Positions 1 to 64,000 of a stretch of DNA of 64,000 bases are shown here, piece by piece. The position numbers and the translations under genes are program-made. Under the pieces are notes generated by a model, which was not told where the DNA came from, ran no database searches, and was given only the letters and a program-made list of their open reading frames with translations. Position 1 is the first letter of the stretch. Each line of letters opens with the position of its first letter. Origin of the DNA: Candidatus Eiseniibacteriota bacterium (GTDB lineage Bacteria; Eisenbacteria; RBG-16-71-46); contig OY970342.1 in assembly GCA_963717505.1 (NCBI GenBank), forward strand, positions 928,001 through 992,000, given 5' to 3'.

Positions 1-256
1 CCTCGGGCCAGCCCAATGCGCGCAGGTGCTCGACCCCCTTCATCGGGTGGCGCTCGGCGTCCGGGTGCCTTTCCCAGTCGAAATCGTGGATCAGCCCGGT
101 CAGGCCCCAGCGCTCCTCGTCCTCGCCGTGCTTGCGGGCGTAGGCGCGCAACGCAGCCTCGACCGCGTAGCAATGCTTGCGCAGGTTGGGATTCTCGATC
201 CATTCGTGGAGCAGGGCGATCGCCTGCTCACGGGTCGGAAGGGCGCTCACGGTCAT
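1..256 (-). CDS. HD-domain (HDIG) metal-dependent phosphohydrolase, 3' end runs off the window
   Basis: Own translation from ATG at 256: MTVSALPTREQAIALLHEWIENPNLRKHCYAVEAALRAYA...WGLTGLIHDFDWERHP, with H...HD motif. Not in the ORF track because it is truncated. Confidence 0.85.
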   Translation of the reverse strand, partial: MTVSALPTREQAIALLHEWIENPNLRKHCYAVEAALRAYARKHGEDEERWGLTGLIHDFDWERHPDAERHPMKGVEHLRALGWPE

Positions 257-272
257 CGGGAAAGCCGGTCGC

Positions 273-509
273 TCACTTCTCGAAGTGCTTCCGGTTCTTC
301 TCGATGTAGGACGCCCACTTCTCGGGCACGCCGTTGTCGGGGAAGATCGCCTGCACCGGACACGCCGCTTCGCAGGCCTGGCAGTCGATGCATTCGTCGG
401 GGTGGATGTAGTACTGGTCCTCGCCCTCGTAGATGCAGTTGACCGGACACACCTCGACGCACGACTTGTCCTTGACGCCGATGCAAGGCTCGGCAATGAC
501 GAACGGCAT
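273..509 (-). CDS. fdxA: 7Fe-type ([3Fe-4S][4Fe-4S]) ferredoxin
   Basis: MPFVIAEPCIGVKDKSCVEVCPVNCIY...IHPDECIDCQACEAACPVQAIF; GGAGGGAG RBS upstream of ATG at 509. Confidence 0.9.
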   Translation of the reverse strand: MPFVIAEPCIGVKDKSCVEVCPVNCIYEGEDQYYIHPDECIDCQACEAACPVQAIFPDNGVPEKWASYIEKNRKHFEK

Positions 510-744
510 GGGCTCCCTCCGAATGGCCGCGCCCCGGCGAGCGCGCGATCGAGGGAGTTTAGAAGCACCGCGACGCCTCGGCAACCGCCCGACTCGGTGG
601 GACTTCCCGAAGATTGTGCTTGAGCCCCCCCCGCCCTGGATCTAGCCTGCAACTGTGGGTTCCGGTGTCTGCCTCCGATTCTCGGATCGCGAACCGCCGG
701 CCTCCGGCCGCTCCCGGGCTCGTCGCAAACTTGTGGAGGTCGTC

Positions 745-3402
745 ATGCGCTCCCCGGCGCGCATCGCCCTGATCTCGATGTTCACGCTCGAGCTCGCCGG
801 CCACTCGCCCGCCCGCGCGCAGGTCCTGCGTCCCGAGTTCTGGGTCACCGATGGCGAGGTCCAGACGATCGCGGTCGACGCGAATTCGATCTACCTGGGC
901 GGGCTGTTCACGCGCGTCGGACCGGCGACCGGCTGCGCGGCGGCGATCCACTCGACCACCGGCGCCCCGATTGCCCCGTTCCCCGGCATCGAAGGCGCGG
1001 TGTTCACGGTCGCCAGCGACGGCAGCGGCGGTTGGTACCTGGGAGGCCGGTTCCAGACCGTGCAGGGCCAGGCGCGTGCCAACCTCGCTCGCCTGGATGC
1101 CGCGGGCAACCTGACGGCGTGGAACCCGAATCCCGACGGAGAGGTGTACGCGCTGGCGGTCGTCAACGGGACGGTTTTCGCCGGCGGCGCGTTCGGAACG
1201 ATCGGTGGCGCCACGCGCAACTACCTGGCCGCGGTCGATGCCGCGACCGGGGTCGCCACCGGGTGGGACCCGCAGGCCGGCGGCTTGATCAACGCGGTTG
1301 CCGCGAGCGACGGCGTACTCTATGTCAGCGGCGAGTTCACATTCATCGGCGGCCAGCCACGCACCTATGTCGCGGCATTGAGCATGGCGACTGCCGAGGC
1401 CACGGCCTGGAATCCCGCTCCAGATGGTTACGTCGCGACGTTGGCCGCCGGCGACGGCGTCATCTATGCGGGTGGCTACTTCGAGAGTATCGGCGGCGAG
1501 GATTTCTACTACCTCGCGGCACTCGATCCCGCGACTGGCGCCGCAACCAACTGGGACGCGGGCGCCGACGGCGACGTCTCGGCCCTGGCGGTAAGCGGGG
1601 GGCAGATCTACGCCGCCGGCAACTTCACGGTGGTCGGCGGCCAGGCCCGCTCCGGGTTGGCCGCGATCGACGCCATCACCGCTGAAGCCACCGACTGGAA
1701 TCCGTCACCGGATGGATTCGTCATCGCCATGGCCGCCGACAACGCCACGGTCTACGTGAGCGGCGACTTTTCCAATGTCGGCGGTGCGGCCCGCGGCGGG
1801 CTGGCGGCAATCGACGCCGCCACCGGTGCCGCTACCGGCTGGGACCCCGGCGTTGGCGCCGGCGTCGTGAATGCGCTGGCGATCGGCACCGGAAGAGTCT
1901 TCGTCGGCGGCGACTTCAGCATGTGCGGTGGGGTCGCGCGCAGCAATCTGGCGGCGATCGACGCGGCCACCGGACAGGCGACCAACTGGAATCCCGGTGC
2001 GGACGGCGCGGTCAACGATCTCGTTCTGGGCACCGGCACGCTCTACGTCGGCGGCTTCTTCGCGACCGTGGGCGGCGCGACTCGCTTCAATCTCGCCGAG
2101 ATCGATCTCGCGAACGGAACCGTAACCGGCTGGGCACCGCACGCGGACGGCGCGGTATTCGCGCTCGCGCTTGGCGTCGGCGTGGTGTACGCCGGCGGTG
2201 GATTCGGCGAAATCGGCGGTCAGGTCCGACCTTTCGTTGCGGCGTTGGACCCGGGCACCGGGCTGGCCACCAACTGGAATCCCAAAGCCGACGAGCTGGT
2301 CTATGAACTCGCGCTCCACGGCAGCACGGTCCTGGTGGGCGGCGAGTTCGCCTCGATCGGGGGCGAGCCGCGGCGCCACCTCGCCTCGCTCGACGCCGCC
2401 GGCGCCGCGACGCCGTGGGCCCCCGAGCCCGACAACCGGGTCTTCGCGATCCTTGCGAACGGAAGCACGGTGTTCGTCGGCGGCGATTTCACCCAAATCT
2501 CGGGTCAGCCTCGCGGCCACGTGGCCGCGCTCGACGCGACCACCGGCGACGCCGGCAGCTGGGATCCGGATGTCGATGGTTCGCTGCGCGCTCTCGCCAT
2601 GTTCGGTGGGTTCGTCTATCTCGGCGGCGGATTCCTCAACGTCGGTGGTGTGCCGCGCTTCGGCGTGGCCGCGGTCGATGCCGCGACCGGCGAGCTCAAC
2701 ACGTGGGATCCCGACCTCAACGGCGCAACTCTGGCCGTGGCGACCCGAGGATCCGCGGTTTTCCTCGGGGGGGCGTTCTCGAGCGCTGCCGCGGTCTCGC
2801 GCAGTGGGTTCGTCGCGTTCCGGGATGCCCAAACCGCGACGCTGGTGACGCAGTTCGCGGCCAGCCCTCGCGGCGACGCGATCGAATTGCGTTGGACGCT
2901 CGGCGAACCTGGACGCTTCGCGGAGATCCGGCTCGAGCGCGCCCCGGCGGTGGCCGGCCCGTGGCAGTTCGCGGCGGTCGAGCTCGCGAGCGAGGGTGAC
3001 GCGACCGTGGCGCTCGACCGCGGGGTCGAAGCGGGCAACACCTACTGGTATCGCCTGTGGGCGCGCGCTCACGACGGGCAGGTCGCGACGTTCGGACCCC
3101 TGTCAGCCACCGCCGGTGGCGGCGCGGCCGCCTTCGACCTCGGGCGCATCTCCCCCAATCCGGCCGACGGTCCGGTGCGGATCGAGTTTGCCGCGGCGGT
3201 GGCCGCGCTCATGCGCCTGAGCGTGTTCGACGTCCAGGGCCGCGAGGTGGCGGTGCTCGCCAACGGGCCGCAGCGCGCCGGCAGCCACGTGGCGACGTGG
3301 AACGGCGAGGGCTCGTCGGGACCGGTGCCCGCCGGGCTCTACTTCATCCGGCTCCAGGCGGCGAACCGGACCTGGGTGCGCAGGCTCGCGTTGGCCCGCT
3401 GA
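745..3402 (+). CDS. Secreted repeat (double beta-propeller) protein with Fn3-like and FlgD-Ig/T9SS-like C-terminal domains
   Basis: GGAGGT RBS before ATG 745; signal peptide; 14 ~48-aa repeats; C-terminal SPNP...VFDVQGREV...WNG...AGLYFIRL. Confidence 0.85.
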   Translation: MRSPARIALISMFTLELAGHSPARAQVLRPEFWVTDGEVQTIAVDANSIYLGGLFTRVGPATGCAAAIHSTTGAPIAPFPGIEGAVFTVASDGSGGWYLGGRFQTVQGQARANLARLDAAGNLTAWNPNPDGEVYALAVVNGTVFAGGAFGTIGGATRNYLAAVDAATGVATGWDPQAGGLINAVAASDGVLYVSGEFTFIGGQPRTYVAALSMATAEATAWNPAPDGYVATLAAGDGVIYAGGYFESIGGEDFYYLAALDPATGAATNWDAGADGDVSALAVSGGQIYAAGNFTVVGGQARSGLAAIDAITAEATDWNPSPDGFVIAMAADNATVYVSGDFSNVGGAARGGLAAIDAATGAATGWDPGVGAGVVNALAIGTGRVFVGGDFSMCGGVARSNLAAIDAATGQATNWNPGADGAVNDLVLGTGTLYVGGFFATVGGATRFNLAEIDLANGTVTGWAPHADGAVFALALGVGVVYAGGGFGEIGGQVRPFVAALDPGTGLATNWNPKADELVYELALHGSTVLVGGEFASIGGEPRRHLASLDAAGAATPWAPEPDNRVFAILANGSTVFVGGDFTQISGQPRGHVAALDATTGDAGSWDPDVDGSLRALAMFGGFVYLGGGFLNVGGVPRFGVAAVDAATGELNTWDPDLNGATLAVATRGSAVFLGGAFSSAAAVSRSGFVAFRDAQTATLVTQFAASPRGDAIELRWTLGEPGRFAEIRLERAPAVAGPWQFAAVELASEGDATVALDRGVEAGNTYWYRLWARAHDGQVATFGPLSATAGGGAAAFDLGRISPNPADGPVRIEFAAAVAALMRLSVFDVQGREVAVLANGPQRAGSHVATWNGEGSSGPVPAGLYFIRLQAANRTWVRRLALAR

Positions 3403-3528
3403 GCGGCTGCGCTTGACCGGCCCGAGTCGGTGGTCGATCATCGCCGGCTCGATCGTCGACGTCTCTCTTACCGGTGCCGCGCGACCCATCCCACGCGCGC
3501 TCGGCCGGCCCGAATTCCATGAGCTTCC

Positions 3529-4710
3529 ATGAGCGCAGACACCCCGAACCTGCACGACCTGCGGATTCAACGTGACGCTCCGGCACGCTCGGCCGGCGCC
3601 AGTCGCGGCCTCGTGCTCGCTTTGGCTGCGTTCGGGGTCCTCGTCCTGATCGCGGCCGCAGCCTTCCTCCTGGCTCCCAAGGGAATCGCCGTCCAGACCA
3701 CGATCGCGAGTCGCAGCGGCGGTGCGATCGCGGGCGGCGGCATCTCGGCGAGCGGCTACGTCGTGGCCCGTACCAAGGCCTCGGTGTCGGCCAAGATCGC
3801 GGGGCGCCTCGAGTACCTCGGCGTCTCCGAAGGCACTCTGGTCCGCAAGTCCCAGGTGATCGCCCGGATCGAGGCGGGCATCTATCGCGCCCAGGTCCAG
3901 GCGGCCAAGGCGAATGTTGCCGAGGAAGAAGCTCGGCTCGCTCAGTCGCGTCGCGACCTCGAGCGCACGCGCTCGCTGCGCGACCAGAACGTCGTGTCGC
4001 AGCTCGAATTCGAGAATGCCGAGACCGACGTGCGCGTCAATCAGGCGACACTCGAGTCCGCGATCGCCCAGCAGCGGCTGGCCGCGGAGACCCTGGAGAA
4101 CACCCTGGTCCGGGCGCCGTTCGACGGCACCGTGCTCCGCAAAGACGCCGAGGTCGGCGAGATCGTGGCGCCCGCCTCGGCCGGAGGCGGCCTGACCCGC
4201 ACCGCGATCGTCACCATGGCCGACCTCGCGACCCTCGAGGTCGAAGTCGACGTCAACGAGGCCTACATCGCGCGGGTGCGCAACGGCCAGGAGGCGCGCA
4301 TCACACTCGACGCCTACCCCGACACGTCGTTCGCCGGCCGCGTGCGCCAGGTGGTGCCGACCGCCGACCGCCAGAAGGCGACGGTCCTGGTCAAAGTGTC
4401 GATTCTCGACCGCGACCCGCGCATTCTTCCCGAAATGGGCGCCAAGGTCGTGTTCACCGATGGCGATGGTGGGGCCGCCGTGGTTCCGGTGCGGATCACC
4501 GTGCCTTCGGCGGCGGTGGTGCGCGACGGCGACGCGGCTCGCGTGTGGGTGGTCGAGAACGCGCGAGTCGCCGCGCGTAGCATCGAGCTGGGACGAGAAA
4601 CCAACAACAACGTCGAGGTGCGGTCCGGGTTGAACGGCGGCGAGGTCGTGGTGGTCGAGCCACCCGCGGGGCTCGCCGAAGGCACGCGAGTGCGAGTGAG
4701 TCCGTCGTAA
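3529..4710 (+). CDS. Periplasmic adaptor (MFP/HlyD, MacA-like) of an ABC exporter
   Basis: N-terminal TM, ASGYVVA, lipoyl half-motifs (VRAPFDGTV), coiled coil, EVDVNE, PEMGAKV. Confidence 0.9.
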
Positions 4711-4756
4711 CGTTCGCGCGCGTCGCCGCTGGCAGCCCGCGCGAAGAGGAGAATCG

Positions 4757-5428
4757 ATGGCATCGATCGAAGTCCGAAACGTGAAGAAGGTCTATCGACG
4801 GAACACCCAGGAAGTCCCGGTGCTCAATGGCCTGTCGATCCAGATTGCCGAGGGCGACTACGTCGCGCTGATGGGCCCGTCGGGCAGCGGCAAGACCACG
4901 TTGCTCAACCTGATCGGCGGAATCGACAGCCCGACCTCGGGCGACGTGATCGTCGGCGGCACCGACATCGCGAAGCTCAAGGGCCGCGGCCTGGCGAAAT
5001 GGCGGTCGCATCACATCGGATTCATCTTCCAGCTCTACAACCTGATCCCGGTGCTCAATGCCTTGCAGAACGTGGAACTTCCGCTCACGCTCCACAAGAT
5101 GAGTGGCAAGGAGCGCAAGCGGCGGGCGACTACCGCGCTTCAGCTGGTGGGACTCGGCGATCGACTCACCCACTTCCCACGGCAGCTCTCGGGCGGCCAG
5201 GAGCAGCGGGTCGCGATCGCCCGCGCGCTGGTCAGCGACCCTGCGGTCCTGCTCGCGGACGAGCCGACCGGTGACCTGGATCGCGAGTCGGGCGACGACG
5301 TCTTGAGGCTGCTCGAGCGGTTGAACCAGGAATTCAAGAAGACCATCGTCATGGTCACCCATGACCCGCACGCCGCCGAGCGCGCGAAGCGGGTGGTGCA
5401 TCTCGACAAGGGCGTCCTGTCGGCGTAG
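4757..5428 (+). CDS. ABC transporter ATP-binding protein (LolD/MacB-like)
   Basis: Walker [32 protein letters not shown]. Confidence 0.95.
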
Positions 5429-5439
5429 GCGGAGGCAAC

Positions 5440-6633
5440 ATGAACTTCCTGAGCCTCGTGCTCGTCAATCTCGGCCGCAACAAGCGTCGGACCACGCTCA
5501 CCATCCTGAGCGTCATGATCGCGCTGTTCCTGTTCTGCACGCTGCGCGGCGTGCTCGACACGCTCGAGGCGTCGATTCGGGTCGGCAGCGAAGCCCGGTT
5601 GGTGACGCGCAACAAGATCTCGTTGATCTTTCCGCTGCCCAAGTCGTACGTCGAGCGCATTCGCGCCGTCCAGGGCGTCGGCCGCGTGACCTGGGGCAAC
5701 TGGTTCGGCGGTACCGACCCGCTCGACCCCGGCAACTTCTACGCGCGGTTCGGCGTCGATGCCCCGACCTACATGCCGATGTACGCGCGTGACATCGAGA
5801 TCATCGACCAAAGCGCTCCGCAAGGAACCGGCGCGGTTCCGGCCGACGTCGACCCCAAGCTCGCCGCGTTCATGGAGGAGCGCACGGCGTGCGTCGTCGG
5901 CCAGTCGCTGTACAAGCGCATGGGCTGGAAGATGGGGCAGCAGATCAGCGCGATCGGCACGATCTTCCCCGGCGACTGGACCTGGACGATCCGCGCCGTC
6001 TACCACGCCAAGGATCCGGCGTTCGGCGAAGAAGCGATCATCTTCCACTGGGACTATCTGAACGAACGGGCGATGGGCGGGCAGGGTCCGGTGGGCTGGT
6101 ACACGCTCGAGCTGACCCAGCCGGAGCGCGCCGGCGAGATCTCGAAGCAGGTCGACGGGCTGTTCGAGAACTCCTCGGCGCAGACGCGCACCGAGACCGA
6201 GCGCGCGTTCCAGGCCGGCTTCGTCAGCATGTACGGCAACGTCCCGTTCCTGATCGGAGTGATCGGACTGGCAGTGGTGTTCGCCATCCTGCTGGTCGCG
6301 GCCAACACCATGATGATGGCCAGCCGAGAGCGCACCAACGAATTCGCGGTCATGAAGACGCTCGGCTTCGAGGATGGCGCGCTGTTCCGACTCGTGCTCG
6401 CCGAGGCCGCGGTCATCACGCTGGGCGGCGGCATCGCCGGGGCGATGCTGGCCAAGTTCGTGCTCGAGAAATCCGGCTTCAACGCCGGCGGCATGCTGCC
6501 GCCCATGACCGTGAGCTGGACCACGGTGATCATCGGCATCGGCATCGCCGTGCTCATGGGACTGACCAGCGGCTTCGTCCCGGCCTGGCAGGCCTCGAAG
6601 CTGCGCATCGTCGACGCGTTGCGGCGCGTGTGA
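5440..6633 (+). CDS. ABC transporter permease (MacB/FtsX family)
   Basis: NLGRNKRRTTLT, periplasmic domain, ERTNEFAVMKTLGF, C-terminal PAWQASKLRIVDALR. Confidence 0.9.
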   Translation: MNFLSLVLVNLGRNKRRTTLTILSVMIALFLFCTLRGVLDTLEASIRVGSEARLVTRNKISLIFPLPKSYVERIRAVQGVGRVTWGNWFGGTDPLDPGNFYARFGVDAPTYMPMYARDIEIIDQSAPQGTGAVPADVDPKLAAFMEERTACVVGQSLYKRMGWKMGQQISAIGTIFPGDWTWTIRAVYHAKDPAFGEEAIIFHWDYLNERAMGGQGPVGWYTLELTQPERAGEISKQVDGLFENSSAQTRTETERAFQAGFVSMYGNVPFLIGVIGLAVVFAILLVAANTMMMASRERTNEFAVMKTLGFEDGALFRLVLAEAAVITLGGGIAGAMLAKFVLEKSGFNAGGMLPPMTVSWTTVIIGIGIAVLMGLTSGFVPAWQASKLRIVDALRRV

Positions 6634-6647
6634 ACTAGGGAGCGACC

Positions 6648-7814
6648 ATGGCCATTCCGATCGCCTACAACTTCCGCAACGTCCTGCGCCGCCCGGCGAA
6701 TACCATCACGACCGCGATCGGCATCGGACTGGTGGTCGCCATCCTGATCGGCGCGTTCGCGCTGGCCGCCGGCTTCCAGGCGGCGCTGGTCGAGAGCGGC
6801 TCGCCGCAAAACGTGATCGTCATGCGCACGGGCGCCGACAGCGAGATCTCCAGCGGCGTCTCGCTGGAGGGCGCCAGCATCGTGCGCGCCCTGCCGGCGA
6901 TCGCGACCGCCCCCGATGGACGCCCGTTGGTCAGCGCCGAGCTGCTGGTGCTCACCAACCTCGAGCGCCTTGGGCAATCCGGTTCGTCGAACGTCCCGAT
7001 TCGTGGCATCCAGGTCGACGGCCTGCCGCTGCGCGACCGGCTCGAGATCACCGCCGGACGTGCGTTCACGCCCGGGACCGACGAAGTGATCGTCGGCGAG
7101 CGGATCTCGCGGCGGTTCAAGAACTGCAGGATCGGGGACCAGATCCGCTTCGGCCAGCGCGCGTTCAACGTGGTCGGCCTGTTCCGCTGCGGCGGCTCGT
7201 CGTTCGAGTCCGAGATCTGGGGAGATCAGGCGGTGCTCGGGCCGGCACTCGGCCGCCAGGGATTCCAGAGCGTGACCTTCCGCATGCGCGATACGTCCCA
7301 GTTCCGCGCGATCGAGTCCCAGCTCGAGGACGATCCGCGGCTCGGCGTCCAGGTCCGCACCGAGCGCGCCTTCTATTCGAGTCAGTCGATGTTGCTCGCC
7401 AACGTGATGCGCATCGCCGGTGTGTTCATCACCCTGATCATGGCGGTCGGCGCGATCTTCGGGGCGGTCAATACGATGTACGCCGCGGTCGGCGCGCGCA
7501 CGCGCGAGATCGCCGTCCTGCTCACGCTCGGCTTCTCGCCGTTCGCGGTCCTGACCTCGTTCATGACCGAGTCGGTGATCCTGGCGCTGATTGGCGGCCT
7601 TCTCGGCTGCCTGCTGGCGCTGCCGATCAACGGCATCGTCACCAGCACCACGAACTGGGCGTCGTTCAGCGAGGTGGCGTTCGCGTTCCGTGTGACGCCG
7701 TTCGCCATGGTCTTCGGGCTGGTGTTCGCGGCCGCCATGGGGACGATCGGCGGCTTCCTGCCCGCGCTCAAGGCCGCGCGGCAGTCGCTGGCGTCGAGTC
7801 TGCGCGAGCTCTAG
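6648..7814 (+). CDS. ABC transporter permease (MacB/FtsX family)
   Basis: RNVLRR..T..T, RTREIAVLLTLGF, PALKAARQSLASSLREL. Confidence 0.9.
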   Translation: MAIPIAYNFRNVLRRPANTITTAIGIGLVVAILIGAFALAAGFQAALVESGSPQNVIVMRTGADSEISSGVSLEGASIVRALPAIATAPDGRPLVSAELLVLTNLERLGQSGSSNVPIRGIQVDGLPLRDRLEITAGRAFTPGTDEVIVGERISRRFKNCRIGDQIRFGQRAFNVVGLFRCGGSSFESEIWGDQAVLGPALGRQGFQSVTFRMRDTSQFRAIESQLEDDPRLGVQVRTERAFYSSQSMLLANVMRIAGVFITLIMAVGAIFGAVNTMYAAVGARTREIAVLLTLGFSPFAVLTSFMTESVILALIGGLLGCLLALPINGIVTSTTNWASFSEVAFAFRVTPFAMVFGLVFAAAMGTIGGFLPALKAARQSLASSLREL

Positions 7815-7824
7815 ACCCCGAGAC

Positions 7825-9387
7825 TCAGTTCACGCGCACCAGGCGCACCGTCTTGGTGAAGCCCAGCATGTCGAGCCGGGCCAGGTAGATCCCTGGTCGC
7901 ACGGCGCGGTGCTGATCGTCGGTGCCGTCCCAGGCCAGACGATTCTCGCCGGCGACCCCATCGCCATCCATTAGACGCCGCACGCGGCGGCCCTGCAGGT
8001 CGTAGAGGTCCACGCGCGCCTGTGCACCGCGCGGCAGCCGGAATGACAGCGCGGTGCCGGAGCGGAACGGATTCGGGGCCACGCGGAAGTAGATCTGCGA
8101 CGACAGCGCGTCGTCCACCGACAAGGGCGGCGGCTCGCCGGACTGGCGAATGCGATAGATGCCGCCGGTCGGACCGACCTGCGTGCTGTCGAATTGCGTC
8201 AGGTAGTACAGGCTGCCGTCGGGGCCGACGAAGAAATCGACCGCGGACTTGAGGCCGGTGGCCCACGCGGTCGCGTTCGGTTGGCCGGGAACCGGGGCCG
8301 GGGTCACCCAGTCACCCTTCACGTTCTTCAGCCGGCGCAGTTCACCGCTGTAGTACTCCCCGTAGAAATAGTCGCCGTGGTACTCCTCGGCCCAGTTGTA
8401 CGACGCGCCGAGCAACGGCCGGTAGATGCCACCGGTCGAGATCGATACCTGCTTCACCGGGTCGCGCAGCAGGTTCACGATTCCGGGCTTGTAGGGGAAG
8501 GTGCCCTGACCGCCGGGCTCGGGGCACGAGCCGCGAACCGTGACCAGCGGCCCCTCGCGCCACGGCCAACCGAGGAAGTCGCCGGGCAGGATCTCGTCGA
8601 TTTCCTCGTAGGTCAGCAATCCGACTTCGGCGGCGTAGAGCTTGCCGGTCATCGGATCGATGTGGAAGCGCCACGGATTGCGCAGGCCCCAGGCCCAGAC
8701 CAGACGCGCGTTGGTGTCGGGTGTCGACAGTGGGTTGTCGAGCGGCGTGATCAGCGCGCGCGGCACCGGTGTCTGGACGTTCTCCCCGAGTGTGTGCACA
8801 CGCAGCCGCAGGATCGCGCCGCGCAGCGACGAAGAATCGCGGGCCGCACACGGTGTGTCGTCGTCGCCGATGCTCACGTACAGGTGACCGTCGGGCCCGA
8901 AACGCAGGCAACCGCCGTTGTGCGTGATGACCGCGTCGGGGATGTCGTCGATCAGGATCACCGGGTTCATTAGCCCGACGTACACGCCCGAGGGGTCGTT
9001 CAGGCTTCCGGTCGCGGTGTAGCGCACCACGCGACAGAATCCGCCGGTGCGCGTGTAATAGAGATAGACGAAGGGCCGCTGCGGCCACGCGGGGTCGACC
9101 GCGATCCCCTGGAGTCCGCGCTCGTAGGCGGCGGAGTTGAGTTCGGGGGTCGTGGACAGAACGTTGGTGATCGAGATCGAAGCGCCGACCACCATGCGCA
9201 CCCGGCCGGTCCGCTGCTCGGTCACCAGGATCCGCCAGTCGGGAAGGAACGCCATGCTGTTGGGCTCGGTGAACCCGGTAACCACCGTTTCGTGGACGAA
9301 ACCGGTGGGAACCACGGTCTCGCCGTGGGCAACCGCAGCAAGCAGGCAACCGGTGCAAAGGAGGAGTGGCGCGAGATGTCGCCGCAT
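7825..9387 (-). CDS. Secreted PQQ-dependent sugar (glucose/sorbosone) dehydrogenase-like protein with FlgD-Ig C-terminal domain
   Basis: Signal peptide MRRHLAPLL; ERGLQGIAVDP, HNGGCLRFGPDGHLYVSIGD, WAWGLRNPWR; C-terminal APNPF...YDLQGRRVR...WDG...PGIYLARL. Confidence 0.85.
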   Translation of the reverse strand: MRRHLAPLLLCTGCLLAAVAHGETVVPTGFVHETVVTGFTEPNSMAFLPDWRILVTEQRTGRVRMVVGASISITNVLSTTPELNSAAYERGLQGIAVDPAWPQRPFVYLYYTRTGGFCRVVRYTATGSLNDPSGVYVGLMNPVILIDDIPDAVITHNGGCLRFGPDGHLYVSIGDDDTPCAARDSSSLRGAILRLRVHTLGENVQTPVPRALITPLDNPLSTPDTNARLVWAWGLRNPWRFHIDPMTGKLYAAEVGLLTYEEIDEILPGDFLGWPWREGPLVTVRGSCPEPGGQGTFPYKPGIVNLLRDPVKQVSISTGGIYRPLLGASYNWAEEYHGDYFYGEYYSGELRRLKNVKGDWVTPAPVPGQPNATAWATGLKSAVDFFVGPDGSLYYLTQFDSTQVGPTGGIYRIRQSGEPPPLSVDDALSSQIYFRVAPNPFRSGTALSFRLPRGAQARVDLYDLQGRRVRRLMDGDGVAGENRLAWDGTDDQHRAVRPGIYLARLDMLGFTKTVRLVRVN

Positions 9388-9672
9388 CGGGGGCTCCGGC
9401 GTGTCTTTGTGGGTATCCCTGTTGCCCGCTGTGCGGCGTTTCGGGGAGGGCAATTGAAAAGGGACGGTAAGGATACCGAGCCGGAGGGCGGAAATCGAGG
9501 GTGATTCGCGTCGCGGCCGCCGAATGGCAACGGCGGCGTGCAACCTGCCGTCCTGCTGCATCTCAAGTCGGGGCCCACCGGCAAACGGACTTCCCGAGGT
9601 CGGCTTTTCGCATGGGGGACTAGCCATTAGAATCCCCCGGTCCTTCCCTACAACCCGTTTCGGGAGAACGCC

Positions 9673-10653
9673 TTGTCACGCATCCACGACGTCATCGTCC
9701 TGGGCTCCGGGCCGGCGGGTTACACCGCCGCCCTGTACGCCGCCCGGGCCAATCTCAAGCCGCTCCTGATCGCCGGGTACCAGCAGGGGGGGCAGCTCAC
9801 GATCACCACCGAGGTCGAGAATTACCCCGGATTCCGCGAGGCCATCCTCGGCCCGGAACTCATGGAAATCATGAAGGACCAGGTGCTGCGCTTCGGCACC
9901 GAGATCGTCCAGGGCGCCGTCGAGCGCGTGGACTTCTCGAAGCGGCCCTTCGCGGTCTGGACCGACGATGGCCAGGAGTTCCGCGGCCGCGCGGTGATCG
10001 TCGCCACCGGTGCTTCGGCCAAGTTGATCGGCGTGCCGAGCGAGGGCGAGTTCATGGGCTTCGGCGTTTCGGCGTGCGCGACCTGCGATGGGTTCTTCTT
10101 CAAGAACCGGCGCGTGATGGTGGTGGGCGGCGGTGACACGGCGATGGAGGAGGCCAACTACCTCACGCGTTTCACCTCGGAGGTCATCGTGGTGCATCGG
10201 CGAGATGCGCTGCGCGCCTCGAAGATCATGCAGGATCGGGCGCTCAAGAATCCCAAGATCAGCTTCCTGTGGAATCGCGAAGTCGCCGAATTCCTGGGGA
10301 CCCCGCACAAGAAGCTCACCGGCGTCCGCCTGCGCGACACGCAGAACGGCAAGGTCACGGAACACGAGATCGACGGTGTGTTCGTGGCGATCGGCCATCA
10401 ACCCAACACCAAGTTCCTCGAGGGCCACATGCCGATGGACGCGCGCGGCTATCTTCGGATCGAACCCGGAACCTCGCGCACCCCGGTCGAGGGCGTGTTC
10501 GCCGCCGGGGACGTCGCAGACAGCGTCTATCGCCAGGCGGTGACCGCCGCCGGCACCGGATGCATGGCGGCGATTGACGCCGAACGCTGGCTCGAAGCCC
10601 AGGACGCGAGCGCCCACGACTCGGCCGCGGCCGCACCCGCGCGCACCACCTGA
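9673..10653 (+). CDS. trxB: Thioredoxin reductase
   Basis: GSGPAGYTAA, GGQLTITTEVENYPG, SACATCDG, GGGDTAMEE, GVFAAGDV; TTG start after GGAGA. Confidence 0.97.
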   Translation: MSRIHDVIVLGSGPAGYTAALYAARANLKPLLIAGYQQGGQLTITTEVENYPGFREAILGPELMEIMKDQVLRFGTEIVQGAVERVDFSKRPFAVWTDDGQEFRGRAVIVATGASAKLIGVPSEGEFMGFGVSACATCDGFFFKNRRVMVVGGGDTAMEEANYLTRFTSEVIVVHRRDALRASKIMQDRALKNPKISFLWNREVAEFLGTPHKKLTGVRLRDTQNGKVTEHEIDGVFVAIGHQPNTKFLEGHMPMDARGYLRIEPGTSRTPVEGVFAAGDVADSVYRQAVTAAGTGCMAAIDAERWLEAQDASAHDSAAAAPARTT

Positions 10654-10669
10654 ACCCGGAAGGACCGGG

Positions 10670-12361
10670 ATGGAACGTGAAGTTCTCGAGTTCGACGTCC
10701 AGTTCATCGGCGCGGGTCCGGCCGGCCTCGCCGGCGCCATCCATCTTGCGGACCTGATCGCCCGCCACGAGCAGGCGGTGGCGGCCGGCGCTCCCGGACG
10801 CACGCTCGGCGAAGTGACGATCGCCGTGCTCGAGAAGTCTGCGACGGTCGGCGCCCATGGCATCTCGGGTGCGGTCATGGACCCCCGCGCGATGCGCGAG
10901 CTGATTCCCGACTATCGCGAGCGCGGATGCCCGATCGAAAGCGACGCCGGACGCGACGACGTCTACTTCCTGTGGCCCACCGGCCAGTTCCGCTTGCCGA
11001 TCGTGCCGCCCCCGCTCGCGAACCACGGCAACCACGTCCTGTCGCTCGGCAACCTGGTCGCGTGGATGGCGGGAATCGCCGAAGAGAAGGGCGTTCTGGT
11101 GGCGACCGAGATGCCGGCGGCGCAACCGTTGGTCGAAGCCGGACGCGTGCTCGGGGTGCGGACCGGCGACAAGGGCGTCAACAAGCGCCGCGAGCCCAAG
11201 CCGAATTTCCAGCCGGGCGCCGACTGTCACGCCAAGCTCACGGTGTTGTGCGAGGGGCCGCGCGGCACGCTGGGCAAGGTGCTCGAACAGCAGCTCGGCC
11301 TGACCGTGGGACGCAATCCTCAGGTCTACTCGACCGGCGTCAAAGAGCTGTGGGAGATGCCGGCGGGACGGGTCGAGAAGGGGAGAGTGATCCACACCAT
11401 GGGCTTCCCCCTTTCCAACGACACTTTCGGCGGCGGCTTCATCTACGGGATGAACGACACGCACTGGTCGGTGGGTTTCGTCACCGGGCTCGACGCGCGC
11501 GATCCGAGAAACGATCCGCACGGCAACCTGCAGCGGTTCAAGACCCATCCATTGGTCGAATCGCTGCTCAGGGGCGGCAAGGCGGTGGCCTATGGCGCGA
11601 AAGCGATCCCCGAGGGTGGCTATTGGTCGATGCCACGTCTGTGGGCCGACGGCGTGCTGCTCGCCGGTGACACCGGCGGATTCCTGAACGGCGCCCGACT
11701 CAAAGGCATCCACCTCGCGATCAAGTCGGGGATGATGGCCGCCGAGACCGCGTTCGAATGTTTGCTGGCCGGTGACTTCTCGAAGGAGCGTCTGTCGGGC
11801 TACGAGAGGCGTTTCGAAGGCTCGTGGGCCGGCGCCGAGCTGCGCTCGGTCCGGAACTTCCACCAGGGTTTCGACCTCGGCCTGTTCGCCGGGATGTTCA
11901 ACACCGGTGTTGCCCTGCTGACCGGCGGGCGCGACTGGCGGTTGCGCGATCGCGCACCGGGACACCCCGGCCACGAGCGCATGCGCCGGCGCGGGCAATA
12001 CGCCGACGGCGCGCCGCCCACGGTCAAGCCCGACGGGGTCCTTACCTTCGACAAGCTGGCCGACGTCTACCTTTCCGGGACCCAACACGACGAAGACCAG
12101 CCGGTGCATCTCGTGGTCGCCGACACCAGCGTGTGCGCCACGCGCTGCCGCGAGGAGTACGGCAATCCCTGCCAGCATTTCTGTCCCGCGGCAGTCTACG
12201 AGATGGTTCCCGACGAATCCCGGGGTGCCGGGGCGCTGCGCCTGCACATCAACGCTTCGAATTGCGTCCACTGCAAGACCTGCGACATCGCCGATCCCTA
12301 CCAGATCATCACCTGGGTCACGCCGGAAGGTGGCGGCGGCCCGCAGTACCGGAACCTATGA
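10670..12361 (+). CDS. Electron transfer flavoprotein-ubiquinone oxidoreductase
   Basis: GAGPAGL, KGIHLAIKSG, FCPAAVYE, NCVHCKTCDIADP, WVTPEGGGGP. Confidence 0.93.
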   Translation: MEREVLEFDVQFIGAGPAGLAGAIHLADLIARHEQAVAAGAPGRTLGEVTIAVLEKSATVGAHGISGAVMDPRAMRELIPDYRERGCPIESDAGRDDVYFLWPTGQFRLPIVPPPLANHGNHVLSLGNLVAWMAGIAEEKGVLVATEMPAAQPLVEAGRVLGVRTGDKGVNKRREPKPNFQPGADCHAKLTVLCEGPRGTLGKVLEQQLGLTVGRNPQVYSTGVKELWEMPAGRVEKGRVIHTMGFPLSNDTFGGGFIYGMNDTHWSVGFVTGLDARDPRNDPHGNLQRFKTHPLVESLLRGGKAVAYGAKAIPEGGYWSMPRLWADGVLLAGDTGGFLNGARLKGIHLAIKSGMMAAETAFECLLAGDFSKERLSGYERRFEGSWAGAELRSVRNFHQGFDLGLFAGMFNTGVALLTGGRDWRLRDRAPGHPGHERMRRRGQYADGAPPTVKPDGVLTFDKLADVYLSGTQHDEDQPVHLVVADTSVCATRCREEYGNPCQHFCPAAVYEMVPDESRGAGALRLHINASNCVHCKTCDIADPYQIITWVTPEGGGGPQYRNL

Positions 12362-13296
12362 TCCGCTCGTTGCTCATCGTTCTCGCCGCACTGCTGCTCG
12401 CCGGCTGTTCGATCAAGAAGATGGCGACCAAGAGCATGGCCGACGCGCTGACCAGCGGACAGGACGTGTTCGGCACCGACAACGATCCCGAGCTGGTGCG
12501 TGACGCGTTGCCGTTCGGACTCAAGACGCTCGAGTCGCTGCTGGCCGAGCTGCCGAACCATCGAGGCCTGTTGTTGTCTGCGTGTCGCGGATTCACGCAA
12601 TACGGCTTCGCGTTCGTCCAGGGCGAGGCGGCCTACGTCGAGGCGCGCGACTACGACCGCGCTCAGGAGATGCGGGCGCGCGCGCTCCAGCTCTACCTGC
12701 GCGCCCGCGGTTATGGACTCCGTGGACTCGAGCTGTCGAATCGCGGGATCAGCGCGGCGCTGCCGGTGAACCCGGATTCCGCGGCGCGCGCGATCAAGCA
12801 GGAGAACCTGGATCTGCTCTACTGGACCGCGGCGTCCTGGGGTGCCGCGATCGGCGTCGGCATGGACCGGCCCGAGCTGACCGCCGACGTCAGCGTGGTC
12901 CGGTCGTTGATGCAGCGCGGCCTCGAGCTTGACGAGACCTACGATGGCGGGGCGTTTCACGAGGCGATGCTGATCCTCGAGTCGGCGCCGGCGGTGATGG
13001 GCGGGTCGATCGCGCGGGCGCGCGAACATTTTGCCCGGGCGGTACAACTTTCAGGTGGACGGAAGGCGAGTCCCTACGTCACGCTGGCCGAGGCGATTTC
13101 GGTCCAGACTCAGGACCGCGCCGAGTTCTCCGCCATGCTGGAGAAAGCGCTGGCGGTCGATCCCGAAGCCGACCCGCCCAATCGGCTGGCCAATATCGTG
13201 GTACAAAAGAAGGCGCGCTGGCTGCTGAGCCGCGCCGACGAGTTGTTCCTGGACTCCCCGGTCGATGCTCCCATCGAGGAAGGTTCGAAACGATGA
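12358..13296 (+). CDS. TRAP transporter TatT-family TPR-like lipoprotein
   Basis: Lipobox LLAGC; DNDPELVRDALPFGLKTLESLL; GGSIARAREHF; directly upstream of a DctP gene; ATGA overlap with ETF-QO. Confidence 0.85.
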   Translation: MIRSLLIVLAALLLAGCSIKKMATKSMADALTSGQDVFGTDNDPELVRDALPFGLKTLESLLAELPNHRGLLLSACRGFTQYGFAFVQGEAAYVEARDYDRAQEMRARALQLYLRARGYGLRGLELSNRGISAALPVNPDSAARAIKQENLDLLYWTAASWGAAIGVGMDRPELTADVSVVRSLMQRGLELDETYDGGAFHEAMLILESAPAVMGGSIARAREHFARAVQLSGGRKASPYVTLAEAISVQTQDRAEFSAMLEKALAVDPEADPPNRLANIVVQKKARWLLSRADELFLDSPVDAPIEEGSKR

Positions 13297-14321
13297 AACG
13301 ATGGAACGCGATACACACGATGACCGCACTGTTGGCGCTGCCGCTCGCCGGGGTACCGGCGCCCGCCGCCGCCCAGGAGCAAGTCGTCAAGCTCGCGACG
13401 CTGGTGCCCGAAGGATCGGTGTGGCACAAGGCGCTGCGTGACCTCGGCGACGGCTGGAACCGCGGCACCACCGCCCGCGTCGCGTTGCGCATCTATCCCG
13501 GAGGCGTTGCGGGCGACGAGCCCGACATGGTGCGCAAGATGCGGATCGGGCAGATCCAGGCGGCGGCGCTGACCATCACCGGCCTGGCCGAGATCGATCC
13601 GGCGTTCGACGTATTCGGCATCCCGATGATGTTCGACTCGTATCCCGAGCTGTTCTACGTGCTGGACAAGATGGAGCCGGTGCTGCGACAGCGTCTCGAC
13701 GAGAAGGGCTTCGTGCTGCTCAACTGGGGGCACGGCGGCTGGGTCTACTTCTTCAGCAAGCAGCCGATCCAGTCACTCGCCGACCTCAAGAAGGTCAAGA
13801 TGTTCGTCTGGGCTGGGGACGATCGCAGCGTCCAGATATGGAAGGCCGTCGGCTTCCAGCCGGTGGCGCTGGCCGCAACCGACATCCTTCCCGGTCTCAA
13901 CACCGGCATGATCGACGCCCTGCCCACCACGCCGCTCGCGGCGGCGGCACTCCAGTGGTTTCGGCAGACCCCGTACATGGCCGACGTCGGGCTCGGCCCG
14001 CTGGTCGGCGGCCTGATCATGACCAAGGCCGCCTGGAAGAAGATCTCCGAAGCCGACCGCGCAGCGATCCAGAAGGTGTGCAAGTCGACCGAGGCGCGCC
14101 TGATGCGTGAAGTGCCCGCACAGGATTCGACCTCGGTGCGCGAGATGCAGGCGCGCTCGCTCAAGGTCACCAAGATCCCGGCCGCGGACCAGCCGGCATG
14201 GCGCAAGCTCGCCGACGACTACGGCGCTCGCATGGAGGGCACGGTTCCCGCCGAAATCATGGCCCTCGCGCTGCGCGAACGCGACGCATTCCGCAAGCAG
14301 GCTGCGGCGGGCGGACACTGA
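13293..14321 (+). CDS. dctP: TRAP transporter substrate-binding protein (DctP/TatP)
   Basis: KLATLVPEGSVW, YPGGVAGDEPDMVRKMRIGQ; signal peptide. Confidence 0.9.
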   Translation: MKRWNAIHTMTALLALPLAGVPAPAAAQEQVVKLATLVPEGSVWHKALRDLGDGWNRGTTARVALRIYPGGVAGDEPDMVRKMRIGQIQAAALTITGLAEIDPAFDVFGIPMMFDSYPELFYVLDKMEPVLRQRLDEKGFVLLNWGHGGWVYFFSKQPIQSLADLKKVKMFVWAGDDRSVQIWKAVGFQPVALAATDILPGLNTGMIDALPTTPLAAAALQWFRQTPYMADVGLGPLVGGLIMTKAAWKKISEADRAAIQKVCKSTEARLMREVPAQDSTSVREMQARSLKVTKIPAADQPAWRKLADDYGARMEGTVPAEIMALALRERDAFRKQAAAGGH

Positions 14322-14366
14322 CCGCGCCGCCCAGCCCGTGACCGTCCCGCCCGCGACACTCGAACG

Positions 14367-16160
14367 TTGAAACACCTCGGCCGCCTCGAAGCCTGGATCG
14401 CGAGTCTTGCGCTCGCGGCCATGGTCCTCCTGCCGCTCGCGGAGATCGTCGCGCGACAGGTGTTCGACATCGGGATTCCGGGATCGGGCCCGTTCGTCCA
14501 ACATTTGACGCTGTGGGTCGGCTTCCTGGGCGCCGCGATCGCCGCGCGCGAGGGTCGTCTGCTCACGCTCGCGACCACCGAGTACCTGCCCGAGGGCTTC
14601 TGGCGACGCGCGGCGCACACCGTGTCGTCGATGGTCGCGGCGGCGATCACCGCGCTGCTCGCGCGCGCCTCGCTCCAGCTGGTCCTGGTCGAGCGCGACT
14701 CGGGAACCATGGTCGCCATGGTTCCGGCCTGGATCGCGCAGCTCGTGTTGCCGCTGTCGTTCGCGCTGATCGCGCTGCGGCTGGTGTGGCGGGCCGGCAA
14801 CACCTGGGCGCCGCGCGTGCTGGCGGCACTCGGACTGATCGGGGGCGTCGCACTCGGGCAGTACCCGCAGGTGATGGAGTCGATTCCGTCCTGGCCCGGG
14901 CTGGTCGTCGTGTTGGTCGGCTCGGCGCTCGGCGGACCGATCTTCACCATGCTCGGCGGCGTCGCGGTGCTGCTGTTCATGAAGGACGGCGTGCCGATCG
15001 CGGCCATGCCGGTCGAGACCTACCGGCTCGCAGTGTCGCCCACGCTCGCGGCGATCCCGCTGTTCACACTCACCGGCTATCTGTTGTCGGAGAGCCGAGC
15101 GTCCGAGCGGCTGGTCGCGGTGTTCCGCGCGTTTTTCGGCTGGTTCCCGGGCGGCACCGCGGTGGTGGTCGCCGTGGTGTGCGCGTTCTTCACCGCGTTC
15201 ACCGGCGGCTCGGGCGTCACCATCCTGGCGCTCGGCGCACTGCTCTACCAGGCGCTCCAGCAGGACCGCTATCGCGACCGGTTCTCTCTCGGACTGTTGA
15301 CCGCGTGCGGCTCGCTCGGGCTGCTGTTCCCGCCGTCGCTGCCGCTGATCCTCTACGGCATCGTCGCCCAGATCCCGATCGAGGATCTATTCATCGCCGG
15401 CATCCTGCCCGGGTTTCTGTTGCTCGCGATGGTGGCGTTCTGGGGCGCCCGCGAAGGCATGGTCACCGGCGCCGGCCGGCAGACGTTCCGCTGGGACGAG
15501 GCGGTGCGCTCGCTGCGTGGCGCCGCGTTCGAGCTGATGATGCCGGTGGTCGTGTTGATCGCGATCTTCGGCGGCTTCGCGACCATCGTCGAAGCCTCGG
15601 CGCTCACTGCGCTCTATGCGTTCGTCGTCCAGGTGTTCGTCAAGCGCGATCTGTCGCTGACCCGCGACATCCCGCGGGTGTTCGCGCATTCGGTGCTGCT
15701 GATCGGCGGCGTCCTGGTGATCCTCGGCGTGGCGATGGGACTCAGCAGCTACATGGTCGACGCCCAGATCCCGGCGCGGCTGGTCGAGTGGACGCGGGAA
15801 CGGGTGCACTCGCCGCTGATGTTCCTGCTCGCGCTCAACGTGTTCCTGCTGATCGTCGGCTGCCTGATCGACATCTTCTCGGCGACCGTGGTGGTGGTGC
15901 CGTTGATCGTGCCGCTCGGGATGGTGTTCGGCATCCACCCGGTCCACCTCGGCATCATCTTCGTCGCCAATCTCGAGCTGGGCTACCTGACGCCGCCGGT
16001 CGGCCTCAACTTGTTCTTGTCGTCGTACCGCTTCCACAAGCCGGTGCTCGAGGTCGCGCGCGCTTCGATGCCGATGCTGCTCATCCTCGGGATCGGCGTG
16101 CTGGTGATCACCTACCTGCCGTGGCTGACCACCGGGCTGCTATCGCTGCTCGGGCGCTAA
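14367..16160 (+). CDS. TRAP transporter fused small/large permease (DctQM)
   Basis: N-terminal DctQ-like 4-TM region (LWVGFLGAAIA), then DctM motifs AIPLF, GLLFPPS, TPPVGLNLF. Confidence 0.9.
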   Translation: MKHLGRLEAWIASLALAAMVLLPLAEIVARQVFDIGIPGSGPFVQHLTLWVGFLGAAIAAREGRLLTLATTEYLPEGFWRRAAHTVSSMVAAAITALLARASLQLVLVERDSGTMVAMVPAWIAQLVLPLSFALIALRLVWRAGNTWAPRVLAALGLIGGVALGQYPQVMESIPSWPGLVVVLVGSALGGPIFTMLGGVAVLLFMKDGVPIAAMPVETYRLAVSPTLAAIPLFTLTGYLLSESRASERLVAVFRAFFGWFPGGTAVVVAVVCAFFTAFTGGSGVTILALGALLYQALQQDRYRDRFSLGLLTACGSLGLLFPPSLPLILYGIVAQIPIEDLFIAGILPGFLLLAMVAFWGAREGMVTGAGRQTFRWDEAVRSLRGAAFELMMPVVVLIAIFGGFATIVEASALTALYAFVVQVFVKRDLSLTRDIPRVFAHSVLLIGGVLVILGVAMGLSSYMVDAQIPARLVEWTRERVHSPLMFLLALNVFLLIVGCLIDIFSATVVVVPLIVPLGMVFGIHPVHLGIIFVANLELGYLTPPVGLNLFLSSYRFHKPVLEVARASMPMLLILGIGVLVITYLPWLTTGLLSLLGR

Positions 16161-16164
16161 CAGC

Positions 16165-17775
16165 CTAGAAGGTCCAGCTCAGTCCCGCGTATTCCTGGTG
16201 CGTGGTCACCGCACCACCGTGCGTGCGTTCGTAGCTGAGCGACAGATACCAGAGGGCGCCCATCGCGAGGTCAACGTCGGCGCTCTCCCACACGGCGTGC
16301 TCCTCGAGTCCCGTGACCTGCTCGCGGGTATTGCGGGCGCCACCGGCGAATTCCAGGTGCATTCCGGTCATCGGGTCGGCGCCCAATCCGACCGACACCA
16401 GGTTCGACGACGTGATCGAGCCGTCCGCCATTCCGCCGCGCAGCCGAAGCGTGGCCATGAGTGACGTCACCCGCATCAGCTCGATCGTACCGGTCGCCGA
16501 CTGGGTTCGATCGTCCGCGTCCGTGCCATGTGCGCGACCCTCGGCAGAGAGGCGCAGGTGCCGGTTGGCGCGCACCGAGACTCCGAGCCAGCCGCCCCGG
16601 CGGTACCGATCGTCAAACGCGTCCTCGGGCGTGTAGCGATCCCACCAGAGCCTGACGTTGCGACGCGCGTCGTAGCCGGCAGACAGCTCGACCGGCTTGG
16701 AGATCGTGATTCGTCCCAGTACGAACGTGCTGGTGAGCGAGACGGCCGGCTCTCCGGCCGCGCGCTTCCAGCCGCGAGCCACGTCCACTTCCTGCGATCC
16801 GGAAAGGAACCAGCGCTCGTCGGACAGGAAGCCGTGGACGAAGGCGAAATCACGATTCGGATTGCCCCCGTGGTACGAAGACACGGCACCGGTGCTCACC
16901 GCCCAACGTCGTCGCCCCGCCGGAGCCGGACCGGATCGCCACTCCACGCCCGCGCCGTGCTGCATGATCTCGCTCGATATCTTGAGCGTCACCGGATCGG
17001 GCTGTAGTCCCCCGAACAGACGGACCGACATGCGCGACAACCGGAATTCTCCGAGCGCCCCGTCGAACAGATTGACCGCCGAGAAGCCGTCAGTGCGCTG
17101 CCGGCCGAGCGTCAGGTTCCAGCGGGAGCGCGGGTCGTGCAGGGTCCCCGACAGGCGATAGACGCGTGCCAGACTCCGTTCTCCATCCGCGGGATTCCCT
17201 CCTACGAAGGTCCTGCGACTGCGCACATCGGCGCTGAAGTCCAGTCGTCGGGCGGGATCAATGCGATCGACGCGCAAGTCGAGCGCCGGCTGTGCGTAAC
17301 CCATCCCGGTGCCTCCCTGAACCGCGAGCATCCGCAACCCGGCACGCCCGCGCAGTCCCTGAATCACCCGCCCCGAGGGAACCACCGGCGTCGCGCGGCC
17401 CTGCGCGGGCATCGCGCTCGTCGGCGGCACCTCGGGGCTGATGGGCCCCGCGGCCACGGGCGGCGGCGCTTCATGCGGTGTGAAACGGACGACGTCACCG
17501 ACGATCGGGAAGACCCGGACGTTGAACGTGTCGCAGGATGCCCGTTGCGAAGACAGGAACGACACCCTCAGGTTCGCAATCACGGCCCCACCACGGACGA
17601 CCTCCAGCGAATCCCCGGCCAGGAGGCCGTCGACCCGGCCGGCATTGACGTACACCGAGCCCCCCGCGAGGTAGGACACCTGGGTCGAGCGGGTCGCGGC
17701 CGATGCCGCCGCGGCCCCGAGCGCGATCAGGATGCCGGCCACCGCCGCAATCGAGAGGGTGCACTGCCGGGGCAT
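16165..17775 (-). CDS. Putative outer-membrane beta-barrel (cytochrome-associated porin) with a small N-terminal periplasmic domain
   Basis: Start MPRQCTLSIAAV overlaps the upstream stop (TGATG); signal peptide; SVYVNAGRVDGLLAGDSLEV domain; Pro-rich linker; amphipathic strands; C-terminal beta-signal YAGLSWTF. Confidence 0.75.
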   Translation of the reverse strand: MPRQCTLSIAAVAGILIALGAAAASAATRSTQVSYLAGGSVYVNAGRVDGLLAGDSLEVVRGGAVIANLRVSFLSSQRASCDTFNVRVFPIVGDVVRFTPHEAPPPVAAGPISPEVPPTSAMPAQGRATPVVPSGRVIQGLRGRAGLRMLAVQGGTGMGYAQPALDLRVDRIDPARRLDFSADVRSRRTFVGGNPADGERSLARVYRLSGTLHDPRSRWNLTLGRQRTDGFSAVNLFDGALGEFRLSRMSVRLFGGLQPDPVTLKISSEIMQHGAGVEWRSGPAPAGRRRWAVSTGAVSSYHGGNPNRDFAFVHGFLSDERWFLSGSQEVDVARGWKRAAGEPAVSLTSTFVLGRITISKPVELSAGYDARRNVRLWWDRYTPEDAFDDRYRRGGWLGVSVRANRHLRLSAEGRAHGTDADDRTQSATGTIELMRVTSLMATLRLRGGMADGSITSSNLVSVGLGADPMTGMHLEFAGGARNTREQVTGLEEHAVWESADVDLAMGALWYLSLSYERTHGGAVTTHQEYAGLSWTF

Positions 17776-19301
17776 CAGCTCCGACCCCGCGGATGGCACG
17801 AGAAGCACGCATTGCTTTCGTATTGGTATCCCGACTCGCCGTTGTGATCGCCATCGGTTTTGGCGCGATCGCTGTGCGGATGACAGGTCAAACAGGTGAA
17901 CACCGAGAGGTTGGTCGGGTTGGTGTGACAGTCGGAGCAGGCGTCCCATTTTCCATTGTGCGCTCCGCTGTGGATCGGGAAGAAGTTCGTGTCGTGGTCG
18001 AACGTCGCGCCGGTCCAGGTCACGGTCGAGTGACAGGTGACGCAGTCGGTGTTGAATCCGGCCGCGGCATGCGCTGGGTTCGTCGTGCCGTCGTAGTCCG
18101 CCCGATGGCACGAGATGCACGCCGCGCTCTTCCCCTGGTAGACCCCGTCGCCGTGGCAGCTCGCGCACACCGCAGCCTGATGGGCCCCGGTCAGCGGGAA
18201 GCCGGTCATGGAATGGTCGAACACGGCTCCGCCCCAGGTGATCGTCGAGTGACAGGTCATGCAGTTCGTGCTGAACCCGGCGGATCGGTGGACCGGATCG
18301 GAGGTTCCATCGTAGTCCGCTTGGTGACAAGACACGCATGCGGTGCTCTTGCCGTCGTAGACGCCGTCGCCGTGGCAACTCATGCACGCTGCCGATTGGT
18401 GGGCGCCGGTCAGCGGGAACGCGGTCAACGAATGATCGAATGGACTTCCGCCCCAGGCGGTCGTGGTGTGGCAGGTGATGCAGTTGGTGCTGAACCCCGC
18501 CGAGCGGTGCTCCGGATCGGTGGTTCGGTCGTAGTCCTCCTGGTGACAGGACACGCACGCCGTGTTCTTTCCATTGTAGACACCATCTCCGTGACAGCTC
18601 ATGCACGCCACGGATCGATGGGCGCCACTCAGCGGGAACGCGGTCAAGGAGTGATCGAAGGTCGCGGTCTTCCACCCGATGGAGTTGTGGCAGGTCGCGC
18701 ACTCGGTCGGGAACCCGCCGCCCCGGTGATCCGGGGTGCGCGCCGCGTCGTAGTCCTTCATGTGACAGCTCTGGCAGTCGGCCTGCGTATTCAGGAACTG
18801 CATCTGACCCTGGGCTGCCGGCGGGTGGCAGGTCTCGCAATCCAGGGTCGCGTGGAAGCCGGTGAGCGGGAACGCCGTGAGCTGGTGCGCCTGGACCATG
18901 GGCGCGCGATCCACGAAGCTGCGGGAACCGTGGCAGCGCGCACAATCGGTGCCGAACTCGCCCAGGTGCGGATCCTCGTGGCAGGAGGCGCACCGGGGCT
19001 CGGTCCGGCGGAACTCGAGACTCGAATGGCACGAGCGGCAGTCGGCGGCGGCGTGAGCGCCCGCCAACTCGAATCCGAACTTCCCGTGGTCGAACTTGGG
19101 GCTGATCTTCGCCGGCTTCCAGGCGTTGGCCTCGTGACAGAGCGCACAATCCTCGCGGAAGTCGCCGTGGGGGTTGTTGTCCTTCGCCCGATCGGCGGCC
19201 AGCGCCGCCATCGCCAACGCCGCGAGCGGCGTCAACACAACCGCAGCAATCGCAAAGCGGCCCCACGTCCGGCGACGTTGATTGTCAGTGCGCGGAATCA
19301 T
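17775..19301 (-). CDS. Multiheme cytochrome c, 19 CxxCH motifs
   Basis: 19 CxxCH counted; signal peptide; recurrent FDH..T.FPL.GAH distal-His motif. Confidence 0.93.
   Translation of the reverse strand: MIPRTDNQRRRTWGRFAIAAVVLTPLAALAMAALAADRAKDNNPHGDFREDCALCHEANAWKPAKISPKFDHGKFGFELAGAHAAADCRSCHSSLEFRRTEPRCASCHEDPHLGEFGTDCARCHGSRSFVDRAPMVQAHQLTAFPLTGFHATLDCETCHPPAAQGQMQFLNTQADCQSCHMKDYDAARTPDHRGGGFPTECATCHNSIGWKTATFDHSLTAFPLSGAHRSVACMSCHGDGVYNGKNTACVSCHQEDYDRTTDPEHRSAGFSTNCITCHTTTAWGGSPFDHSLTAFPLTGAHQSAACMSCHGDGVYDGKSTACVSCHQADYDGTSDPVHRSAGFSTNCMTCHSTITWGGAVFDHSMTGFPLTGAHQAAVCASCHGDGVYQGKSAACISCHRADYDGTTNPAHAAAGFNTDCVTCHSTVTWTGATFDHDTNFFPIHSGAHNGKWDACSDCHTNPTNLSVFTCLTCHPHSDRAKTDGDHNGESGYQYESNACFSCHPRGRS
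18003..18659 (-). repeat. Three tandem 219-bp (73-aa) tri-heme repeat units
   Basis: The FDH codons recur with ends at about 18659, 18440, 18221 and 18002; unit FDHS.T.FPL.GAH..A.CxSCHGDGVY.GK..ACxSCH..DYD.T..P.H..AGF.T.CxTCH.T..W.G. Confidence 0.9.
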
Positions 19302-21174
19302 GGGCAGACGCCTCTCGGGTGGTCAGCATTAGAGCGAATTCCCGTCGCGGGGATCTGAGCATCATCCCAGACTTCTTCTCTTCGGGCACGTTCTTCCCGT
19401 GACAGCTCTCGCACTCGTGGGGAACCGGACGCCAGATCACGAGCGGTCCCTTCGCCGTCTGTTCCGTGCGATGACACGACAGGCACGGTGTGCGGGCATG
19501 TTCGCCTTCGAGTTTGAAGGAGGAGTGCCGGTTGTGATCGAACCGTGACGCGGGCGCGAACGCATCGTTGTCGTGACAGCCCTCGCAAGCGCCCCGGTCT
19601 TTACGACCCTTGAACTGGCCGGCGTGGACGTCCTCGTGGCACTCGGTGCAACGGGCGCGCTTCTGGGTGAAGGGCAGGGTCCGGCCGTGCGCGGCGCGCA
19701 GGGTCGAAGCGGCAGCCGTCGCCTTGAGCTCGGCGTGGCACGCCTGACATGGCACGGCCGCGTGCGCGCCCTCGAGCGGGAAGGCGTAGGCGGCGTGGGC
19801 CGCGACGTCCACGGCCGAGGGCCGGAACCGATGCACATCGTGACAGGACAAGCAGGCCTCTTGGGCACCGCGGGCGGTTGCAAAACGCCCGGCGTGCGGG
19901 TCACGGTGACAATCGACGCACTTCTCATGCCCGGGGCGCATGCGGACACGCGCCGGGCCCAGGGTGGCGGCCTCCGCGGCGTTGCCGCGTGCATGGCACA
20001 GGCGGCATTCGGTCTCGACGTGCGCCCCCTCCAGTGGATAGCGGGTAGCGCGATGACTGGCCACGGTGAACGAAGAGTGCTCGAAGGTCGCGACGGTGTG
20101 ACAGGTCGCGCAGTCGGCCGGCTTCCCGACGATCTGGCCCTGCCCGGCGTGCTGGTCCTTGTGGCATGAACCGCAGGTTGCGAACGGCGGCTTGGCCCCC
20201 CAAGCGCGCTTCGTGTCGTGACAGTCGGCGCATGCGACCTCGGCGTGCTTCCCTTTGAGCGGGTATCGCGTCAGGTCGTGATCGAATCCCTTTTCGTTGA
20301 TCACCGCGAATCCCTTGGTCGAGTGGCAGTCCGAGCAGGCGGTCCCGAATCGACCCTGATGTACGTCGCGGTGGCAGGAGCTGCATTCGGCGTGGGGCAC
20401 CGGCCGGTAGCGCGCGTCTTCGGTGAGCTTGGGTGCGTGAGCGGCGGCCATGCCGCTGGCCGCAGTTCGGGTGCGGGTTCGCTGGCCTTCGGCCGCGACC
20501 ACCTGGACTCCCGCAGGGGGATGGCACTTGGCACACTCGACGTCGACGTGCTTGCCGGTGAGCGCGAAGCGGGATTGATCGTGGTCGAACTTCGCCGCCG
20601 GACTCCAACCGTCGAGCCCGTGGCAGGTCTCGCACTTCGACCCTACCTGGCTGCGATGCACGTCTTTGTGACACGAGACGCAATCGGTCTCGAGGGCGAG
20701 CCAGCTCTCGGTATGGTTCTCGACCCGGAGCTTCCCGGAGAGCGGTAGTCGCTGGTACTTCGGTTCGTGACAGGTTCTGCACTCGACCTTGGCGTGCTTG
20801 CCCTCGAGCGGCCAGCCGGCTTCGTTGTGGTCGAAGGCCTCGAGTCCGGCCTTGCCCCAGGACACCAGGTCGAAGTCGCGCCCGGCGTGATCGGGATGGC
20901 AGCTCGCGCAGGCCTGGTCGGCGACCTTGGCATGGTACCCGCGATTCGCGCTCCTCATGGTCGCGATCTCGGTGTGACAAGCGAGGCAGTTCGCGTCCAT
21001 CGTCGACTTGCGCCCGGGCGCGACGTGGCACTTGAAGCAGTCGAGCGAGCCGTCGAGGCTGCGATGCGCATGGGCGAGCGGGCCGGGCGAGATCTGGCCC
21101 GCGGCCGGTGCCGCCCACGCGGAGACTCCGACCAGCAGCACCGCCCGCAGGAATCCGTCACGATGCCACCTCAC
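19285..21174 (-). CDS. Multiheme cytochrome c, 20 CxxCH motifs
   Basis: 20 CxxCH counted; signal peptide then QISPGPLAHAH; degenerate tri-heme repeats with PLEGKH/GAH. Confidence 0.93.
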   Translation of the reverse strand: MRWHRDGFLRAVLLVGVSAWAAPAAGQISPGPLAHAHRSLDGSLDCFKCHVAPGRKSTMDANCLACHTEIATMRSANRGYHAKVADQACASCHPDHAGRDFDLVSWGKAGLEAFDHNEAGWPLEGKHAKVECRTCHEPKYQRLPLSGKLRVENHTESWLALETDCVSCHKDVHRSQVGSKCETCHGLDGWSPAAKFDHDQSRFALTGKHVDVECAKCHPPAGVQVVAAEGQRTRTRTAASGMAAAHAPKLTEDARYRPVPHAECSSCHRDVHQGRFGTACSDCHSTKGFAVINEKGFDHDLTRYPLKGKHAEVACADCHDTKRAWGAKPPFATCGSCHKDQHAGQGQIVGKPADCATCHTVATFEHSSFTVASHRATRYPLEGAHVETECRLCHARGNAAEAATLGPARVRMRPGHEKCVDCHRDPHAGRFATARGAQEACLSCHDVHRFRPSAVDVAAHAAYAFPLEGAHAAVPCQACHAELKATAAASTLRAAHGRTLPFTQKRARCTECHEDVHAGQFKGRKDRGACEGCHDNDAFAPASRFDHNRHSSFKLEGEHARTPCLSCHRTEQTAKGPLVIWRPVPHECESCHGKNVPEEKKSGMMLRSPRREFALMLTTREASAHDSAH

Positions 21175-22610
21175 GACACCGCGGCCGCTTCATGCGTCGC
21201 CGGTTCCAGCGCGATTTCCTTGCGCACGATGCGGACTCCCATCCGCTGCAGAAACGGGTAGGGGGCTTCCCCCCCGATGCGAACGATGACAAAGTCATTG
21301 GGTTGCTCGTACGGAGCGCCATTCTGCTCCAGGATCACCGAATGAGGTCGGATCTCTCGTACCTGGGTACCGAGCAGGAGCTGGATCCGCTTCTGCTCGA
21401 CTGCGGCCTTGAGCTTGGCCTGATTGCGCTCCTTCAGCCGCGAGAACTCGGTTCCGCGATACGAGAGGCTGACGGTCGTGCCCTTCTGGTTCGCGAGCCC
21501 GAGCGCCGACTCGATCGCGCTGTCGCCGCCCCCGACCACCAGCATCGACTGTCCGGCGAACGCCTCCATCTCGATGATGTCGTAGAGCACCTTTTCGGAA
21601 TCCTCGCCGGGCACCCCCAGACGCCGCGGCGTCCCGCGCCGGCCCATGGCGAGCACCACAGTGCGCGAACGGACCTCGCGGTCGGCGGTCGAGACCCGGA
21701 ACATCTCGCCGTCGCGCTCCACGCGCTCGATTCGGTGACCGGTGTTCACGATCAGGCCGGTCTTGGCGATGACCGTCTTCCACACGGCCAGCAGCTCTTC
21801 CTTCGAGCCGTCCGCCACCCACAAATCGCCGTACAGGGGCATGCGCACCGGCTCGGCGAACAGCAGCTTCTTGCGCGGGTACTTGTTGATCGTGTCCGAG
21901 ATCGCCCCCTGCTCCACCACCAGGTAGTGAAGCCCGGATCTCAGGGCCTCGAGACCGGCGCTCAGTCCTGCAGGGCCCGCACCCACGACCACGATGTCGT
22001 AGGCGTGCACGTCGCGATCCCGCCGCGGTTGACTGGGTGGCAGGAGACGAGCGATGTGCTCGACCGCGAGCTTGCCCTCGTTGACCGCGTTCTTGATCAG
22101 CCCGCGACCGCCGAGCTCGCCGACCACGTAGAGCCCGCGAACGTTGGTCTGAAAGTGCGCATCGACATAGGGCACCTCGAGGCGTTGCACCGCCGCACCC
22201 GCGGTGACCACCACCGCGCCTACCGGACATGCGGCTTTGCAGCTCGCGTGGCCCTTGCACAAGTCCAGATTCACGGTGGCGAGCTTGTTCACCATCACGA
22301 TGGCCCCTGGCTCCGGGCAGGCGTCGACGCAGGTGCCGCAGCCCACGCACAGATCCGATCGCACCACGGCGTGGAGCGGCCCCGAGGCCTCGGGCTCGGG
22401 GCCGTCGGCGACGATTGGCGCCAGGACCAGATCGTACGCCTGCATCGGCGCGTTGCATCGGGGGCAGGCCGAAGCATCGGGGGCCACCATGGTCTTGCAC
22501 CGGGGGCAGGGCATGCCGGCGTTGCGGCCGGAGCCGCGCTGTCGCATGTGGAGCACGGCCAGCAGCACCGTGATTCCGGCGAATGCGATCGTTGTTATGA
22601 GCATGGTCAC
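21171..22610 (-). CDS. Membrane-anchored 4Fe-4S dicluster / FAD-NAD(P)H oxidoreductase (TrxB/YpdA-like)
   Basis: N-terminal TM; CPRC-x10-CPRC; CVGCGTCVDACP and CKGHASCKAACP; VVGAGPAG; VVGGGDSAIE; no catalytic CxxC. Confidence 0.88.
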   Translation of the reverse strand: MTMLITTIAFAGITVLLAVLHMRQRGSGRNAGMPCPRCKTMVAPDASACPRCNAPMQAYDLVLAPIVADGPEPEASGPLHAVVRSDLCVGCGTCVDACPEPGAIVMVNKLATVNLDLCKGHASCKAACPVGAVVVTAGAAVQRLEVPYVDAHFQTNVRGLYVVGELGGRGLIKNAVNEGKLAVEHIARLLPPSQPRRDRDVHAYDIVVVGAGPAGLSAGLEALRSGLHYLVVEQGAISDTINKYPRKKLLFAEPVRMPLYGDLWVADGSKEELLAVWKTVIAKTGLIVNTGHRIERVERDGEMFRVSTADREVRSRTVVLAMGRRGTPRRLGVPGEDSEKVLYDIIEMEAFAGQSMLVVGGGDSAIESALGLANQKGTTVSLSYRGTEFSRLKERNQAKLKAAVEQKRIQLLLGTQVREIRPHSVILEQNGAPYEQPNDFVIVRIGGEAPYPFLQRMGVRIVRKEIALEPATHEAAAVS

Positions 22611-22620
22611 GAGCGAATCC

Positions 22621-23592
22621 TCAAGACCCGACGGCGCCCATCAGCACCGCGACCACCACGTGGATCAATATCGCGACCAGCGCGGTGATGGCCACCGGAC
22701 GATGTGCCACGTGCCAGAGCGCGAACAGTCGCCGGGTGGCTTCGAAAGCGCGGATCTGGTGGGCCAGAGTCATCTCCCGCCGAGCGAGACGGGTCACTTC
22801 CACGAGCTGACCGTGATCGAGCGCCTTGCGTCCCGGACCGGGCCGTGCGAACCGCTTGGTCAGGTGCCTCACCGCGCGCCAGCGGGTGAAATCGCTGGTG
22901 ACCAGCAGGATCAACGCGCGGCCCGTGCCCAATCGCGACGTCGGCGCAGGATCCAACACCAGCATCTGCTCCACGTCCGAGGGGAGCAGCCCGGTGGTGG
23001 CGGCGATCCGGGTGACGATGGCACGTCGCTCGTTCGAAGCGTCCTCGAGCGTGAGTTCGAGACCGGCCTGGCTGCGCGGAATGCGTACGTAGAGATAGCG
23101 GCCGACGATGCCGCTCAGGACCACGAGCATCATCGCCAGGAAACCGAGGCCGATCAGCCCCTCGAACCGCCAGCCGGCATGAACCGCAACCAGCCCCGGC
23201 AGGGCGAGCCCGGCAACCGTGTGGACGCGCATCCACGAGGGCAGCTTCCCGGTCCACGCCAGCCAGCGGAACTTCTTGCGCAGCGGGTAGAGCCACATGA
23301 ACAGGAAGAAGGCGAAGCCCACGATCCCGAACGAGAGTCCGACCGAGCCGCCCGGCTTGAGCAGGGCGTGCACCGGGTCTCGGACACGCTCACTGCGCTC
23401 GGCCACGTAGTAGTGGAGCCAAACCAGCGACAGGGCCGCCGGAATCGCCAGGAGGACGAGCAGCGACCACCGATCGGCCGTCTCGGAGCGTTGAGCCGGC
23501 GCCACCAGCTTGGGTTTTGCGGACACGACCGGGGGCCGGCCAGGGGGCGGGAACGCAGCCCTTGGCCTGCCCGAAGCAGGTGCCTGTTGCAT
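22621..23592 (-). CDS. Polytopic membrane protein, putative di-heme b (ferric-reductase-like TM domain)
   Basis: Several TM helices with His at WMRVHTVAG, VAVHAG, WHVAHRP, ILIHVV; LYPLRKK and SGIVGRYLY motifs. Start uncertain. Confidence 0.7.
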   Translation of the reverse strand: MQQAPASGRPRAAFPPPGRPPVVSAKPKLVAPAQRSETADRWSLLVLLAIPAALSLVWLHYYVAERSERVRDPVHALLKPGGSVGLSFGIVGFAFFLFMWLYPLRKKFRWLAWTGKLPSWMRVHTVAGLALPGLVAVHAGWRFEGLIGLGFLAMMLVVLSGIVGRYLYVRIPRSQAGLELTLEDASNERRAIVTRIAATTGLLPSDVEQMLVLDPAPTSRLGTGRALILLVTSDFTRWRAVRHLTKRFARPGPGRKALDHGQLVEVTRLARREMTLAHQIRAFEATRRLFALWHVAHRPVAITALVAILIHVVVAVLMGAVGS

Positions 23593-23681
23593 GATGCAAC
23601 GCTCCGTATCGCGGTTTGCGAGGGAAACACACGGAGAAACCTGGCCCGCAGCCATTGAGGGACGGGGGTAGGCCAGGTCCT

Positions 23682-23697
23682 TGCAGAACAGGTGCCA
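23682..23697 (-). promoter_or_regulatory. Sigma54 (-24/-12) promoter of the multiheme operon
   Basis: Minus strand TGGCACCTGTTCTGCA versus consensus TGGCACG-N4-TTGCW; GG and GC exactly spaced; about 90 bp upstream of the first gene. Confidence 0.65.
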
Positions 23698-23749
23698 CAG
23701 CGGCCCCACAACTTGTTGTACCAGAAAAGGGGTTCGCGAGTTTCCGAAA

Positions 23750-25618
23750 CTATCGCGGCGCCGCCCCCTCACTCTCCAGCCAGCCCACGATCTCCCGGGT
23801 CTTGTCGTTATCGGGCGCCAGCCTTCGCAAGTGAAGGACTGCGTGCTCGACTGCGGCGCGATTGCCGCAATTGATCCCACTCACCCCGACACCGAACCAG
23901 GCGATCGTGAGGTTCGAATCGCGCTCGGCGGCGCGCAAGTAGATGTCGAGGGCCCGGTCGTGTCGGCCGTTCATGGTCTCGGCCATCGCCCAGTGCGTGT
24001 GGTTGCGGGCGCTGGGCGCGGCCGCCACTGCCTGTTCGAACGCGCGCGCGGAGTCCTCGTAGCGCGCCTCGCGAAAGTTCCGCCAGCCGAGAAAGTCCCA
24101 GGTGCGAGCGCGATCGACCGCCGGGCGGCCGGGCGGCTCGAGCATCAGGGCTTCCAGTCGCGCGAAGCCGCGCGCTTCATCGGCGTAGTGCACCAGCCAC
24201 TGAACGGCCGGGGTCGCGACCGCCGCGATCACCGCGACGGCGAGCCACCCGCGGCGCGAGCCATCGAGTGCGACCGCGATGCGCCATGCCGACCAGACCG
24301 CGAGTGCCACACCGGCGGTTGCGAACGAGTCCCAGTCGCGCACCAGCCCCTGTGGCGGACGTGCCGCCAGGAACACGAACGCGAACGGAATCGCGATCGA
24401 CGCGGCGATCCAACCCTGGTCGCGACGTAGCTGTCGGATGGCGGCGTCCGGCTCCGCGGCGCGCCGGCCGGCGATCGCCGCGATCACGGCCACCAGCAGG
24501 GCCGGCGCCAGGAACAGAACCAGGTTCAACACGTCGAGCAGCCGCGTCGGCTCGAATGCGGCCGCGAGCATTCCACCTCCGGCGCGCGTCTCAGCGGTCG
24601 CGAAGTTGGCGCCGAGGTCATAGGTCACGATGGTCCGCCACAGACGCGGCGCCAGGACGCAGAGCACGGTGATCGGAATGGTGACGGCGAAGAGCGCCGC
24701 GGCACCCGGTCCGCCGCGCGCCCTACGAAGCGCTCGAAACCCGATCACCCAGGTCAGCAGCAGTGCCGGCACCAGCCCGAGCGCAAAGCGATGGAACAAG
24801 ACGCCGATCGAAACGCATAGTCCGGCGCCGAGCAGCGGTACGCCGACGGCGGCCGACCCGCTCGCCGCCCGGCTCGCGTCTGCAACTGCGAGCGCGCACG
24901 CCGCGAAAGCGACCACCACCACACAGATCTCCGCGAAGGCCTTGCTCTCCCCCGTGTAGAGACAGAGGTAGCCGCCAAACAGAACCATCGCGGCGGCGGC
25001 CGTGGTCGCCGCCGGGCCCACTCGCATCGACCGCGCCAGGAAGATGGCCGCGGCGCCGAGCAGTGCCGCGCCCACGGCACCGATCACGCGTACGGCGGTG
25101 TGGACGTCGGTCCAGCCGGCCGACTGCACCCACCGTGGCAGCGAGTAGTGCAGCCAGACATCGAGTGGGAATGCCTGCGGCGAGAGCACCGTCGGGTCTT
25201 GTCCGTCTCGGAGCCCGCCCAAACGGATCAGGAAGTCCCCGACGAAGTAGAGACGGTCGGGGAGCGCGAACACGAGGGCGGCGGCAATCACGGCGGCGAC
25301 CAGGCCACCAAGCGCGGTTCGCGTCTGGATCGCGCGCCCGGCGGCCTCCGCCAACGGCGCCAGACGGCGGGCCACCGGTGGCGTCAGCGCCGCGGCCGCC
25401 AGAACCCACGGCGCCCACGCCCACCAGGGGTCGAGGAAGCGCTGGACGTTGAGCCCCCACAGGGCCATCGACGGAACGAACGAGACGACGGCGCGGGCGA
25501 CGAGGAGTGTCACCAGCGCAACCGCAATCGCCGTCGAACGGTGGTCCCGGGAACGCACTTCGTGGCCGATGGCGCCCCGGTGCGCGCCGGACGCGCCTTG
25601 CTGCGCGAGTTTCGCCAT
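23750..25618 (-). CDS. Multi-TM membrane protein with C-terminal TPR repeats
   Basis: More than 10 hydrophobic helices, then TPR-like helices (YEDSARAFEQAVAAAP; AWFGVG). Confidence 0.75.
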   Translation of the reverse strand: MAKLAQQGASGAHRGAIGHEVRSRDHRSTAIAVALVTLLVARAVVSFVPSMALWGLNVQRFLDPWWAWAPWVLAAAALTPPVARRLAPLAEAAGRAIQTRTALGGLVAAVIAAALVFALPDRLYFVGDFLIRLGGLRDGQDPTVLSPQAFPLDVWLHYSLPRWVQSAGWTDVHTAVRVIGAVGAALLGAAAIFLARSMRVGPAATTAAAAMVLFGGYLCLYTGESKAFAEICVVVVAFAACALAVADASRAASGSAAVGVPLLGAGLCVSIGVLFHRFALGLVPALLLTWVIGFRALRRARGGPGAAALFAVTIPITVLCVLAPRLWRTIVTYDLGANFATAETRAGGGMLAAAFEPTRLLDVLNLVLFLAPALLVAVIAAIAGRRAAEPDAAIRQLRRDQGWIAASIAIPFAFVFLAARPPQGLVRDWDSFATAGVALAVWSAWRIAVALDGSRRGWLAVAVIAAVATPAVQWLVHYADEARGFARLEALMLEPPGRPAVDRARTWDFLGWRNFREARYEDSARAFEQAVAAAPSARNHTHWAMAETMNGRHDRALDIYLRAAERDSNLTIAWFGVGVSGINCGNRAAVEHAVLHLRRLAPDNDKTREIVGWLESEGAAPR

Positions 25619-25730
25619 GGAGATCGGCGACTATGCCACAGCGCCTCGTGGTTCGCGGATGGGGCCGACGTCAGGAACGCTCTGTTAGACTGGAGCCCAA
25701 ACTACTGCTCCCAACTCGCCGCAGGTCCAG

Positions 25731-28700
25731 ATGACCCAAGCACCGACCCATCCTGAACCCCGCCGCAGCACCCCTTTTCCCTGGCGCCCGGTGCTTACCG
25801 TCCTCCTGGTCCCCGTGGTGCTGGTCGTGGTCCTGGTGGCCGCGCTCCACACGCCGTGGGGCATGAAGACGGTCGCTAATCAGGCTTTGCGGGCGGTGCC
25901 CCTGTGGCCCGAGACGCGGCTCGAGGCCGCCGCCGCCCGCGGCGGGTTTGGCTCGGGCATCGAGCTCTACGGCATCCGCCTGATCGCGCCCAACGGACCT
26001 TTGGCGGGCGTCATCGACACGCTGCGCGTGAGCTACCAACTGCACGAGCTGTTGGGAAACCCGAGGCGCGTACGCGAGATCCGGATCGCCGGACTTCAGT
26101 TGCTGGCGAGCCGGCTGCCGCGCGCGGTGGCCAAGGATCGCAAGTCGCGCGCCGACCGCCGGCCGCCGCAGGTCACCCTGGACCGGCTCGAGCTGCATCG
26201 CACCGATCTCGAAATTCACGTTTCATCGTTCGGACGCGACTCGGTGCTGCTCGTCAAGGGACTCGATCTGACGATGACCGATTTTCGGTTGCACGAGTCG
26301 ACCTCGCTCGCGCTCGACACGCTGAGCGCGACCCTGGTGTCGCCCGCCGCCCCGGCCGAGTCCTTGCGCCTCGCGATGCGCGGGCGCCTGACACCGACGC
26401 GCCTCGAGCTCGATACATTGTCGATTGCCGGGGTGCGCACCCGAGTCACCGGTGCGGGAACGCTGCCGGTGAAGGGTGGCGAGGGCGCGAGTTTCGTGGG
26501 CGCGGACTTCAGCCTATACGCCCGGCCGCTCGCCGGCGCCGACATCGAGCGCTTCCTTCCGTTCCTGGGCAATCCGGGCGACCTGACGCTCGGCATGGTC
26601 GCCCGCAGCCGGGGCTCGCGGCTGCACGCCACGGTCGACGCGCGCGCCGCGCGCGGCGGCCACGTCGCACTAGAAGCGACGGTGGCGGCTGCTGGCGGTC
26701 CGATTTCGCTGCACACAGACGGGCGTGTGGATGATCTCGATCTCGGCGCACTTCGGGGCGGAGCGGCCGACAGCTTGGTGATCGACGCCTCGTGGCGGGC
26801 GGAGTTGGATGGGCCGGACCGCGCACACCTTTCGGGCCCGATCGCGCTGACCCTCGATGGGTCGCGCGTCGGCGACCTGCGGTTCGACGAAGCCCGAATC
26901 GAGGGCGCACTCGCCGACCGTCGCGCAACCGTGAACGCGCGCGCCCGCGGCGAGGGTTTCGCACTGACCGTCGCCGGCTGGGCGACCCCGCTCGACTCGA
27001 TCGTCGCCTACGACGCCTCGGCGGTTCTTTCCCTCGCGCGCGTCCCGTATCCACCGAGGTCGCCTTTCTCGCCGCCACCCGATTCGCTGGCGGACTCGAC
27101 GACGTTGTTCGCGGGTGATACCGAGATTCAAATCAGGGGCCGCGGCCTCTCGGCGGATCGTGCGCAGACGATTGCGACCCTCGAGCTGCGTCCGGATTCG
27201 ACCACGCCGTCGCTGTTGGGCGCCGGCCGGGTCGCAGCCAACCTCGATGCGGGGGTCGCGCGCTGGCGAGTCGACCTGCAGGCCACATCGGGTTCGATCC
27301 GTGCCAGCGGTGATTTTGGCCTGTCGCCCGAGCTATCGTATCGGATTCATCGCGCCGAGATCGCCGGCGTCGACATCGCAGCGTTCGCCGGCGACACCAC
27401 CGCGAGCCGGCTCGACCTCGTGCTGCGTGCCGAGGGCCGTGGCGCGGAGCCCGATCGGATTCGGGCGACCGCCGTGATCGATTCCCTGGCGCTGGCTTAC
27501 GGGATCCATCGGATCGCCGGCGGCACCGCCACGGTGAACCTGGATCGCGGGCGCGCGCGATTCGAGAGTGCGGTCACCGTGGACCAGGCAACCGTCCAGG
27601 CGAGCGGCACGCTCGAGCCCCTGAGCCAACCCAAAGCCGCGCGCATCGCGTTCGATGTTCGCGACCTCGATCTGGCCAAAGTCACCGGAGACTCCCTGCT
27701 CACGAGCCAGCTCGCCGGCCACGTTCGAGCCGAGCTGCGCGGGTCCGATCTCGCCGCGTGGCTCGGGACACCGACGCGGAATGCAGCGATCGAGTCCGGG
27801 CGCGGCCTGGTGCGAATCGAGCTCGAACCATCGTCGGTCGGCGATCAGCACATCGCGGTCTTCGACCTGCGCGGCGACCTCGAGCGCGGCACCGTGAAGC
27901 TCGGGGGGCGACTCGAGTCCTCGTTCGGCGAGGTGCGACTCGCCGGGACCGCACGTCCGTTCGATGCGGTTCCGACGCTGCGGCTCACCCCGCTCGCCTT
28001 CTCGTCGTTCTCGCCCCTGCTGTTGGTCGGCCGCCCGGACCCCGCGCTCGAATTCGAAGGCCGGCTCGACGCCGAATTGTCGGGACGGAGTCTCGCCGAG
28101 CTCAGCGGCAACCTCGATCTCGTGCTCGACGGGTCGCGGGTGAACTCGATGACCTTCGATCAGCTCGCCGTTCATTCGCGCATGGGCGAAGGGACCATCG
28201 AGACCCACCTCACTGCGCGCGCCGCGGATGATTCGGCCGACGTGGCGTTGATCGGCGCGCCGTTCCTGGATCCGCGTCGCTTGCACGCCGCCGGACGGAT
28301 TCGGTCGGTCGGCCTGGCCTCTATGTTGGGCATCGATTCGGTCCGTGCCGGCGCCGGCCTCGAGTTCACCTTCGACGGCCGTCAACCGCGGGGCGGTGGC
28401 GTGGACGATCTCGTACTTTCGGGGTCGGTGGCGGGTAACGCTTGGCTGGGCGAGGCGCGCCTCGACACGGTTGCGGGCGAGTTCAACGTCGAGCACGGCG
28501 TTGCGCAGGTGCCTCGTCTCGCGTTGCGCGGCAACGTGCTGAATGCCGACGGTGGCGGCCGGGTGGTGCTGCCGCGATCCCGGTCGCGCGAGGCCACGGA
28601 CGTTCGCCTCACGGGAACGCTGGACCGCATTGAACTGCTGCCTCCCCTCCCTGGGATCAAGGAACTGGCGGGGAGCGCCCGGATTCAGGTGGCCGCTTCG

Positions 28701-30860
28701 GGCCCGCTCGGCGCCACTGGAATCAGCGGGGATCTGAAGATCGCGCGGCCGCACATCAACGAGATCTGGGCCGACAGCGCCGAGGTCCACTTCACGGGAT
28801 TGATGCACGACACGGTTCTCGCGCGACTCGACGCGACCATCCAGGCCCACCGACTGGTGGCCTGGCCGCTGCTGGCCCGAAATATCGATGCCACGGCGGT
28901 CTGGGACGGAACCGGCCTGGTCGTGGACAGCCGCTCGGCTCTCGATGACCGGCGATCGGACCACATCACCGTGCGTCTGGAACCGATGGCGAGTGGGGTC
29001 CGCGGCCGCCTGGAGGCGTTCGAGCTCCTTCGCCGTCGCCTGAACGTCACATTGCAGAAGCCCGCGGCGTTCGAATTCAGCGGAATCACGCGGATCGACG
29101 ATCTGGTCCTGCTCGAGAACGGCGTCCCACGGCTTCGCGTCGATGGCGGCATCGACAGCGCAGGGATGGCCGACCTTCGCGTCGACGTCGACTCCCTCGA
29201 TCTCAGCGACTACCTGGATTTGGCGGGACTGCCGGCCCTCCAGGGCCACCTCTCCTTCGAGGGTTCCGTCACCGGGCGCCGCGACCGGCCTGTGTTCGAT
29301 GTCTCGATGCGTGCACGGCTGGTTTCCGGGAAGCGCAAGCCCGCGTGGATCACCGGTCGTCTGGCGTGGGCCGACTCCGCGTTCGACCTGACCACCGAGT
29401 TCGAGCAGTCCGCCGGCCACCGAATCGCGCTCGAATCGCACCTGCCCCTGGCGCTCACGCTGGCGCCCGCACGGGGCAGGCCGTTCGTCACAACGCTCGA
29501 GGCGCCGATGTCGTCGCGATTCCAGGCGGAGCGCTTCGACTTCTCGTGGTTCGAGCCGCTGATCTCGCCGCGAGTGGCGCGTCAGCCGCGCGGGTGGCTG
29601 AACGGAGACGTGCGAATCCAAGGCGAGCCCGGCATCCCGGAGGTCTCGGGTTTGCTCGCCCTGACCGAGGCGCAGGTCGAGCTGCCGCCGCTCGGCGTCC
29701 GCTATCAACACGGCGAGGCGCGGCTGTCGTTCGCGGGCCGAACCATCACGCTCGACCGCGCCAGTGTGACTTCCGGCGGCCGTGCCGAAGCCCGGGGCTC
29801 GGCGACGTTCCACGGCCGTGGCCGGCGCACGGTGGATCTGACGCTGTCGCTCGATCGCTTCATTCCGTTGAACACACTCGAAGCCAAGGCCACGCTCTCC
29901 GGGGAGGCGACGCTCGCCGGAAACCTGAGCGCCCCGCAGTTGCGCGGCACGATCAAAGTGCACAACACCACCACCAACATTGAAACCGGCGGCGAAGCCA
30001 ACGTCGAGTCGGTCGAGCTGACCGCGCGCGATCGCCTCGACATCAAGGAGCGCTTTGGCGTTGGAGCCGGCAGCAATGGGCAAGCGACTCCCCCTTTGCT
30101 GGATCGGGTGGACGTCGACCTCACGATCGCGATCGGCGACAACGTCTGGGTTCGGCGGCGCTCCGACCCGGTCGTGGCGCTCGAACTCGAAGGGGATCTG
30201 CACGCGCGCAAGCCCGCGGGCGGGGCGCTGGACGCGCGCGGAACTCTCGGCATCCGCACCGGACGAAGCTTCATGAGCTTCGCCGGGCGGCGCTTCGACC
30301 TGACCCACGCCGAGGTCGATCTGCCGGGCCCGTTGGCGGAGGCGCGGGTGGTGGTCGAGGCTTTCTACTCGCCGCAGACCAGCGGATCGTCGTCGGCCGA
30401 CGTCGAGGTCACCGCGGTGGTCACGATCGACGCCAACGGCGTGGTCACCGACCTGCGGTCGGAACCGTACCTGGATCAATCGGCGTTGCTCAACTACCTG
30501 GCGACCGGCCAGGTTCAGGGTGGCATGGAGTCGGGAACTGCCTATGGGCTCGCGGCCGGTGCGGCATTGGGCGCGGTCGGCGGGGCGGCGGGCCGCAGCC
30601 TTGGGCTCGACGTCGTGCAGGTGACCATGGACGCCAACGGCGGGCAGACACTGAGCGCGGGCAGCTACATCGACCCGCGCATCTATCTTGGATTCCGCCA
30701 GCCGGTGGTTCAGGACCAGACCCGCGGCACCAGCTCGACTTCGGGTGCGACCCCAACCGAGTTCGAAGTCGAGCTCGAGGCGCGGCGGAATCTGCTGTTC
30801 AACGTCCAGGGCAGCTCGGCGCGGTATCGATTCCTCTTTCGGCCGCGGCTCGGGAGGTAA
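25731..30860 (+). CDS. tamB: Translocation/assembly module TamB (DUF490) protein
   Basis: 1709 aa; N-terminal anchor (LHTPWG); beta-taco repeats; C-terminal DLRSEP...LNYLATG...GLDVVQV...AGSYIDPRIYL. Confidence 0.85.
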   Translation: MTQAPTHPEPRRSTPFPWRPVLTVLLVPVVLVVVLVAALHTPWGMKTVANQALRAVPLWPETRLEAAAARGGFGSGIELYGIRLIAPNGPLAGVIDTLRVSYQLHELLGNPRRVREIRIAGLQLLASRLPRAVAKDRKSRADRRPPQVTLDRLELHRTDLEIHVSSFGRDSVLLVKGLDLTMTDFRLHESTSLALDTLSATLVSPAAPAESLRLAMRGRLTPTRLELDTLSIAGVRTRVTGAGTLPVKGGEGASFVGADFSLYARPLAGADIERFLPFLGNPGDLTLGMVARSRGSRLHATVDARAARGGHVALEATVAAAGGPISLHTDGRVDDLDLGALRGGAADSLVIDASWRAELDGPDRAHLSGPIALTLDGSRVGDLRFDEARIEGALADRRATVNARARGEGFALTVAGWATPLDSIVAYDASAVLSLARVPYPPRSPFSPPPDSLADSTTLFAGDTEIQIRGRGLSADRAQTIATLELRPDSTTPSLLGAGRVAANLDAGVARWRVDLQATSGSIRASGDFGLSPELSYRIHRAEIAGVDIAAFAGDTTASRLDLVLRAEGRGAEPDRIRATAVIDSLALAYGIHRIAGGTATVNLDRGRARFESAVTVDQATVQASGTLEPLSQPKAARIAFDVRDLDLAKVTGDSLLTSQLAGHVRAELRGSDLAAWLGTPTRNAAIESGRGLVRIELEPSSVGDQHIAVFDLRGDLERGTVKLGGRLESSFGEVRLAGTARPFDAVPTLRLTPLAFSSFSPLLLVGRPDPALEFEGRLDAELSGRSLAELSGNLDLVLDGSRVNSMTFDQLAVHSRMGEGTIETHLTARAADDSADVALIGAPFLDPRRLHAAGRIRSVGLASMLGIDSVRAGAGLEFTFDGRQPRGGGVDDLVLSGSVAGNAWLGEARLDTVAGEFNVEHGVAQVPRLALRGNVLNADGGGRVVLPRSRSREATDVRLTGTLDRIELLPPLPGIKELAGSARIQVAASGPLGATGISGDLKIARPHINEIWADSAEVHFTGLMHDTVLARLDATIQAHRLVAWPLLARNIDATAVWDGTGLVVDSRSALDDRRSDHITVRLEPMASGVRGRLEAFELLRRRLNVTLQKPAAFEFSGITRIDDLVLLENGVPRLRVDGGIDSAGMADLRVDVDSLDLSDYLDLAGLPALQGHLSFEGSVTGRRDRPVFDVSMRARLVSGKRKPAWITGRLAWADSAFDLTTEFEQSAGHRIALESHLPLALTLAPARGRPFVTTLEAPMSSRFQAERFDFSWFEPLISPRVARQPRGWLNGDVRIQGEPGIPEVSGLLALTEAQVELPPLGVRYQHGEARLSFAGRTITLDRASVTSGGRAEARGSATFHGRGRRTVDLTLSLDRFIPLNTLEAKATLSGEATLAGNLSAPQLRGTIKVHNTTTNIETGGEANVESVELTARDRLDIKERFGVGAGSNGQATPPLLDRVDVDLTIAIGDNVWVRRRSDPVVALELEGDLHARKPAGGALDARGTLGIRTGRSFMSFAGRRFDLTHAEVDLPGPLAEARVVVEAFYSPQTSGSSSADVEVTAVVTIDANGVVTDLRSEPYLDQSALLNYLATGQVQGGMESGTAYGLAAGAALGAVGGAAGRSLGLDVVQVTMDANGGQTLSAGSYIDPRIYLGFRQPVVQDQTRGTSSTSGATPTEFEVELEARRNLLFNVQGSSARYRFLFRPRLGR

Positions 30861-30911
30861 GGTCTGCGCCGGTCGTTCGGGTGGGCGGTCGTCGCCACGG
30901 CGCTGGCGGGC

Positions 30912-33029
30912 TTGGGGTTCGCGACCGGCGTCCGGGCCCAGGGCCTCCACCTCGCCCCGGATGCGGAAGTGCGCTCGCTGAAGTTCCGGTTCGCCGGCAA
31001 GCACGAGCTGATGGGGTCGGATCTGGCCGGAGTGATCGCCACCGCCGGGCCCGGCTCGTTCCGTGGGCTGCAGGTCGCCACCGCGTGGATCCCCTTCCTT
31101 CCGGATCCCAAGCCGCTTCCGTTCGACCCGGTCCGCCTCCAGGAGGACGTCGTTCGGATCCGGCGCCACTACCGGCGGCAGGGATTCCCGTCGGCAACTG
31201 TCGACTACGACGTGAGCACCGATCGCAATAGACGCCGGGTCGACGTGACGTTCCTGATCGATGAAGGTCCGGCGCTTCGAATCCGCAGTCTGACCATGGC
31301 GGGTCCCGGCGGTGACGAGGCCGTTCCGATCCCGGACGCCGAGCGACAGGAGATTCGCGAGGAATGGGGCCGGGTGCAGTCGCGATACCTCGGGCGCCGC
31401 GTCCGCCAAGAGGAAATCGTTCATCTTCAGAATGGGCTGATGTCGTTCCTCGCCGACCGAGGTTATGCGAAACCGGCGATCGAGCCGCGCGCCCTGATCG
31501 ACTCGATCGGCGGCCACGTGGACATCGTGTTGCAGGTGACCCCCGGGCCGCGCACCCGGGTGTCCTCGATCGAGGTCGAAGGCGCCCATTCGGTTCCGGA
31601 AAGGATCGTCGAGCGACAGCTCGGCTTCGAGGCTGGCGACTGGACGTCGAAGAAGCACCTCGAACGCGGCCGGGCGAATCTGCTCACCGTGGAGCTCTTT
31701 CGTCGGGCGGACGTGCACCTCACGGGTTCAGTCGGCGACAGCGCCGTGCCGGTGAAGGTCCAAATTGGCGAGGACCGGCCACGGTTCACCAACATCGAAG
31801 TCGGATACGTCACGGACGGCGCCGGCATCACCGGCCAGGTGCGCTGGACCCACCCCAACTTCACCGGTGGAGCGCGTAGTCTCAACACCATCGGCCTGTT
31901 TCAGTCGGGATGGGGCTCGACCAGCGACGTCAAGGACCGGCTGGCGCGCGCGACCATCGTGCTCAATCAGCCCTACGTCGGCGCGCCCGAACTGTCACTC
32001 GGCTTCGGACCCTCGTTCGAATTCCGGGACGGGAACATCGACCGCTCGGTCGCCTACACGCTGCAGAGCACGCTGGTCTGGCGGTTCAATACGCTCCAGT
32101 CCGCCGCATTGCGCTACGAATTCACCTACCGGCAAGTCGACGAATCGCGCTCCGTCGAGCTGACTTCCGACACGCGATCGCCGCAGACGCTGCGCGCCAT
32201 CGGGGGCCAAGCGCTGCTCGATTCCCTGAGCCAACCGGTGCTCAGCAGCTTGTTCAGTTTGTCCACCAGCCTGGGCGGTCTCGACGATATCGCGCGCCCA
32301 CAGCGCGGCCTGGTGCTCAAACCGTACCTGTCCATCACCGCGCCTTCGCCCTGGGGCTCGATCGAGTTCGGCCGGGTGGACCTGCAGGCCACGACCTTCG
32401 TGCCAATGCCTGGTCGTTCGAATGCGGTCATGTTGCGCGGCAACTTCGGCGGACTGTGGCCGTTCGGCAAGAGCATTCCGGACCCGGGTGAGTTGCCGAT
32501 CATCGAGCTGTCACGCATGCGCGACTACGTTCTGACCGCGGGTGGCGCCAACGACGTTCGAGGCTACGCCACCCGCATGCTCGGGCCCAAGATTCCCCGG
32601 GTCGAAGCTACTTTGTCGGGCGCGGACACGGTCCTGGTTGCGGACGAATACGTCGAATTCGGTGGGCTGCGCCGTTGGACCGGGACCGTCGAATTCCGCA
32701 TTGGGATGCCGTGGATCTCGCGCGACGTCTTCGCGCACCTGTTCGGCGACGCCGGGCGCGTCTGGACCTCCGACCCGCGATTCCTGCCGACCAACACCAT
32801 CAGCGACGAGCAGCGTGTGTTCTATGCGACCGGCGGCGGGATCGGCTACTACACCCCGGTCGGCGCCATTCGCTTCGACGTCGGCTACAAGCTGAACCCG
32901 TCGCTGCTGGACGAGCGCGATCCGCAGGACGTGCTGAACGCCTTGATCGCCGGTCAGCCGCCGTCGGCCGCCCGCGTCGATCCCTGGCGACGCTACGCCT
33001 TTCACTTCGCGCTGGGGCTGTTCTTCTAG
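30912..33029 (+). CDS. Omp85-family TamA/BamA-like outer-membrane protein
   Basis: POTRA domains (HYRRQGF, DRGYA), GGANDVRGY, YYTPVGAIRFDVGY, C-terminal LGLFF. Start uncertain. Confidence 0.9.
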   Translation: MGFATGVRAQGLHLAPDAEVRSLKFRFAGKHELMGSDLAGVIATAGPGSFRGLQVATAWIPFLPDPKPLPFDPVRLQEDVVRIRRHYRRQGFPSATVDYDVSTDRNRRRVDVTFLIDEGPALRIRSLTMAGPGGDEAVPIPDAERQEIREEWGRVQSRYLGRRVRQEEIVHLQNGLMSFLADRGYAKPAIEPRALIDSIGGHVDIVLQVTPGPRTRVSSIEVEGAHSVPERIVERQLGFEAGDWTSKKHLERGRANLLTVELFRRADVHLTGSVGDSAVPVKVQIGEDRPRFTNIEVGYVTDGAGITGQVRWTHPNFTGGARSLNTIGLFQSGWGSTSDVKDRLARATIVLNQPYVGAPELSLGFGPSFEFRDGNIDRSVAYTLQSTLVWRFNTLQSAALRYEFTYRQVDESRSVELTSDTRSPQTLRAIGGQALLDSLSQPVLSSLFSLSTSLGGLDDIARPQRGLVLKPYLSITAPSPWGSIEFGRVDLQATTFVPMPGRSNAVMLRGNFGGLWPFGKSIPDPGELPIIELSRMRDYVLTAGGANDVRGYATRMLGPKIPRVEATLSGADTVLVADEYVEFGGLRRWTGTVEFRIGMPWISRDVFAHLFGDAGRVWTSDPRFLPTNTISDEQRVFYATGGGIGYYTPVGAIRFDVGYKLNPSLLDERDPQDVLNALIAGQPPSAARVDPWRRYAFHFALGLFF

Positions 33030-33049
33030 CGCGCCCCAGGCCGCGGCGG

Positions 33050-35233
33050 CTAGAACCGGGCGCCGAGCTGGAAGTCGAATCGGCGATGCCCGGCCGAGCT
33101 CGCACCCCACTCCACACGCAAAGGACCGGTCGGCAGGTCGATCTCGGCGCCCAGACCGATTCCGCCCACCGGATCCGGCCCCAGGTCGGCTCCGCTCACC
33201 GCGTCGTTGACCCGGCCCGACTGAATCCCGAGATAGGCGCGCGCCTGGCGGCCGGCTTCCACGGCCAGCTCGAGCGAGATTGCTCCGGCCGTGCGGCCCA
33301 ACCACTCGTCGTGGCGCAGACCGGAGAGCGAGCGCGGTCCACCGAGGCCGACCAGCGCGTCGGGCGGCACGTTGCCCTCGACGGCGCCGTAGCGTGCGCC
33401 CGGAGTCAGTGCCAGGAAGCGGTAGCGAAGGTCGAAGTCGAACACGGCCAGCATGCGCGAGTAGCCGTCGTCTCCCATCGCCCACTCCACGTCCAGGGTC
33501 CGCTCGCCTCCACCCAGCGACTGCGTGCGCAGCGCCATCATCAACCCACTCCACCCCGGGCTGGGTCGCGCGATGTCGGCCACGCCCACGCCCCCCTGGA
33601 ACACCTGCCGGGTCGCGAGCCCGACCTGGCCGCCGCCGAACAACTCGAAGCGGTTGGTCCGCAACGTGCGCACCGGCTCGCGTCCTTCGAACACGCGCGT
33701 GCGCATTTCGTGATAGCGACCGCGCACGAACCACCCATGGTTCCCCTGGTCGAGCGCGTAGGGCTCGAGGCTGCCGTGCAGGTTCCATCCGAGCGGGCGG
33801 AGTCCCCAACCGACCTTGCCCAGCGAAGGCCATGGGCCACGCAACGGACGAATCGTCGTACCGACGTGCACGCTGGCGCCCTCGTCGTTGTTGATGTCGA
33901 AGGCAGGGCCGACGGCGACCACCGGCCGCTCGCGCACCTCGAACGACAACACGGTCGAGTCGCCGCGATTGGTGAGTGTCGGCCACGCGCTTTCGAACAG
34001 GCCGCTGCGCGCCAGCCGGCGCAGCGCCGGCTTGAGATCCGAAGCCAGGAATGGCCCCTCCGGCAGACGGCCGAGAACGGCGTGCGCGACCGCGCCGCGC
34101 CGCACTTCGCCACGGCCGTGCCACTCGACGCCGGCCGACAGGGGCGGCAGGATCGGCGCCGGCGGCACCAGCGGCGTCGTCGCACGCGGGAGACCGGAGC
34201 GTCGCGCCCACGAGCGCACCGGCTCAACCGCCTCGCGATAGCCCTCCTCCATGATGCTCGCGCCGGCCGAGAAGTCCGACGCTCCCGAATTGGGGATGCG
34301 CAGCCAGATCAGGGTGTCGCCGGCGGCGGTCGATATGGTGTCGTTCTGTCCGCGCTTGTTGAGGATGTCCCACAATTGGAGAAACACGGTGACGCCCGAC
34401 GACGATTCGTTGAGTTCCGGGTAGGGCAACGCCACGTCGACGGCCAGCACCCGCTCGGCGCCGGCGGCACGCGCGGGACTGATCGGCAGGTTGCTCGACA
34501 TACCACCGTCGACCAGCAGGGCCTCGCCCTCGGCGACCGGCGGGAACACGAGCGGCAGGCCGGAAGTGATGCGACACGCGCGCGCCAGGCTGCCGTGATC
34601 GAGCATGTACCAGCGGCCGGTACGCACGTCGGTGCCGATGGTGCGGAACGGAATCGGCAGGCGGTCGAAGTCGCCCTGGGCCGCGGCGTCGGCGTTCAGG
34701 AACAGTTCGGTCAGCACCTGGTTGATGACCGTGTTGTCCACCAGTGATGCCGGAATCTGGAGTCCGTTGCCGCTGCCCGCGACCAGCTCGAACCACGGTC
34801 GCGGCCACACGCTGCGCCACTGATAGGCGTTGGGTACCCCGCCGAAGATCAAATCCCACGGGATCACCTTGAGGATCTTGCGCAAGCTGTCGGGCGAATA
34901 GCCGGCGCAATACATGGCGCCGACCAGGCCACCCATGCTCGAACCAACGACCAGGTCCGGCCGCACGCCCTCCTCTTCGAGAGCCTGGATGACGCCGCCG
35001 TGCGCGAACCCGCGCGCGATGCCGCCCGAGAGCACCAGCGCCCAGCGTGGAGTGCGCGCGATCGTGGATCCGGAATCCGCAGGTGAGACGGCGGTGTCGG
35101 GAACGGCAGTGGCGGAGGAGTCGGGTAACACGGCCGCGCTGTCAGGTTCCGCAGCCGACCCGAAAGTGGCGACACCCAACAGCGCGGCCAGCACTGCGGG
35201 GGCGAGCCCGCAGCAGAGAGTCCTGAGGCGCAT
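33050..35233 (-). CDS. Patatin-like phospholipase with POTRA and beta-barrel (PlpD, type Vd-like)
   Basis: LVLSGGIARGFAH, GSSMG, LVDGG; POTRA-like RLARSGLFE; C-terminal GPLRVEWG...FQLGARF. Confidence 0.85.
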   Translation of the reverse strand: MRLRTLCCGLAPAVLAALLGVATFGSAAEPDSAAVLPDSSATAVPDTAVSPADSGSTIARTPRWALVLSGGIARGFAHGGVIQALEEEGVRPDLVVGSSMGGLVGAMYCAGYSPDSLRKILKVIPWDLIFGGVPNAYQWRSVWPRPWFELVAGSGNGLQIPASLVDNTVINQVLTELFLNADAAAQGDFDRLPIPFRTIGTDVRTGRWYMLDHGSLARACRITSGLPLVFPPVAEGEALLVDGGMSSNLPISPARAAGAERVLAVDVALPYPELNESSSGVTVFLQLWDILNKRGQNDTISTAAGDTLIWLRIPNSGASDFSAGASIMEEGYREAVEPVRSWARRSGLPRATTPLVPPAPILPPLSAGVEWHGRGEVRRGAVAHAVLGRLPEGPFLASDLKPALRRLARSGLFESAWPTLTNRGDSTVLSFEVRERPVVAVGPAFDINNDEGASVHVGTTIRPLRGPWPSLGKVGWGLRPLGWNLHGSLEPYALDQGNHGWFVRGRYHEMRTRVFEGREPVRTLRTNRFELFGGGQVGLATRQVFQGGVGVADIARPSPGWSGLMMALRTQSLGGGERTLDVEWAMGDDGYSRMLAVFDFDLRYRFLALTPGARYGAVEGNVPPDALVGLGGPRSLSGLRHDEWLGRTAGAISLELAVEAGRQARAYLGIQSGRVNDAVSGADLGPDPVGGIGLGAEIDLPTGPLRVEWGASSAGHRRFDFQLGARF

Positions 35234-35393
35234 CGAACCAGGTCCGTTCAGTAGGGGTCGGGAGCGATCGAAGCCCGACACGCTAGCACGCCAACACGAA
35301 ATCGCCAGTCGTGAGTCGAGCCTTGACTCGCGCGCAGCGAGAGCGGAACATGACGCGTTCGCGCAGTCGCCGCCTCACTTCGGCCGAGCCACG

Positions 35394-36365
35394 ATGACGC
35401 ATTCGCTTCGATTCCTCGCTGCCATCCTGCTCCTCGGACTCTCCGGCTGCTCGCAGGCAGGGTTCGTCCCCGAGTCGTCGCCCATGCCGGCGGCGCGTGC
35501 CGGGCTCGAGCCTGAGTACCGCATCTTCTACGACTCGCTGATCGATCACGGCGATTGGATCCTGATCGAGCCGCTCGGCTTCGTGTTCCGCCCGCGCGTC
35601 AATTTCGTCGCCTGGCAGCCGTACGACGACGGCTTCTGGGTGCCGACCGATCTCTACGGCTGGGTCTGGGTGTCGTCGGAGCCATTCGGGTGGGCGACGT
35701 ACCACTACGGTCGCTGGTTCTACGACGACTACCGCGGCTGGGTCTGGGTTCCGGGTCTCGACTGGGGACCGGCGTGGGTGAACTGGTACGCGGTCGATTC
35801 CTACGTCGGCTGGTCGCCGCGACTGGCGGCGGGATCGAGCCCTCTGCCTGAGGCCGCGTGGTCGTTCGTCACCGTCGATCGACTGGCCGCGCCCAACGTC
35901 GGCGAATTGCGGGTCGAGCGCGAACAACTCGGCCCCGCGGCGGCACGCCTGCAGCGCATCGACACCCAAGTCGAAGTGAACGGCGTCGTCGTTCCGGCCG
36001 GGCCGCGCTTCCAGGACGTCGAGCGCGTCGCCGGACCTTTGACTCGCGTCAAGATCCAGGACCTGGTGGCGCCCGGTGCTGTCGGGGCGCCGCGCGAGGG
36101 GTCCGGCGCTGGTAAGAAGGCCGAACGCGAGAACGCGAAGGACGCGGAGACTGCCTCGCCGAATCCGGAACTGCGCCGGGCCGGCGAGCAGGCGGCACGC
36201 GAGGCGCAGTCGATGATCAGTCGCAAGCAAGTCGGCTCGGTGGTTCCAGTGGTGCGGCCGATCGGCGTGCCCGACGCCCGGCCGCCCGCGAAGACGAGCG
36301 CCGGAAAGAAAGGTCCGCCGCCGCCCAAGACCCGCTCCAGCGCGCCACCGGACTCGGCCCGCTGA
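35394..36365 (+). CDS. Lipoprotein with Trp/Tyr-rich (DUF6600-like) domain
   Basis: Lipobox LSGC; FYDSLIDHGDW, GWVWVSSEPFGWATYHYGRW, WVPGLDWGPAWV; low-complexity tail. Confidence 0.8.
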   Translation: MTHSLRFLAAILLLGLSGCSQAGFVPESSPMPAARAGLEPEYRIFYDSLIDHGDWILIEPLGFVFRPRVNFVAWQPYDDGFWVPTDLYGWVWVSSEPFGWATYHYGRWFYDDYRGWVWVPGLDWGPAWVNWYAVDSYVGWSPRLAAGSSPLPEAAWSFVTVDRLAAPNVGELRVEREQLGPAAARLQRIDTQVEVNGVVVPAGPRFQDVERVAGPLTRVKIQDLVAPGAVGAPREGSGAGKKAERENAKDAETASPNPELRRAGEQAAREAQSMISRKQVGSVVPVVRPIGVPDARPPAKTSAGKKGPPPPKTRSSAPPDSAR

Positions 36366-36388
36366 GCGCGCTCCACACCGTTCCGCTC

Positions 36389-37546
36389 GTGACGCCGGAT
36401 CGCGCACCCGCCGAGCGCATACGCGCTCATGCGCTCGAGCTGGGCTTCGACGACGTCGGCATCGCTCGCGCCGAACCCACTCGCCACGCCGGCCACTACC
36501 CCGACTGGATCGCGGCCGGACGGCACGGCGACATGGTCTGGATGGCGAGCGATCGGCATCGCGAACGGCGCGCCGAACCTGCACGCCTCCTGCCTGGATT
36601 GCGTTCGATCGTGTGCGTGGCGCTGTGCTACGAGCCGACACTCGACGAGACACGCGCGCAGCGCCTCGGACGCATCGCTCGCTACGCGGGTGGCGAGGAC
36701 TACCATCGCGTGATGCGCGACCGCCTCGGGGCGCTCGAGTCCTTCATTCACGACCTGCTGCCGGGGGTGCGCACGCTCGGCTACTCCGACACCGGCGCGC
36801 TGCTCGAGCGCGGGCACGCCGAGGCCGCCGGGCTTGGCTGGATCGGCAAGCATTCGGGGCTCCTGTCGCGCCGCCTCGGCTCGTGGTTCCTGCTGGGCGA
36901 GCTTCTGGTCGACCACGAGCTGGAACCGGACACCCCTATCGAGCGCGAGCACTGCGGAACCTGCCGGCGTTGCATCGATGTCTGTCCGACCGGCGCGATC
37001 GTCGCCCCGTATCAGGTGGACGCGCGGCTGTGCATCTCGTACCTGACCATCGAGCTGCGTGGTCCCATTCCGCGTGAATTGCGTCCGAGAATCGGCGATT
37101 GGATCTTCGGCTGCGACCTGTGCCAGGACGTCTGCCCGTGGAACCGATTCGCTCCGGCGGCGCGCGAGGCCCGGCTGCATGCGCGCACGCTCGAAGGCTG
37201 GTCGCTCGAGCGCTTCCTCGAGCTCGACGACGACGGCTTCGCCCGGCTGTTCGCGACCAGCCCGATCCGCCGCGCGCGGCGCGCGGGGTTCCAGCGCAAC
37301 GTGTGCGTGGCCCTCGGCAACCGCCGCGACCCAGGAGCGATTCCCGCCCTGATGCGCGCGACGGCCGACGGTTCGTCGCTGGTCCGCGGCCATGCCACCT
37401 GGGCACTCGGCGAAATCGCCCGTCAGCACGCCGACCGCCGAGTCGAAGTCCGCGTCGCGCTGGACCGCCTCGCGGCGAACGATCCGGATCCCTTCGTGGT
37501 CGAGGAAGCTGCGATCGCAGTCTCTGCGCTCGCGGAACTCTCGTGA
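36389..37546 (+). CDS. queG: Epoxyqueuosine reductase
   Basis: IARYAGGEDYH, DTGALLER, CGTCRRCIDVCPTGA, CISYLTIE, FGCDLCQDVCPWN; HEAT tail. Confidence 0.95.
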   Translation: MTPDRAPAERIRAHALELGFDDVGIARAEPTRHAGHYPDWIAAGRHGDMVWMASDRHRERRAEPARLLPGLRSIVCVALCYEPTLDETRAQRLGRIARYAGGEDYHRVMRDRLGALESFIHDLLPGVRTLGYSDTGALLERGHAEAAGLGWIGKHSGLLSRRLGSWFLLGELLVDHELEPDTPIEREHCGTCRRCIDVCPTGAIVAPYQVDARLCISYLTIELRGPIPRELRPRIGDWIFGCDLCQDVCPWNRFAPAAREARLHARTLEGWSLERFLELDDDGFARLFATSPIRRARRAGFQRNVCVALGNRRDPGAIPALMRATADGSSLVRGHATWALGEIARQHADRRVEVRVALDRLAANDPDPFVVEEAAIAVSALAELS

Positions 37547-39909
37547 ACCTGATTCTCTGGGTGCACTCGGCGCTGGCGATCGTCCTGCTCGCCGGCGCCC
37601 GCCCCGACCCGCACGACACCGAGCACATCACCAATGGCTCGTTCGACCGCGGCATTTACGGCTGGGCCGACTTCGTCAGCGACCGGCCCGCCAATCGCCT
37701 GGTGGTCGAGGGGCCGGCGGACGACCGCCGCAATCCGGGGGCACACATCGCGATTCGCTCGGTGAGCGGCAGGCCACCGAAGTGGCACACCAACCTCGTT
37801 CAAGCGAATCAAGCGCTGCAGAAACTGAAGCCGCGTTCGACCTACGTGCTGCGCTTCCGCGCCCGCGCATCGTCGCCCCGCCGGTTGCAGGTGGCCCTCG
37901 CCCAGACGTTCAAACCGCACCGCAATCTCGGGCTCGACGCCGAGGTGCTGCTCGATTCCGAGCTCCGCGCCTACGACGTCCAATTTCGGACCGACTCGAT
38001 CATTCCGGCTCCAGGGCCGACCTCGTCCGGAGCGTGGCTGTCGTTCTTCGCCGACACCCTGCCCGGTGAGACCTGGATCGACGATGTGAGCCTGCGTCTG
38101 GCCTCGCCGGCCGTGGGCCTGAACGCGGGACGGACCGAGCAGCTCGCAACGTTCGAGCGCAATGAGGGCTGGCAGGCCAACCATCCGTTGCGACCGGTGA
38201 CGCTCGCCGACGGCGAGTCCGGGCTCGAAGTCCTGGTGGCCGCGAACGGACTGGCGTTCGTGAGTCGCGAGCGCTCGCTGCGGCTGCCGGACACCGCCTG
38301 GGACCTCGAGCTGCGCGTTCACTGCGAGGCGCCGGAGACGATCGGTCGCATCTCGGTCATGGCTCGTTCGGGCGAGGATCGCGGTCTCGATGACACCATC
38401 GTCTCGACCAGCGGGCTCCAGCGTGGCTGGAACACGCTGCGTTTCCCGCGCGAGCGATTCTATCGCCACTGGTTCAGCGGATTTCGCTGGGATCAGGTGC
38501 GAACTCTGGCCGTGCGCATCGAGGCGAACGCCAACGGCCCGGCGCGCATCGTCCTGGGCGAAGTGCGGGTCGTCCCGCGTCCCGCCGGCGCCCTGCCGCC
38601 GGTTCTGCGCTTCGTCGGTGTCGAAAGAGTGACGCCCCGGTGGGCGTTCGTCGTGTGCGAGACCGACGTCCCGGTCGCCGCCGAAGTCCACTTCGGGCCT
38701 GGCGTCGCCTACGGGCGTACGGTCGCCGCCCGCGCCAAGGCGCGACGCCATCGATTGCGTCTCGATGACCTCGAGCCCGGCACCCTCCAGCACGTTCGCG
38801 TCTTCGTGGACGGCGGCGTTTCGAGCGGCGATCTCGCGTTCCTGACGCCTCCCGACCGTCCGCCATTGCCGGCGCCCGAGCAGGACCCGAAGTTCGACGT
38901 CGGGCTCTACGGCGCCAATCAACTCGACGATCTGCGCCGCGCGGCCGGCTCGGCGTTCGACTGCTTCCAGAGCTACCAGCTGGCGAGCCCGGCCCACAAC
39001 ACCACCGCGGACGTAGTTCGCTACGTAGCGACCGCCGAATCCCTGGGCACGCGCGTGATCGTCGGCTTCGAAGTCGCCCGGATCAACGAGGGCGATCTGG
39101 ATTACGTGCGCGAGCGCGTCCGAACGCTGAAGGACCGGCCCGGTGTCCGTGGCTGGTACCTCTACGACGAGCCCGAGATGCATTCGGTCGAACCCGCGAC
39201 GCTCAAGGCCTGCTATCGGGAGATCAAGCAGGTGGACCCGCAGCACCCCGTATACATCGCCACCAGCTGGCTGGACGCCGACTACCCGCACCGCGGCGCG
39301 TTCGACGTCGCGATTCTCGACAAATTTCCGATTCCCTACGCCGGACCCGATGCGATCCTGCCTTCGCTCGAACAGGCACGGCGATCGGGCGAGTGGTTCC
39401 AGTTCGTATTCCAGGCGTACTCGGTGGACCTCGACCATCGCTGGCCGGCTACCGGGGCCGGCCCCGGGCGCTTCCCAACCCGCGACGAGATGCGGGTGAT
39501 GGCCTACTTGGCGATCAATCGCGGCGCCGCCGGCCTGTGGGCATTTTCCTATGACTACCTGCACTTCACGTCGGGGGCCGATTGGAAGTGGGTCGAGCTG
39601 ACCGACATCGCCCGCGAGCTGCGAGCCCTGGCGCCGGTGCTCGCGTCGCGCGACCGCCCGCGGCGGAAATCGTCGAACCCACCGCGCGAGTTGGACGTCG
39701 CGCTCAAGTCGTACCGCGGCGAGGACTACGTGATCACGGTCAACAAGAGCGCGTCACCCGTTTCGGCGACCGTGGCGCTTCCGGGCGCAGCCCTGACGTC
39801 GGTCGAGCGGGTGGATCAGGCGCCCGACGCCGGAACCGCGCGGGTCGACGCCGGCGGCATTGCCGATCAGTGGCAGCCGCGCGCCGTGCACGTGTACCGG
39901 GTGCGCTAG
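37543..39909 (+). CDS. Secreted modular protein: CBM4/9-like + Fn3-like + putative glycoside hydrolase barrel
   Basis: GTG start overlapping the queG stop; ITNGSFD...YVLRFRARA...WIDDVSL; HRLRLDDLEPGT; GWYLYDEP; AINRGAAGLWAFSY. Confidence 0.7.
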   Translation: MNLILWVHSALAIVLLAGARPDPHDTEHITNGSFDRGIYGWADFVSDRPANRLVVEGPADDRRNPGAHIAIRSVSGRPPKWHTNLVQANQALQKLKPRSTYVLRFRARASSPRRLQVALAQTFKPHRNLGLDAEVLLDSELRAYDVQFRTDSIIPAPGPTSSGAWLSFFADTLPGETWIDDVSLRLASPAVGLNAGRTEQLATFERNEGWQANHPLRPVTLADGESGLEVLVAANGLAFVSRERSLRLPDTAWDLELRVHCEAPETIGRISVMARSGEDRGLDDTIVSTSGLQRGWNTLRFPRERFYRHWFSGFRWDQVRTLAVRIEANANGPARIVLGEVRVVPRPAGALPPVLRFVGVERVTPRWAFVVCETDVPVAAEVHFGPGVAYGRTVAARAKARRHRLRLDDLEPGTLQHVRVFVDGGVSSGDLAFLTPPDRPPLPAPEQDPKFDVGLYGANQLDDLRRAAGSAFDCFQSYQLASPAHNTTADVVRYVATAESLGTRVIVGFEVARINEGDLDYVRERVRTLKDRPGVRGWYLYDEPEMHSVEPATLKACYREIKQVDPQHPVYIATSWLDADYPHRGAFDVAILDKFPIPYAGPDAILPSLEQARRSGEWFQFVFQAYSVDLDHRWPATGAGPGRFPTRDEMRVMAYLAINRGAAGLWAFSYDYLHFTSGADWKWVELTDIARELRALAPVLASRDRPRRKSSNPPRELDVALKSYRGEDYVITVNKSASPVSATVALPGAALTSVERVDQAPDAGTARVDAGGIADQWQPRAVHVYRVR

Positions 39910-40328
39910 CTCTTGAGCGGCGTCCCCGTCACCCACTCCGAGTCACCCTCGCCAAAGTGCTCGCGCTTCCAGATCGGCGCGCGGGTTTTGACCTCATCCA
40001 TCGCACGCCGGCAGGCGTCGAACGCCGCGGCCCGATGGTGCGCCGCGACCACCACCGCGACACTGGCTTCGCCGGCCGGCACCTCGCCCAGCCGATGGAC
40101 GATGCGGCACGAGGCGATGGCGAACTGCTCGAGGGTCTCGCGTTCGATCGTGCTCAGCACTTCGAGCCCCATCGGCTCGTAGGCTTCGTACGACAAGCGA
40201 AGCACCGTGCGCCCGTCGTGGTGGTTGCGGGTGGTGCCGAGGAACAGGTCGATCGCGCCGCAGTCGGGTCGTGCCGCCTCGCGCAGCAGACGGGCGGCAT
40301 CGATCGCCACGTGAGTGAACTCAGCCAC
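39906..40328 (-). CDS. moaE: Molybdopterin synthase catalytic subunit
   Basis: GAIDLFLGTTRN, LSYEAY, HRLG, KTRAPIWKRE. Confidence 0.95.
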   Translation of the reverse strand: MAEFTHVAIDAARLLREAARPDCGAIDLFLGTTRNHHDGRTVLRLSYEAYEPMGLEVLSTIERETLEQFAIASCRIVHRLGEVPAGEASVAVVVAAHHRAAAFDACRRAMDEVKTRAPIWKREHFGEGDSEWVTGTPLKS

Positions 40329-40965
40329 CTTTGCTCCGCCGCTTCGATGCGGGTTTCAGCTCGCGGCGCATGATGCGCCGGCTGGGCGAGGGCCGTGCGA
40401 CCTCTTCGAAACCCGCGGCTGCGAACGACGCGGGCACGCCGAACCAGGCGAACGCGTCGGGGCTGTTGCGCGACTTGGTTACGTAGGGGTAGCCCTCGAG
40501 CAGGGTCGCACCGTGATCGCGCGCGTATTTCGCCGCCGCTTCCAGCAACCGTGACGTCAGTCCCTTCCGCCGCCACTCCTTCGCAATGAAGAAGCAGACC
40601 ACCGACCAGACGGGCAGGTCGTCGATCGGCTGGAGCAGACGCGAGTGCAGGATGCGTGGATAGGTCTCGCGCGGCGCGAGCGCACACCATCCAACGGCTT
40701 CACCTCCGGCGTACGCGAGAATCCCGGGTTCCTCGCCCGCCTTCACGATTCGTTGGATGGCACGACGGTTCCCATCGCCGGAACCGGCCTGGTATTCGGC
40801 GCCACGCAGTCGCGGGTACATGCACCAGCACCCGGCGCAGCCACCGCGCGGCCCGAACAGCTGGACGAAGTCCGGCCAGCGCTCGGGCGTCAGCGGGTGG
40901 AAGGAGAGCGCGGGAGGGCGCGATCGCGTGCGCACCGACCGTCGGGCTCGAGGCGCCGCGCTCAT
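40321..40965 (-). CDS. GNAT family N-acetyltransferase
   Basis: PLTPERWPDF, GCAGCWCMY, VGWCALAPR, WRRKGLTSRLL, LEGYP. Confidence 0.9.
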   Translation of the reverse strand: MSAAPRARRSVRTRSRPPALSFHPLTPERWPDFVQLFGPRGGCAGCWCMYPRLRGAEYQAGSGDGNRRAIQRIVKAGEEPGILAYAGGEAVGWCALAPRETYPRILHSRLLQPIDDLPVWSVVCFFIAKEWRRKGLTSRLLEAAAKYARDHGATLLEGYPYVTKSRNSPDAFAWFGVPASFAAAGFEEVARPSPSRRIMRRELKPASKRRSKGG

Positions 40966-41207
40966 CCGCCGCTCACCGGCGGCAACAACGCCACCTCGGC
41001 GCCGTCTTTCAGGAGCGCCGACTCCATGGACAACTGCCCGTCGACTGCGATCGCGAGGTGCGCCCACAGGGGCTCGAGCGCCGGATGGTCGGCGCGCACG
41101 CGTTGCACCAGGTCGGCCACGCGGCTGCCCTCCGGCAGCTCGATCAGCCGCTCGGCGTGACCCGCGCGGTCGCGCGCCTGGGCGAAGAACAGAATTCGAA
41201 CCTTCAT
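40962..41207 (-). CDS. moaD: Molybdopterin synthase sulfur carrier subunit
   Basis: MKVRILFFAQARDRAG...EVALLPPVSGG (C-terminal Gly-Gly). Confidence 0.95.
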   Translation of the reverse strand: MKVRILFFAQARDRAGHAERLIELPEGSRVADLVQRVRADHPALEPLWAHLAIAVDGQLSMESALLKDGAEVALLPPVSGG

Positions 41208-41237
41208 TGGGTTGGACGCTCCCCAAAAGTGTGCCGT

Positions 41238-42464
41238 ATGCTTGCGGCAATGCGCGACTCGAATCAAGAGACCCCGGACGGTTCGCCCGATCCGGGCTCG
41301 ATCGACGCGCCCGCGAATCCGCCCCAGGCCGCGACGGATCCCGAATTGCCCGCGCCAGTGCGGAGTCCCGACGAGCCCGGCGCCCCCAACCCGGACCTCG
41401 AGTCGCCGCGGGCGACGCCGTCGGCGAGCCTGGTTCAGACCCCGGACATTGCCGCCGGACTGAGCCTTTGGCTGGTGCTGATCGTGGGCCTCGGTCTGGT
41501 CAGTGTCACCCTCGGTCAGACCGATGTCGCGATGCTCGCGGTGTTGTCGGGCCTGTGCGTCGCCGCCCAGTCGGCCGACGCCGATCCCCGATGGCGCGGG
41601 CTCCACACGCTCCTCGCCTGGATCGTCCCGGTCGGCGGCGCCGTCCTGCTCGGTATGATGGGCGTTCTGCTCGCGCAGAGCGACATCGGCGGGCCCGGGT
41701 CCGCCGCGATGATCGGCCTCTGCGTGGGCGGAGCCGCGACGAGCTTGCTGGTTGCGCTGCGCCCGTTCGCCAATGCGCTGACCGTGATGTGGTTCCGGGC
41801 GCCGCCATCGTACACGCTGCGCCTCGCGGCGCGCATCGTGTTCATCGGGCTGGTCACCGCGGTTCCGCTGTGGCTCGCGTTGCGCGTGTTGCTCGATTCG
41901 GTCATGGACGATCTCGGCTCGATGCTCGAGAGCGCGGGGCTGGGGCTCGGGCTCATCGGCTACGTTCTGCTCGCGTTCGCGTCGGTCGGCTGCTGGATTC
42001 GCCGGGATCTGCCGGCATCGATGGCACGCCTCGGGGTGGCGCCACTTCATCAGGGCCACGTCGTGGCGATCCTGCTGGGGGTCGGCGTTCTGCTCGTCTT
42101 CAACACCGGCCTGGAAGTCGTCCAGCGCCGGTTCTTCTCCGATTGGTGGCTCGAGGATCAGCAGATCAATCAGGCGATCCGCTCCGGTCTTGGCCTGCCC
42201 CAGATGCTGCTGCTCGGCGTCAGCGCCGGGATCGGAGAGGAAATCACGCTACGCGGCGCCTTGCAGCCACGGCTCGGACTGTTCTGGACGTCGCTGCTGT
42301 TCGCCGTCCTCCACGTCCAGTACTCGTGGTTCGGAATCGCCGTCATCTTCGCGATCGGGCTGATTCTCGGCGTGATCCGCAACCGCACGAACACCTCGGT
42401 CGCGATGGCGATCCACGCGCTCTACGACATCGTCGCGGTGCTGTCGATCGAGTCCCCCACGTAG
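41238..42464 (+). CDS. CPBP (Abi/CAAX) family intramembrane glutamic protease
   Basis: GIGEEITLRG, FAVLH, IHALYD; many TMs. Confidence 0.88.
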   Translation: MLAAMRDSNQETPDGSPDPGSIDAPANPPQAATDPELPAPVRSPDEPGAPNPDLESPRATPSASLVQTPDIAAGLSLWLVLIVGLGLVSVTLGQTDVAMLAVLSGLCVAAQSADADPRWRGLHTLLAWIVPVGGAVLLGMMGVLLAQSDIGGPGSAAMIGLCVGGAATSLLVALRPFANALTVMWFRAPPSYTLRLAARIVFIGLVTAVPLWLALRVLLDSVMDDLGSMLESAGLGLGLIGYVLLAFASVGCWIRRDLPASMARLGVAPLHQGHVVAILLGVGVLLVFNTGLEVVQRRFFSDWWLEDQQINQAIRSGLGLPQMLLLGVSAGIGEEITLRGALQPRLGLFWTSLLFAVLHVQYSWFGIAVIFAIGLILGVIRNRTNTSVAMAIHALYDIVAVLSIESPT

Positions 42465-42496
42465 CATGCCGCTCGTGCAGCCGGCGGGAAAACCGA

Positions 42497-43216
42497 CTAC
42501 GACAGGGTTTCCCCGGGGCGCAGTGCCACCACCTCGCTGGCGACGCCGAGCTTGCGCAGCTCCTCGCGCAGCGCGTCGGGCGTTCCCGTCAGGGCCGGGA
42601 ACGTGCCGTGGTGCATGGGCACGATGTACTTGGGCTTGAGCAAGCGCGCCGCCACCGCCGCCTCGCGCGGCGACATCGTGTACAAGTCGCCGATCGGCAG
42701 CAGCGCGATCTCCGGCGCATAGATCTCGCCGATCAGCGCCATGTCCGAGAACACCGCGGTGTCGCCGGCGTGGTAGATGCGCGTGCCGTCCTCGAGCGTG
42801 ACCACGAAGCCGCACGGCTCCCCGCCGTAGTGCAGCTGCGAGCCGTCTTCGATGCCACCGGAGTGCAGTGCCTGGGTCATGGTGAAGCGCACGCCGTGGA
42901 CCTCCTGCGTGCCGCCCTTGTTCATCGGCGACGTCGTGGTCACACCCTTGCGCTGGAGCCAGGCGTGGATTTCGTAGATGCAGACCACGGTCGGCCGATG
43001 TTTCTTGGCCAGGGTCACGGCGTCGCCCATGTGGTCGCCGTGGCCGTGCGAGATCGACATGATGTCGATCTTGTCGAATTGCTTCTGCCCCTGCGGGCAG
43101 GCCGGATTGCCCTCGACCCACGGATCCATGAGCACGGTCTTGGCGCCACGGGTCACCAGCCGGAAGGTGCTGTGGCCGAGCCAGGTCAGCGCGAAGCCGC
43201 GATTCAAGGTGGGCAT
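42497..43216 (-). CDS. Metallo-beta-lactamase-fold hydrolase (UPF0173)
   Basis: TWLGHS, SHGHGDH, YHAGDT, LPIGD, PMHHGTF. Confidence 0.92.
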   Translation of the reverse strand: MPTLNRGFALTWLGHSTFRLVTRGAKTVLMDPWVEGNPACPQGQKQFDKIDIMSISHGHGDHMGDAVTLAKKHRPTVVCIYEIHAWLQRKGVTTTSPMNKGGTQEVHGVRFTMTQALHSGGIEDGSQLHYGGEPCGFVVTLEDGTRIYHAGDTAVFSDMALIGEIYAPEIALLPIGDLYTMSPREAAVAARLLKPKYIVPMHHGTFPALTGTPDALREELRKLGVASEVVALRPGETLS

Positions 43217-43258
43217 GGACGGTGGCAGTCTACGCGCGGGTTCGCGGGGTCACAAACC

Positions 43259-43930
43259 CTAGTTGTGCGGGCCGGCCTCGCGCGGCGGATCCCCGGACTC
43301 CGGACGCCCGGAGCCGCGACGCAACACGCGTTCGATATGCTCGCGGATCGCGCGCCCGCGTTCGATCAAACTGTCCATCGCCAACAGCTCGAGCCGCTCT
43401 TCGGCGGGCAGGTCGCACGCCATGCAGATCGTGTTCACCAGGATCTCGTAGCGCAGGCTTCGGTCCACGCGACTCTCGGCCACCTCGCCCCCCACGGCGG
43501 CCAGCAGGCGCTCGAACGAATCGGCCAGCGCGCGCTTGTCGAGTTCGATCAATGGATCGTCGTCCGGATACGGATGCTGGGGCATCAACTCGATGCGCGC
43601 GGTTCGATACGGGAATTCGGACACGACCTTGCGGAAGCGCACGCGGGTGAGGCCGGTGACCTTGAGGTCGTAACAGTCGTTCGGCAGCCATTCGACTTCG
43701 TCGAAGCTCGCCAGGCATCCGAGCGCGTGGAACTCGGGGCTGCCGTGGTAGTCCAGCTCCCAGCCCGGCTTGAGCAGCGCCAGGGCCATGGTGCGATCCC
43801 CCGACAGCGCGTCGCGCACCATGGTGCGATAGCGCAGCTCGAACACGTGCAGGGCGAGCGTCGTGCCGGGGAACAGCACGGTGCCCGGAAGCGGAAACAC
43901 CGGCACCGTGTGCCGGGGCGCCGAAACCAC
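43259..43930 (-). CDS. LON peptidase substrate-binding domain protein
   Basis: VPVFPLPGTVLFPG..L.LHVFELRYRTMV. Confidence 0.9.
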   Translation of the reverse strand: MVSAPRHTVPVFPLPGTVLFPGTTLALHVFELRYRTMVRDALSGDRTMALALLKPGWELDYHGSPEFHALGCLASFDEVEWLPNDCYDLKVTGLTRVRFRKVVSEFPYRTARIELMPQHPYPDDDPLIELDKRALADSFERLLAAVGGEVAESRVDRSLRYEILVNTICMACDLPAEERLELLAMDSLIERGRAIREHIERVLRRGSGRPESGDPPREAGPHN

Positions 43931-44002
43931 GTCGATTCCCTCTTCGCGCGAACCGCGGCGTGCGCCGGCCCCGAGTGGGGCGCCGGCGATCCGCCGGGGG
44001 GT

Positions 44003-44479
44003 TCAGTCGCGCACGAAGTCGAGCACGTCGGCGATGTGGCCTTCGACCTTGACCCGCGGCCAGATCTGCGCCACGCGTCCGGTGCGGTCGATGACAAAAG
44101 TCGTGCGCTCGATGCCCATGTGCTTCTTGCCGTACAGGTTCTTCTGTTTGTAAACGCCGTACAGCTTCGAAACCGCGGTGTCTTCGTCGGCCAGTAGCGG
44201 GAACGGCAGGTGGAACTTGTCGCGGAACTTGTGATGCGACTCCATGGGATCGGTCGAGATTCCGAGGACCACGACGTTGTTTTGGTCGAACTCCGCGGAA
44301 TGATCGCGGAAATCGCAGGCTTCTTTGGTGCACCCCGGCGTGTCGTCCTTCGGGTAAAAGTAGAGGACGACGGTCTTCTTGCCCTTGAACTGCTTGAGCG
44401 TGATCGTCTCGCCGGTGCTTGCCGGCAGGCTGAAGTCCGGAGCCATCTTCCCGATCACGGGAAGCAGAGCCGTGGCCAT
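44003..44479 (-). CDS. bcp: Peroxiredoxin Bcp/PrxQ
   Basis: YFYPKDDTPGCTKEACDFRD. Confidence 0.95.
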   Translation of the reverse strand: MATALLPVIGKMAPDFSLPASTGETITLKQFKGKKTVVLYFYPKDDTPGCTKEACDFRDHSAEFDQNNVVVLGISTDPMESHHKFRDKFHLPFPLLADEDTAVSKLYGVYKQKNLYGKKHMGIERTTFVIDRTGRVAQIWPRVKVEGHIADVLDFVRD

Positions 44480-44520
44480 TCGTTTCCTCCGTCGGTGTTC
44501 GGGTTCGGGCCTCAAGCACA

Positions 44521-44544
44521 TCCGGGCTCCGCCTGGAGCCCGGA
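44521..44544. other. Intercistronic stem-loop between sod and bcp
   Basis: TCCGGGCTCC-GCCT-GGAGCCCGGA, perfect 10-bp stem; no clear U-tract. Confidence 0.5.
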
Positions 44545-44574
44545 TGGCATGGGCGGCGCGCGCCCGGAGTCGCT

Positions 44575-45189
44575 CTACCGGTGAACCGCCTGCATGGCGA
44601 GTGCGCGATCGAGGTTTTGCGCGACCACGTCCCAATCGAGATTGTTGAAGAACGCCTCGATGTACTTGGCGCGCGCACGACCGTAGTCGAGCCAGTACGC
44701 GTGCTCGTACACGTCGAGCGCGAGGACCGGCGTCGCGTTCCACAGCGGGAACGTGTTCTGGGCGTCGCCGACCACGGTGGTCAGCGTGCTCCAATCATGA
44801 TCGTAGGCCAGCCAGACCCAGCCACGGGCCGCGAGTCCCGAGGCCTTGAAGTCCGCGAGCCAGGCGTCGTAGGAAGGGAAGTCGCGCGCGATCATCTCCT
44901 TGAGCTTGCCGCCGGCAGCGCCGCCCTTGCCGCCCAGGTGCCCGAAGTAGATCTCGTGGTTCTTGACGCCGCCGGTGGCGAACGAGAGATCCACGCGCAG
45001 CGAGCGCAGGTCGCTGAAGATCTGGTTGGCGGTCGCGCGGTCGACGGTCGCGAGCTTTTCCTGGATTTCGTTGGTCTTGGCGACGTAGCCCTTGTAGAGC
45101 TCGTAGTGCTCTTCCATGGTTCGCGCCGAAATGCCGTTCAGTTCCTTGATCGACGCGAACGTCTTGGGAGTGAGTTTCGGGAATGGCAT
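44575..45189 (-). CDS. Fe/Mn superoxide dismutase (divergent, ChrC-like type)
   Basis: EEHYELYKGYV, KNHEIYF, LDVYEHAYWLDY. Confidence 0.9.
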   Translation of the reverse strand: MPFPKLTPKTFASIKELNGISARTMEEHYELYKGYVAKTNEIQEKLATVDRATANQIFSDLRSLRVDLSFATGGVKNHEIYFGHLGGKGGAAGGKLKEMIARDFPSYDAWLADFKASGLAARGWVWLAYDHDWSTLTTVVGDAQNTFPLWNATPVLALDVYEHAYWLDYGRARAKYIEAFFNNLDWDVVAQNLDRALAMQAVHR

Positions 45190-45335
45190 GGCCGTATCTC
45201 CTTCGGACTCCGGGGAGGCGCGACCCCGCCGCGATGGCGTACGGCCTCCGAGATTATGGGTCGGGGAATGTGACCCCGGGAGGCTATCCCCGTCTCGCGC
45301 GGAGTGTCAATCGCCGAATCCGCGCGCGACTTGCG

Positions 45336-45818
45336 TCAGTTCGCCGGATGCGCGGGTTCATCGCCGGGACGCGCACGCAAGCGCGACACGCCCCCGGTGA
45401 GTCCAGCGACCACCGAATCGCGCAGCGCCTCGAGGATTGGCCCGCTTTCCGGACAGGTCGGATCGTAGGTGCGGCAGGCCGCCAAGGTGTAGCCACATCC
45501 ACAGGTGCAGTTCCGCGCGTTCGCGAAGCGCACGAAATGCTCGAGCTGTCGCGGCGAGAGCCCGGCGACCTCGATCTGCTTGATGTCGTCCATCCAGCGT
45601 TGCTTGAGCTCGGTCGAGTCCACCGGAATCTGTCCCAATGCACGATCGATCACCGCGTCGCTCGAGTCGTCGAAAGCGGCCAGCGGATCGACCGGGGCCG
45701 GCGCGGGCGGGCTTGCTGCGCGCCAGTTGGCGAACCACGCGACCAGCCCCGCGAGCAGGGCGACCAAGGTCATCGCGGCGATCCAGGAAATGCGGCCATG
45801 TTGGCTTGCGTCCCTCAT
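45336..45818 (-). CDS. Membrane-anchored Cys-cluster hypothetical protein
   Basis: N-terminal TM; CTCGCGYTLAACRTYDPTCP. Confidence 0.7.
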   Translation of the reverse strand: MRDASQHGRISWIAAMTLVALLAGLVAWFANWRAASPPAPAPVDPLAAFDDSSDAVIDRALGQIPVDSTELKQRWMDDIKQIEVAGLSPRQLEHFVRFANARNCTCGCGYTLAACRTYDPTCPESGPILEALRDSVVAGLTGGVSRLRARPGDEPAHPAN

Positions 45819-45875
45819 GACCCTGAATGATAGTCGGCGCCCGATGAATCGTCACGACCAGCGCATCACAGCTCC

Positions 45876-46448
45876 ATGACCTGGACGCGCGGCGTTCCCG
45901 CGTCCGAGGCCAAGCCACCGCTGGATTCCATCTATCAGCGAATCGGCGGGGCGTCGTCGCGCGGTGCGGTCGCGAACCTGTGGCAGTCGATGGGATCCGA
46001 TCCCAAGACGCTCGAGGCCGCGTTCGTGCTCTATCGCACGCTGATGTCGGACCCGGCGCCGCTGACCCAGGCTCAGGCCGAGCTGATCGCGGTGGTCGTG
46101 TCGGCGACCAACGGCTGCGGCTACTGCGTCGCGCGCCGTGGCCCGCGCCTCGCTGCCGCACTTCAGAACGAAGCGCTCGCCCGCGCGGTGGCGCGCGACT
46201 ATCGCGAGGCCGACCTGCCGGCTCGCGATCGCGTGTTGCTCGACTATGCGGTGGCACTGACCTGCGAACCTTCCGAGCGCACCGCCGCCGATGTCGAGCG
46301 GGTTCGCGAGTACGGGTTCGACGACGCCGCGATCCTCAAAGCCACCGAGATCACCGCCTACTACAACTTCATCAATCGCGTCGCGAGCGGGTTGGGCGTG
46401 CCGCACGACGAGGGTGTGGAGCCGTGGGAGTTCGGCGCGCAGAAGTAG
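45876..46448 (+). CDS. AhpD/CMD-family peroxidase-related protein
   Basis: ELIAVVVSATNGCGYC; YYNFINRVASGLGV. Confidence 0.88.
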   Translation: MTWTRGVPASEAKPPLDSIYQRIGGASSRGAVANLWQSMGSDPKTLEAAFVLYRTLMSDPAPLTQAQAELIAVVVSATNGCGYCVARRGPRLAAALQNEALARAVARDYREADLPARDRVLLDYAVALTCEPSERTAADVERVREYGFDDAAILKATEITAYYNFINRVASGLGVPHDEGVEPWEFGAQK

Positions 46449-46492
46449 GAAGGCCAAACCGGACAACCCAGGCGGTGTTCACCGACTGACGT

Positions 46493-47341
46493 TCACGCCC
46501 CCGCGGCGTCGCGCTCTTCGGCCGGGGGCGCGACGACCGCGCCGGGCACCGCGAACTCGAGCAACGCCGCTCCGGCTCCGGGCCCCGGCTCGTAGCAGCG
46601 CAGGTCGGCGCGCACGTCCTCGCCCAGGAAACCGCGCAGGATCTCGAGGTGGCGGAGACCCGCTTCGAGCTGGACGCGGTCGCCGTGCGCGACATTGTCC
46701 TCGGGAACCGTCGCTCGCTCGGCCTCGACCTCGGACCAGTTGCCGGCACGAAGTGCCGCGATCAATCGCTCGTCGACTTCCGCTCCCCCGGCCAGCTCGC
46801 GGCCGAATCGCCACGCGTGCTCGTTGAAGGTCAGGAGCCCTCCGACCACGAAGGCGACCGGGTCCGGCCACGTGCTCGCCACCTGCGCGATGGCAGCGCC
46901 GAAGGCGCGGCACTCCGACGCCGGCCGGTCGGCGACCGACACCGGCACGATGCGCACCCCGCGGTCGGGAATCAGGAAGCGCATCGGCACGCTGACGCCG
47001 CTGTCGACGCCGCGCTTGGTGGTCTGGACGCGCGCACCCGCGGCCGAGGCGCGCTCCACGATCGCCCGCGCCAACGCCGGGTCGCCCGCGCAGTCGTAAC
47101 GGACCTCGACGCCCAGGTCGGCGTAGTCGGTGATCGTGCGATGTCGCGCGCCGATGTCGACCAGGAACGGACCCGAGGTGCGCCAGCGCGCGCTGACCAC
47201 GACCACGGTGGACGGCCGGGCGGCTCGCATCGATGCCGAGGCGTCGACCAGTGCGGTCAGCATCGGGGTCTCGTGCCCGCGGTGCGCATCGACAGCCAAC
47301 GTGGGCAGGTGCGGGACGAGCCACGCGAGCGGGGTGATCAT
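46493..47341 (-). CDS. Class III extradiol dioxygenase (LigB/DODA)-like protein with degenerate metal ligands
   Basis: PHLP, VVVSARW, YDCAGDPALA, RGVDSGVSVPM fold motifs. Confidence 0.7.
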   Translation of the reverse strand: MITPLAWLVPHLPTLAVDAHRGHETPMLTALVDASASMRAARPSTVVVVSARWRTSGPFLVDIGARHRTITDYADLGVEVRYDCAGDPALARAIVERASAAGARVQTTKRGVDSGVSVPMRFLIPDRGVRIVPVSVADRPASECRAFGAAIAQVASTWPDPVAFVVGGLLTFNEHAWRFGRELAGGAEVDERLIAALRAGNWSEVEAERATVPEDNVAHGDRVQLEAGLRHLEILRGFLGEDVRADLRCYEPGPGAGAALLEFAVPGAVVAPPAEERDAAGA

Positions 47342-47348
47342 GGCGGCG

Positions 47349-48362
47349 TCAGTGGTGCCGGATGCGGAACTCGGCTTCGGCGCGCGCGGCGGCCCGCTCG
47401 TTGCCGGCGCCGACCGCGACCCCTTCGCGCCGAGCCGCGACCAGCAGCTCGCCGGGCAGCGGAAACACCACGCGTTCCTCGACCATGCGGAACTCCTCGA
47501 CGCGGTAGCTACCGAGCGCGCACACGCGCTCGACGCATTGCTGCACGATGTCCTCCGGGGTCGATGCGCCCGCGGTGATTCCGAGGTCACCGGTGATCCA
47601 CTCGGGCTGGATGTCCTCGGCCGACTCGATCAGGTAGGAACGGGCGCCATGTTGCGCAGCGACCTCGACCAGGCGATTGGCGTTGCTGCTGGCAGGTGCT
47701 CCCACCACCAGCACCAGGCCACACCGCCGCGCCAGCTCCTTGACCGCGTTCTGGCGATTCTGCGTCGCGTAGCAGATGTCGTCCTTCGCCGGCTCGTGGA
47801 TCGCGGGAAAGCGGAGCTTGAGCGCGCCCACGATCTGGCGCACGTCGTCGACCGACAGCGTGGTCTGGGTGATGTAGGCGACGCGCGCGGGGTCGCGCAC
47901 CTCGAGTCGCTCGGCTTCGGCAACGGTCTCGACCAACACGATCGCTTCGGGCGCCTCGCCCATCGTGCCCTGGACCTCGACGTGGTCGCGGTGGCCGATG
48001 AGCACGATCGTGTAGCCGTCCCGCGCGTACTTGAGAGCCTCGAGGTGCACCTTGGTCACCAGCGGGCAGGTCGCGTCGAGCGACTTGAGGCCGCGGGCCT
48101 CGGCTTCGCGACGCACCGCCGGCGACACACCGTGCGCGGAAAAGATCACGTGCGAGCCCTCGGGCACCTCCGACAGCTCGTCGACGAACACCGCGCCCTT
48201 GTCGCGCAGGTCGCTGACCACGTGACGATTGTGGACGATCTCGTGCCGCACGTAGATCGGGGGACCGTAGACCTGGAGCGCCAGGTCCACGATGTCGATG
48301 GCGCGGTCGACGCCCGCGCAGAAACCGCGGGGTGCGGCCAGATGCAAGGTGTGGGTGGTCAT
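47349..48362 (-). CDS. ispH: 4-hydroxy-3-methylbut-2-enyl diphosphate reductase
   Basis: PRGFCAGVDRA, IVHN, DATCPLVTKVH, QTTLS, ICYATQNRQ, TAGASTP. Confidence 0.97.
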   Translation of the reverse strand: MTTHTLHLAAPRGFCAGVDRAIDIVDLALQVYGPPIYVRHEIVHNRHVVSDLRDKGAVFVDELSEVPEGSHVIFSAHGVSPAVRREAEARGLKSLDATCPLVTKVHLEALKYARDGYTIVLIGHRDHVEVQGTMGEAPEAIVLVETVAEAERLEVRDPARVAYITQTTLSVDDVRQIVGALKLRFPAIHEPAKDDICYATQNRQNAVKELARRCGLVLVVGAPASSNANRLVEVAAQHGARSYLIESAEDIQPEWITGDLGITAGASTPEDIVQQCVERVCALGSYRVEEFRMVEERVVFPLPGELLVAARREGVAVGAGNERAAARAEAEFRIRHH

Positions 48363-48472
48363 CGGGCCGAGGAGTGTAATACAGGGCGACGCCGGACGCG
48401 CAGGCGGGAAAGCCCATGACGGAGCAGCCGCGGCCCGCGCCCCGCGTGGCCCGTCGTTAGATGACAGCTCGG

Positions 48473-49024
48473 CTAGCGGAGCCTCAGGTCCCGCGTCACG
48501 AGCAGAACGCCGTCTGTTCCCTTGGTCACGCGCTGCACGGTTCCGAAACGGCCCTCGCTGCGCGAACGCTCGCGCTCGGCGCGGGTCACCAGCGGATCGT
48601 CGTCGAAGCGAACCTCGAATTCCTGGCTGCGCTCGTCGCGCGTGACCCGGTAGTGGATGTGCGCGGGAATCGACCGATTGGGATAGGCCGCAGGCCGAAT
48701 CGTGTGCAGCTCGTACTCGCCGTTCTCGCCGCTCGTCAGGTCCGCGGTCAGCCGCGGCTCGCCGAGACTGCCATCGGGCGCGTAGTAGCCGCGCGTGTCG
48801 GTCTGCCACACGTGGAGTGCGGCCCCAGCCACCGGTGTCTTGCCATCGGCCGCAGTGATGCGTCCGCGAACGATCATCCGGGCGCCGGGCTCTCCCGGCG
48901 TGGCCACGGTCGCGCGCCACGGCGCCGCCTCGCCGGAATCCTGAGCCGCGGGGAACGCGGTCAGGAGCCCAGGGTTCAACATGATCGTAGCGGTCATCAA
49001 CGCCACTTTCGGAACACGATGCAT
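48473..49024 (-). CDS. Exported intradiol ring-cleavage dioxygenase-like protein
   Basis: WQTDTRGYY, TIRPAAYP, PAHIHY (Tyr/Tyr/His/His); N-terminal hydrophobic leader. Start uncertain. Confidence 0.8.
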   Translation of the reverse strand: MHRVPKVALMTATIMLNPGLLTAFPAAQDSGEAAPWRATVATPGEPGARMIVRGRITAADGKTPVAGAALHVWQTDTRGYYAPDGSLGEPRLTADLTSGENGEYELHTIRPAAYPNRSIPAHIHYRVTRDERSQEFEVRFDDDPLVTRAERERSRSEGRFGTVQRVTKGTDGVLLVTRDLRLR

Positions 49025-49204
49025 GCGGGCTCTCCTGGGGGATCGGTTCGCGAGAACGCTAGCCCGCAAACCCGCCCGGGCCGAACCCGGATCGACGAGC
49101 GGCGAGCCCGCGGCGACGAACGCCGTCCCCTGACAGGGGCGTGACCCGATTCCGTGGGCGAAGCGGGGCCGGGGCGTGACGGCGCGCGCGGCCCGCGGCC
49201 GACT

Positions 49205-50347
49205 CTATCGGCGTTGCGCCTCGCGAATCCGCGATTCCTCGGCCAGCGAATCCGCGGTCGCTAGTGCGCGAATCGAATCCGACGCGGTGGCCAGCTGGCC
49301 CGCCTTGAGGTTGCGCACGTAGCCGCGATTGAGCGGATCGGTGAACAACCGCTCGGCCGCTCGCAGCTCGCGCAGCGCGCCGCGCGAATCGCCCTGCGAA
49401 CCGAGGACGCTGCCCAAGACGACCCGTGCGTCTCCCGACCTCGGGTTGCGGCGGACGCCGTCGCGCGCGAGCTGGAGCGCCTCGTCTTCGCGCCCGGCTT
49501 CCTGAAGCATGCGGATCGCCTGCACGCGGGCGTTGTGGTCGTCCGGCCGCTGTTTGAGCCAGCGCAACGCAACCGCCAGGGCTTCATCCTTTCGGCCCAG
49601 GGACTCGAGCATTTGCATCTGCCCCTGAATCGCGAGCGCCGACGTCGAGTCGGCGGCTTCGGCACTTCGGTAGGCGGCCAGTGCTTCCTCCTGCCGGCCG
49701 GCGCGGCGTTCCAGGTTGCCGAGATTCACCCAGGCGCCGGCGTCGGAATCGTCGATCGCGATCGCGGCGCGGTACTCTTCGCGAGCATCGGCATCGCGCC
49801 CGAGCGTGGTCAGCACGACGCCGAGGTCCCGGTGCTCGGCCGCGCGGTCCGGCGGCAGGTCGATCGCGCGCCGCAGCGCTCGCTCGGCATCGGGGGGGCG
49901 GCCCTGCAGGGAGTAGGCGAACGCGAGCGCCTGCCAGGCCTGATCATCGTCGCTGCGCTCGGCGGTCAGCGCCTCGAGCAGCGTCGTCGCCTCGGCGGCG
50001 TTGCCGATACGGGCGAGCGCCAGGCCCAGCTCCCGCTTCGCCCCCGGGTGTTGCGGTTGCAAGTTCAGCTCGCGACGGAACGCCACGATGGCCTCGCGCA
50101 ATCGATCCATGCCCGACAGCACGACACCGATCCGATACTGGGCCTCGGGGAAGGTCGAGTCGGCGGCCGAGGCCGCGGCGTACGCGGAGATCGCCGAGGT
50201 CGGCCGGTGCTCCTGCTCGAAGCGGAGTCCATCGCCGAAGGCGGCCTGCGCCTTGGCGCGATCTCCGGGTGGCGCCGCCGACGTGGCCGCAAGCACGAGG
50301 GCCGCGGCGACGATCGCCACCGCGGCCCCGCTCTTAGGTTGCTGCAC
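49205..50347 (-). CDS. Tetratricopeptide repeat protein, exported
   Basis: Signal peptide; multiple TPRs (AQYRIGVVL, AWVNLGNL). Confidence 0.85.
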   Translation of the reverse strand: MQQPKSGAAVAIVAAALVLAATSAAPPGDRAKAQAAFGDGLRFEQEHRPTSAISAYAAASAADSTFPEAQYRIGVVLSGMDRLREAIVAFRRELNLQPQHPGAKRELGLALARIGNAAEATTLLEALTAERSDDDQAWQALAFAYSLQGRPPDAERALRRAIDLPPDRAAEHRDLGVVLTTLGRDADAREEYRAAIAIDDSDAGAWVNLGNLERRAGRQEEALAAYRSAEAADSTSALAIQGQMQMLESLGRKDEALAVALRWLKQRPDDHNARVQAIRMLQEAGREDEALQLARDGVRRNPRSGDARVVLGSVLGSQGDSRGALRELRAAERLFTDPLNRGYVRNLKAGQLATASDSIRALATADSLAEESRIREAQRR

Positions 50348-50351
50348 GGAT

Positions 50352-51155
50352 TCAGCGTCCGCTGAAGTTCGGCTTCCGTTTCTCGACGTAGGCCGCCAGT
50401 CCTTCCTTGGCGTCTTCGCTCTGGAACAGCTGCTGCTGCAGCTCGCGCTCGATCGCCAGCGACGACTCGAAGGGAACCTCGGCGCCGCTCTGCACCGAGC
50501 GCTTGATGCGTCCGACCGCCTTGGCCGCCTTGTTCGGCGGGCAGAACTGCTCGGCGTATTTCTGAACTCGCTCGATGAACTCGCTGGCCGGCGCGTCCCA
50601 GATCTGGTTCACGATGCCCAGTTCCATGCCCCTTTCGAAATCAAAGGTCTCGCCGGTGACCATCAGCTCGATCGCGGTCGACTTGTTGATCAGCCGGGCC
50701 AGACGCTGGGTGCCGCCGGTCCCAGGCAGCACGCCGAGCGTGACTTCCGGCAGGCCGATCTTGCCCGCGCCCTTGCGAGCGATGCGCAGGTCGGCGGCCA
50801 TCGCGATCTCGAGACCGCCGCCCACCGTGTGGCCGTTGAGCGCCGCGATCACCAGCTTGGGCGTGTGCTCGAGTCGATTCAGCGTCTCGTTGGCGTGCAG
50901 GCAGAAGAAATACTTGAAGGTCGGGTTGACCGTCTTGAGCATGTTGATGTTCGCGCCGGCGCAGAAGAACTTCTCCCCGGCCCCACGCAGGACCATCACG
51001 TGGACGCTCTCGTCGAAGCGCGCCTGGAGGATGGCGTCGTCGAGATCGCGCATCATCTCGTAGGTGTAGGTGTTGGCCGGCGGATCGGTCAGCTCGATCC
51101 AGGCGACGCCGTTCTTGACGCGATAGTCCACGAGCTTGGTTTTGGTGGCTTCCAT
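50352..51155 (-). CDS. Enoyl-CoA hydratase/isomerase
   Basis: FFCAGAN, GGGLEIA, GLPEVTLGVLPGTGGTQRL. Confidence 0.93.
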   Translation of the reverse strand: MEATKTKLVDYRVKNGVAWIELTDPPANTYTYEMMRDLDDAILQARFDESVHVMVLRGAGEKFFCAGANINMLKTVNPTFKYFFCLHANETLNRLEHTPKLVIAALNGHTVGGGLEIAMAADLRIARKGAGKIGLPEVTLGVLPGTGGTQRLARLINKSTAIELMVTGETFDFERGMELGIVNQIWDAPASEFIERVQKYAEQFCPPNKAAKAVGRIKRSVQSGAEVPFESSLAIERELQQQLFQSEDAKEGLAAYVEKRKPNFSGR

Positions 51156-51325
51156 GGGCTGGCTCCTTCGGGGTGTCGGTCGCGGCCGGCAGAGGCGCGG
51201 GGCGCCGTTCGCTGGCAGGGGTTCGTTTTCGAGCGGACGGAGTATACGGGCGCCTATGGAAAAGCTCCACCCCCGCGCCCACCAAAGCTTTGCTGGAGCC
51301 TGACACGCCCGACGACGAACTCATT

Positions 51326-51343
51326 CATCGTAAAACGCCGATG
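51326..51343. promoter_or_regulatory. Putative ArsR operator
   Basis: Inverted repeat CATCG-N8-CGATG in an AT-richer patch about 30 bp upstream of arsR. Confidence 0.5.
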
Positions 51344-51372
51344 GACGATAAACACGACCAGGAGGGGACGCG

Positions 51373-51705
51373 ATGACGACCCGACCGGAACCCAAGACCC
51401 GGCCGACCGGGCGCCGACACCGTGCGCTGGGAGTGGCCGGCCCCGATGCCGAGCTGGCGACGCTGGCCAAGGCGCTGGGACATCCGGCGCGAGTCGCGAT
51501 CGTCCGGATGCTGATCCAGTCCGGGGAATGCGTGTGCGGCGCGATCGTCGACCGGCTCCCGCTCGCTCAGGCCACGGTGTCCCAGCACTTGAAGGTGCTG
51601 AAAGACGCCGGGCTGATTCGTGGCGAGATCGATGCGCCGCGTGTCTGCTACTGCATCGACCCCGCAGCCGTCCGACGTCTCAAGCAGCTCATCACGGCGC
51701 TCTAG
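51373..51705 (+). CDS. arsR: ArsR/SmtB transcriptional repressor
   Basis: [33 protein letters not shown]. Confidence 0.9.
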
Positions 51706-51736
51706 CCGGGCGCCTGAATAGAGGAGGATCACCACC

Positions 51737-52537
51737 ATGACCGAGACCACCGACATTCGCACCGTCGTCCGCGAGAAGTACGGCGCAATCGCCGAGGACC
51801 GCGCCTCGGGTTGTTGTGGACCCGATGCCACATCCGGCTGCGGCTGCGGTTGCGGCGCTGCCGACGTTCTCGAGCAGATCGGCTACAGCGCCGAACAGGC
51901 GGCTGCGGTTCCCGAGGGCTCGAACCTGGGCCTCGGCTGCGGCAACCCCCTCGCCTACGCCGCCTTGCGCCCGGGCGAGACCGTGCTCGACCTGGGCTCG
52001 GGCGCCGGGGTCGACTGCTTCCTCGCCGCGCGCGAGGTCGGCCCCAGCGGCCGGGTGATCGGGGTCGACATGACGGCGGCGATGGTCGAGCGGGCACGCG
52101 GCAATGCCGCCCGAAGTGGCGCCGCCAATGTCGAGTTCCGCCTGGGCGAGATCGAGCATCTCCCGCTGGCCGACGGCAGCGTCGATGTCGTGATTTCGAA
52201 CTGCGTGGTCAACCTGTCGCCCGACAAGCCCCAGGTGTTCCGGGAGGCCTTCCGCGCGCTCAAGCCTGGCGGTCGCATGGTGGTCAGCGATCTGGTGCTG
52301 CGCCGGCCGCTGGCCCCCGAGCTACAGAAGAACATCGACCTCTACGTCGGCTGCGTGGCCGGGGCGTCCCTCCGGGACGACTACCTGGGCTTCATTCGCG
52401 GCGCCGGGTTCCGGAACGTAGAAATCATGGGCGAATCGGGCTATTCGATCGGGACCGAGCACCTGCCGGCCGGCACCCCAGAGCTCGAGGCCTTCGACGC
52501 AGTGGCTTCGATCAAGGTGCGGGCGGTCAAGGCCTAG
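51737..52537 (+). CDS. arsM: Arsenite S-adenosylmethyltransferase
   Basis: Cys-rich N-terminus, [32 protein letters not shown]. Confidence 0.9.
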
Positions 52538-52574
52538 GCCCCCCGTCACCGGCCTTTCTCCAGGTCGCAACTCG

Positions 52575-52612
52575 AAGCGCCAAGGTGCCCTGACTGGGCC
52601 TTGGCGCTTTTT
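52575..52612 (+). terminator. Intrinsic terminator after arsM
   Basis: AAGCGCCAAGG...CCTTGGCGCTT stem followed by a T run. Confidence 0.65.
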
Positions 52613-52892
52613 CCCTCCCTGTAACACGGCCGACACACCCTGTACTCCGGTGACCCCCTAGGGTCTGGCACGTCCGGGGAAGCGGGCCGAAGGGTCCGCA
52701 ACCGGAACGCTGAACAACCTCCCGCATGCGTTCCGAAAGCACTGGGGCCCGCACCCTTGCTTCCCCGATCGGACTTGGAGCCTTCCAGAACCAAGGTCGC
52801 GCAATCGGTACCGCGGCCAGCGCAAGTCCGGCTCCGAACGCACACGAAGACATTCACGGTCTAGCAGGCACGCACACCTCAAGGGAGGCACC

Positions 52893-54638
52893 ATGCGATT
52901 CGACGCGAATGGGAAGCTTTCGTTCATCCATCGCGGGTTGTTTGCGCTCGCTCTGGTCGCCGGTACGGCGAGCAGCGCAGCGGCGCAGATGACCGGGAAC
53001 GGACTCTTGGTCTTCAACAACAACGCATCCGGCACGCTCGCCGGGCAGTTCCTGGGAACGGCGGGCGCCGGAGCTCCGGCCTGCGCCGGTCTTACGGCGG
53101 CGACGCTGTTCTCGGTCACCAATCCGAACAACAACTACGCCGATCCGCTCCTGAACGGCGGGATCTACCCGAACAACGACTTCCAGCCCGGGCTCGGCAG
53201 CCCGGCCTACAGCAACGCGGTGCAAGTGATCGCCGACGGATTCTTCGAGCAGGCCTGTTTGCTGGGCGCAGTGGGCCCCAACGCCGACGACCGCTGGTGG
53301 GAGGGCTGGACGTACTTCGATTCGACCGGCGCCAACCGCCAGGACCTGCACCTCGCGGGGATGCCCGACCCGCGGCCGCTTGCGACCTACGCCGGCATCA
53401 ACATCTATGGCCACCAGTATTTCGGGCCTGACAGCAATTACCTGGTTCGCGGCCAGCTGCGCGTCAAGAGCCAGGCCACGCTGACCATCGCCCCCGGCGT
53501 GGTCGTGTTCGAAGAGAACGCCTCGGTCGGCACGATCGTCATCGAGCGCGGCGGCAAGCTGATCGCGGTAGGCAACGCGTGCGAGCCGATCATCATCACC
53601 TCCGATCAGTATCCGAATCAGCGCCGCGGCCAGTGCGGCGGCATCGTGATGAATGGCCTCGCGAGGACCAACATCGTCAACTCGTGCGCCGGTGACTCCT
53701 CGGCCAGCGAAGGCGGCGCAATCGGCTTCTATGGCGGCAACAATGACGACGACTGCTCGGGCTACCTGCGCTACGTCCGCGTCGAGTACGCGGGCCGCGA
53801 GATCAGCGCCAACAACGAGCTGAATTCCTTCACGTTCAACTCGGTCGGCCAGAACACCCGCGTCGACTGGTGCCAGTCGTTCCGCGGCGCCGACGACGGC
53901 TTCGAGTGGTTCGGTGGACTGGCGCATTCCAAGTACTTGGTGGCGGTCGACGGCGCCGACGACGGGATCGACAGCCAGCTCGGCTCGCGGGTGCGCGTCC
54001 AGTTCGCCATCGTTCGCACGTCGCCGGAGCAGGCGCCGTCGCTGACTCAGTTCGGCGAGCGCGGCATCGAAGCCGACAACAACGAGTTCAACTTCGATCA
54101 GCTCCAGTGCGCGGGTCGGTCCTACATGCGGGTCGCCAATGCAACGTTCATCGGCGACAAGCGGGTGGGCGCGATCTACCCCGGCTCGAGCCAGGGCGCC
54201 GAGTGGCGTCGTGGCACGGCATACGACCTGCGCAATTCGATCATCACGAACTACAAGAGCGCGGCGATTCGCGTGAGCGACGATGCGACGTGGGCGGCCC
54301 ACTGCGCAGCCCCGCCGCCGGTTCCCGCCGTGTTCTGCCCGGGTGCCCTGGGTGTCAATCCGGTGGGTGCGGGCAACGTGTTCGTGGCCAACGGCCGTCC
54401 GAACCCGTTCCGCGACGAGGTCACGCTGTCCTTCAACCTGCCGACGTCGTCGCCGGTGACGGTGGAGATCTACTCGGCGGATGGTCGCCGGGTGCAGACG
54501 ATCGCCAAGGGCGAAATGCCTGCCGGCCCGCAGTCGCTGCAGTGGAAGCTCGACCGCTCGACCCCGAGCGGCGTGTACTTCTATCGCGTCCTCGCCGGCC
54601 AGAACGAAGCAACCGGCAAGCTGACGTTGGTGGACTGA
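52893..54638 (+). CDS. Secreted parallel beta-helix protein (TonB-receptor-associated family) with T9SS/FlgD-like C-terminal domain
   Basis: LTIAPG, GGIVMNG, YGGNNDDDCSGYLRYVRVEYAG, DDGFEWFGG; C-terminal PNPF...IYSADGRRV...SGVYFYRV. Confidence 0.8.
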   Translation: MRFDANGKLSFIHRGLFALALVAGTASSAAAQMTGNGLLVFNNNASGTLAGQFLGTAGAGAPACAGLTAATLFSVTNPNNNYADPLLNGGIYPNNDFQPGLGSPAYSNAVQVIADGFFEQACLLGAVGPNADDRWWEGWTYFDSTGANRQDLHLAGMPDPRPLATYAGINIYGHQYFGPDSNYLVRGQLRVKSQATLTIAPGVVVFEENASVGTIVIERGGKLIAVGNACEPIIITSDQYPNQRRGQCGGIVMNGLARTNIVNSCAGDSSASEGGAIGFYGGNNDDDCSGYLRYVRVEYAGREISANNELNSFTFNSVGQNTRVDWCQSFRGADDGFEWFGGLAHSKYLVAVDGADDGIDSQLGSRVRVQFAIVRTSPEQAPSLTQFGERGIEADNNEFNFDQLQCAGRSYMRVANATFIGDKRVGAIYPGSSQGAEWRRGTAYDLRNSIITNYKSAAIRVSDDATWAAHCAAPPPVPAVFCPGALGVNPVGAGNVFVANGRPNPFRDEVTLSFNLPTSSPVTVEIYSADGRRVQTIAKGEMPAGPQSLQWKLDRSTPSGVYFYRVLAGQNEATGKLTLVD

Positions 54639-54653
54639 CATAAGGACTCGTCG

Positions 54654-54699
54654 GACGTCGGGCTCGGCGGCGCCCCGCAGGCCGCCGAGCTGCGACGTC
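54654..54699. other. Intercistronic GC-rich stem-loop
   Basis: GACGTCG..GCTCGGCGGC / GCCGCCGAGC..CGACGTC between the beta-helix gene and the TonB receptor gene. Confidence 0.5.
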
Positions 54700-54798
54700 A
54701 GGCGATCCTCGGTCGAAGGGGCCGAGGGTCGCTGTTCCATCGTGAGGAGGTTCATTCGGATGAGTACCCATCTCCCTGGCAGCCTCATTCGTAGCCGC

Positions 54799-57582
54799 AT
54801 GAAGCTCTGGATCGCGGTCGTTGCCGTGATCTGCCTGACCGCGACCTGGGCCGAAGCCGCAGCAATTGGAAAGATCGGCGGGCGAATCGTCGCCACCGAC
54901 ACCGGTGAGCCACTCGCCTACGCCGACCTGCTCCTGACGCCTGCCGATACGACCCTCAAGCGGGTTGGCGGCCTGACCAATGGCGACGGCACGTTCCTGC
55001 TCGAGGCGGCTCCCGGGCTCTACACGCTCCAGCTGCGCGCTCTGTCGTATGCCACCAAGAAATTCGAAGCCATCCAGATCGAAGAAGGAAAGCTGCTGGA
55101 TTTCAGCACGGCACTCGCGCCCGAGGCGCTCCAGCAGGAAGAAATCGTCGTCGAAGCGCGTCGATCGGAGAACACGGAAGCGTCGATGCTCGCCGCCCGC
55201 AAGAAGGCGCCATCGGTCGGCGACGCGATCAGCGCCGAACAGGTGCGCAAGTCCGCCGACCGCGACGCCGCCGAGGTGTTGAAGCGGGTTACCGGCGTTT
55301 CGGTCAGCGACGGCAAATACGTGTTCGTCCGCGGCCTTGGCGAGCGCTATAGCTCGACCGAGGTGGATGGGGTCCGCATCGCCAGCCCGGAGGAGAACAA
55401 GCGGGTGGTGCCGCTCGACCTGGTGCCCTCCACCCTGCTCGAGAACATCGTGGTGCAGAAGACCTACACCGCCGACCGGCCCGGAGAATTCGGCGGCGGC
55501 GACGTCCAGGTGCGCACCAAGGACTTCCCGGGACGGCGGACGTGGTCGTTCGAGGTCCAGCAGGGCTTCGCCGAGAACGTGACGTTCGAAAACCGCAGAG
55601 CCTACGGTTTCTACCAGGGATTCGGCGCCGGCCAGCGTGCCATGCCCTCCGAAGTCGCTGGCATCCCGGTCCCGGGTCTTTCGAACGCAACGCGCCCGCA
55701 GCTGGCGTCCATGGCGCGGTCGTTCACCAACGAGTGGTCGCCGTACGGATCGACCACCGCGCCCAACGGCAGGTACTCGCTCACCTACGGTGACGAGCTC
55801 AAGCTGTTCGGCCGCTCGGTCGGGCTGATCCTCTCGTCCACGTTCTCGCGGGCCTTCGATATGCAGGAAGAGTCGCAGCGTTTGTTCCGCTCGTCGACCG
55901 ACACGATCTACGACTACCGCGTGACCAAGTGGACGGATGTCGCGCAGCTCGCCGGCCTCGGCGGTCTCAGCTACCGGCTGTCCCCATCACACTCGCTCCA
56001 CCTGCGCGGGCTCTACACCAGCACCGCCGATGACGAAGTGCGTATTTACGAGGGCTCGGATCACAACAGCAGCGACCCGATTTCCAACGAGTGGCTACAG
56101 CGCCGGAACACGCGGCTCCTGTACGCGCAAAGGACGGTGTTGTCCGGTTCGATCGAAGGCAAGCATCAGTTCCCGAGCGTGTTCGGCGCCGGCCTCGATT
56201 GGAAGTTCGGCCGCTCGCGGGCCGAGCGCGATCAGCCCGACCGGCGTGACGTCACCTACAACCGGCAATACTGGTTCGAAGGCGACACTGCTCACTGGGT
56301 CCTCAGCTCCCAGGGGATCCGAGAGTTCGGCGAGCTGACCGACAACGGCTGGGGCACGACGCTCAAGGGCGAGGTGCCGTACCAGCTGGGGAAGCTCGGT
56401 AACGGCAAGATGGCGATCGGCTACGACCGCCAAGCCAAGGACCGCGACAACTTTTACCGTCGATTCAACCTGTTCGTCGAGCCGCCCTATGTGGACAATA
56501 TGGAGGCCCCGCCCGAGAGCATCTTCGCCCCCGGCACGTTCGACGGCAGCTCGACCAGCGGGTATCTGCTGGACGTGACTTACAACGACCCACTGATCGG
56601 CGTCGACAACTACACCGCCCAGCAGCGGGTGACCGCGGGATTCCTCAACTTCGACGTGCCTTTTGGCTCCAAAGTCCGTGGCGCCTTCGGGGTCCGCGTC
56701 GAGCATGGCTACCAGAATGTCGAGAGCTTCGCCCTGTTCGACCCGGACTCGATCCTGATCGCGGGCGAGCTGGACAACACCGACTGGCTGCCGGCCGGCA
56801 ATCTGACCTGGGCCATCACCCAGACGGTGAACCTTAGGCTCGCGGGCAGCCAGACCATCTCGCGGCCGGATCTCAACGAGCTATCGCCGAGCCCATTCCC
56901 CGAGTACATCGGCGGCTACTTCGTGAAGGGCAACCCTGACCTCGATCGCGCCCTGCTCGACAACTACGACATCCGATTCGAGGCATTCCCCGGGCTCTCC
57001 GAAGTGTTGGCGGTGGGCGTGTTCTACAAGAATCTGCGCCAGCCGATTGAACGAGTCATCAAGCCCGGCAGCCAGGTCGCCCTGCTGCAGCCCGAGAACT
57101 CCGCGAAGGGCCGCAACCAGGGTATCGAGCTGGAAGCCCGAGTCGGACTCGGAAGAGTATGGAGCCCGCTGTCCCGCTTCTCGATCAGTTCCAATGCGTC
57201 GTTCATTTCGTCCAAGGTCACGCTCTATCCAACGGTCTCGCGCACCGGGACGTCCGAGCATCCCCTGCAGGGCCAGACTGATTATCTGATCAATGTCGGA
57301 CTCGGCTACGCGATCCCGGGAAGACTCGATGCGACTCTACTGGTCAACTCGATCGGCAAACGCCTGACGGCGCTCGGCTACGATCCACTGCCCGACATCT
57401 ACGAGCAGCCGTACACGTCGATGGACGCCGCGTTGAATATGATGGTGTTCTCCAACGGTCGGCTCAAGCTCGGTGCGAGAAACCTGCTCGACCCGACGAT
57501 CGAGCGACTCCAGGGTCATCGTGTGTCATCTTCGTACCGGACCGGCCGCACCTTCTCGATCGCGTTCACGGTCGGTTCGTAG
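54799..57582 (+). CDS. TonB-dependent receptor
   Basis: Carboxypeptidase-regulatory-like N-terminus, plug VFVRGLGERYS...DLVPS..LENIVVQKT, GNPDL, NLLD, GRTFSIAF. Confidence 0.95.
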   Translation: MKLWIAVVAVICLTATWAEAAAIGKIGGRIVATDTGEPLAYADLLLTPADTTLKRVGGLTNGDGTFLLEAAPGLYTLQLRALSYATKKFEAIQIEEGKLLDFSTALAPEALQQEEIVVEARRSENTEASMLAARKKAPSVGDAISAEQVRKSADRDAAEVLKRVTGVSVSDGKYVFVRGLGERYSSTEVDGVRIASPEENKRVVPLDLVPSTLLENIVVQKTYTADRPGEFGGGDVQVRTKDFPGRRTWSFEVQQGFAENVTFENRRAYGFYQGFGAGQRAMPSEVAGIPVPGLSNATRPQLASMARSFTNEWSPYGSTTAPNGRYSLTYGDELKLFGRSVGLILSSTFSRAFDMQEESQRLFRSSTDTIYDYRVTKWTDVAQLAGLGGLSYRLSPSHSLHLRGLYTSTADDEVRIYEGSDHNSSDPISNEWLQRRNTRLLYAQRTVLSGSIEGKHQFPSVFGAGLDWKFGRSRAERDQPDRRDVTYNRQYWFEGDTAHWVLSSQGIREFGELTDNGWGTTLKGEVPYQLGKLGNGKMAIGYDRQAKDRDNFYRRFNLFVEPPYVDNMEAPPESIFAPGTFDGSSTSGYLLDVTYNDPLIGVDNYTAQQRVTAGFLNFDVPFGSKVRGAFGVRVEHGYQNVESFALFDPDSILIAGELDNTDWLPAGNLTWAITQTVNLRLAGSQTISRPDLNELSPSPFPEYIGGYFVKGNPDLDRALLDNYDIRFEAFPGLSEVLAVGVFYKNLRQPIERVIKPGSQVALLQPENSAKGRNQGIELEARVGLGRVWSPLSRFSISSNASFISSKVTLYPTVSRTGTSEHPLQGQTDYLINVGLGYAIPGRLDATLLVNSIGKRLTALGYDPLPDIYEQPYTSMDAALNMMVFSNGRLKLGARNLLDPTIERLQGHRVSSSYRTGRTFSIAFTVGS

Positions 57583-57586
57583 CCGA

Positions 57587-58249
57587 ATGGCGGATCGTAT
57601 TCACCGAACTCGAAGGGCCCGGTCGCGTCTGGCGGCTGCGTTGGCGTGTGGATTCCTGCTGCTGGCGGCCTCGGCCCTCGCCGCCAGCACCCCCGATTCC
57701 ACATCGGTCCAGAGCAATCGTGTCTACTCGGTCAAGGATTCGCCCGGCTACTTCCCGCCGGCGGACCCCGAGTCAGCGTCGGTTCGCATCGGGCGCCGGG
57801 TGAATGCGCCACTGATCAAGAAGTCCTTCAACGGCGGCGGCGCCAGCATGAAGGAACTCGGGACGATGATCTGCCGAGTGTTCGAGCGCACCCCAAAGGT
57901 GGATTCGCTGATGATGCTGTCGGTCTCGCGCGACGAGTTCGAAGTGATCCTGTGGCCGGAGTTCCCGCAGAGCCGGCCCGCCACCGGGTTGACCGGCGAG
58001 GATGCCTGGCGCGTGCTGTACCCGCGGTTGGTCAACGGCAACAACAGCGCGCTGATCAGCTACGGCGGCGGACTCTACGAGTTCCTGCGCTTCGAGGTCG
58101 ATTCGGTGGCGAAATACAAGAACTTCAAGCTGCACAACGGGGTGACGCTGGTGGCTCGCGGTGCGGACGGCGAAGAAACGCGGATGGACTGGATTCGTTC
58201 GATCGCCGAGCGCAGCGGCCGGTTCAAGCTCTACAGCGTACGCGACTGA
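57587..58249 (+). CDS. Exported hypothetical protein
   Basis: Signal peptide (LLLAASALA); host-like codon use; 4 bp downstream of the receptor gene. Confidence 0.7.
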   Translation: MADRIHRTRRARSRLAAALACGFLLLAASALAASTPDSTSVQSNRVYSVKDSPGYFPPADPESASVRIGRRVNAPLIKKSFNGGGASMKELGTMICRVFERTPKVDSLMMLSVSRDEFEVILWPEFPQSRPATGLTGEDAWRVLYPRLVNGNNSALISYGGGLYEFLRFEVDSVAKYKNFKLHNGVTLVARGADGEETRMDWIRSIAERSGRFKLYSVRD

Positions 58250-58256
58250 GCGCGGG

Positions 58257-59153
58257 TCAGCGCAAGAACAGGATCACCACGCCCGCCACCGCGACCAGTG
58301 CCCCGATCACGGCTCGCGCCGTCACCCGCTCGCCGTGGAACCGCGCGGCGATGAGCATCGCCAGCACCGGATAGAACGCGGTGATCGACGCCGCAACCCC
58401 GGCCTCGATGAACGACAGGGCGACCAGCGACAGCGTCACGCCAAGGAAGGGGCCGAACACCGCGCCGCCGACCATGAACCACGTGCTGGTTCGGTCCCGT
58501 AGCGCCGCGAGCGTGCGCGGGATCGCACCTTGGACCGCCGCCAGCAACGTGATCGCGATCGCGGCGGAGGTGATGCGAATCACCGTCGCCGACAGCGGAT
58601 CGATGCCCGTGCGCAGGGCGAGCTTGGAGAGGACGTAGCCGCTGCCCTGGCCCATGGCGCCGAGCACACCGGCGAGCACTCCAAAGGCCACCGAGCCCTC
58701 GACGTGCGCCGGGGCCCCGCGTTCGCGCTCGTACAGCACCCAGGCGATCCCGCCGACGATCAACAGCATGCCGAGGAGTGCCAGCGGGCCCGGAATCTCG
58801 CCCAGCACCGGCAGGCCGATCACCGTGGTGAAGATCGGCGCACTCGAAGCGAGCACCGAGGCACGACCCGGACCGAGGATTACGAGTGATCGGAAGTAGA
58901 AGCTGTCGCCGAATACGAAGCCGATCAATCCACTGAGGGCCAGGATTCCGACCTGCTCGCCGGTGGCCCAGACGGGCCAAGGACTGCCGCGTACCACCCA
59001 CAGGGCGAAGCCCAGCAATCCCATCGCCACCACGATGCGCAGCCGGTTGAGCACCATGGAGCCCATGCGCTTCCCGGCGGCGGCGAACAGATTCGAGCCG
59101 GTGGCCCAGCACAACGCGGTGCCGAGCGCCGCCAGCTCGCCTGCGTAGTTCAC
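58257..59153 (-). CDS. DMT/EamA family transporter
   Basis: GELAALGTALCWA; duplicated 5-TM halves; GE motifs. Confidence 0.9.
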   Translation of the reverse strand: MNYAGELAALGTALCWATGSNLFAAAGKRMGSMVLNRLRIVVAMGLLGFALWVVRGSPWPVWATGEQVGILALSGLIGFVFGDSFYFRSLVILGPGRASVLASSAPIFTTVIGLPVLGEIPGPLALLGMLLIVGGIAWVLYERERGAPAHVEGSVAFGVLAGVLGAMGQGSGYVLSKLALRTGIDPLSATVIRITSAAIAITLLAAVQGAIPRTLAALRDRTSTWFMVGGAVFGPFLGVTLSLVALSFIEAGVAASITAFYPVLAMLIAARFHGERVTARAVIGALVAVAGVVILFLR

Positions 59154-59971
59154 TCGAAGCGGGTCGCCCTACGGGCCGACGGAGGCGCGCCGAACTTGGC
59201 CTCGCGCTTCTCCCCGAACGCAAATATGCCCTCGGCGGAATCCGGGGATTTCCAGCACGCCTCCTGAGCATCGATCTCGGCCGCCAGAACCTGCTCGACC
59301 GAGCTGCCGAGCGAGGCGCGCAGCAGGCGCTTGGCCTCGCGCAGGCTGGTCTGCGGCGCGGCCGCAAGCCGGCGCGCGAGTGCCTGGGTTTCGACCGCGA
59401 GTCGCGTACCGGAGACCACACGATTCACGAGCCCGATGCGATGTGCTTCACGCGCGTCGACCGGCTCGCCCGTCCAACACAGCTCCTGCGCCTTGGCCAG
59501 CCCGACCAGGCGCGGCAGGTGGTAGGCACCGCCCCAGTCGATGCACAACCCGATGTTGACGAAGCTGACGATGAAGCTCGCGGTCTCCGACGCGATCCGC
59601 AGGTCGCACGCCAGGGCCAGACACATGCCGCCGCCGGCTGCCACGCCGTTGACCGCCGCGATCGTCGGACCGGGAAACACATCGAGTCGTCGCACGACTT
59701 CACGCCCGGCTTCGAGCAGGGGGCGCAGACCGTCGTAGCCCGCCTCGCGCGCCTTCAGGTCCATCATGAAACGCACGTCGCCGCCGGCGCTGAACGCCCG
59801 CCCGGCGCCGGTGATCACCAGCACGCGCGCCTCGGGATTCGACGCGAGGTGGTCGAGCCCGGCGACGATCTGCTCGCGCATGTCGTCGGCGAACGAGTTG
59901 AGCTTCTCCGGACGATTGATGGTCAGCGTGCCGACACCGTCGCGAACTTCAGTGAGGATGCGGTCGGACAT
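59150..59971 (-). CDS. Enoyl-CoA hydratase/isomerase (PaaG-like)
   Basis: INRPEKLN, AFSAGGD, VNGVAAGGG, IGLCIDWGG (Asp-type, lacks the Glu pair). Confidence 0.9.
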   Translation of the reverse strand: MSDRILTEVRDGVGTLTINRPEKLNSFADDMREQIVAGLDHLASNPEARVLVITGAGRAFSAGGDVRFMMDLKAREAGYDGLRPLLEAGREVVRRLDVFPGPTIAAVNGVAAGGGMCLALACDLRIASETASFIVSFVNIGLCIDWGGAYHLPRLVGLAKAQELCWTGEPVDAREAHRIGLVNRVVSGTRLAVETQALARRLAAAPQTSLREAKRLLRASLGSSVEQVLAAEIDAQEACWKSPDSAEGIFAFGEKREAKFGAPPSARRATRFE

Positions 59972-60093
59972 TCCTTGTCTCCTCCCCGGGTCGAGATTCC
60001 CCCGGCGCAGGATACAACCGCCACGCGCCGGCGGCGATCCGGTTTCCCGGACGAGGTTTGTGGGTGATGCCCAGGGCTCACTATGATCCGCCG

Positions 60094-60510
60094 ATGCCCG
60101 CACGCGTCAGTGACACCATGGCTTCGCTCGGCCTGCTGATCCTGCGATTGTTCGCCGGCGGCATCCTGATCTACGGCCATGGCTGGCCCAAGCTCATGAA
60201 ATGGCGCGAGGCGGCTGCGACCTTCCCCGATCCGATCGGGATTGGTTCGGTGGCGGGATTCTGGCTCGTGGCCGCCGCCGAAACCCTGTGCAGTGCGCTG
60301 GTCCTGCTGGGCTGGTTCACACGCGTGGCCTGCGTGCTCCCGATCGGGTTCTTTCTGATCGCCTTCTTTGTTCAGCACGCGGCGGACCCGTTCCGCCAGA
60401 AGGAGCTGGCGCTCCTGTTCCTCGCCGTGTTCGCGTGTCTGTTCTTCACCGGCCCCGGCCGGTTCGCGCTCGACGAAAAGTTCGGGCCGAGGTTCTCGTT
60501 CCGGGGCTGA
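60094..60510 (+). CDS. DoxX family membrane protein
   Basis: LLILRL..G...HGWPK, ETL, KELALL, GPGRFALD. Confidence 0.9.
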   Translation: MPARVSDTMASLGLLILRLFAGGILIYGHGWPKLMKWREAAATFPDPIGIGSVAGFWLVAAAETLCSALVLLGWFTRVACVLPIGFFLIAFFVQHAADPFRQKELALLFLAVFACLFFTGPGRFALDEKFGPRFSFRG

Positions 60511-60513
60511 CGA

Positions 60514-61125
60514 CTACGCCGCCGCCGCCGCCGGCCGGCGCGAGGTGCCGCGCTTCCACTCGAGCCACTTGACCCAAGCGTTCTCGAACTCGTTCGCGAC
60601 ACTGCTGCCGTTCACCGACTTGAACACGCCCATCGGACGTTCGGTGCAGGCGCGCGCGAACGGCGCGTAGACTCCGACCGCGCGGACCTGAACCACGCTG
60701 TGTCCCGGCGCGGGGTCGCGGTCGGCGCCGGCGCGCGTGGTGAACGTGACCTGGTCGCCGTTGGCGTAGGTGGTGACGATGTCCATCCAGCGGCCGGAGG
60801 TTGCATGGTCGTAGAGCGCAGCGTGCACGCAGTGAGTCGGGTGCGCGAGCAGCCGGATCGTGACGTCGCGGGCGCCGTCGAACGTGAAGCACCCCGCGTC
60901 CTCGAAGCCCTGATCGGTCAGCGCGTTCGCGGTCCGCTCCAACCACTCGGACACGACGATCGACCGCCTCTCGAGCGGCACGACCCGGATCGCCTCGGGA
61001 AGCCGTGAGGCGTCGAACAGCCTCAGGTACGCGGGGGGCCGAGTCCGCGCGCGGCGGCGGCGATGAACGCCCCACGCAACGCCCGCAACGGCCAGCACAC
61101 CCGCAGCCAAAGCGAATCCGTTCAT
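60514..61125 (-). CDS. Membrane-anchored hypothetical protein
   Basis: GGGAGAG RBS; N-terminal TM MNGFALAAGVLAVAGVAW followed by a basic patch. Confidence 0.65.
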   Translation of the reverse strand: MNGFALAAGVLAVAGVAWGVHRRRRARTRPPAYLRLFDASRLPEAIRVVPLERRSIVVSEWLERTANALTDQGFEDAGCFTFDGARDVTIRLLAHPTHCVHAALYDHATSGRWMDIVTTYANGDQVTFTTRAGADRDPAPGHSVVQVRAVGVYAPFARACTERPMGVFKSVNGSSVANEFENAWVKWLEWKRGTSRRPAAAAA

Positions 61126-61373
61126 GGCGCTCTCCCGGCCACGCGGCCTGGAATTCGCCTGCCACGATCCCAAGGCTGCAGGTTTCGTACCGTGCGCCGA
61201 ACCCCATCTGCGAACGCATCGTCCGCTGCCCCGCGCATCCGGCTTCCGCCCGCATTCCGGGCGGGTGAATGTCGCGATCACCCACCACTCGCGTAAGCCC
61301 TTGCGAGTGCGCCCGGGTGGGCGATTGCGCGCGCAGCATTGCAGGCTGCACGGAGCCCGCATACGGTTCGCCC

Positions 61374-62306
61374 ATGCCGGAACTTCCGGACATCACTCTC
61401 TACGTCGAGCATCTCGAGCGTCGGATCGCCGGCGCCACCCTGGTCAGCGCTCAGGTGGTCGGCGCGAACTTGCTGCGGACGGTCGAGCCGGCGCTCGACG
61501 CCGGGCACGGACGGCGGGTGCACTCGGTCGACCGGATCGGCAAGCGCATCGCGATCGGCTTCGAAGGCGGGCTCTACTTCGTTCTTCACCTGATGATCTC
61601 TGGGCGCCTGCAGTGGCGGGACCGGGATGCTCCCCCTCGGCGCGCGGCCGCACCCGCTCCCGGTCGCCCCCGGCCCCGACTCGGACGCAATGGCCTCGCG
61701 GCCTTCGAGTTCTCGACCGGCCTCCTGACGCTGACCGAGACCAGTCGCCACCAACGCGCGGCACTCCACGTCGTCCAGGGCGAATCGGCGGCCCGATCCC
61801 TCGGCGCCGGCGGGGTCGAACCGCTGGAAGCCGACGCGGCGGCATTCCGCGCGGCGTTGGGCCGCGAGAACCACACGCTCAAACGCGCGCTCACCGATCC
61901 GCGCATGTTCAGCGGGATCGGCAACGCCTACTCCGACGAGATCCTGCATCGCGCGCGCCTGTCGCCACTCCAGTGGACGTCGCGGCTCGACGACGGTGAG
62001 ATCGAACGATTGCGCGACGCCACGCGCGCGGTGCTGGTCGAGTGGACCGACCGGTTGCGCCGCGAGTGCGGCGACGCGTTCCCTCGAGAAGTGACCGCTT
62101 TCCGCGAAGGCATGGCCGTGCATGGCCGGTTCCGGAAACCCTGTCCGGCGTGCGGAACACCGATCCAGCGCATCGTCTACGCGGAGCACGAAACCAACTA
62201 CTGCGCGCGCTGCCAGACCGGGGGGCGTCTGCTCGCGGACCGCGCTCGGTCGCGTCTGCTCGGCAGCGATTGGCCGCGCACGCTCGAGGAGCTGGAGGAG
62301 CGCTAG
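61374..62306 (+). CDS. Fpg/Nei family DNA glycosylase
   Basis: MPELPD, RIGK, HLMISG, SGIGNAYSDE, zinc finger CPAC...YCARCQ. Confidence 0.93.
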   Translation: MPELPDITLYVEHLERRIAGATLVSAQVVGANLLRTVEPALDAGHGRRVHSVDRIGKRIAIGFEGGLYFVLHLMISGRLQWRDRDAPPRRAAAPAPGRPRPRLGRNGLAAFEFSTGLLTLTETSRHQRAALHVVQGESAARSLGAGGVEPLEADAAAFRAALGRENHTLKRALTDPRMFSGIGNAYSDEILHRARLSPLQWTSRLDDGEIERLRDATRAVLVEWTDRLRRECGDAFPREVTAFREGMAVHGRFRKPCPACGTPIQRIVYAEHETNYCARCQTGGRLLADRARSRLLGSDWPRTLEELEER

Positions 62307-62385
62307 GAGATCGCTGCGCGCCCGGCGGCGCCCTTGGACTCCGGTGCCGCACTCGCGTGTCGCAAAGCGTTTGACGTCCCGGCGA

Positions 62386-63423
62386 CTACGCCGCGCGGCG
62401 CAGATTGCGCCAGCGGGCGGGCTTACCCTGATGATTCCAGACCGCGCGCGAGTGCGGGAGGAACTCGATGGGACGCGCGTCCGGATTCGGCTTCTCCTCG
62501 CGCTCGGCGGCCTCACGGGGCGCGACCATGAACGCCCAGCCGGTCTCCGCGTCGCGGGCCAGCTGTGCGGCGAGCCGCAAGGCGCGCAGGTACTCGAACA
62601 GCGCGGCCCCGAGTGCCGCGACCTGGAGCGCGATCAACGGCCAGCGCCGGCGCAGATAGTCCCCGATCGCGGAGGGCTGGAACAGCAGGATGCCGATCCA
62701 CGCGACCAAGCCCAGAATGCCGATCAGCACCCAGTGATTTGGCCAGCGCAGGTGCCGGATGTGCTCCTCCAGCTCGCCGCGTTCCGAGTCGTTGAGCGTG
62801 CGACGCACGATCTCGGCGTCCGGGGCGCCCTCGAGCCACGCGACCTCACGCGGCACGGAGACGCGCAGCGAGTACTGGGGTAGTGCCGCGACCTCGCTGA
62901 GCGTCACCGGCTCGAAACGAACCTCGCGTCCGCGGCGGACCATCACGCATGACGACACCGGGAGCACGTCGAGCCACTGGGTTACCCCGGGCTCGTCGCG
63001 CAGGACCCCCGCGGCCAGCAGGCGCGCCTGCTCGTCGTCGAGGGTTTCGCCGTCGTCGATCCGGCCGGCAAAGCGCAGCAACTCGCCGTGTTCGAGGTCG
63101 CCACGGAATCGGGCGCGTTCGCGCCAGCGGTCACGAATGACCAGTCCGAGCACCGCTGGGAGCACGATCGCAGCCAGCAGGACGCCGGCCCCACGCATCA
63201 CCAGGTCCAGGGTCGAAGGGGCCGCGGGGCCCCAGGTCAGCAGGGTGAGCGCGGCGAGCATCGTGGTCGGGATCCCGGCGAGTGCCAGCCCCAGGTCTCG
63301 GGAATGCAAGGCAATCGAGCGCTCGAGGATGGTGCGCTCGGCCACGGTATAGGGCCGGGATTCCTCGAGTCGGAGCCCGGCGCACCAGTGTTCGGTCCGA
63401 AGGTCGTCGCGCTCGGCTGTCAT
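62386..63423 (-). CDS. Hypothetical membrane protein with an internal duplication
   Basis: Two TM hairpins, each flanked by similar motifs (see findings). Confidence 0.7.
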   Translation of the reverse strand: MTAERDDLRTEHWCAGLRLEESRPYTVAERTILERSIALHSRDLGLALAGIPTTMLAALTLLTWGPAAPSTLDLVMRGAGVLLAAIVLPAVLGLVIRDRWRERARFRGDLEHGELLRFAGRIDDGETLDDEQARLLAAGVLRDEPGVTQWLDVLPVSSCVMVRRGREVRFEPVTLSEVAALPQYSLRVSVPREVAWLEGAPDAEIVRRTLNDSERGELEEHIRHLRWPNHWVLIGILGLVAWIGILLFQPSAIGDYLRRRWPLIALQVAALGAALFEYLRALRLAAQLARDAETGWAFMVAPREAAEREEKPNPDARPIEFLPHSRAVWNHQGKPARWRNLRRAA

Positions 63424-63524
63424 GCCATGAGTAATCGGCACGAATCGGCCGGCGGACCAGGGGCTTGCCCTGATCCGCCGCTTGAATAACGCACTCTCCC
63501 CCGGCCTCCGACGGCGACTTTCAT
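63420..63524 (-). CDS. 34-aa ORF, possible truncated gene remnant or leader peptide
   Basis: Strong RBS AAGGAGG before ATG 63524; MKVAVGGRGRVRYSSGG...LLMA; its stop overlaps the next ATG (ATGA). Confidence 0.35.
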   Translation of the reverse strand: MKVAVGGRGRVRYSSGGSGQAPGPPADSCRLLMA

Positions 63525-63605
63525 GGTTTTCCTCCTTCCTTCGATGGGGGATACTCCTCGGGTCTTCATCCCATGGCTTAAGCGGGCGCCAGTGGGAAGG
63601 GACCG

Positions 63606-63635
63606 TTCTAAAACCGGTCTAGTATTGCTTTAGAA
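63606..63635. promoter_or_regulatory. Inverted repeat, putative operator in a divergent promoter region
   Basis: TTCTAAA-N16-TTTAGAA in an AT-rich patch upstream of an HTH regulator. Confidence 0.5.
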
Positions 63636-63687
63636 TGAACCCCACTCCAGCCGCGTCCGCAGTGTGTCGCAGAAGTGAGGTAATGCC

Positions 63688-64000
63688 ATGGAATCCAAAG
63701 ATCTAGCCCGTCAGGTCACAGCCCTGGCCGTCCTGAACGAGCCGGCCCGCCGGAGGCTCTATCTCTACGTAGCGGATCAGGATGGAGAGGTCAGCCGCGA
63801 GGAAGCGGCGCAGGCGATAGGGATCTCTCGTCCCCTGGCGGCCTTCCATCTGGACAAGCTGGTCGAGGCCGGGCTCCTGGAATCCGACTTTCGAAGGCTC
63901 TCCGGTCGGTCGGGGCCGGGGGCCGGGAGGCCCTCGAAGCTCTATCGCCGGGCAACCGCCCAGTTCGATGTCAGCCTGCCGCCTCGTCGCTACGAGCTGG
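63688..64000 (+). CDS. ArsR-like winged-helix transcriptional regulator, 3' end runs off the window
   Basis: Own translation: MESKDLARQVTALAVLNEPARRRLYLYV...SREEAAQAIGISRPLAAFHLDKLVEAGLL...GPGAGRPSKLY; GAGG RBS. Confidence 0.88.
   Translation, partial: MESKDLARQVTALAVLNEPARRRLYLYVADQDGEVSREEAAQAIGISRPLAAFHLDKLVEAGLLESDFRRLSGRSGPGAGRPSKLYRRATAQFDVSLPPRRYEL

Follow-up and report, generated by a model that had tools for sequence, protein, structure and literature searches.

A candidate PCC3-type porin-cytochrome conduit with a conserved Fe-S flavoprotein in a Candidatus Eiseniibacteriota genome

The five genes and their heme motifs

The window, that is the whole stretch of 64,000 nucleotides that we analysed, contains one operon-like set of five co-directional genes on the minus strand, which overlap or nearly do so. 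They encode a membrane protein of 323 aa (22621-23592), a flavoprotein of 479 aa (21171-22610), two c-type cytochromes with signal peptides, namely the 20-heme cytA (19285-21174, 629 aa) and the 19-heme cytB (17775-19301, 508 aa), and an outer-membrane protein of 536 aa (16165-17775), hereafter the barrel. Read in this order, the coordinates give a gap of 10 nt followed by overlaps of 4, 17 and 1 nt, in agreement with the first-pass annotation of this DNA, which had described five co-oriented genes separated by overlaps or a 10-bp gap. The membrane-protein start at 23592 is preceded, at a distance of about 10 nt, by a GGAG and agrees with the 325-aa homolog P0002; a second possible start is located at 23655.

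The CxxCH motifs number 20 in cytA, 19 in cytB and zero in the three other proteins, which gives the total of 39 announced by the same annotation, and every cysteine of cytA (40) and of cytB (38) is part of such a motif. In the whole genome of 4,162,540 bp, there are eight stop-to-stop frames of at least 80 aa which carry at least three CxxCH, and cytA and cytB are the largest of them. Hence, chance is excluded as the origin of these motifs. The genome also encodes a Ccm system I for heme maturation, which the annotation had advised looking for (CcmC/F-type and CcmE matches at 2.752 Mb), and a nearby TamB gene is consistent with an outer membrane.

The 157-bp gap that precedes the first gene contains the -24/-12 promoter-like motif TGGCACctgttCTGCA (23682-23697, minus strand), which is of the sigma54 type. 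It is the sole site matching the strict pattern on either strand of the window, and rpoN is encoded in the genome. The strict pattern is found in none of 77 related loci, and the looser TGGCAY-N5-TTGCC in five of them. The sigma54-type promoter proposed at first reading therefore stands as a strict match in a genome possessing rpoN, but not as a conserved feature; that this single match acts as a promoter is plausible.

Predicted anatomy and conservation of the proteins

The topology of the proteins of the cluster was read from hydrophobicity and from positive-inside charges. The membrane protein has five transmembrane helices, with a cytoplasmic helical insert of about 120 aa between helices 4 and 5; in the structural model (pLDDT 78.9) the helices occupy residues 35-57, 83-106, 117-138, 145-168 and 260-322, and they are also visible in a hydrophobicity scan. 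Three motifs are invariant in 19/19 aligned members of the family: W120-x3-H124-x13-H138, S160-G161-x2-G164 and W293-x3-H297-x13-H311. The four invariant histidines are positioned as in two-heme cytochromes b, and from their spacing we predict that the protein binds two b-hemes. It matches no Pfam or NCBIfam family above cut-off, the Pfam models of two-heme cytochromes included, and PF01794 does not match the protein of the window itself. Below threshold, the 19 family members give Pfam matches to Ferric_reduct (14/19, best E 0.0024), DUF4405 (8/19) and Ni_hydr_CYTB (6/19). Foldseek returned nothing at E<=0.001 with the model, and the VIA wide search gave nothing above background (best Z 8.4; E. 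coli cytochrome b561 CybB at Z 7.1). The family is a large one, found, according to record titles and source names, in rarely cultured lineages of soil, sediment and groundwater: at E<=1e-3 its profile retrieves 2649 sequences, each of which represents a cluster at 50% identity.

The flavoprotein is composed, from its N-terminus, of a transmembrane helix, a CPRC...CPRC zinc ribbon, a ferredoxin domain of the 2x[4Fe-4S] type (CxxCxxCxxxCP plus CxxHxxCxxxCP) and a thioredoxin-reductase-like FAD/NAD(P)H domain (Pfam Fer4_10, E 1.5e-7, and Pyr_redox_3, E 6e-43). In 29 flavoproteins, C88, C94, C98, C118, H121, C124, C128, R385, GxGPAG and GGGDSA are invariant, while C91, Y384 and R391 are nearly so. 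All 11 cysteines of the translation belong either to the zinc ribbon or to the ferredoxin domain. This means that the flavin domain is devoid of cysteine and hence that the protein is not a disulfide reductase. Its nearest solved relatives are 7a76 (E 6.7e-35), YpdA/Bdr 7a7b (E 3.9e-29) and thioredoxin-reductase-type ferredoxin-NADP reductases. YpdA/Bdr enzymes, which are bacillithiol disulfide reductases, bear a catalytic cysteine in the FAD-binding loop. We rejected this identity: the score against TIGR04018 is 176.7 bits for a cut-off of 339.9, and the loop reads GAGPAG, with a nearly invariant Ala, in a domain without cysteine. The lone hydrophobic helix (1-19), followed by RQRGSGR, supports the prediction of a membrane-anchored, cytoplasm-facing Fe-S/FAD/NAD(P)H enzyme. 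Domains, motifs and topology thus agree with the inner module as it had been annotated, a cytoplasmic NAD(P)H:FAD/FeS enzyme together with a histidine-bearing transmembrane protein.

Besides those of the CxxCH motifs, cytA possesses 33 histidines and cytB 21, for 31.4 and 26.7 aa per heme respectively. The former matches Cytochrome_C7 (Pfam, E 1.1e-25), and its homologs in related loci have mostly 20 or 23 CxxCH; by sequence it has no solved relative, apart from a chance-level match at E 0.007. We propose that it is a wire spanning the periplasm, a location suggested by its signal peptide. The latter, without solved relative by sequence, contains three tandem triheme repeats of 73 aa (215-433), and its homologs have from 10 to 58 CxxCH in 80 loci, and even 85 in locus L101. 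We propose that cytB is a wire threading the barrel or lying at the surface. Inspected by eye, neither translation has a lipoprotein signal.

The barrel protein consists of a signal peptide, a small N-terminal beta domain (29-98), a disordered Pro-rich linker (104-138) and the barrel proper (141-535), which has 22 beta-strands in the DSSP list of the model (pLDDT 78.5). It ends in LSWTF, and F536 is invariant in 31/31 aligned sequences. These features, with the signal-peptide-like N-terminus, bear out the early description of the last reading frame as a porin with a terminal beta-signal. Foldseek relates the model to outer-membrane barrels (PapC usher at 8.2e-9, OmpM1, Occ porins); no Pfam or NCBIfam family is matched above cut-off, and no NCBIfam model even at E<=0.1.

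A relative of the membrane protein is encoded in 259 of 284 candidate stretches of species genomes. In the best 80 loci, tblastn detected the flavoprotein in 77, cytA in 76, cytB in 75 and the barrel in 57. If one considers the 44 well-flanked loci (at least 9 kb downstream and at least 3 kb upstream), all five genes are present in 39, the flavoprotein in 42 and the barrel in 41. The position of the flavoprotein gene relative to the membrane-protein gene varies: of 76 loci, 50 have it downstream in the same orientation, 25 have it upstream in divergent orientation and one has it elsewhere. Gene order also varies among 13 distant loci, where the membrane protein is 27-36% identical; the flavoprotein gene is clustered in 11 of them, adjoining the membrane-protein gene in nine and directly following the barrel in two (L101 and L105). 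In the remaining two, the contigs measure 3.3 and 6.3 kb and the flavoprotein gene lies at the edge of another contig. The co-occurrence elsewhere, on which the first-pass annotation made its reading depend, is thus confirmed. Two Gemmatimonadaceae genomes, G208 (L049) and G209 (L048), have a flavoprotein homolog in the genome and none within the loci by tblastn, and one Krumholzibacteriota genome has the gene broken across three frames. Apparent fusions of the membrane protein and the flavoprotein turned out to be frameshift merges, and no true fusion was found.

Route and direction of the electrons

PCC3 and PCC4 are putative porin-cytochrome c clusters which He, Barco, Emerson and Roden predicted from sequence in 2017; their membrane protein is defined by five helices, of which the third and the fifth carry WX3HX13H and the fourth SGXXG, and was modelled as quinone-reactive (PMC5566968). 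We propose, with a probability of roughly 0.6, that the operon encodes an envelope-spanning conduit of the PCC3 type, whose inner module would work like a two-component NADPH oxidase or ferric reductase with electrons flowing outward. On the cytoplasmic side, NAD(P)H would reduce the FAD of the membrane-tethered flavoprotein, from which single electrons would pass through two Fe-S clusters, in the second of which an invariant His replaces a Cys. The flavoprotein would dock at the cytoplasmic helical insert of the five-helix membrane protein. Motifs, models and conservation suggest that two b-hemes then cross the membrane, the one on the cytoplasmic side held by H124/H297 and the one on the periplasmic side by H138/H311, and that the 20-heme cytA spans the periplasm while the 19-heme, repeat-built cytB is threaded through the 22-strand barrel or rests on it. 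The last step would be the reduction of an extracellular acceptor, for example Fe(III) or Mn(IV) minerals, humic matter or a partner cell.

The presence of the flavoprotein hints that the conduit is fed from NAD(P)H and not from quinol. The first-pass annotation went further and suggested a direct, possibly quinone-independent wire; quinone independence, to which synteny points, is unsupported as written, and the membrane protein could still hold a quinone site. One may ask whether the membrane protein, as a cytochrome b reacting with quinones, links the quinone pool to the heme wires in either direction. The flavoprotein would then be an accessory that serves, for instance, for maintenance reduction or as a minor additional entry for electrons, as in E. 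coli MsrQ, for which two electron donors are reported, quinol and the flavin reductase Fre. The quinone-linking role is exactly what He et al. proposed for the membrane proteins of PCC3 and PCC4 (PMC5566968), and both the weak matches of six of the 19 members to the quinone-reactive Ni_hydr_CYTB and the two Gemmatimonadaceae genomes in whose loci tblastn detected no flavoprotein go in the same direction. However, a gene which stays clustered in 42/44 well-flanked and 11/13 distant loci, through deep divergence and changes of gene order, is hard to explain as a dispensable accessory. Moreover, the genome contains elsewhere (L109) an MtrA/MtrB-type pair (TIGR03508, 258.9 bits; TIGR03509, 205.6 bits) accompanied by a NapC/NrfH-like cytochrome, a candidate quinol dehydrogenase, so that a quinol-linked conduit exists apart from the five-gene cluster. 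We consider this quinone-linked scheme unlikely. The two cytochromes could also be periplasmic buffers, or reductases of a soluble substrate, next to an ordinary porin. The closest solved folds of the barrel are indeed ushers and Occ porins and not MtrB, and no lipoprotein signal was seen on the cytochromes. Yet the barrel is retained in 41/44 well-flanked loci, it matches no solute-porin family, and the heme numbers of the adjacent cytochrome, up to 58 in 80 loci and 85 CxxCH in L101, far exceed what the periplasm would require. A purely periplasmic redox or storage system is hence very improbable.

As heme wires conduct in both directions, the same proteins could in principle serve to oxidise an external donor at the surface, such as Fe(II), Mn(II), a cathode or reduced humics. 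The membrane protein would then receive the incoming electrons and hand them either to the quinone pool or, with the flavoprotein as intermediary, to NAD(P)+. It was in neutrophilic Fe(II) oxidisers that PCC3 was first described, and it is considered a candidate system for them (PMC5566968; excerpts of PMC9900912). When Sideroxydans CL21 oxidised iron, one of its PCC3 copies showed a rise of the membrane-protein gene (excerpt of 10.1101/2025.02.27.639646). The gene content of the cluster, however, includes no energy-coupling subunit. With a potential of about -320 mV, NAD(P)+ lies uphill of Fe(II)-type donors, and the inside-negative membrane potential opposes the entry of electrons. Electron uptake thus seems quite unlikely. 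By the same reasoning, the reversibility suggested for the wire in the first-pass annotation is energetically doubtful, because with ordinary extracellular donors the electrons would have to overcome the redox gradient as well as the membrane potential in order to reach NAD(P)+. We infer that the flow is outward. Since no proton-pumping part is visible and outward flow is aided by the membrane potential, the conduit is likely to be an electron sink for redox balancing, or a means of reductive mineral dissolution, rather than a site of energy-conserving respiration; exporting electrons dissipates the membrane potential and would therefore cost the cell energy.

It is possible, and we put it forward tentatively, that PCC3-type conduits in general are NAD(P)H-fed outward wires which join a bacterial NADPH oxidase/ferric-reductase module to tens of c-hemes across periplasm and outer membrane and bypass the quinone pool. 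If this is true, the membrane potential would provide an extra drive in thousands of sequence clusters from many phyla, in contrast with the current view, where PCC3 is associated with iron oxidation and its model starts from a link to quinones. To our knowledge, all characterised routes of extracellular electron transfer in diderms begin at the quinone pool. A route starting at NAD(P)H would make the effective redox potential of the cell surface different and lower, would decouple the reduction of metals and humics from respiration, and would alter how PCC3 genes, now markers of iron oxidation, are read in metagenomes. The NAD(P)H feed can be tested directly with two small proteins.

Comparison with known systems

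As proposed, the cluster shares with Shewanella MtrCAB and Sideroxydans/Rhodopseudomonas MtoAB/PioAB the concept of an outer-membrane barrel which sheathes a multiheme cytochrome and is joined to a surface cytochrome. Mtr takes its electrons from quinol through CymA, and the MtrB barrel has 26 strands. The barrel described here, with 22 predicted strands, would be narrower, a point against the proposed conduit, and 20 + 19 hemes replace the 10 of those systems. We rejected membership of the DmsE/MtrA family (TIGR03508; cytA 44.9 and cytB 28.0 bits, cut-off 192.2) and of the MtrB/PioB family (TIGR03509), which does not match the barrel, while both models detect L109, our positive control; the early impression that the cluster does not resemble MtrAB was therefore correct. 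As for Geobacter Pcc/Ext, the NCBIfam scores are far below threshold (GSU2203 decaheme, 24.2 bits for 325; ExtN/ExtO, about 23 for 200) in libraries where we know of no Omb/Oma models.

In Hmc and Tmc of sulfate reducers, a periplasmic multiheme cytochrome is linked to a membrane cytochrome b and then to a cytoplasmic Fe-S protein. The same linkage is predicted here, but Hmc/Tmc have an HdrD-like cytoplasmic partner and no outer-membrane part, where we find a flavoprotein and a barrel; the HmcA model was rejected as well (39.5 and 48.4 bits, cut-off 400). The NADPH oxidases and ferric reductases (PF01794), and MsrQ-Fre, resemble the predicted inner module in leading electrons from cytoplasmic NAD(P)H through flavin and two stacked bis-His b-hemes to an outside acceptor, and the HX13H spacing on two helices is common to PF01794 and to the membrane protein. 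A separate thioredoxin-reductase-type flavoprotein with an Fe-S ferredoxin domain takes the place of the fused FNR-type domain of NOX, and the acceptor would be a heme wire instead of O2 or a periplasmic enzyme.

The closest counterpart is PCC3, although the first-pass annotation knew of no characterised one: the cluster fits this published, purely predicted type (PMC5566968), the match being one of motif signature, heme counts and gene content. The hosts differ, Eisenbacteria, Gemmatimonadota and allies here, to judge by record titles, and Proteobacteria there, and so does the conserved Fe-S flavoprotein gene, which the four-gene description of PCC3 does not include. The terms FAD, ferredoxin and flavo- are absent from the main text of PMC5566968, whose supplements may show neighbouring genes. 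The flavoprotein partner is absent from the PCC3 model; the sole mention that we found in print is a brief comment of a 2026 survey, which notes that genes for ferredoxin-NADP reductases occur next to porin-cytochrome clusters (PMC13264449). Both clusters are known only from sequence, PCC3 being termed "functionally unverified" (excerpt of 10.1101/2025.02.27.639646). In both, one finds a five-helix membrane protein of about 300 aa (323 aa here) with the exact published signature, invariant in 19/19 members, and a beta-barrel gene. Both also combine a heme wire of stable length (20 or 23 hemes here and about 21 in PCC3) with a variable, repeat-built one (10 to 58 here), just as the Gallionellaceae PCC3 have 21, 24 or 27 hemes in one protein and 10-35 in the other (excerpts of PMC9900912).

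Layout of the operon and conservation of its gene set

The operon lies on the minus strand and contains five genes in the following order: the gene of a membrane protein (22621-23592, 323 aa), that of a flavoprotein (21171-22610, 479 aa), two cytochrome genes, cytA (19285-21174, 20 CxxCH motifs) and cytB (17775-19301, 19 CxxCH), and that of an outer-membrane beta-barrel (16165-17775). According to their coordinates, the first two genes are separated by a gap of 10 nt and the following junctions are overlaps of 4, 17 and 1 nt. The five linked genes and the 39 CxxCH reported by the first-pass annotation are confirmed. The same annotation had proposed a sigma54-type promoter, and this claim holds only in part: the motif is present (23697-23682, minus strand, in the 157-bp gap upstream of the first gene), it occurs only once in the window and rpoN was found in the genome, but among 77 related loci the strict pattern is found in none and a looser one in 5. 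In the scan of 15800-24000 there was no sigma-70 promoter-like site, and the single terminator-like site is on the wrong strand. The genes which flank the operon are unrelated to it: downstream and convergent with it, an ordinary-looking TRAP transporter (DctP and a fused DctQM, 13293-16160, plus strand); upstream, a TPR membrane protein and an ordinary-looking TamB homolog of 1709 aa (25731-30860, plus strand), the latter being a marker of an outer membrane. Among the sequencing runs listed for this genome there is no RNA run, and among the DNA runs the highest share is 0.23.

When one genome of each species was scanned, 259 of 284 candidate stretches proved to encode a relative of the membrane protein. 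The best 80 of these 259 loci belong, by record title, to Gemmatimonadota (39), Eisenbacteria (28), "uncultured bacterium" (6), Krumholzibacteriota (2), Acidobacteriota (2) and others (3). In these 80 loci tblastn detected the flavoprotein in 77, cytA in 76, cytB in 75 and the barrel in 57, and most of the misses fall at contig ends. When only the 44 well-flanked loci are considered (at least 9 kb downstream and at least 3 kb upstream), 43 have cytA, 42 the flavoprotein, 41 cytB and 41 the barrel; the whole set of five genes, whose recurrence elsewhere had been left to be checked, occurs in 39 (the exceptions are the loci L013, L042, L049, L054 and L070). In 50 of 76 cases the flavoprotein gene comes after the membrane-protein gene; in 25 it is divergent just upstream of it, and in one it lies elsewhere. 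In a distant set of 13 loci, where the identity of the membrane protein is no more than 27-36%, 9 have the flavoprotein gene next to the membrane-protein gene and 2 (L101 and L105) have it immediately behind the barrel gene; the remaining 2 are short contigs, and the flavoprotein gene is there at the edge of another contig. In two Gemmatimonadaceae genomes a flavoprotein homolog exists in the genome while tblastn finds none within the fetched loci, and one Krumholzibacteriota copy of the gene is divided among three frames. This co-localisation, kept despite a shuffled gene order, is the main argument for the flavoprotein and the membrane protein working together.

Three metagenome-assembled genomes (MAGs) titled Hyphomicrobiales, Bacteroidota and Actinomycetes (loci L010, L079 and L054) carry clusters of the Eisenbacteria type. 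The class around the first of them includes the Eisenbacteria-type genomes, at least 71 of 205 being matched. As this class also contains the genome of L079 and many strong matches, at least those two labels look wrong.

Cytochromes, heme supply and barrel

The CxxCH motifs account for all the cysteines of both cytochromes, and in the whole genome (4.16 Mb) only eight frames have three or more such motifs. This means that the heme load is real and concentrated at the operon. With 31 aa per heme and 33 histidines outside the motifs in cytA, and 27 aa per heme and 21 such histidines in cytB, there are enough of them for bis-His ligation throughout the two proteins. Both match families of the c7/c3 type, and neither has a solved relative detectable by sequence. 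CytB contains three tandem units of 73 aa with three hemes each. Most cytA homologs have 20 or 23 hemes and cytB homologs have from 10 to 58, part of this range proceeding by steps of three (13, 16, 19, 22, 25, 28), in keeping with the triheme repeat.

Larger cytochromes exist in two of the distant loci: an ORF of 2058 aa lies in a giant frame with 85 CxxCH (L101:11768-17944), and another giant frame has 68 (L105:905-5893). Among the Gemmatimonadales loci, two (L044 and L059) have extra multiheme frames of 8, 18 and 16 CxxCH, 0.4-7.9 kb upstream of the cluster, and five (L050, L062, L077, L078, L080) have a pair with 4 and 5 CxxCH on the opposite strand, about 3.4-5.3 kb upstream.

As for heme maturation, a point raised at the first pass, the Ccm genes are found in the genome, and ResB (system II) has no match in it, at a rated completeness of 86.7%. 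The family matches of rpoN (3872746-3873223) and of a CcmC-type protein (2752035-2752461) are split over adjacent frames. Together with this completeness for a single 4.16-Mb contig, the split matches suggest indel errors of the assembly rather than broken genes.

The barrel protein begins with a signal peptide, which is followed by a small beta domain (29-98), a disordered proline-rich linker and, in the model, 22 strands; its sequence ends with LSWTF, and its Foldseek matches are ordinary outer-membrane barrels. From standard barrel geometry we estimate a backbone diameter of about 40 Å. The barrel of MtrB has 26 strands and is wider than a 22-strand one. The 22-strand TonB-dependent receptors nevertheless enclose a plug domain, which makes it plausible, though unproven, that a slim heme chain could fit inside a barrel of this size.

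The inner module and the probable direction of electron flow

The flavoprotein begins with one hydrophobic helix followed by basic residues, which places the bulk of the protein on the cytoplasmic side. Then come a zinc ribbon (CPRC...CPRC), a ferredoxin domain whose second cluster motif is CxxHxxCxxxCP with an invariant histidine, and a thioredoxin-reductase-like domain with two Rossmann folds (Pyr_redox_3, E 6e-43), in which the motifs GxGPAG (for FAD) and GGGDSA (for NAD(P)H) are invariant and Y384, R385 and R391 conserved. In the translation all 11 cysteines belong to the zinc ribbon and to the ferredoxin domain; the flavin domain, having none, cannot be a disulfide reductase. The closest solved relatives are enzymes of the YpdA type and ferredoxin-NADP reductases of the TrxR type. 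Judged by its domains, such a fusion of a ferredoxin with a ferredoxin-NADP-reductase-like domain has the look that would be expected of an adaptor from NAD(P)H to one-electron carriers.

No family of Pfam or NCBIfam reaches its cut-off with the membrane protein. It has at least 1215 homologs in the collection at 90% identity; in a profile search the number of representatives falls from 2649 at E<=1e-3 to 1557 at 1e-10 and to 242 at 1e-30. The 120 homologs listed are without a Pfam domain and, where named, are called "hypothetical protein". This is also the only name of 20 distant relatives, the organisms named being Calditrichaceae, Krumholzibacteria, Fidelibacterota and Schekmanbacteria. Another relative, P0337 (742 aa), has an unexplained N-terminal extension of 488 aa, for which Pfam gives nothing at E<=0.001. 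Invariant in 19 aligned members are W120-x3-H124-x13-H138, S160-G161-x2-G164 and W293-x3-H297-x13-H311. The model (pLDDT 78.9) and the hydrophobicity scan give five helices, the three motifs being on helices 3, 4 and 5, and the Arg/Lys-rich helical insert that separates helices 4 and 5 (about 120 aa) shares its side of the membrane with the basic N-terminus, a side which we take to be the cytoplasm. This placement puts one pair of histidines near each face of the membrane, as in two-heme cytochromes b, and the protein is predicted to bind heme b. Sub-threshold Pfam matches of the 19 members (Ferric_reduct in 14, DUF4405 in 8, Ni_hydr_CYTB in 6), families which we take to belong to one clan, agree weakly with such an arrangement. 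Searched with the model, Foldseek returned nothing from the PDB at E<=0.001; in the wide VIA search the best Z, 8.4, is within the background, which is exceeded neither by CybB (5oc0, Z 7.1) nor by a designed two-heme bundle (7ah0, Z 6.9).

The complex predicted for the membrane protein (34-323) and the flavoprotein, with two hemes and two 4Fe-4S clusters, has an ipSAE of 0.00 in both runs. A search for fusions among longer proteins gave two matches, P0272 and P0273. In the first, the alignment with the membrane protein stops at residue 246 and what follows matches cytA, signal peptide included, so that it is a frameshift merge. A third protein, P0304 (863 aa), joins the N-terminal part of the membrane protein to a flavoprotein with its own N-terminal helix, both ends being out of register; it is a merge as well, and neither of the two merges provides Rosetta-stone evidence for the pairing.

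Motifs, topology and models bear out the anatomy described at the first pass: an Fe-S flavoprotein, a histidine-bearing membrane protein, two cytochromes and a barrel. The most likely working mode of this assembly is the following: NAD(P)H, the presumed donor, would reduce the FAD of the flavoprotein, which would pass electrons through two Fe-S clusters to the membrane protein, probably by direct contact; two b-hemes would carry them across the inner membrane, and then 20 periplasmic hemes and the 19 hemes of cytB, at or through the barrel and probably exposed at the surface, would lead them to an acceptor outside. Such a route may be independent of quinones, as suggested at the first pass. 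We favour this outward direction, as it would be downhill from about -320 mV and aided by the inside-negative membrane potential. The reversibility suggested earlier was overstated: inward flow to NAD(P)+ would go against both the redox gradient and the membrane potential, and the cluster encodes no coupling subunit. As outward flow dissipates the membrane potential, a role in redox balancing or in mineral dissolution can be expected rather than energy conservation.

Comparison with Mtr and PCC3

According to the family models the operon is not Mtr-like, in agreement with the lack of resemblance to MtrAB noted by eye. The genome has another locus, about 8.6 kb past the end of the window (L109:6681-10866, genome 1000681-1004866), with a decaheme cytochrome of the MtrA/DmsE family (TIGR03508, 258.9 bits for a cut-off of 192.2), directly followed by a barrel of the MtrB/PioB family (205.6 bits for a cut-off of 240) and, about 450 bp beyond, by a NrfH/NapC-like cytochrome of 209 aa. 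Such an MtrA/MtrB-type pair with a NapC/NrfH-like cytochrome points to a second conduit, of the quinol type.

The first-pass annotation knew of no characterised counterpart of the operon and overstated its novelty, since the operon fits PCC3, a cluster type defined from sequence alone by He et al. in 2017 (PMC5566968) and called "functionally unverified" since (10.1101/2025.02.27.639646). PCC3 has four components: a porin, a cytochrome of the periplasm with a median of 21 hemes, a repeat-rich extracellular one with a median of 34, and a conserved membrane protein some 300 aa long (PMC5566968). In a survey of Gallionellaceae the periplasmic cytochrome has 21, 24 or 27 hemes and the extracellular one 10-35 (PMC9900912). 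The heme counts of our two cytochromes follow the PCC3 pattern. The membrane proteins of PCC3 and PCC4 have five helices, of which the fourth carries SGXXG and the third and fifth carry WX3HX13H, and ours fits this signature residue for residue; He et al. likened these proteins to the ferric-reductase domain and, in their model, let them react with quinones (PMC5566968). The four cluster types of a peat preprint are a different thing, their cytochromes having 8-13 hemes.

The operon differs from PCC3 by its flavoprotein, which is not part of the four-gene description: the terms FAD, ferredoxin and flavo- are absent from the main text of He et al., whose supplements may show neighbouring genes (PMC5566968). 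On porin-cytochrome conduits fed by a flavoprotein, the literature search returned nothing beyond a remark in a karst survey of 2026 (PMC13264449). In one group of this survey, 7 of 11 porin-cytochrome clusters have ferredoxin-NADP reductase genes next to them, "suggesting potential functional coupling", and the authors list with such a cluster the MAG SAR286, which is the isolate name of the record of one of our loci, L061.
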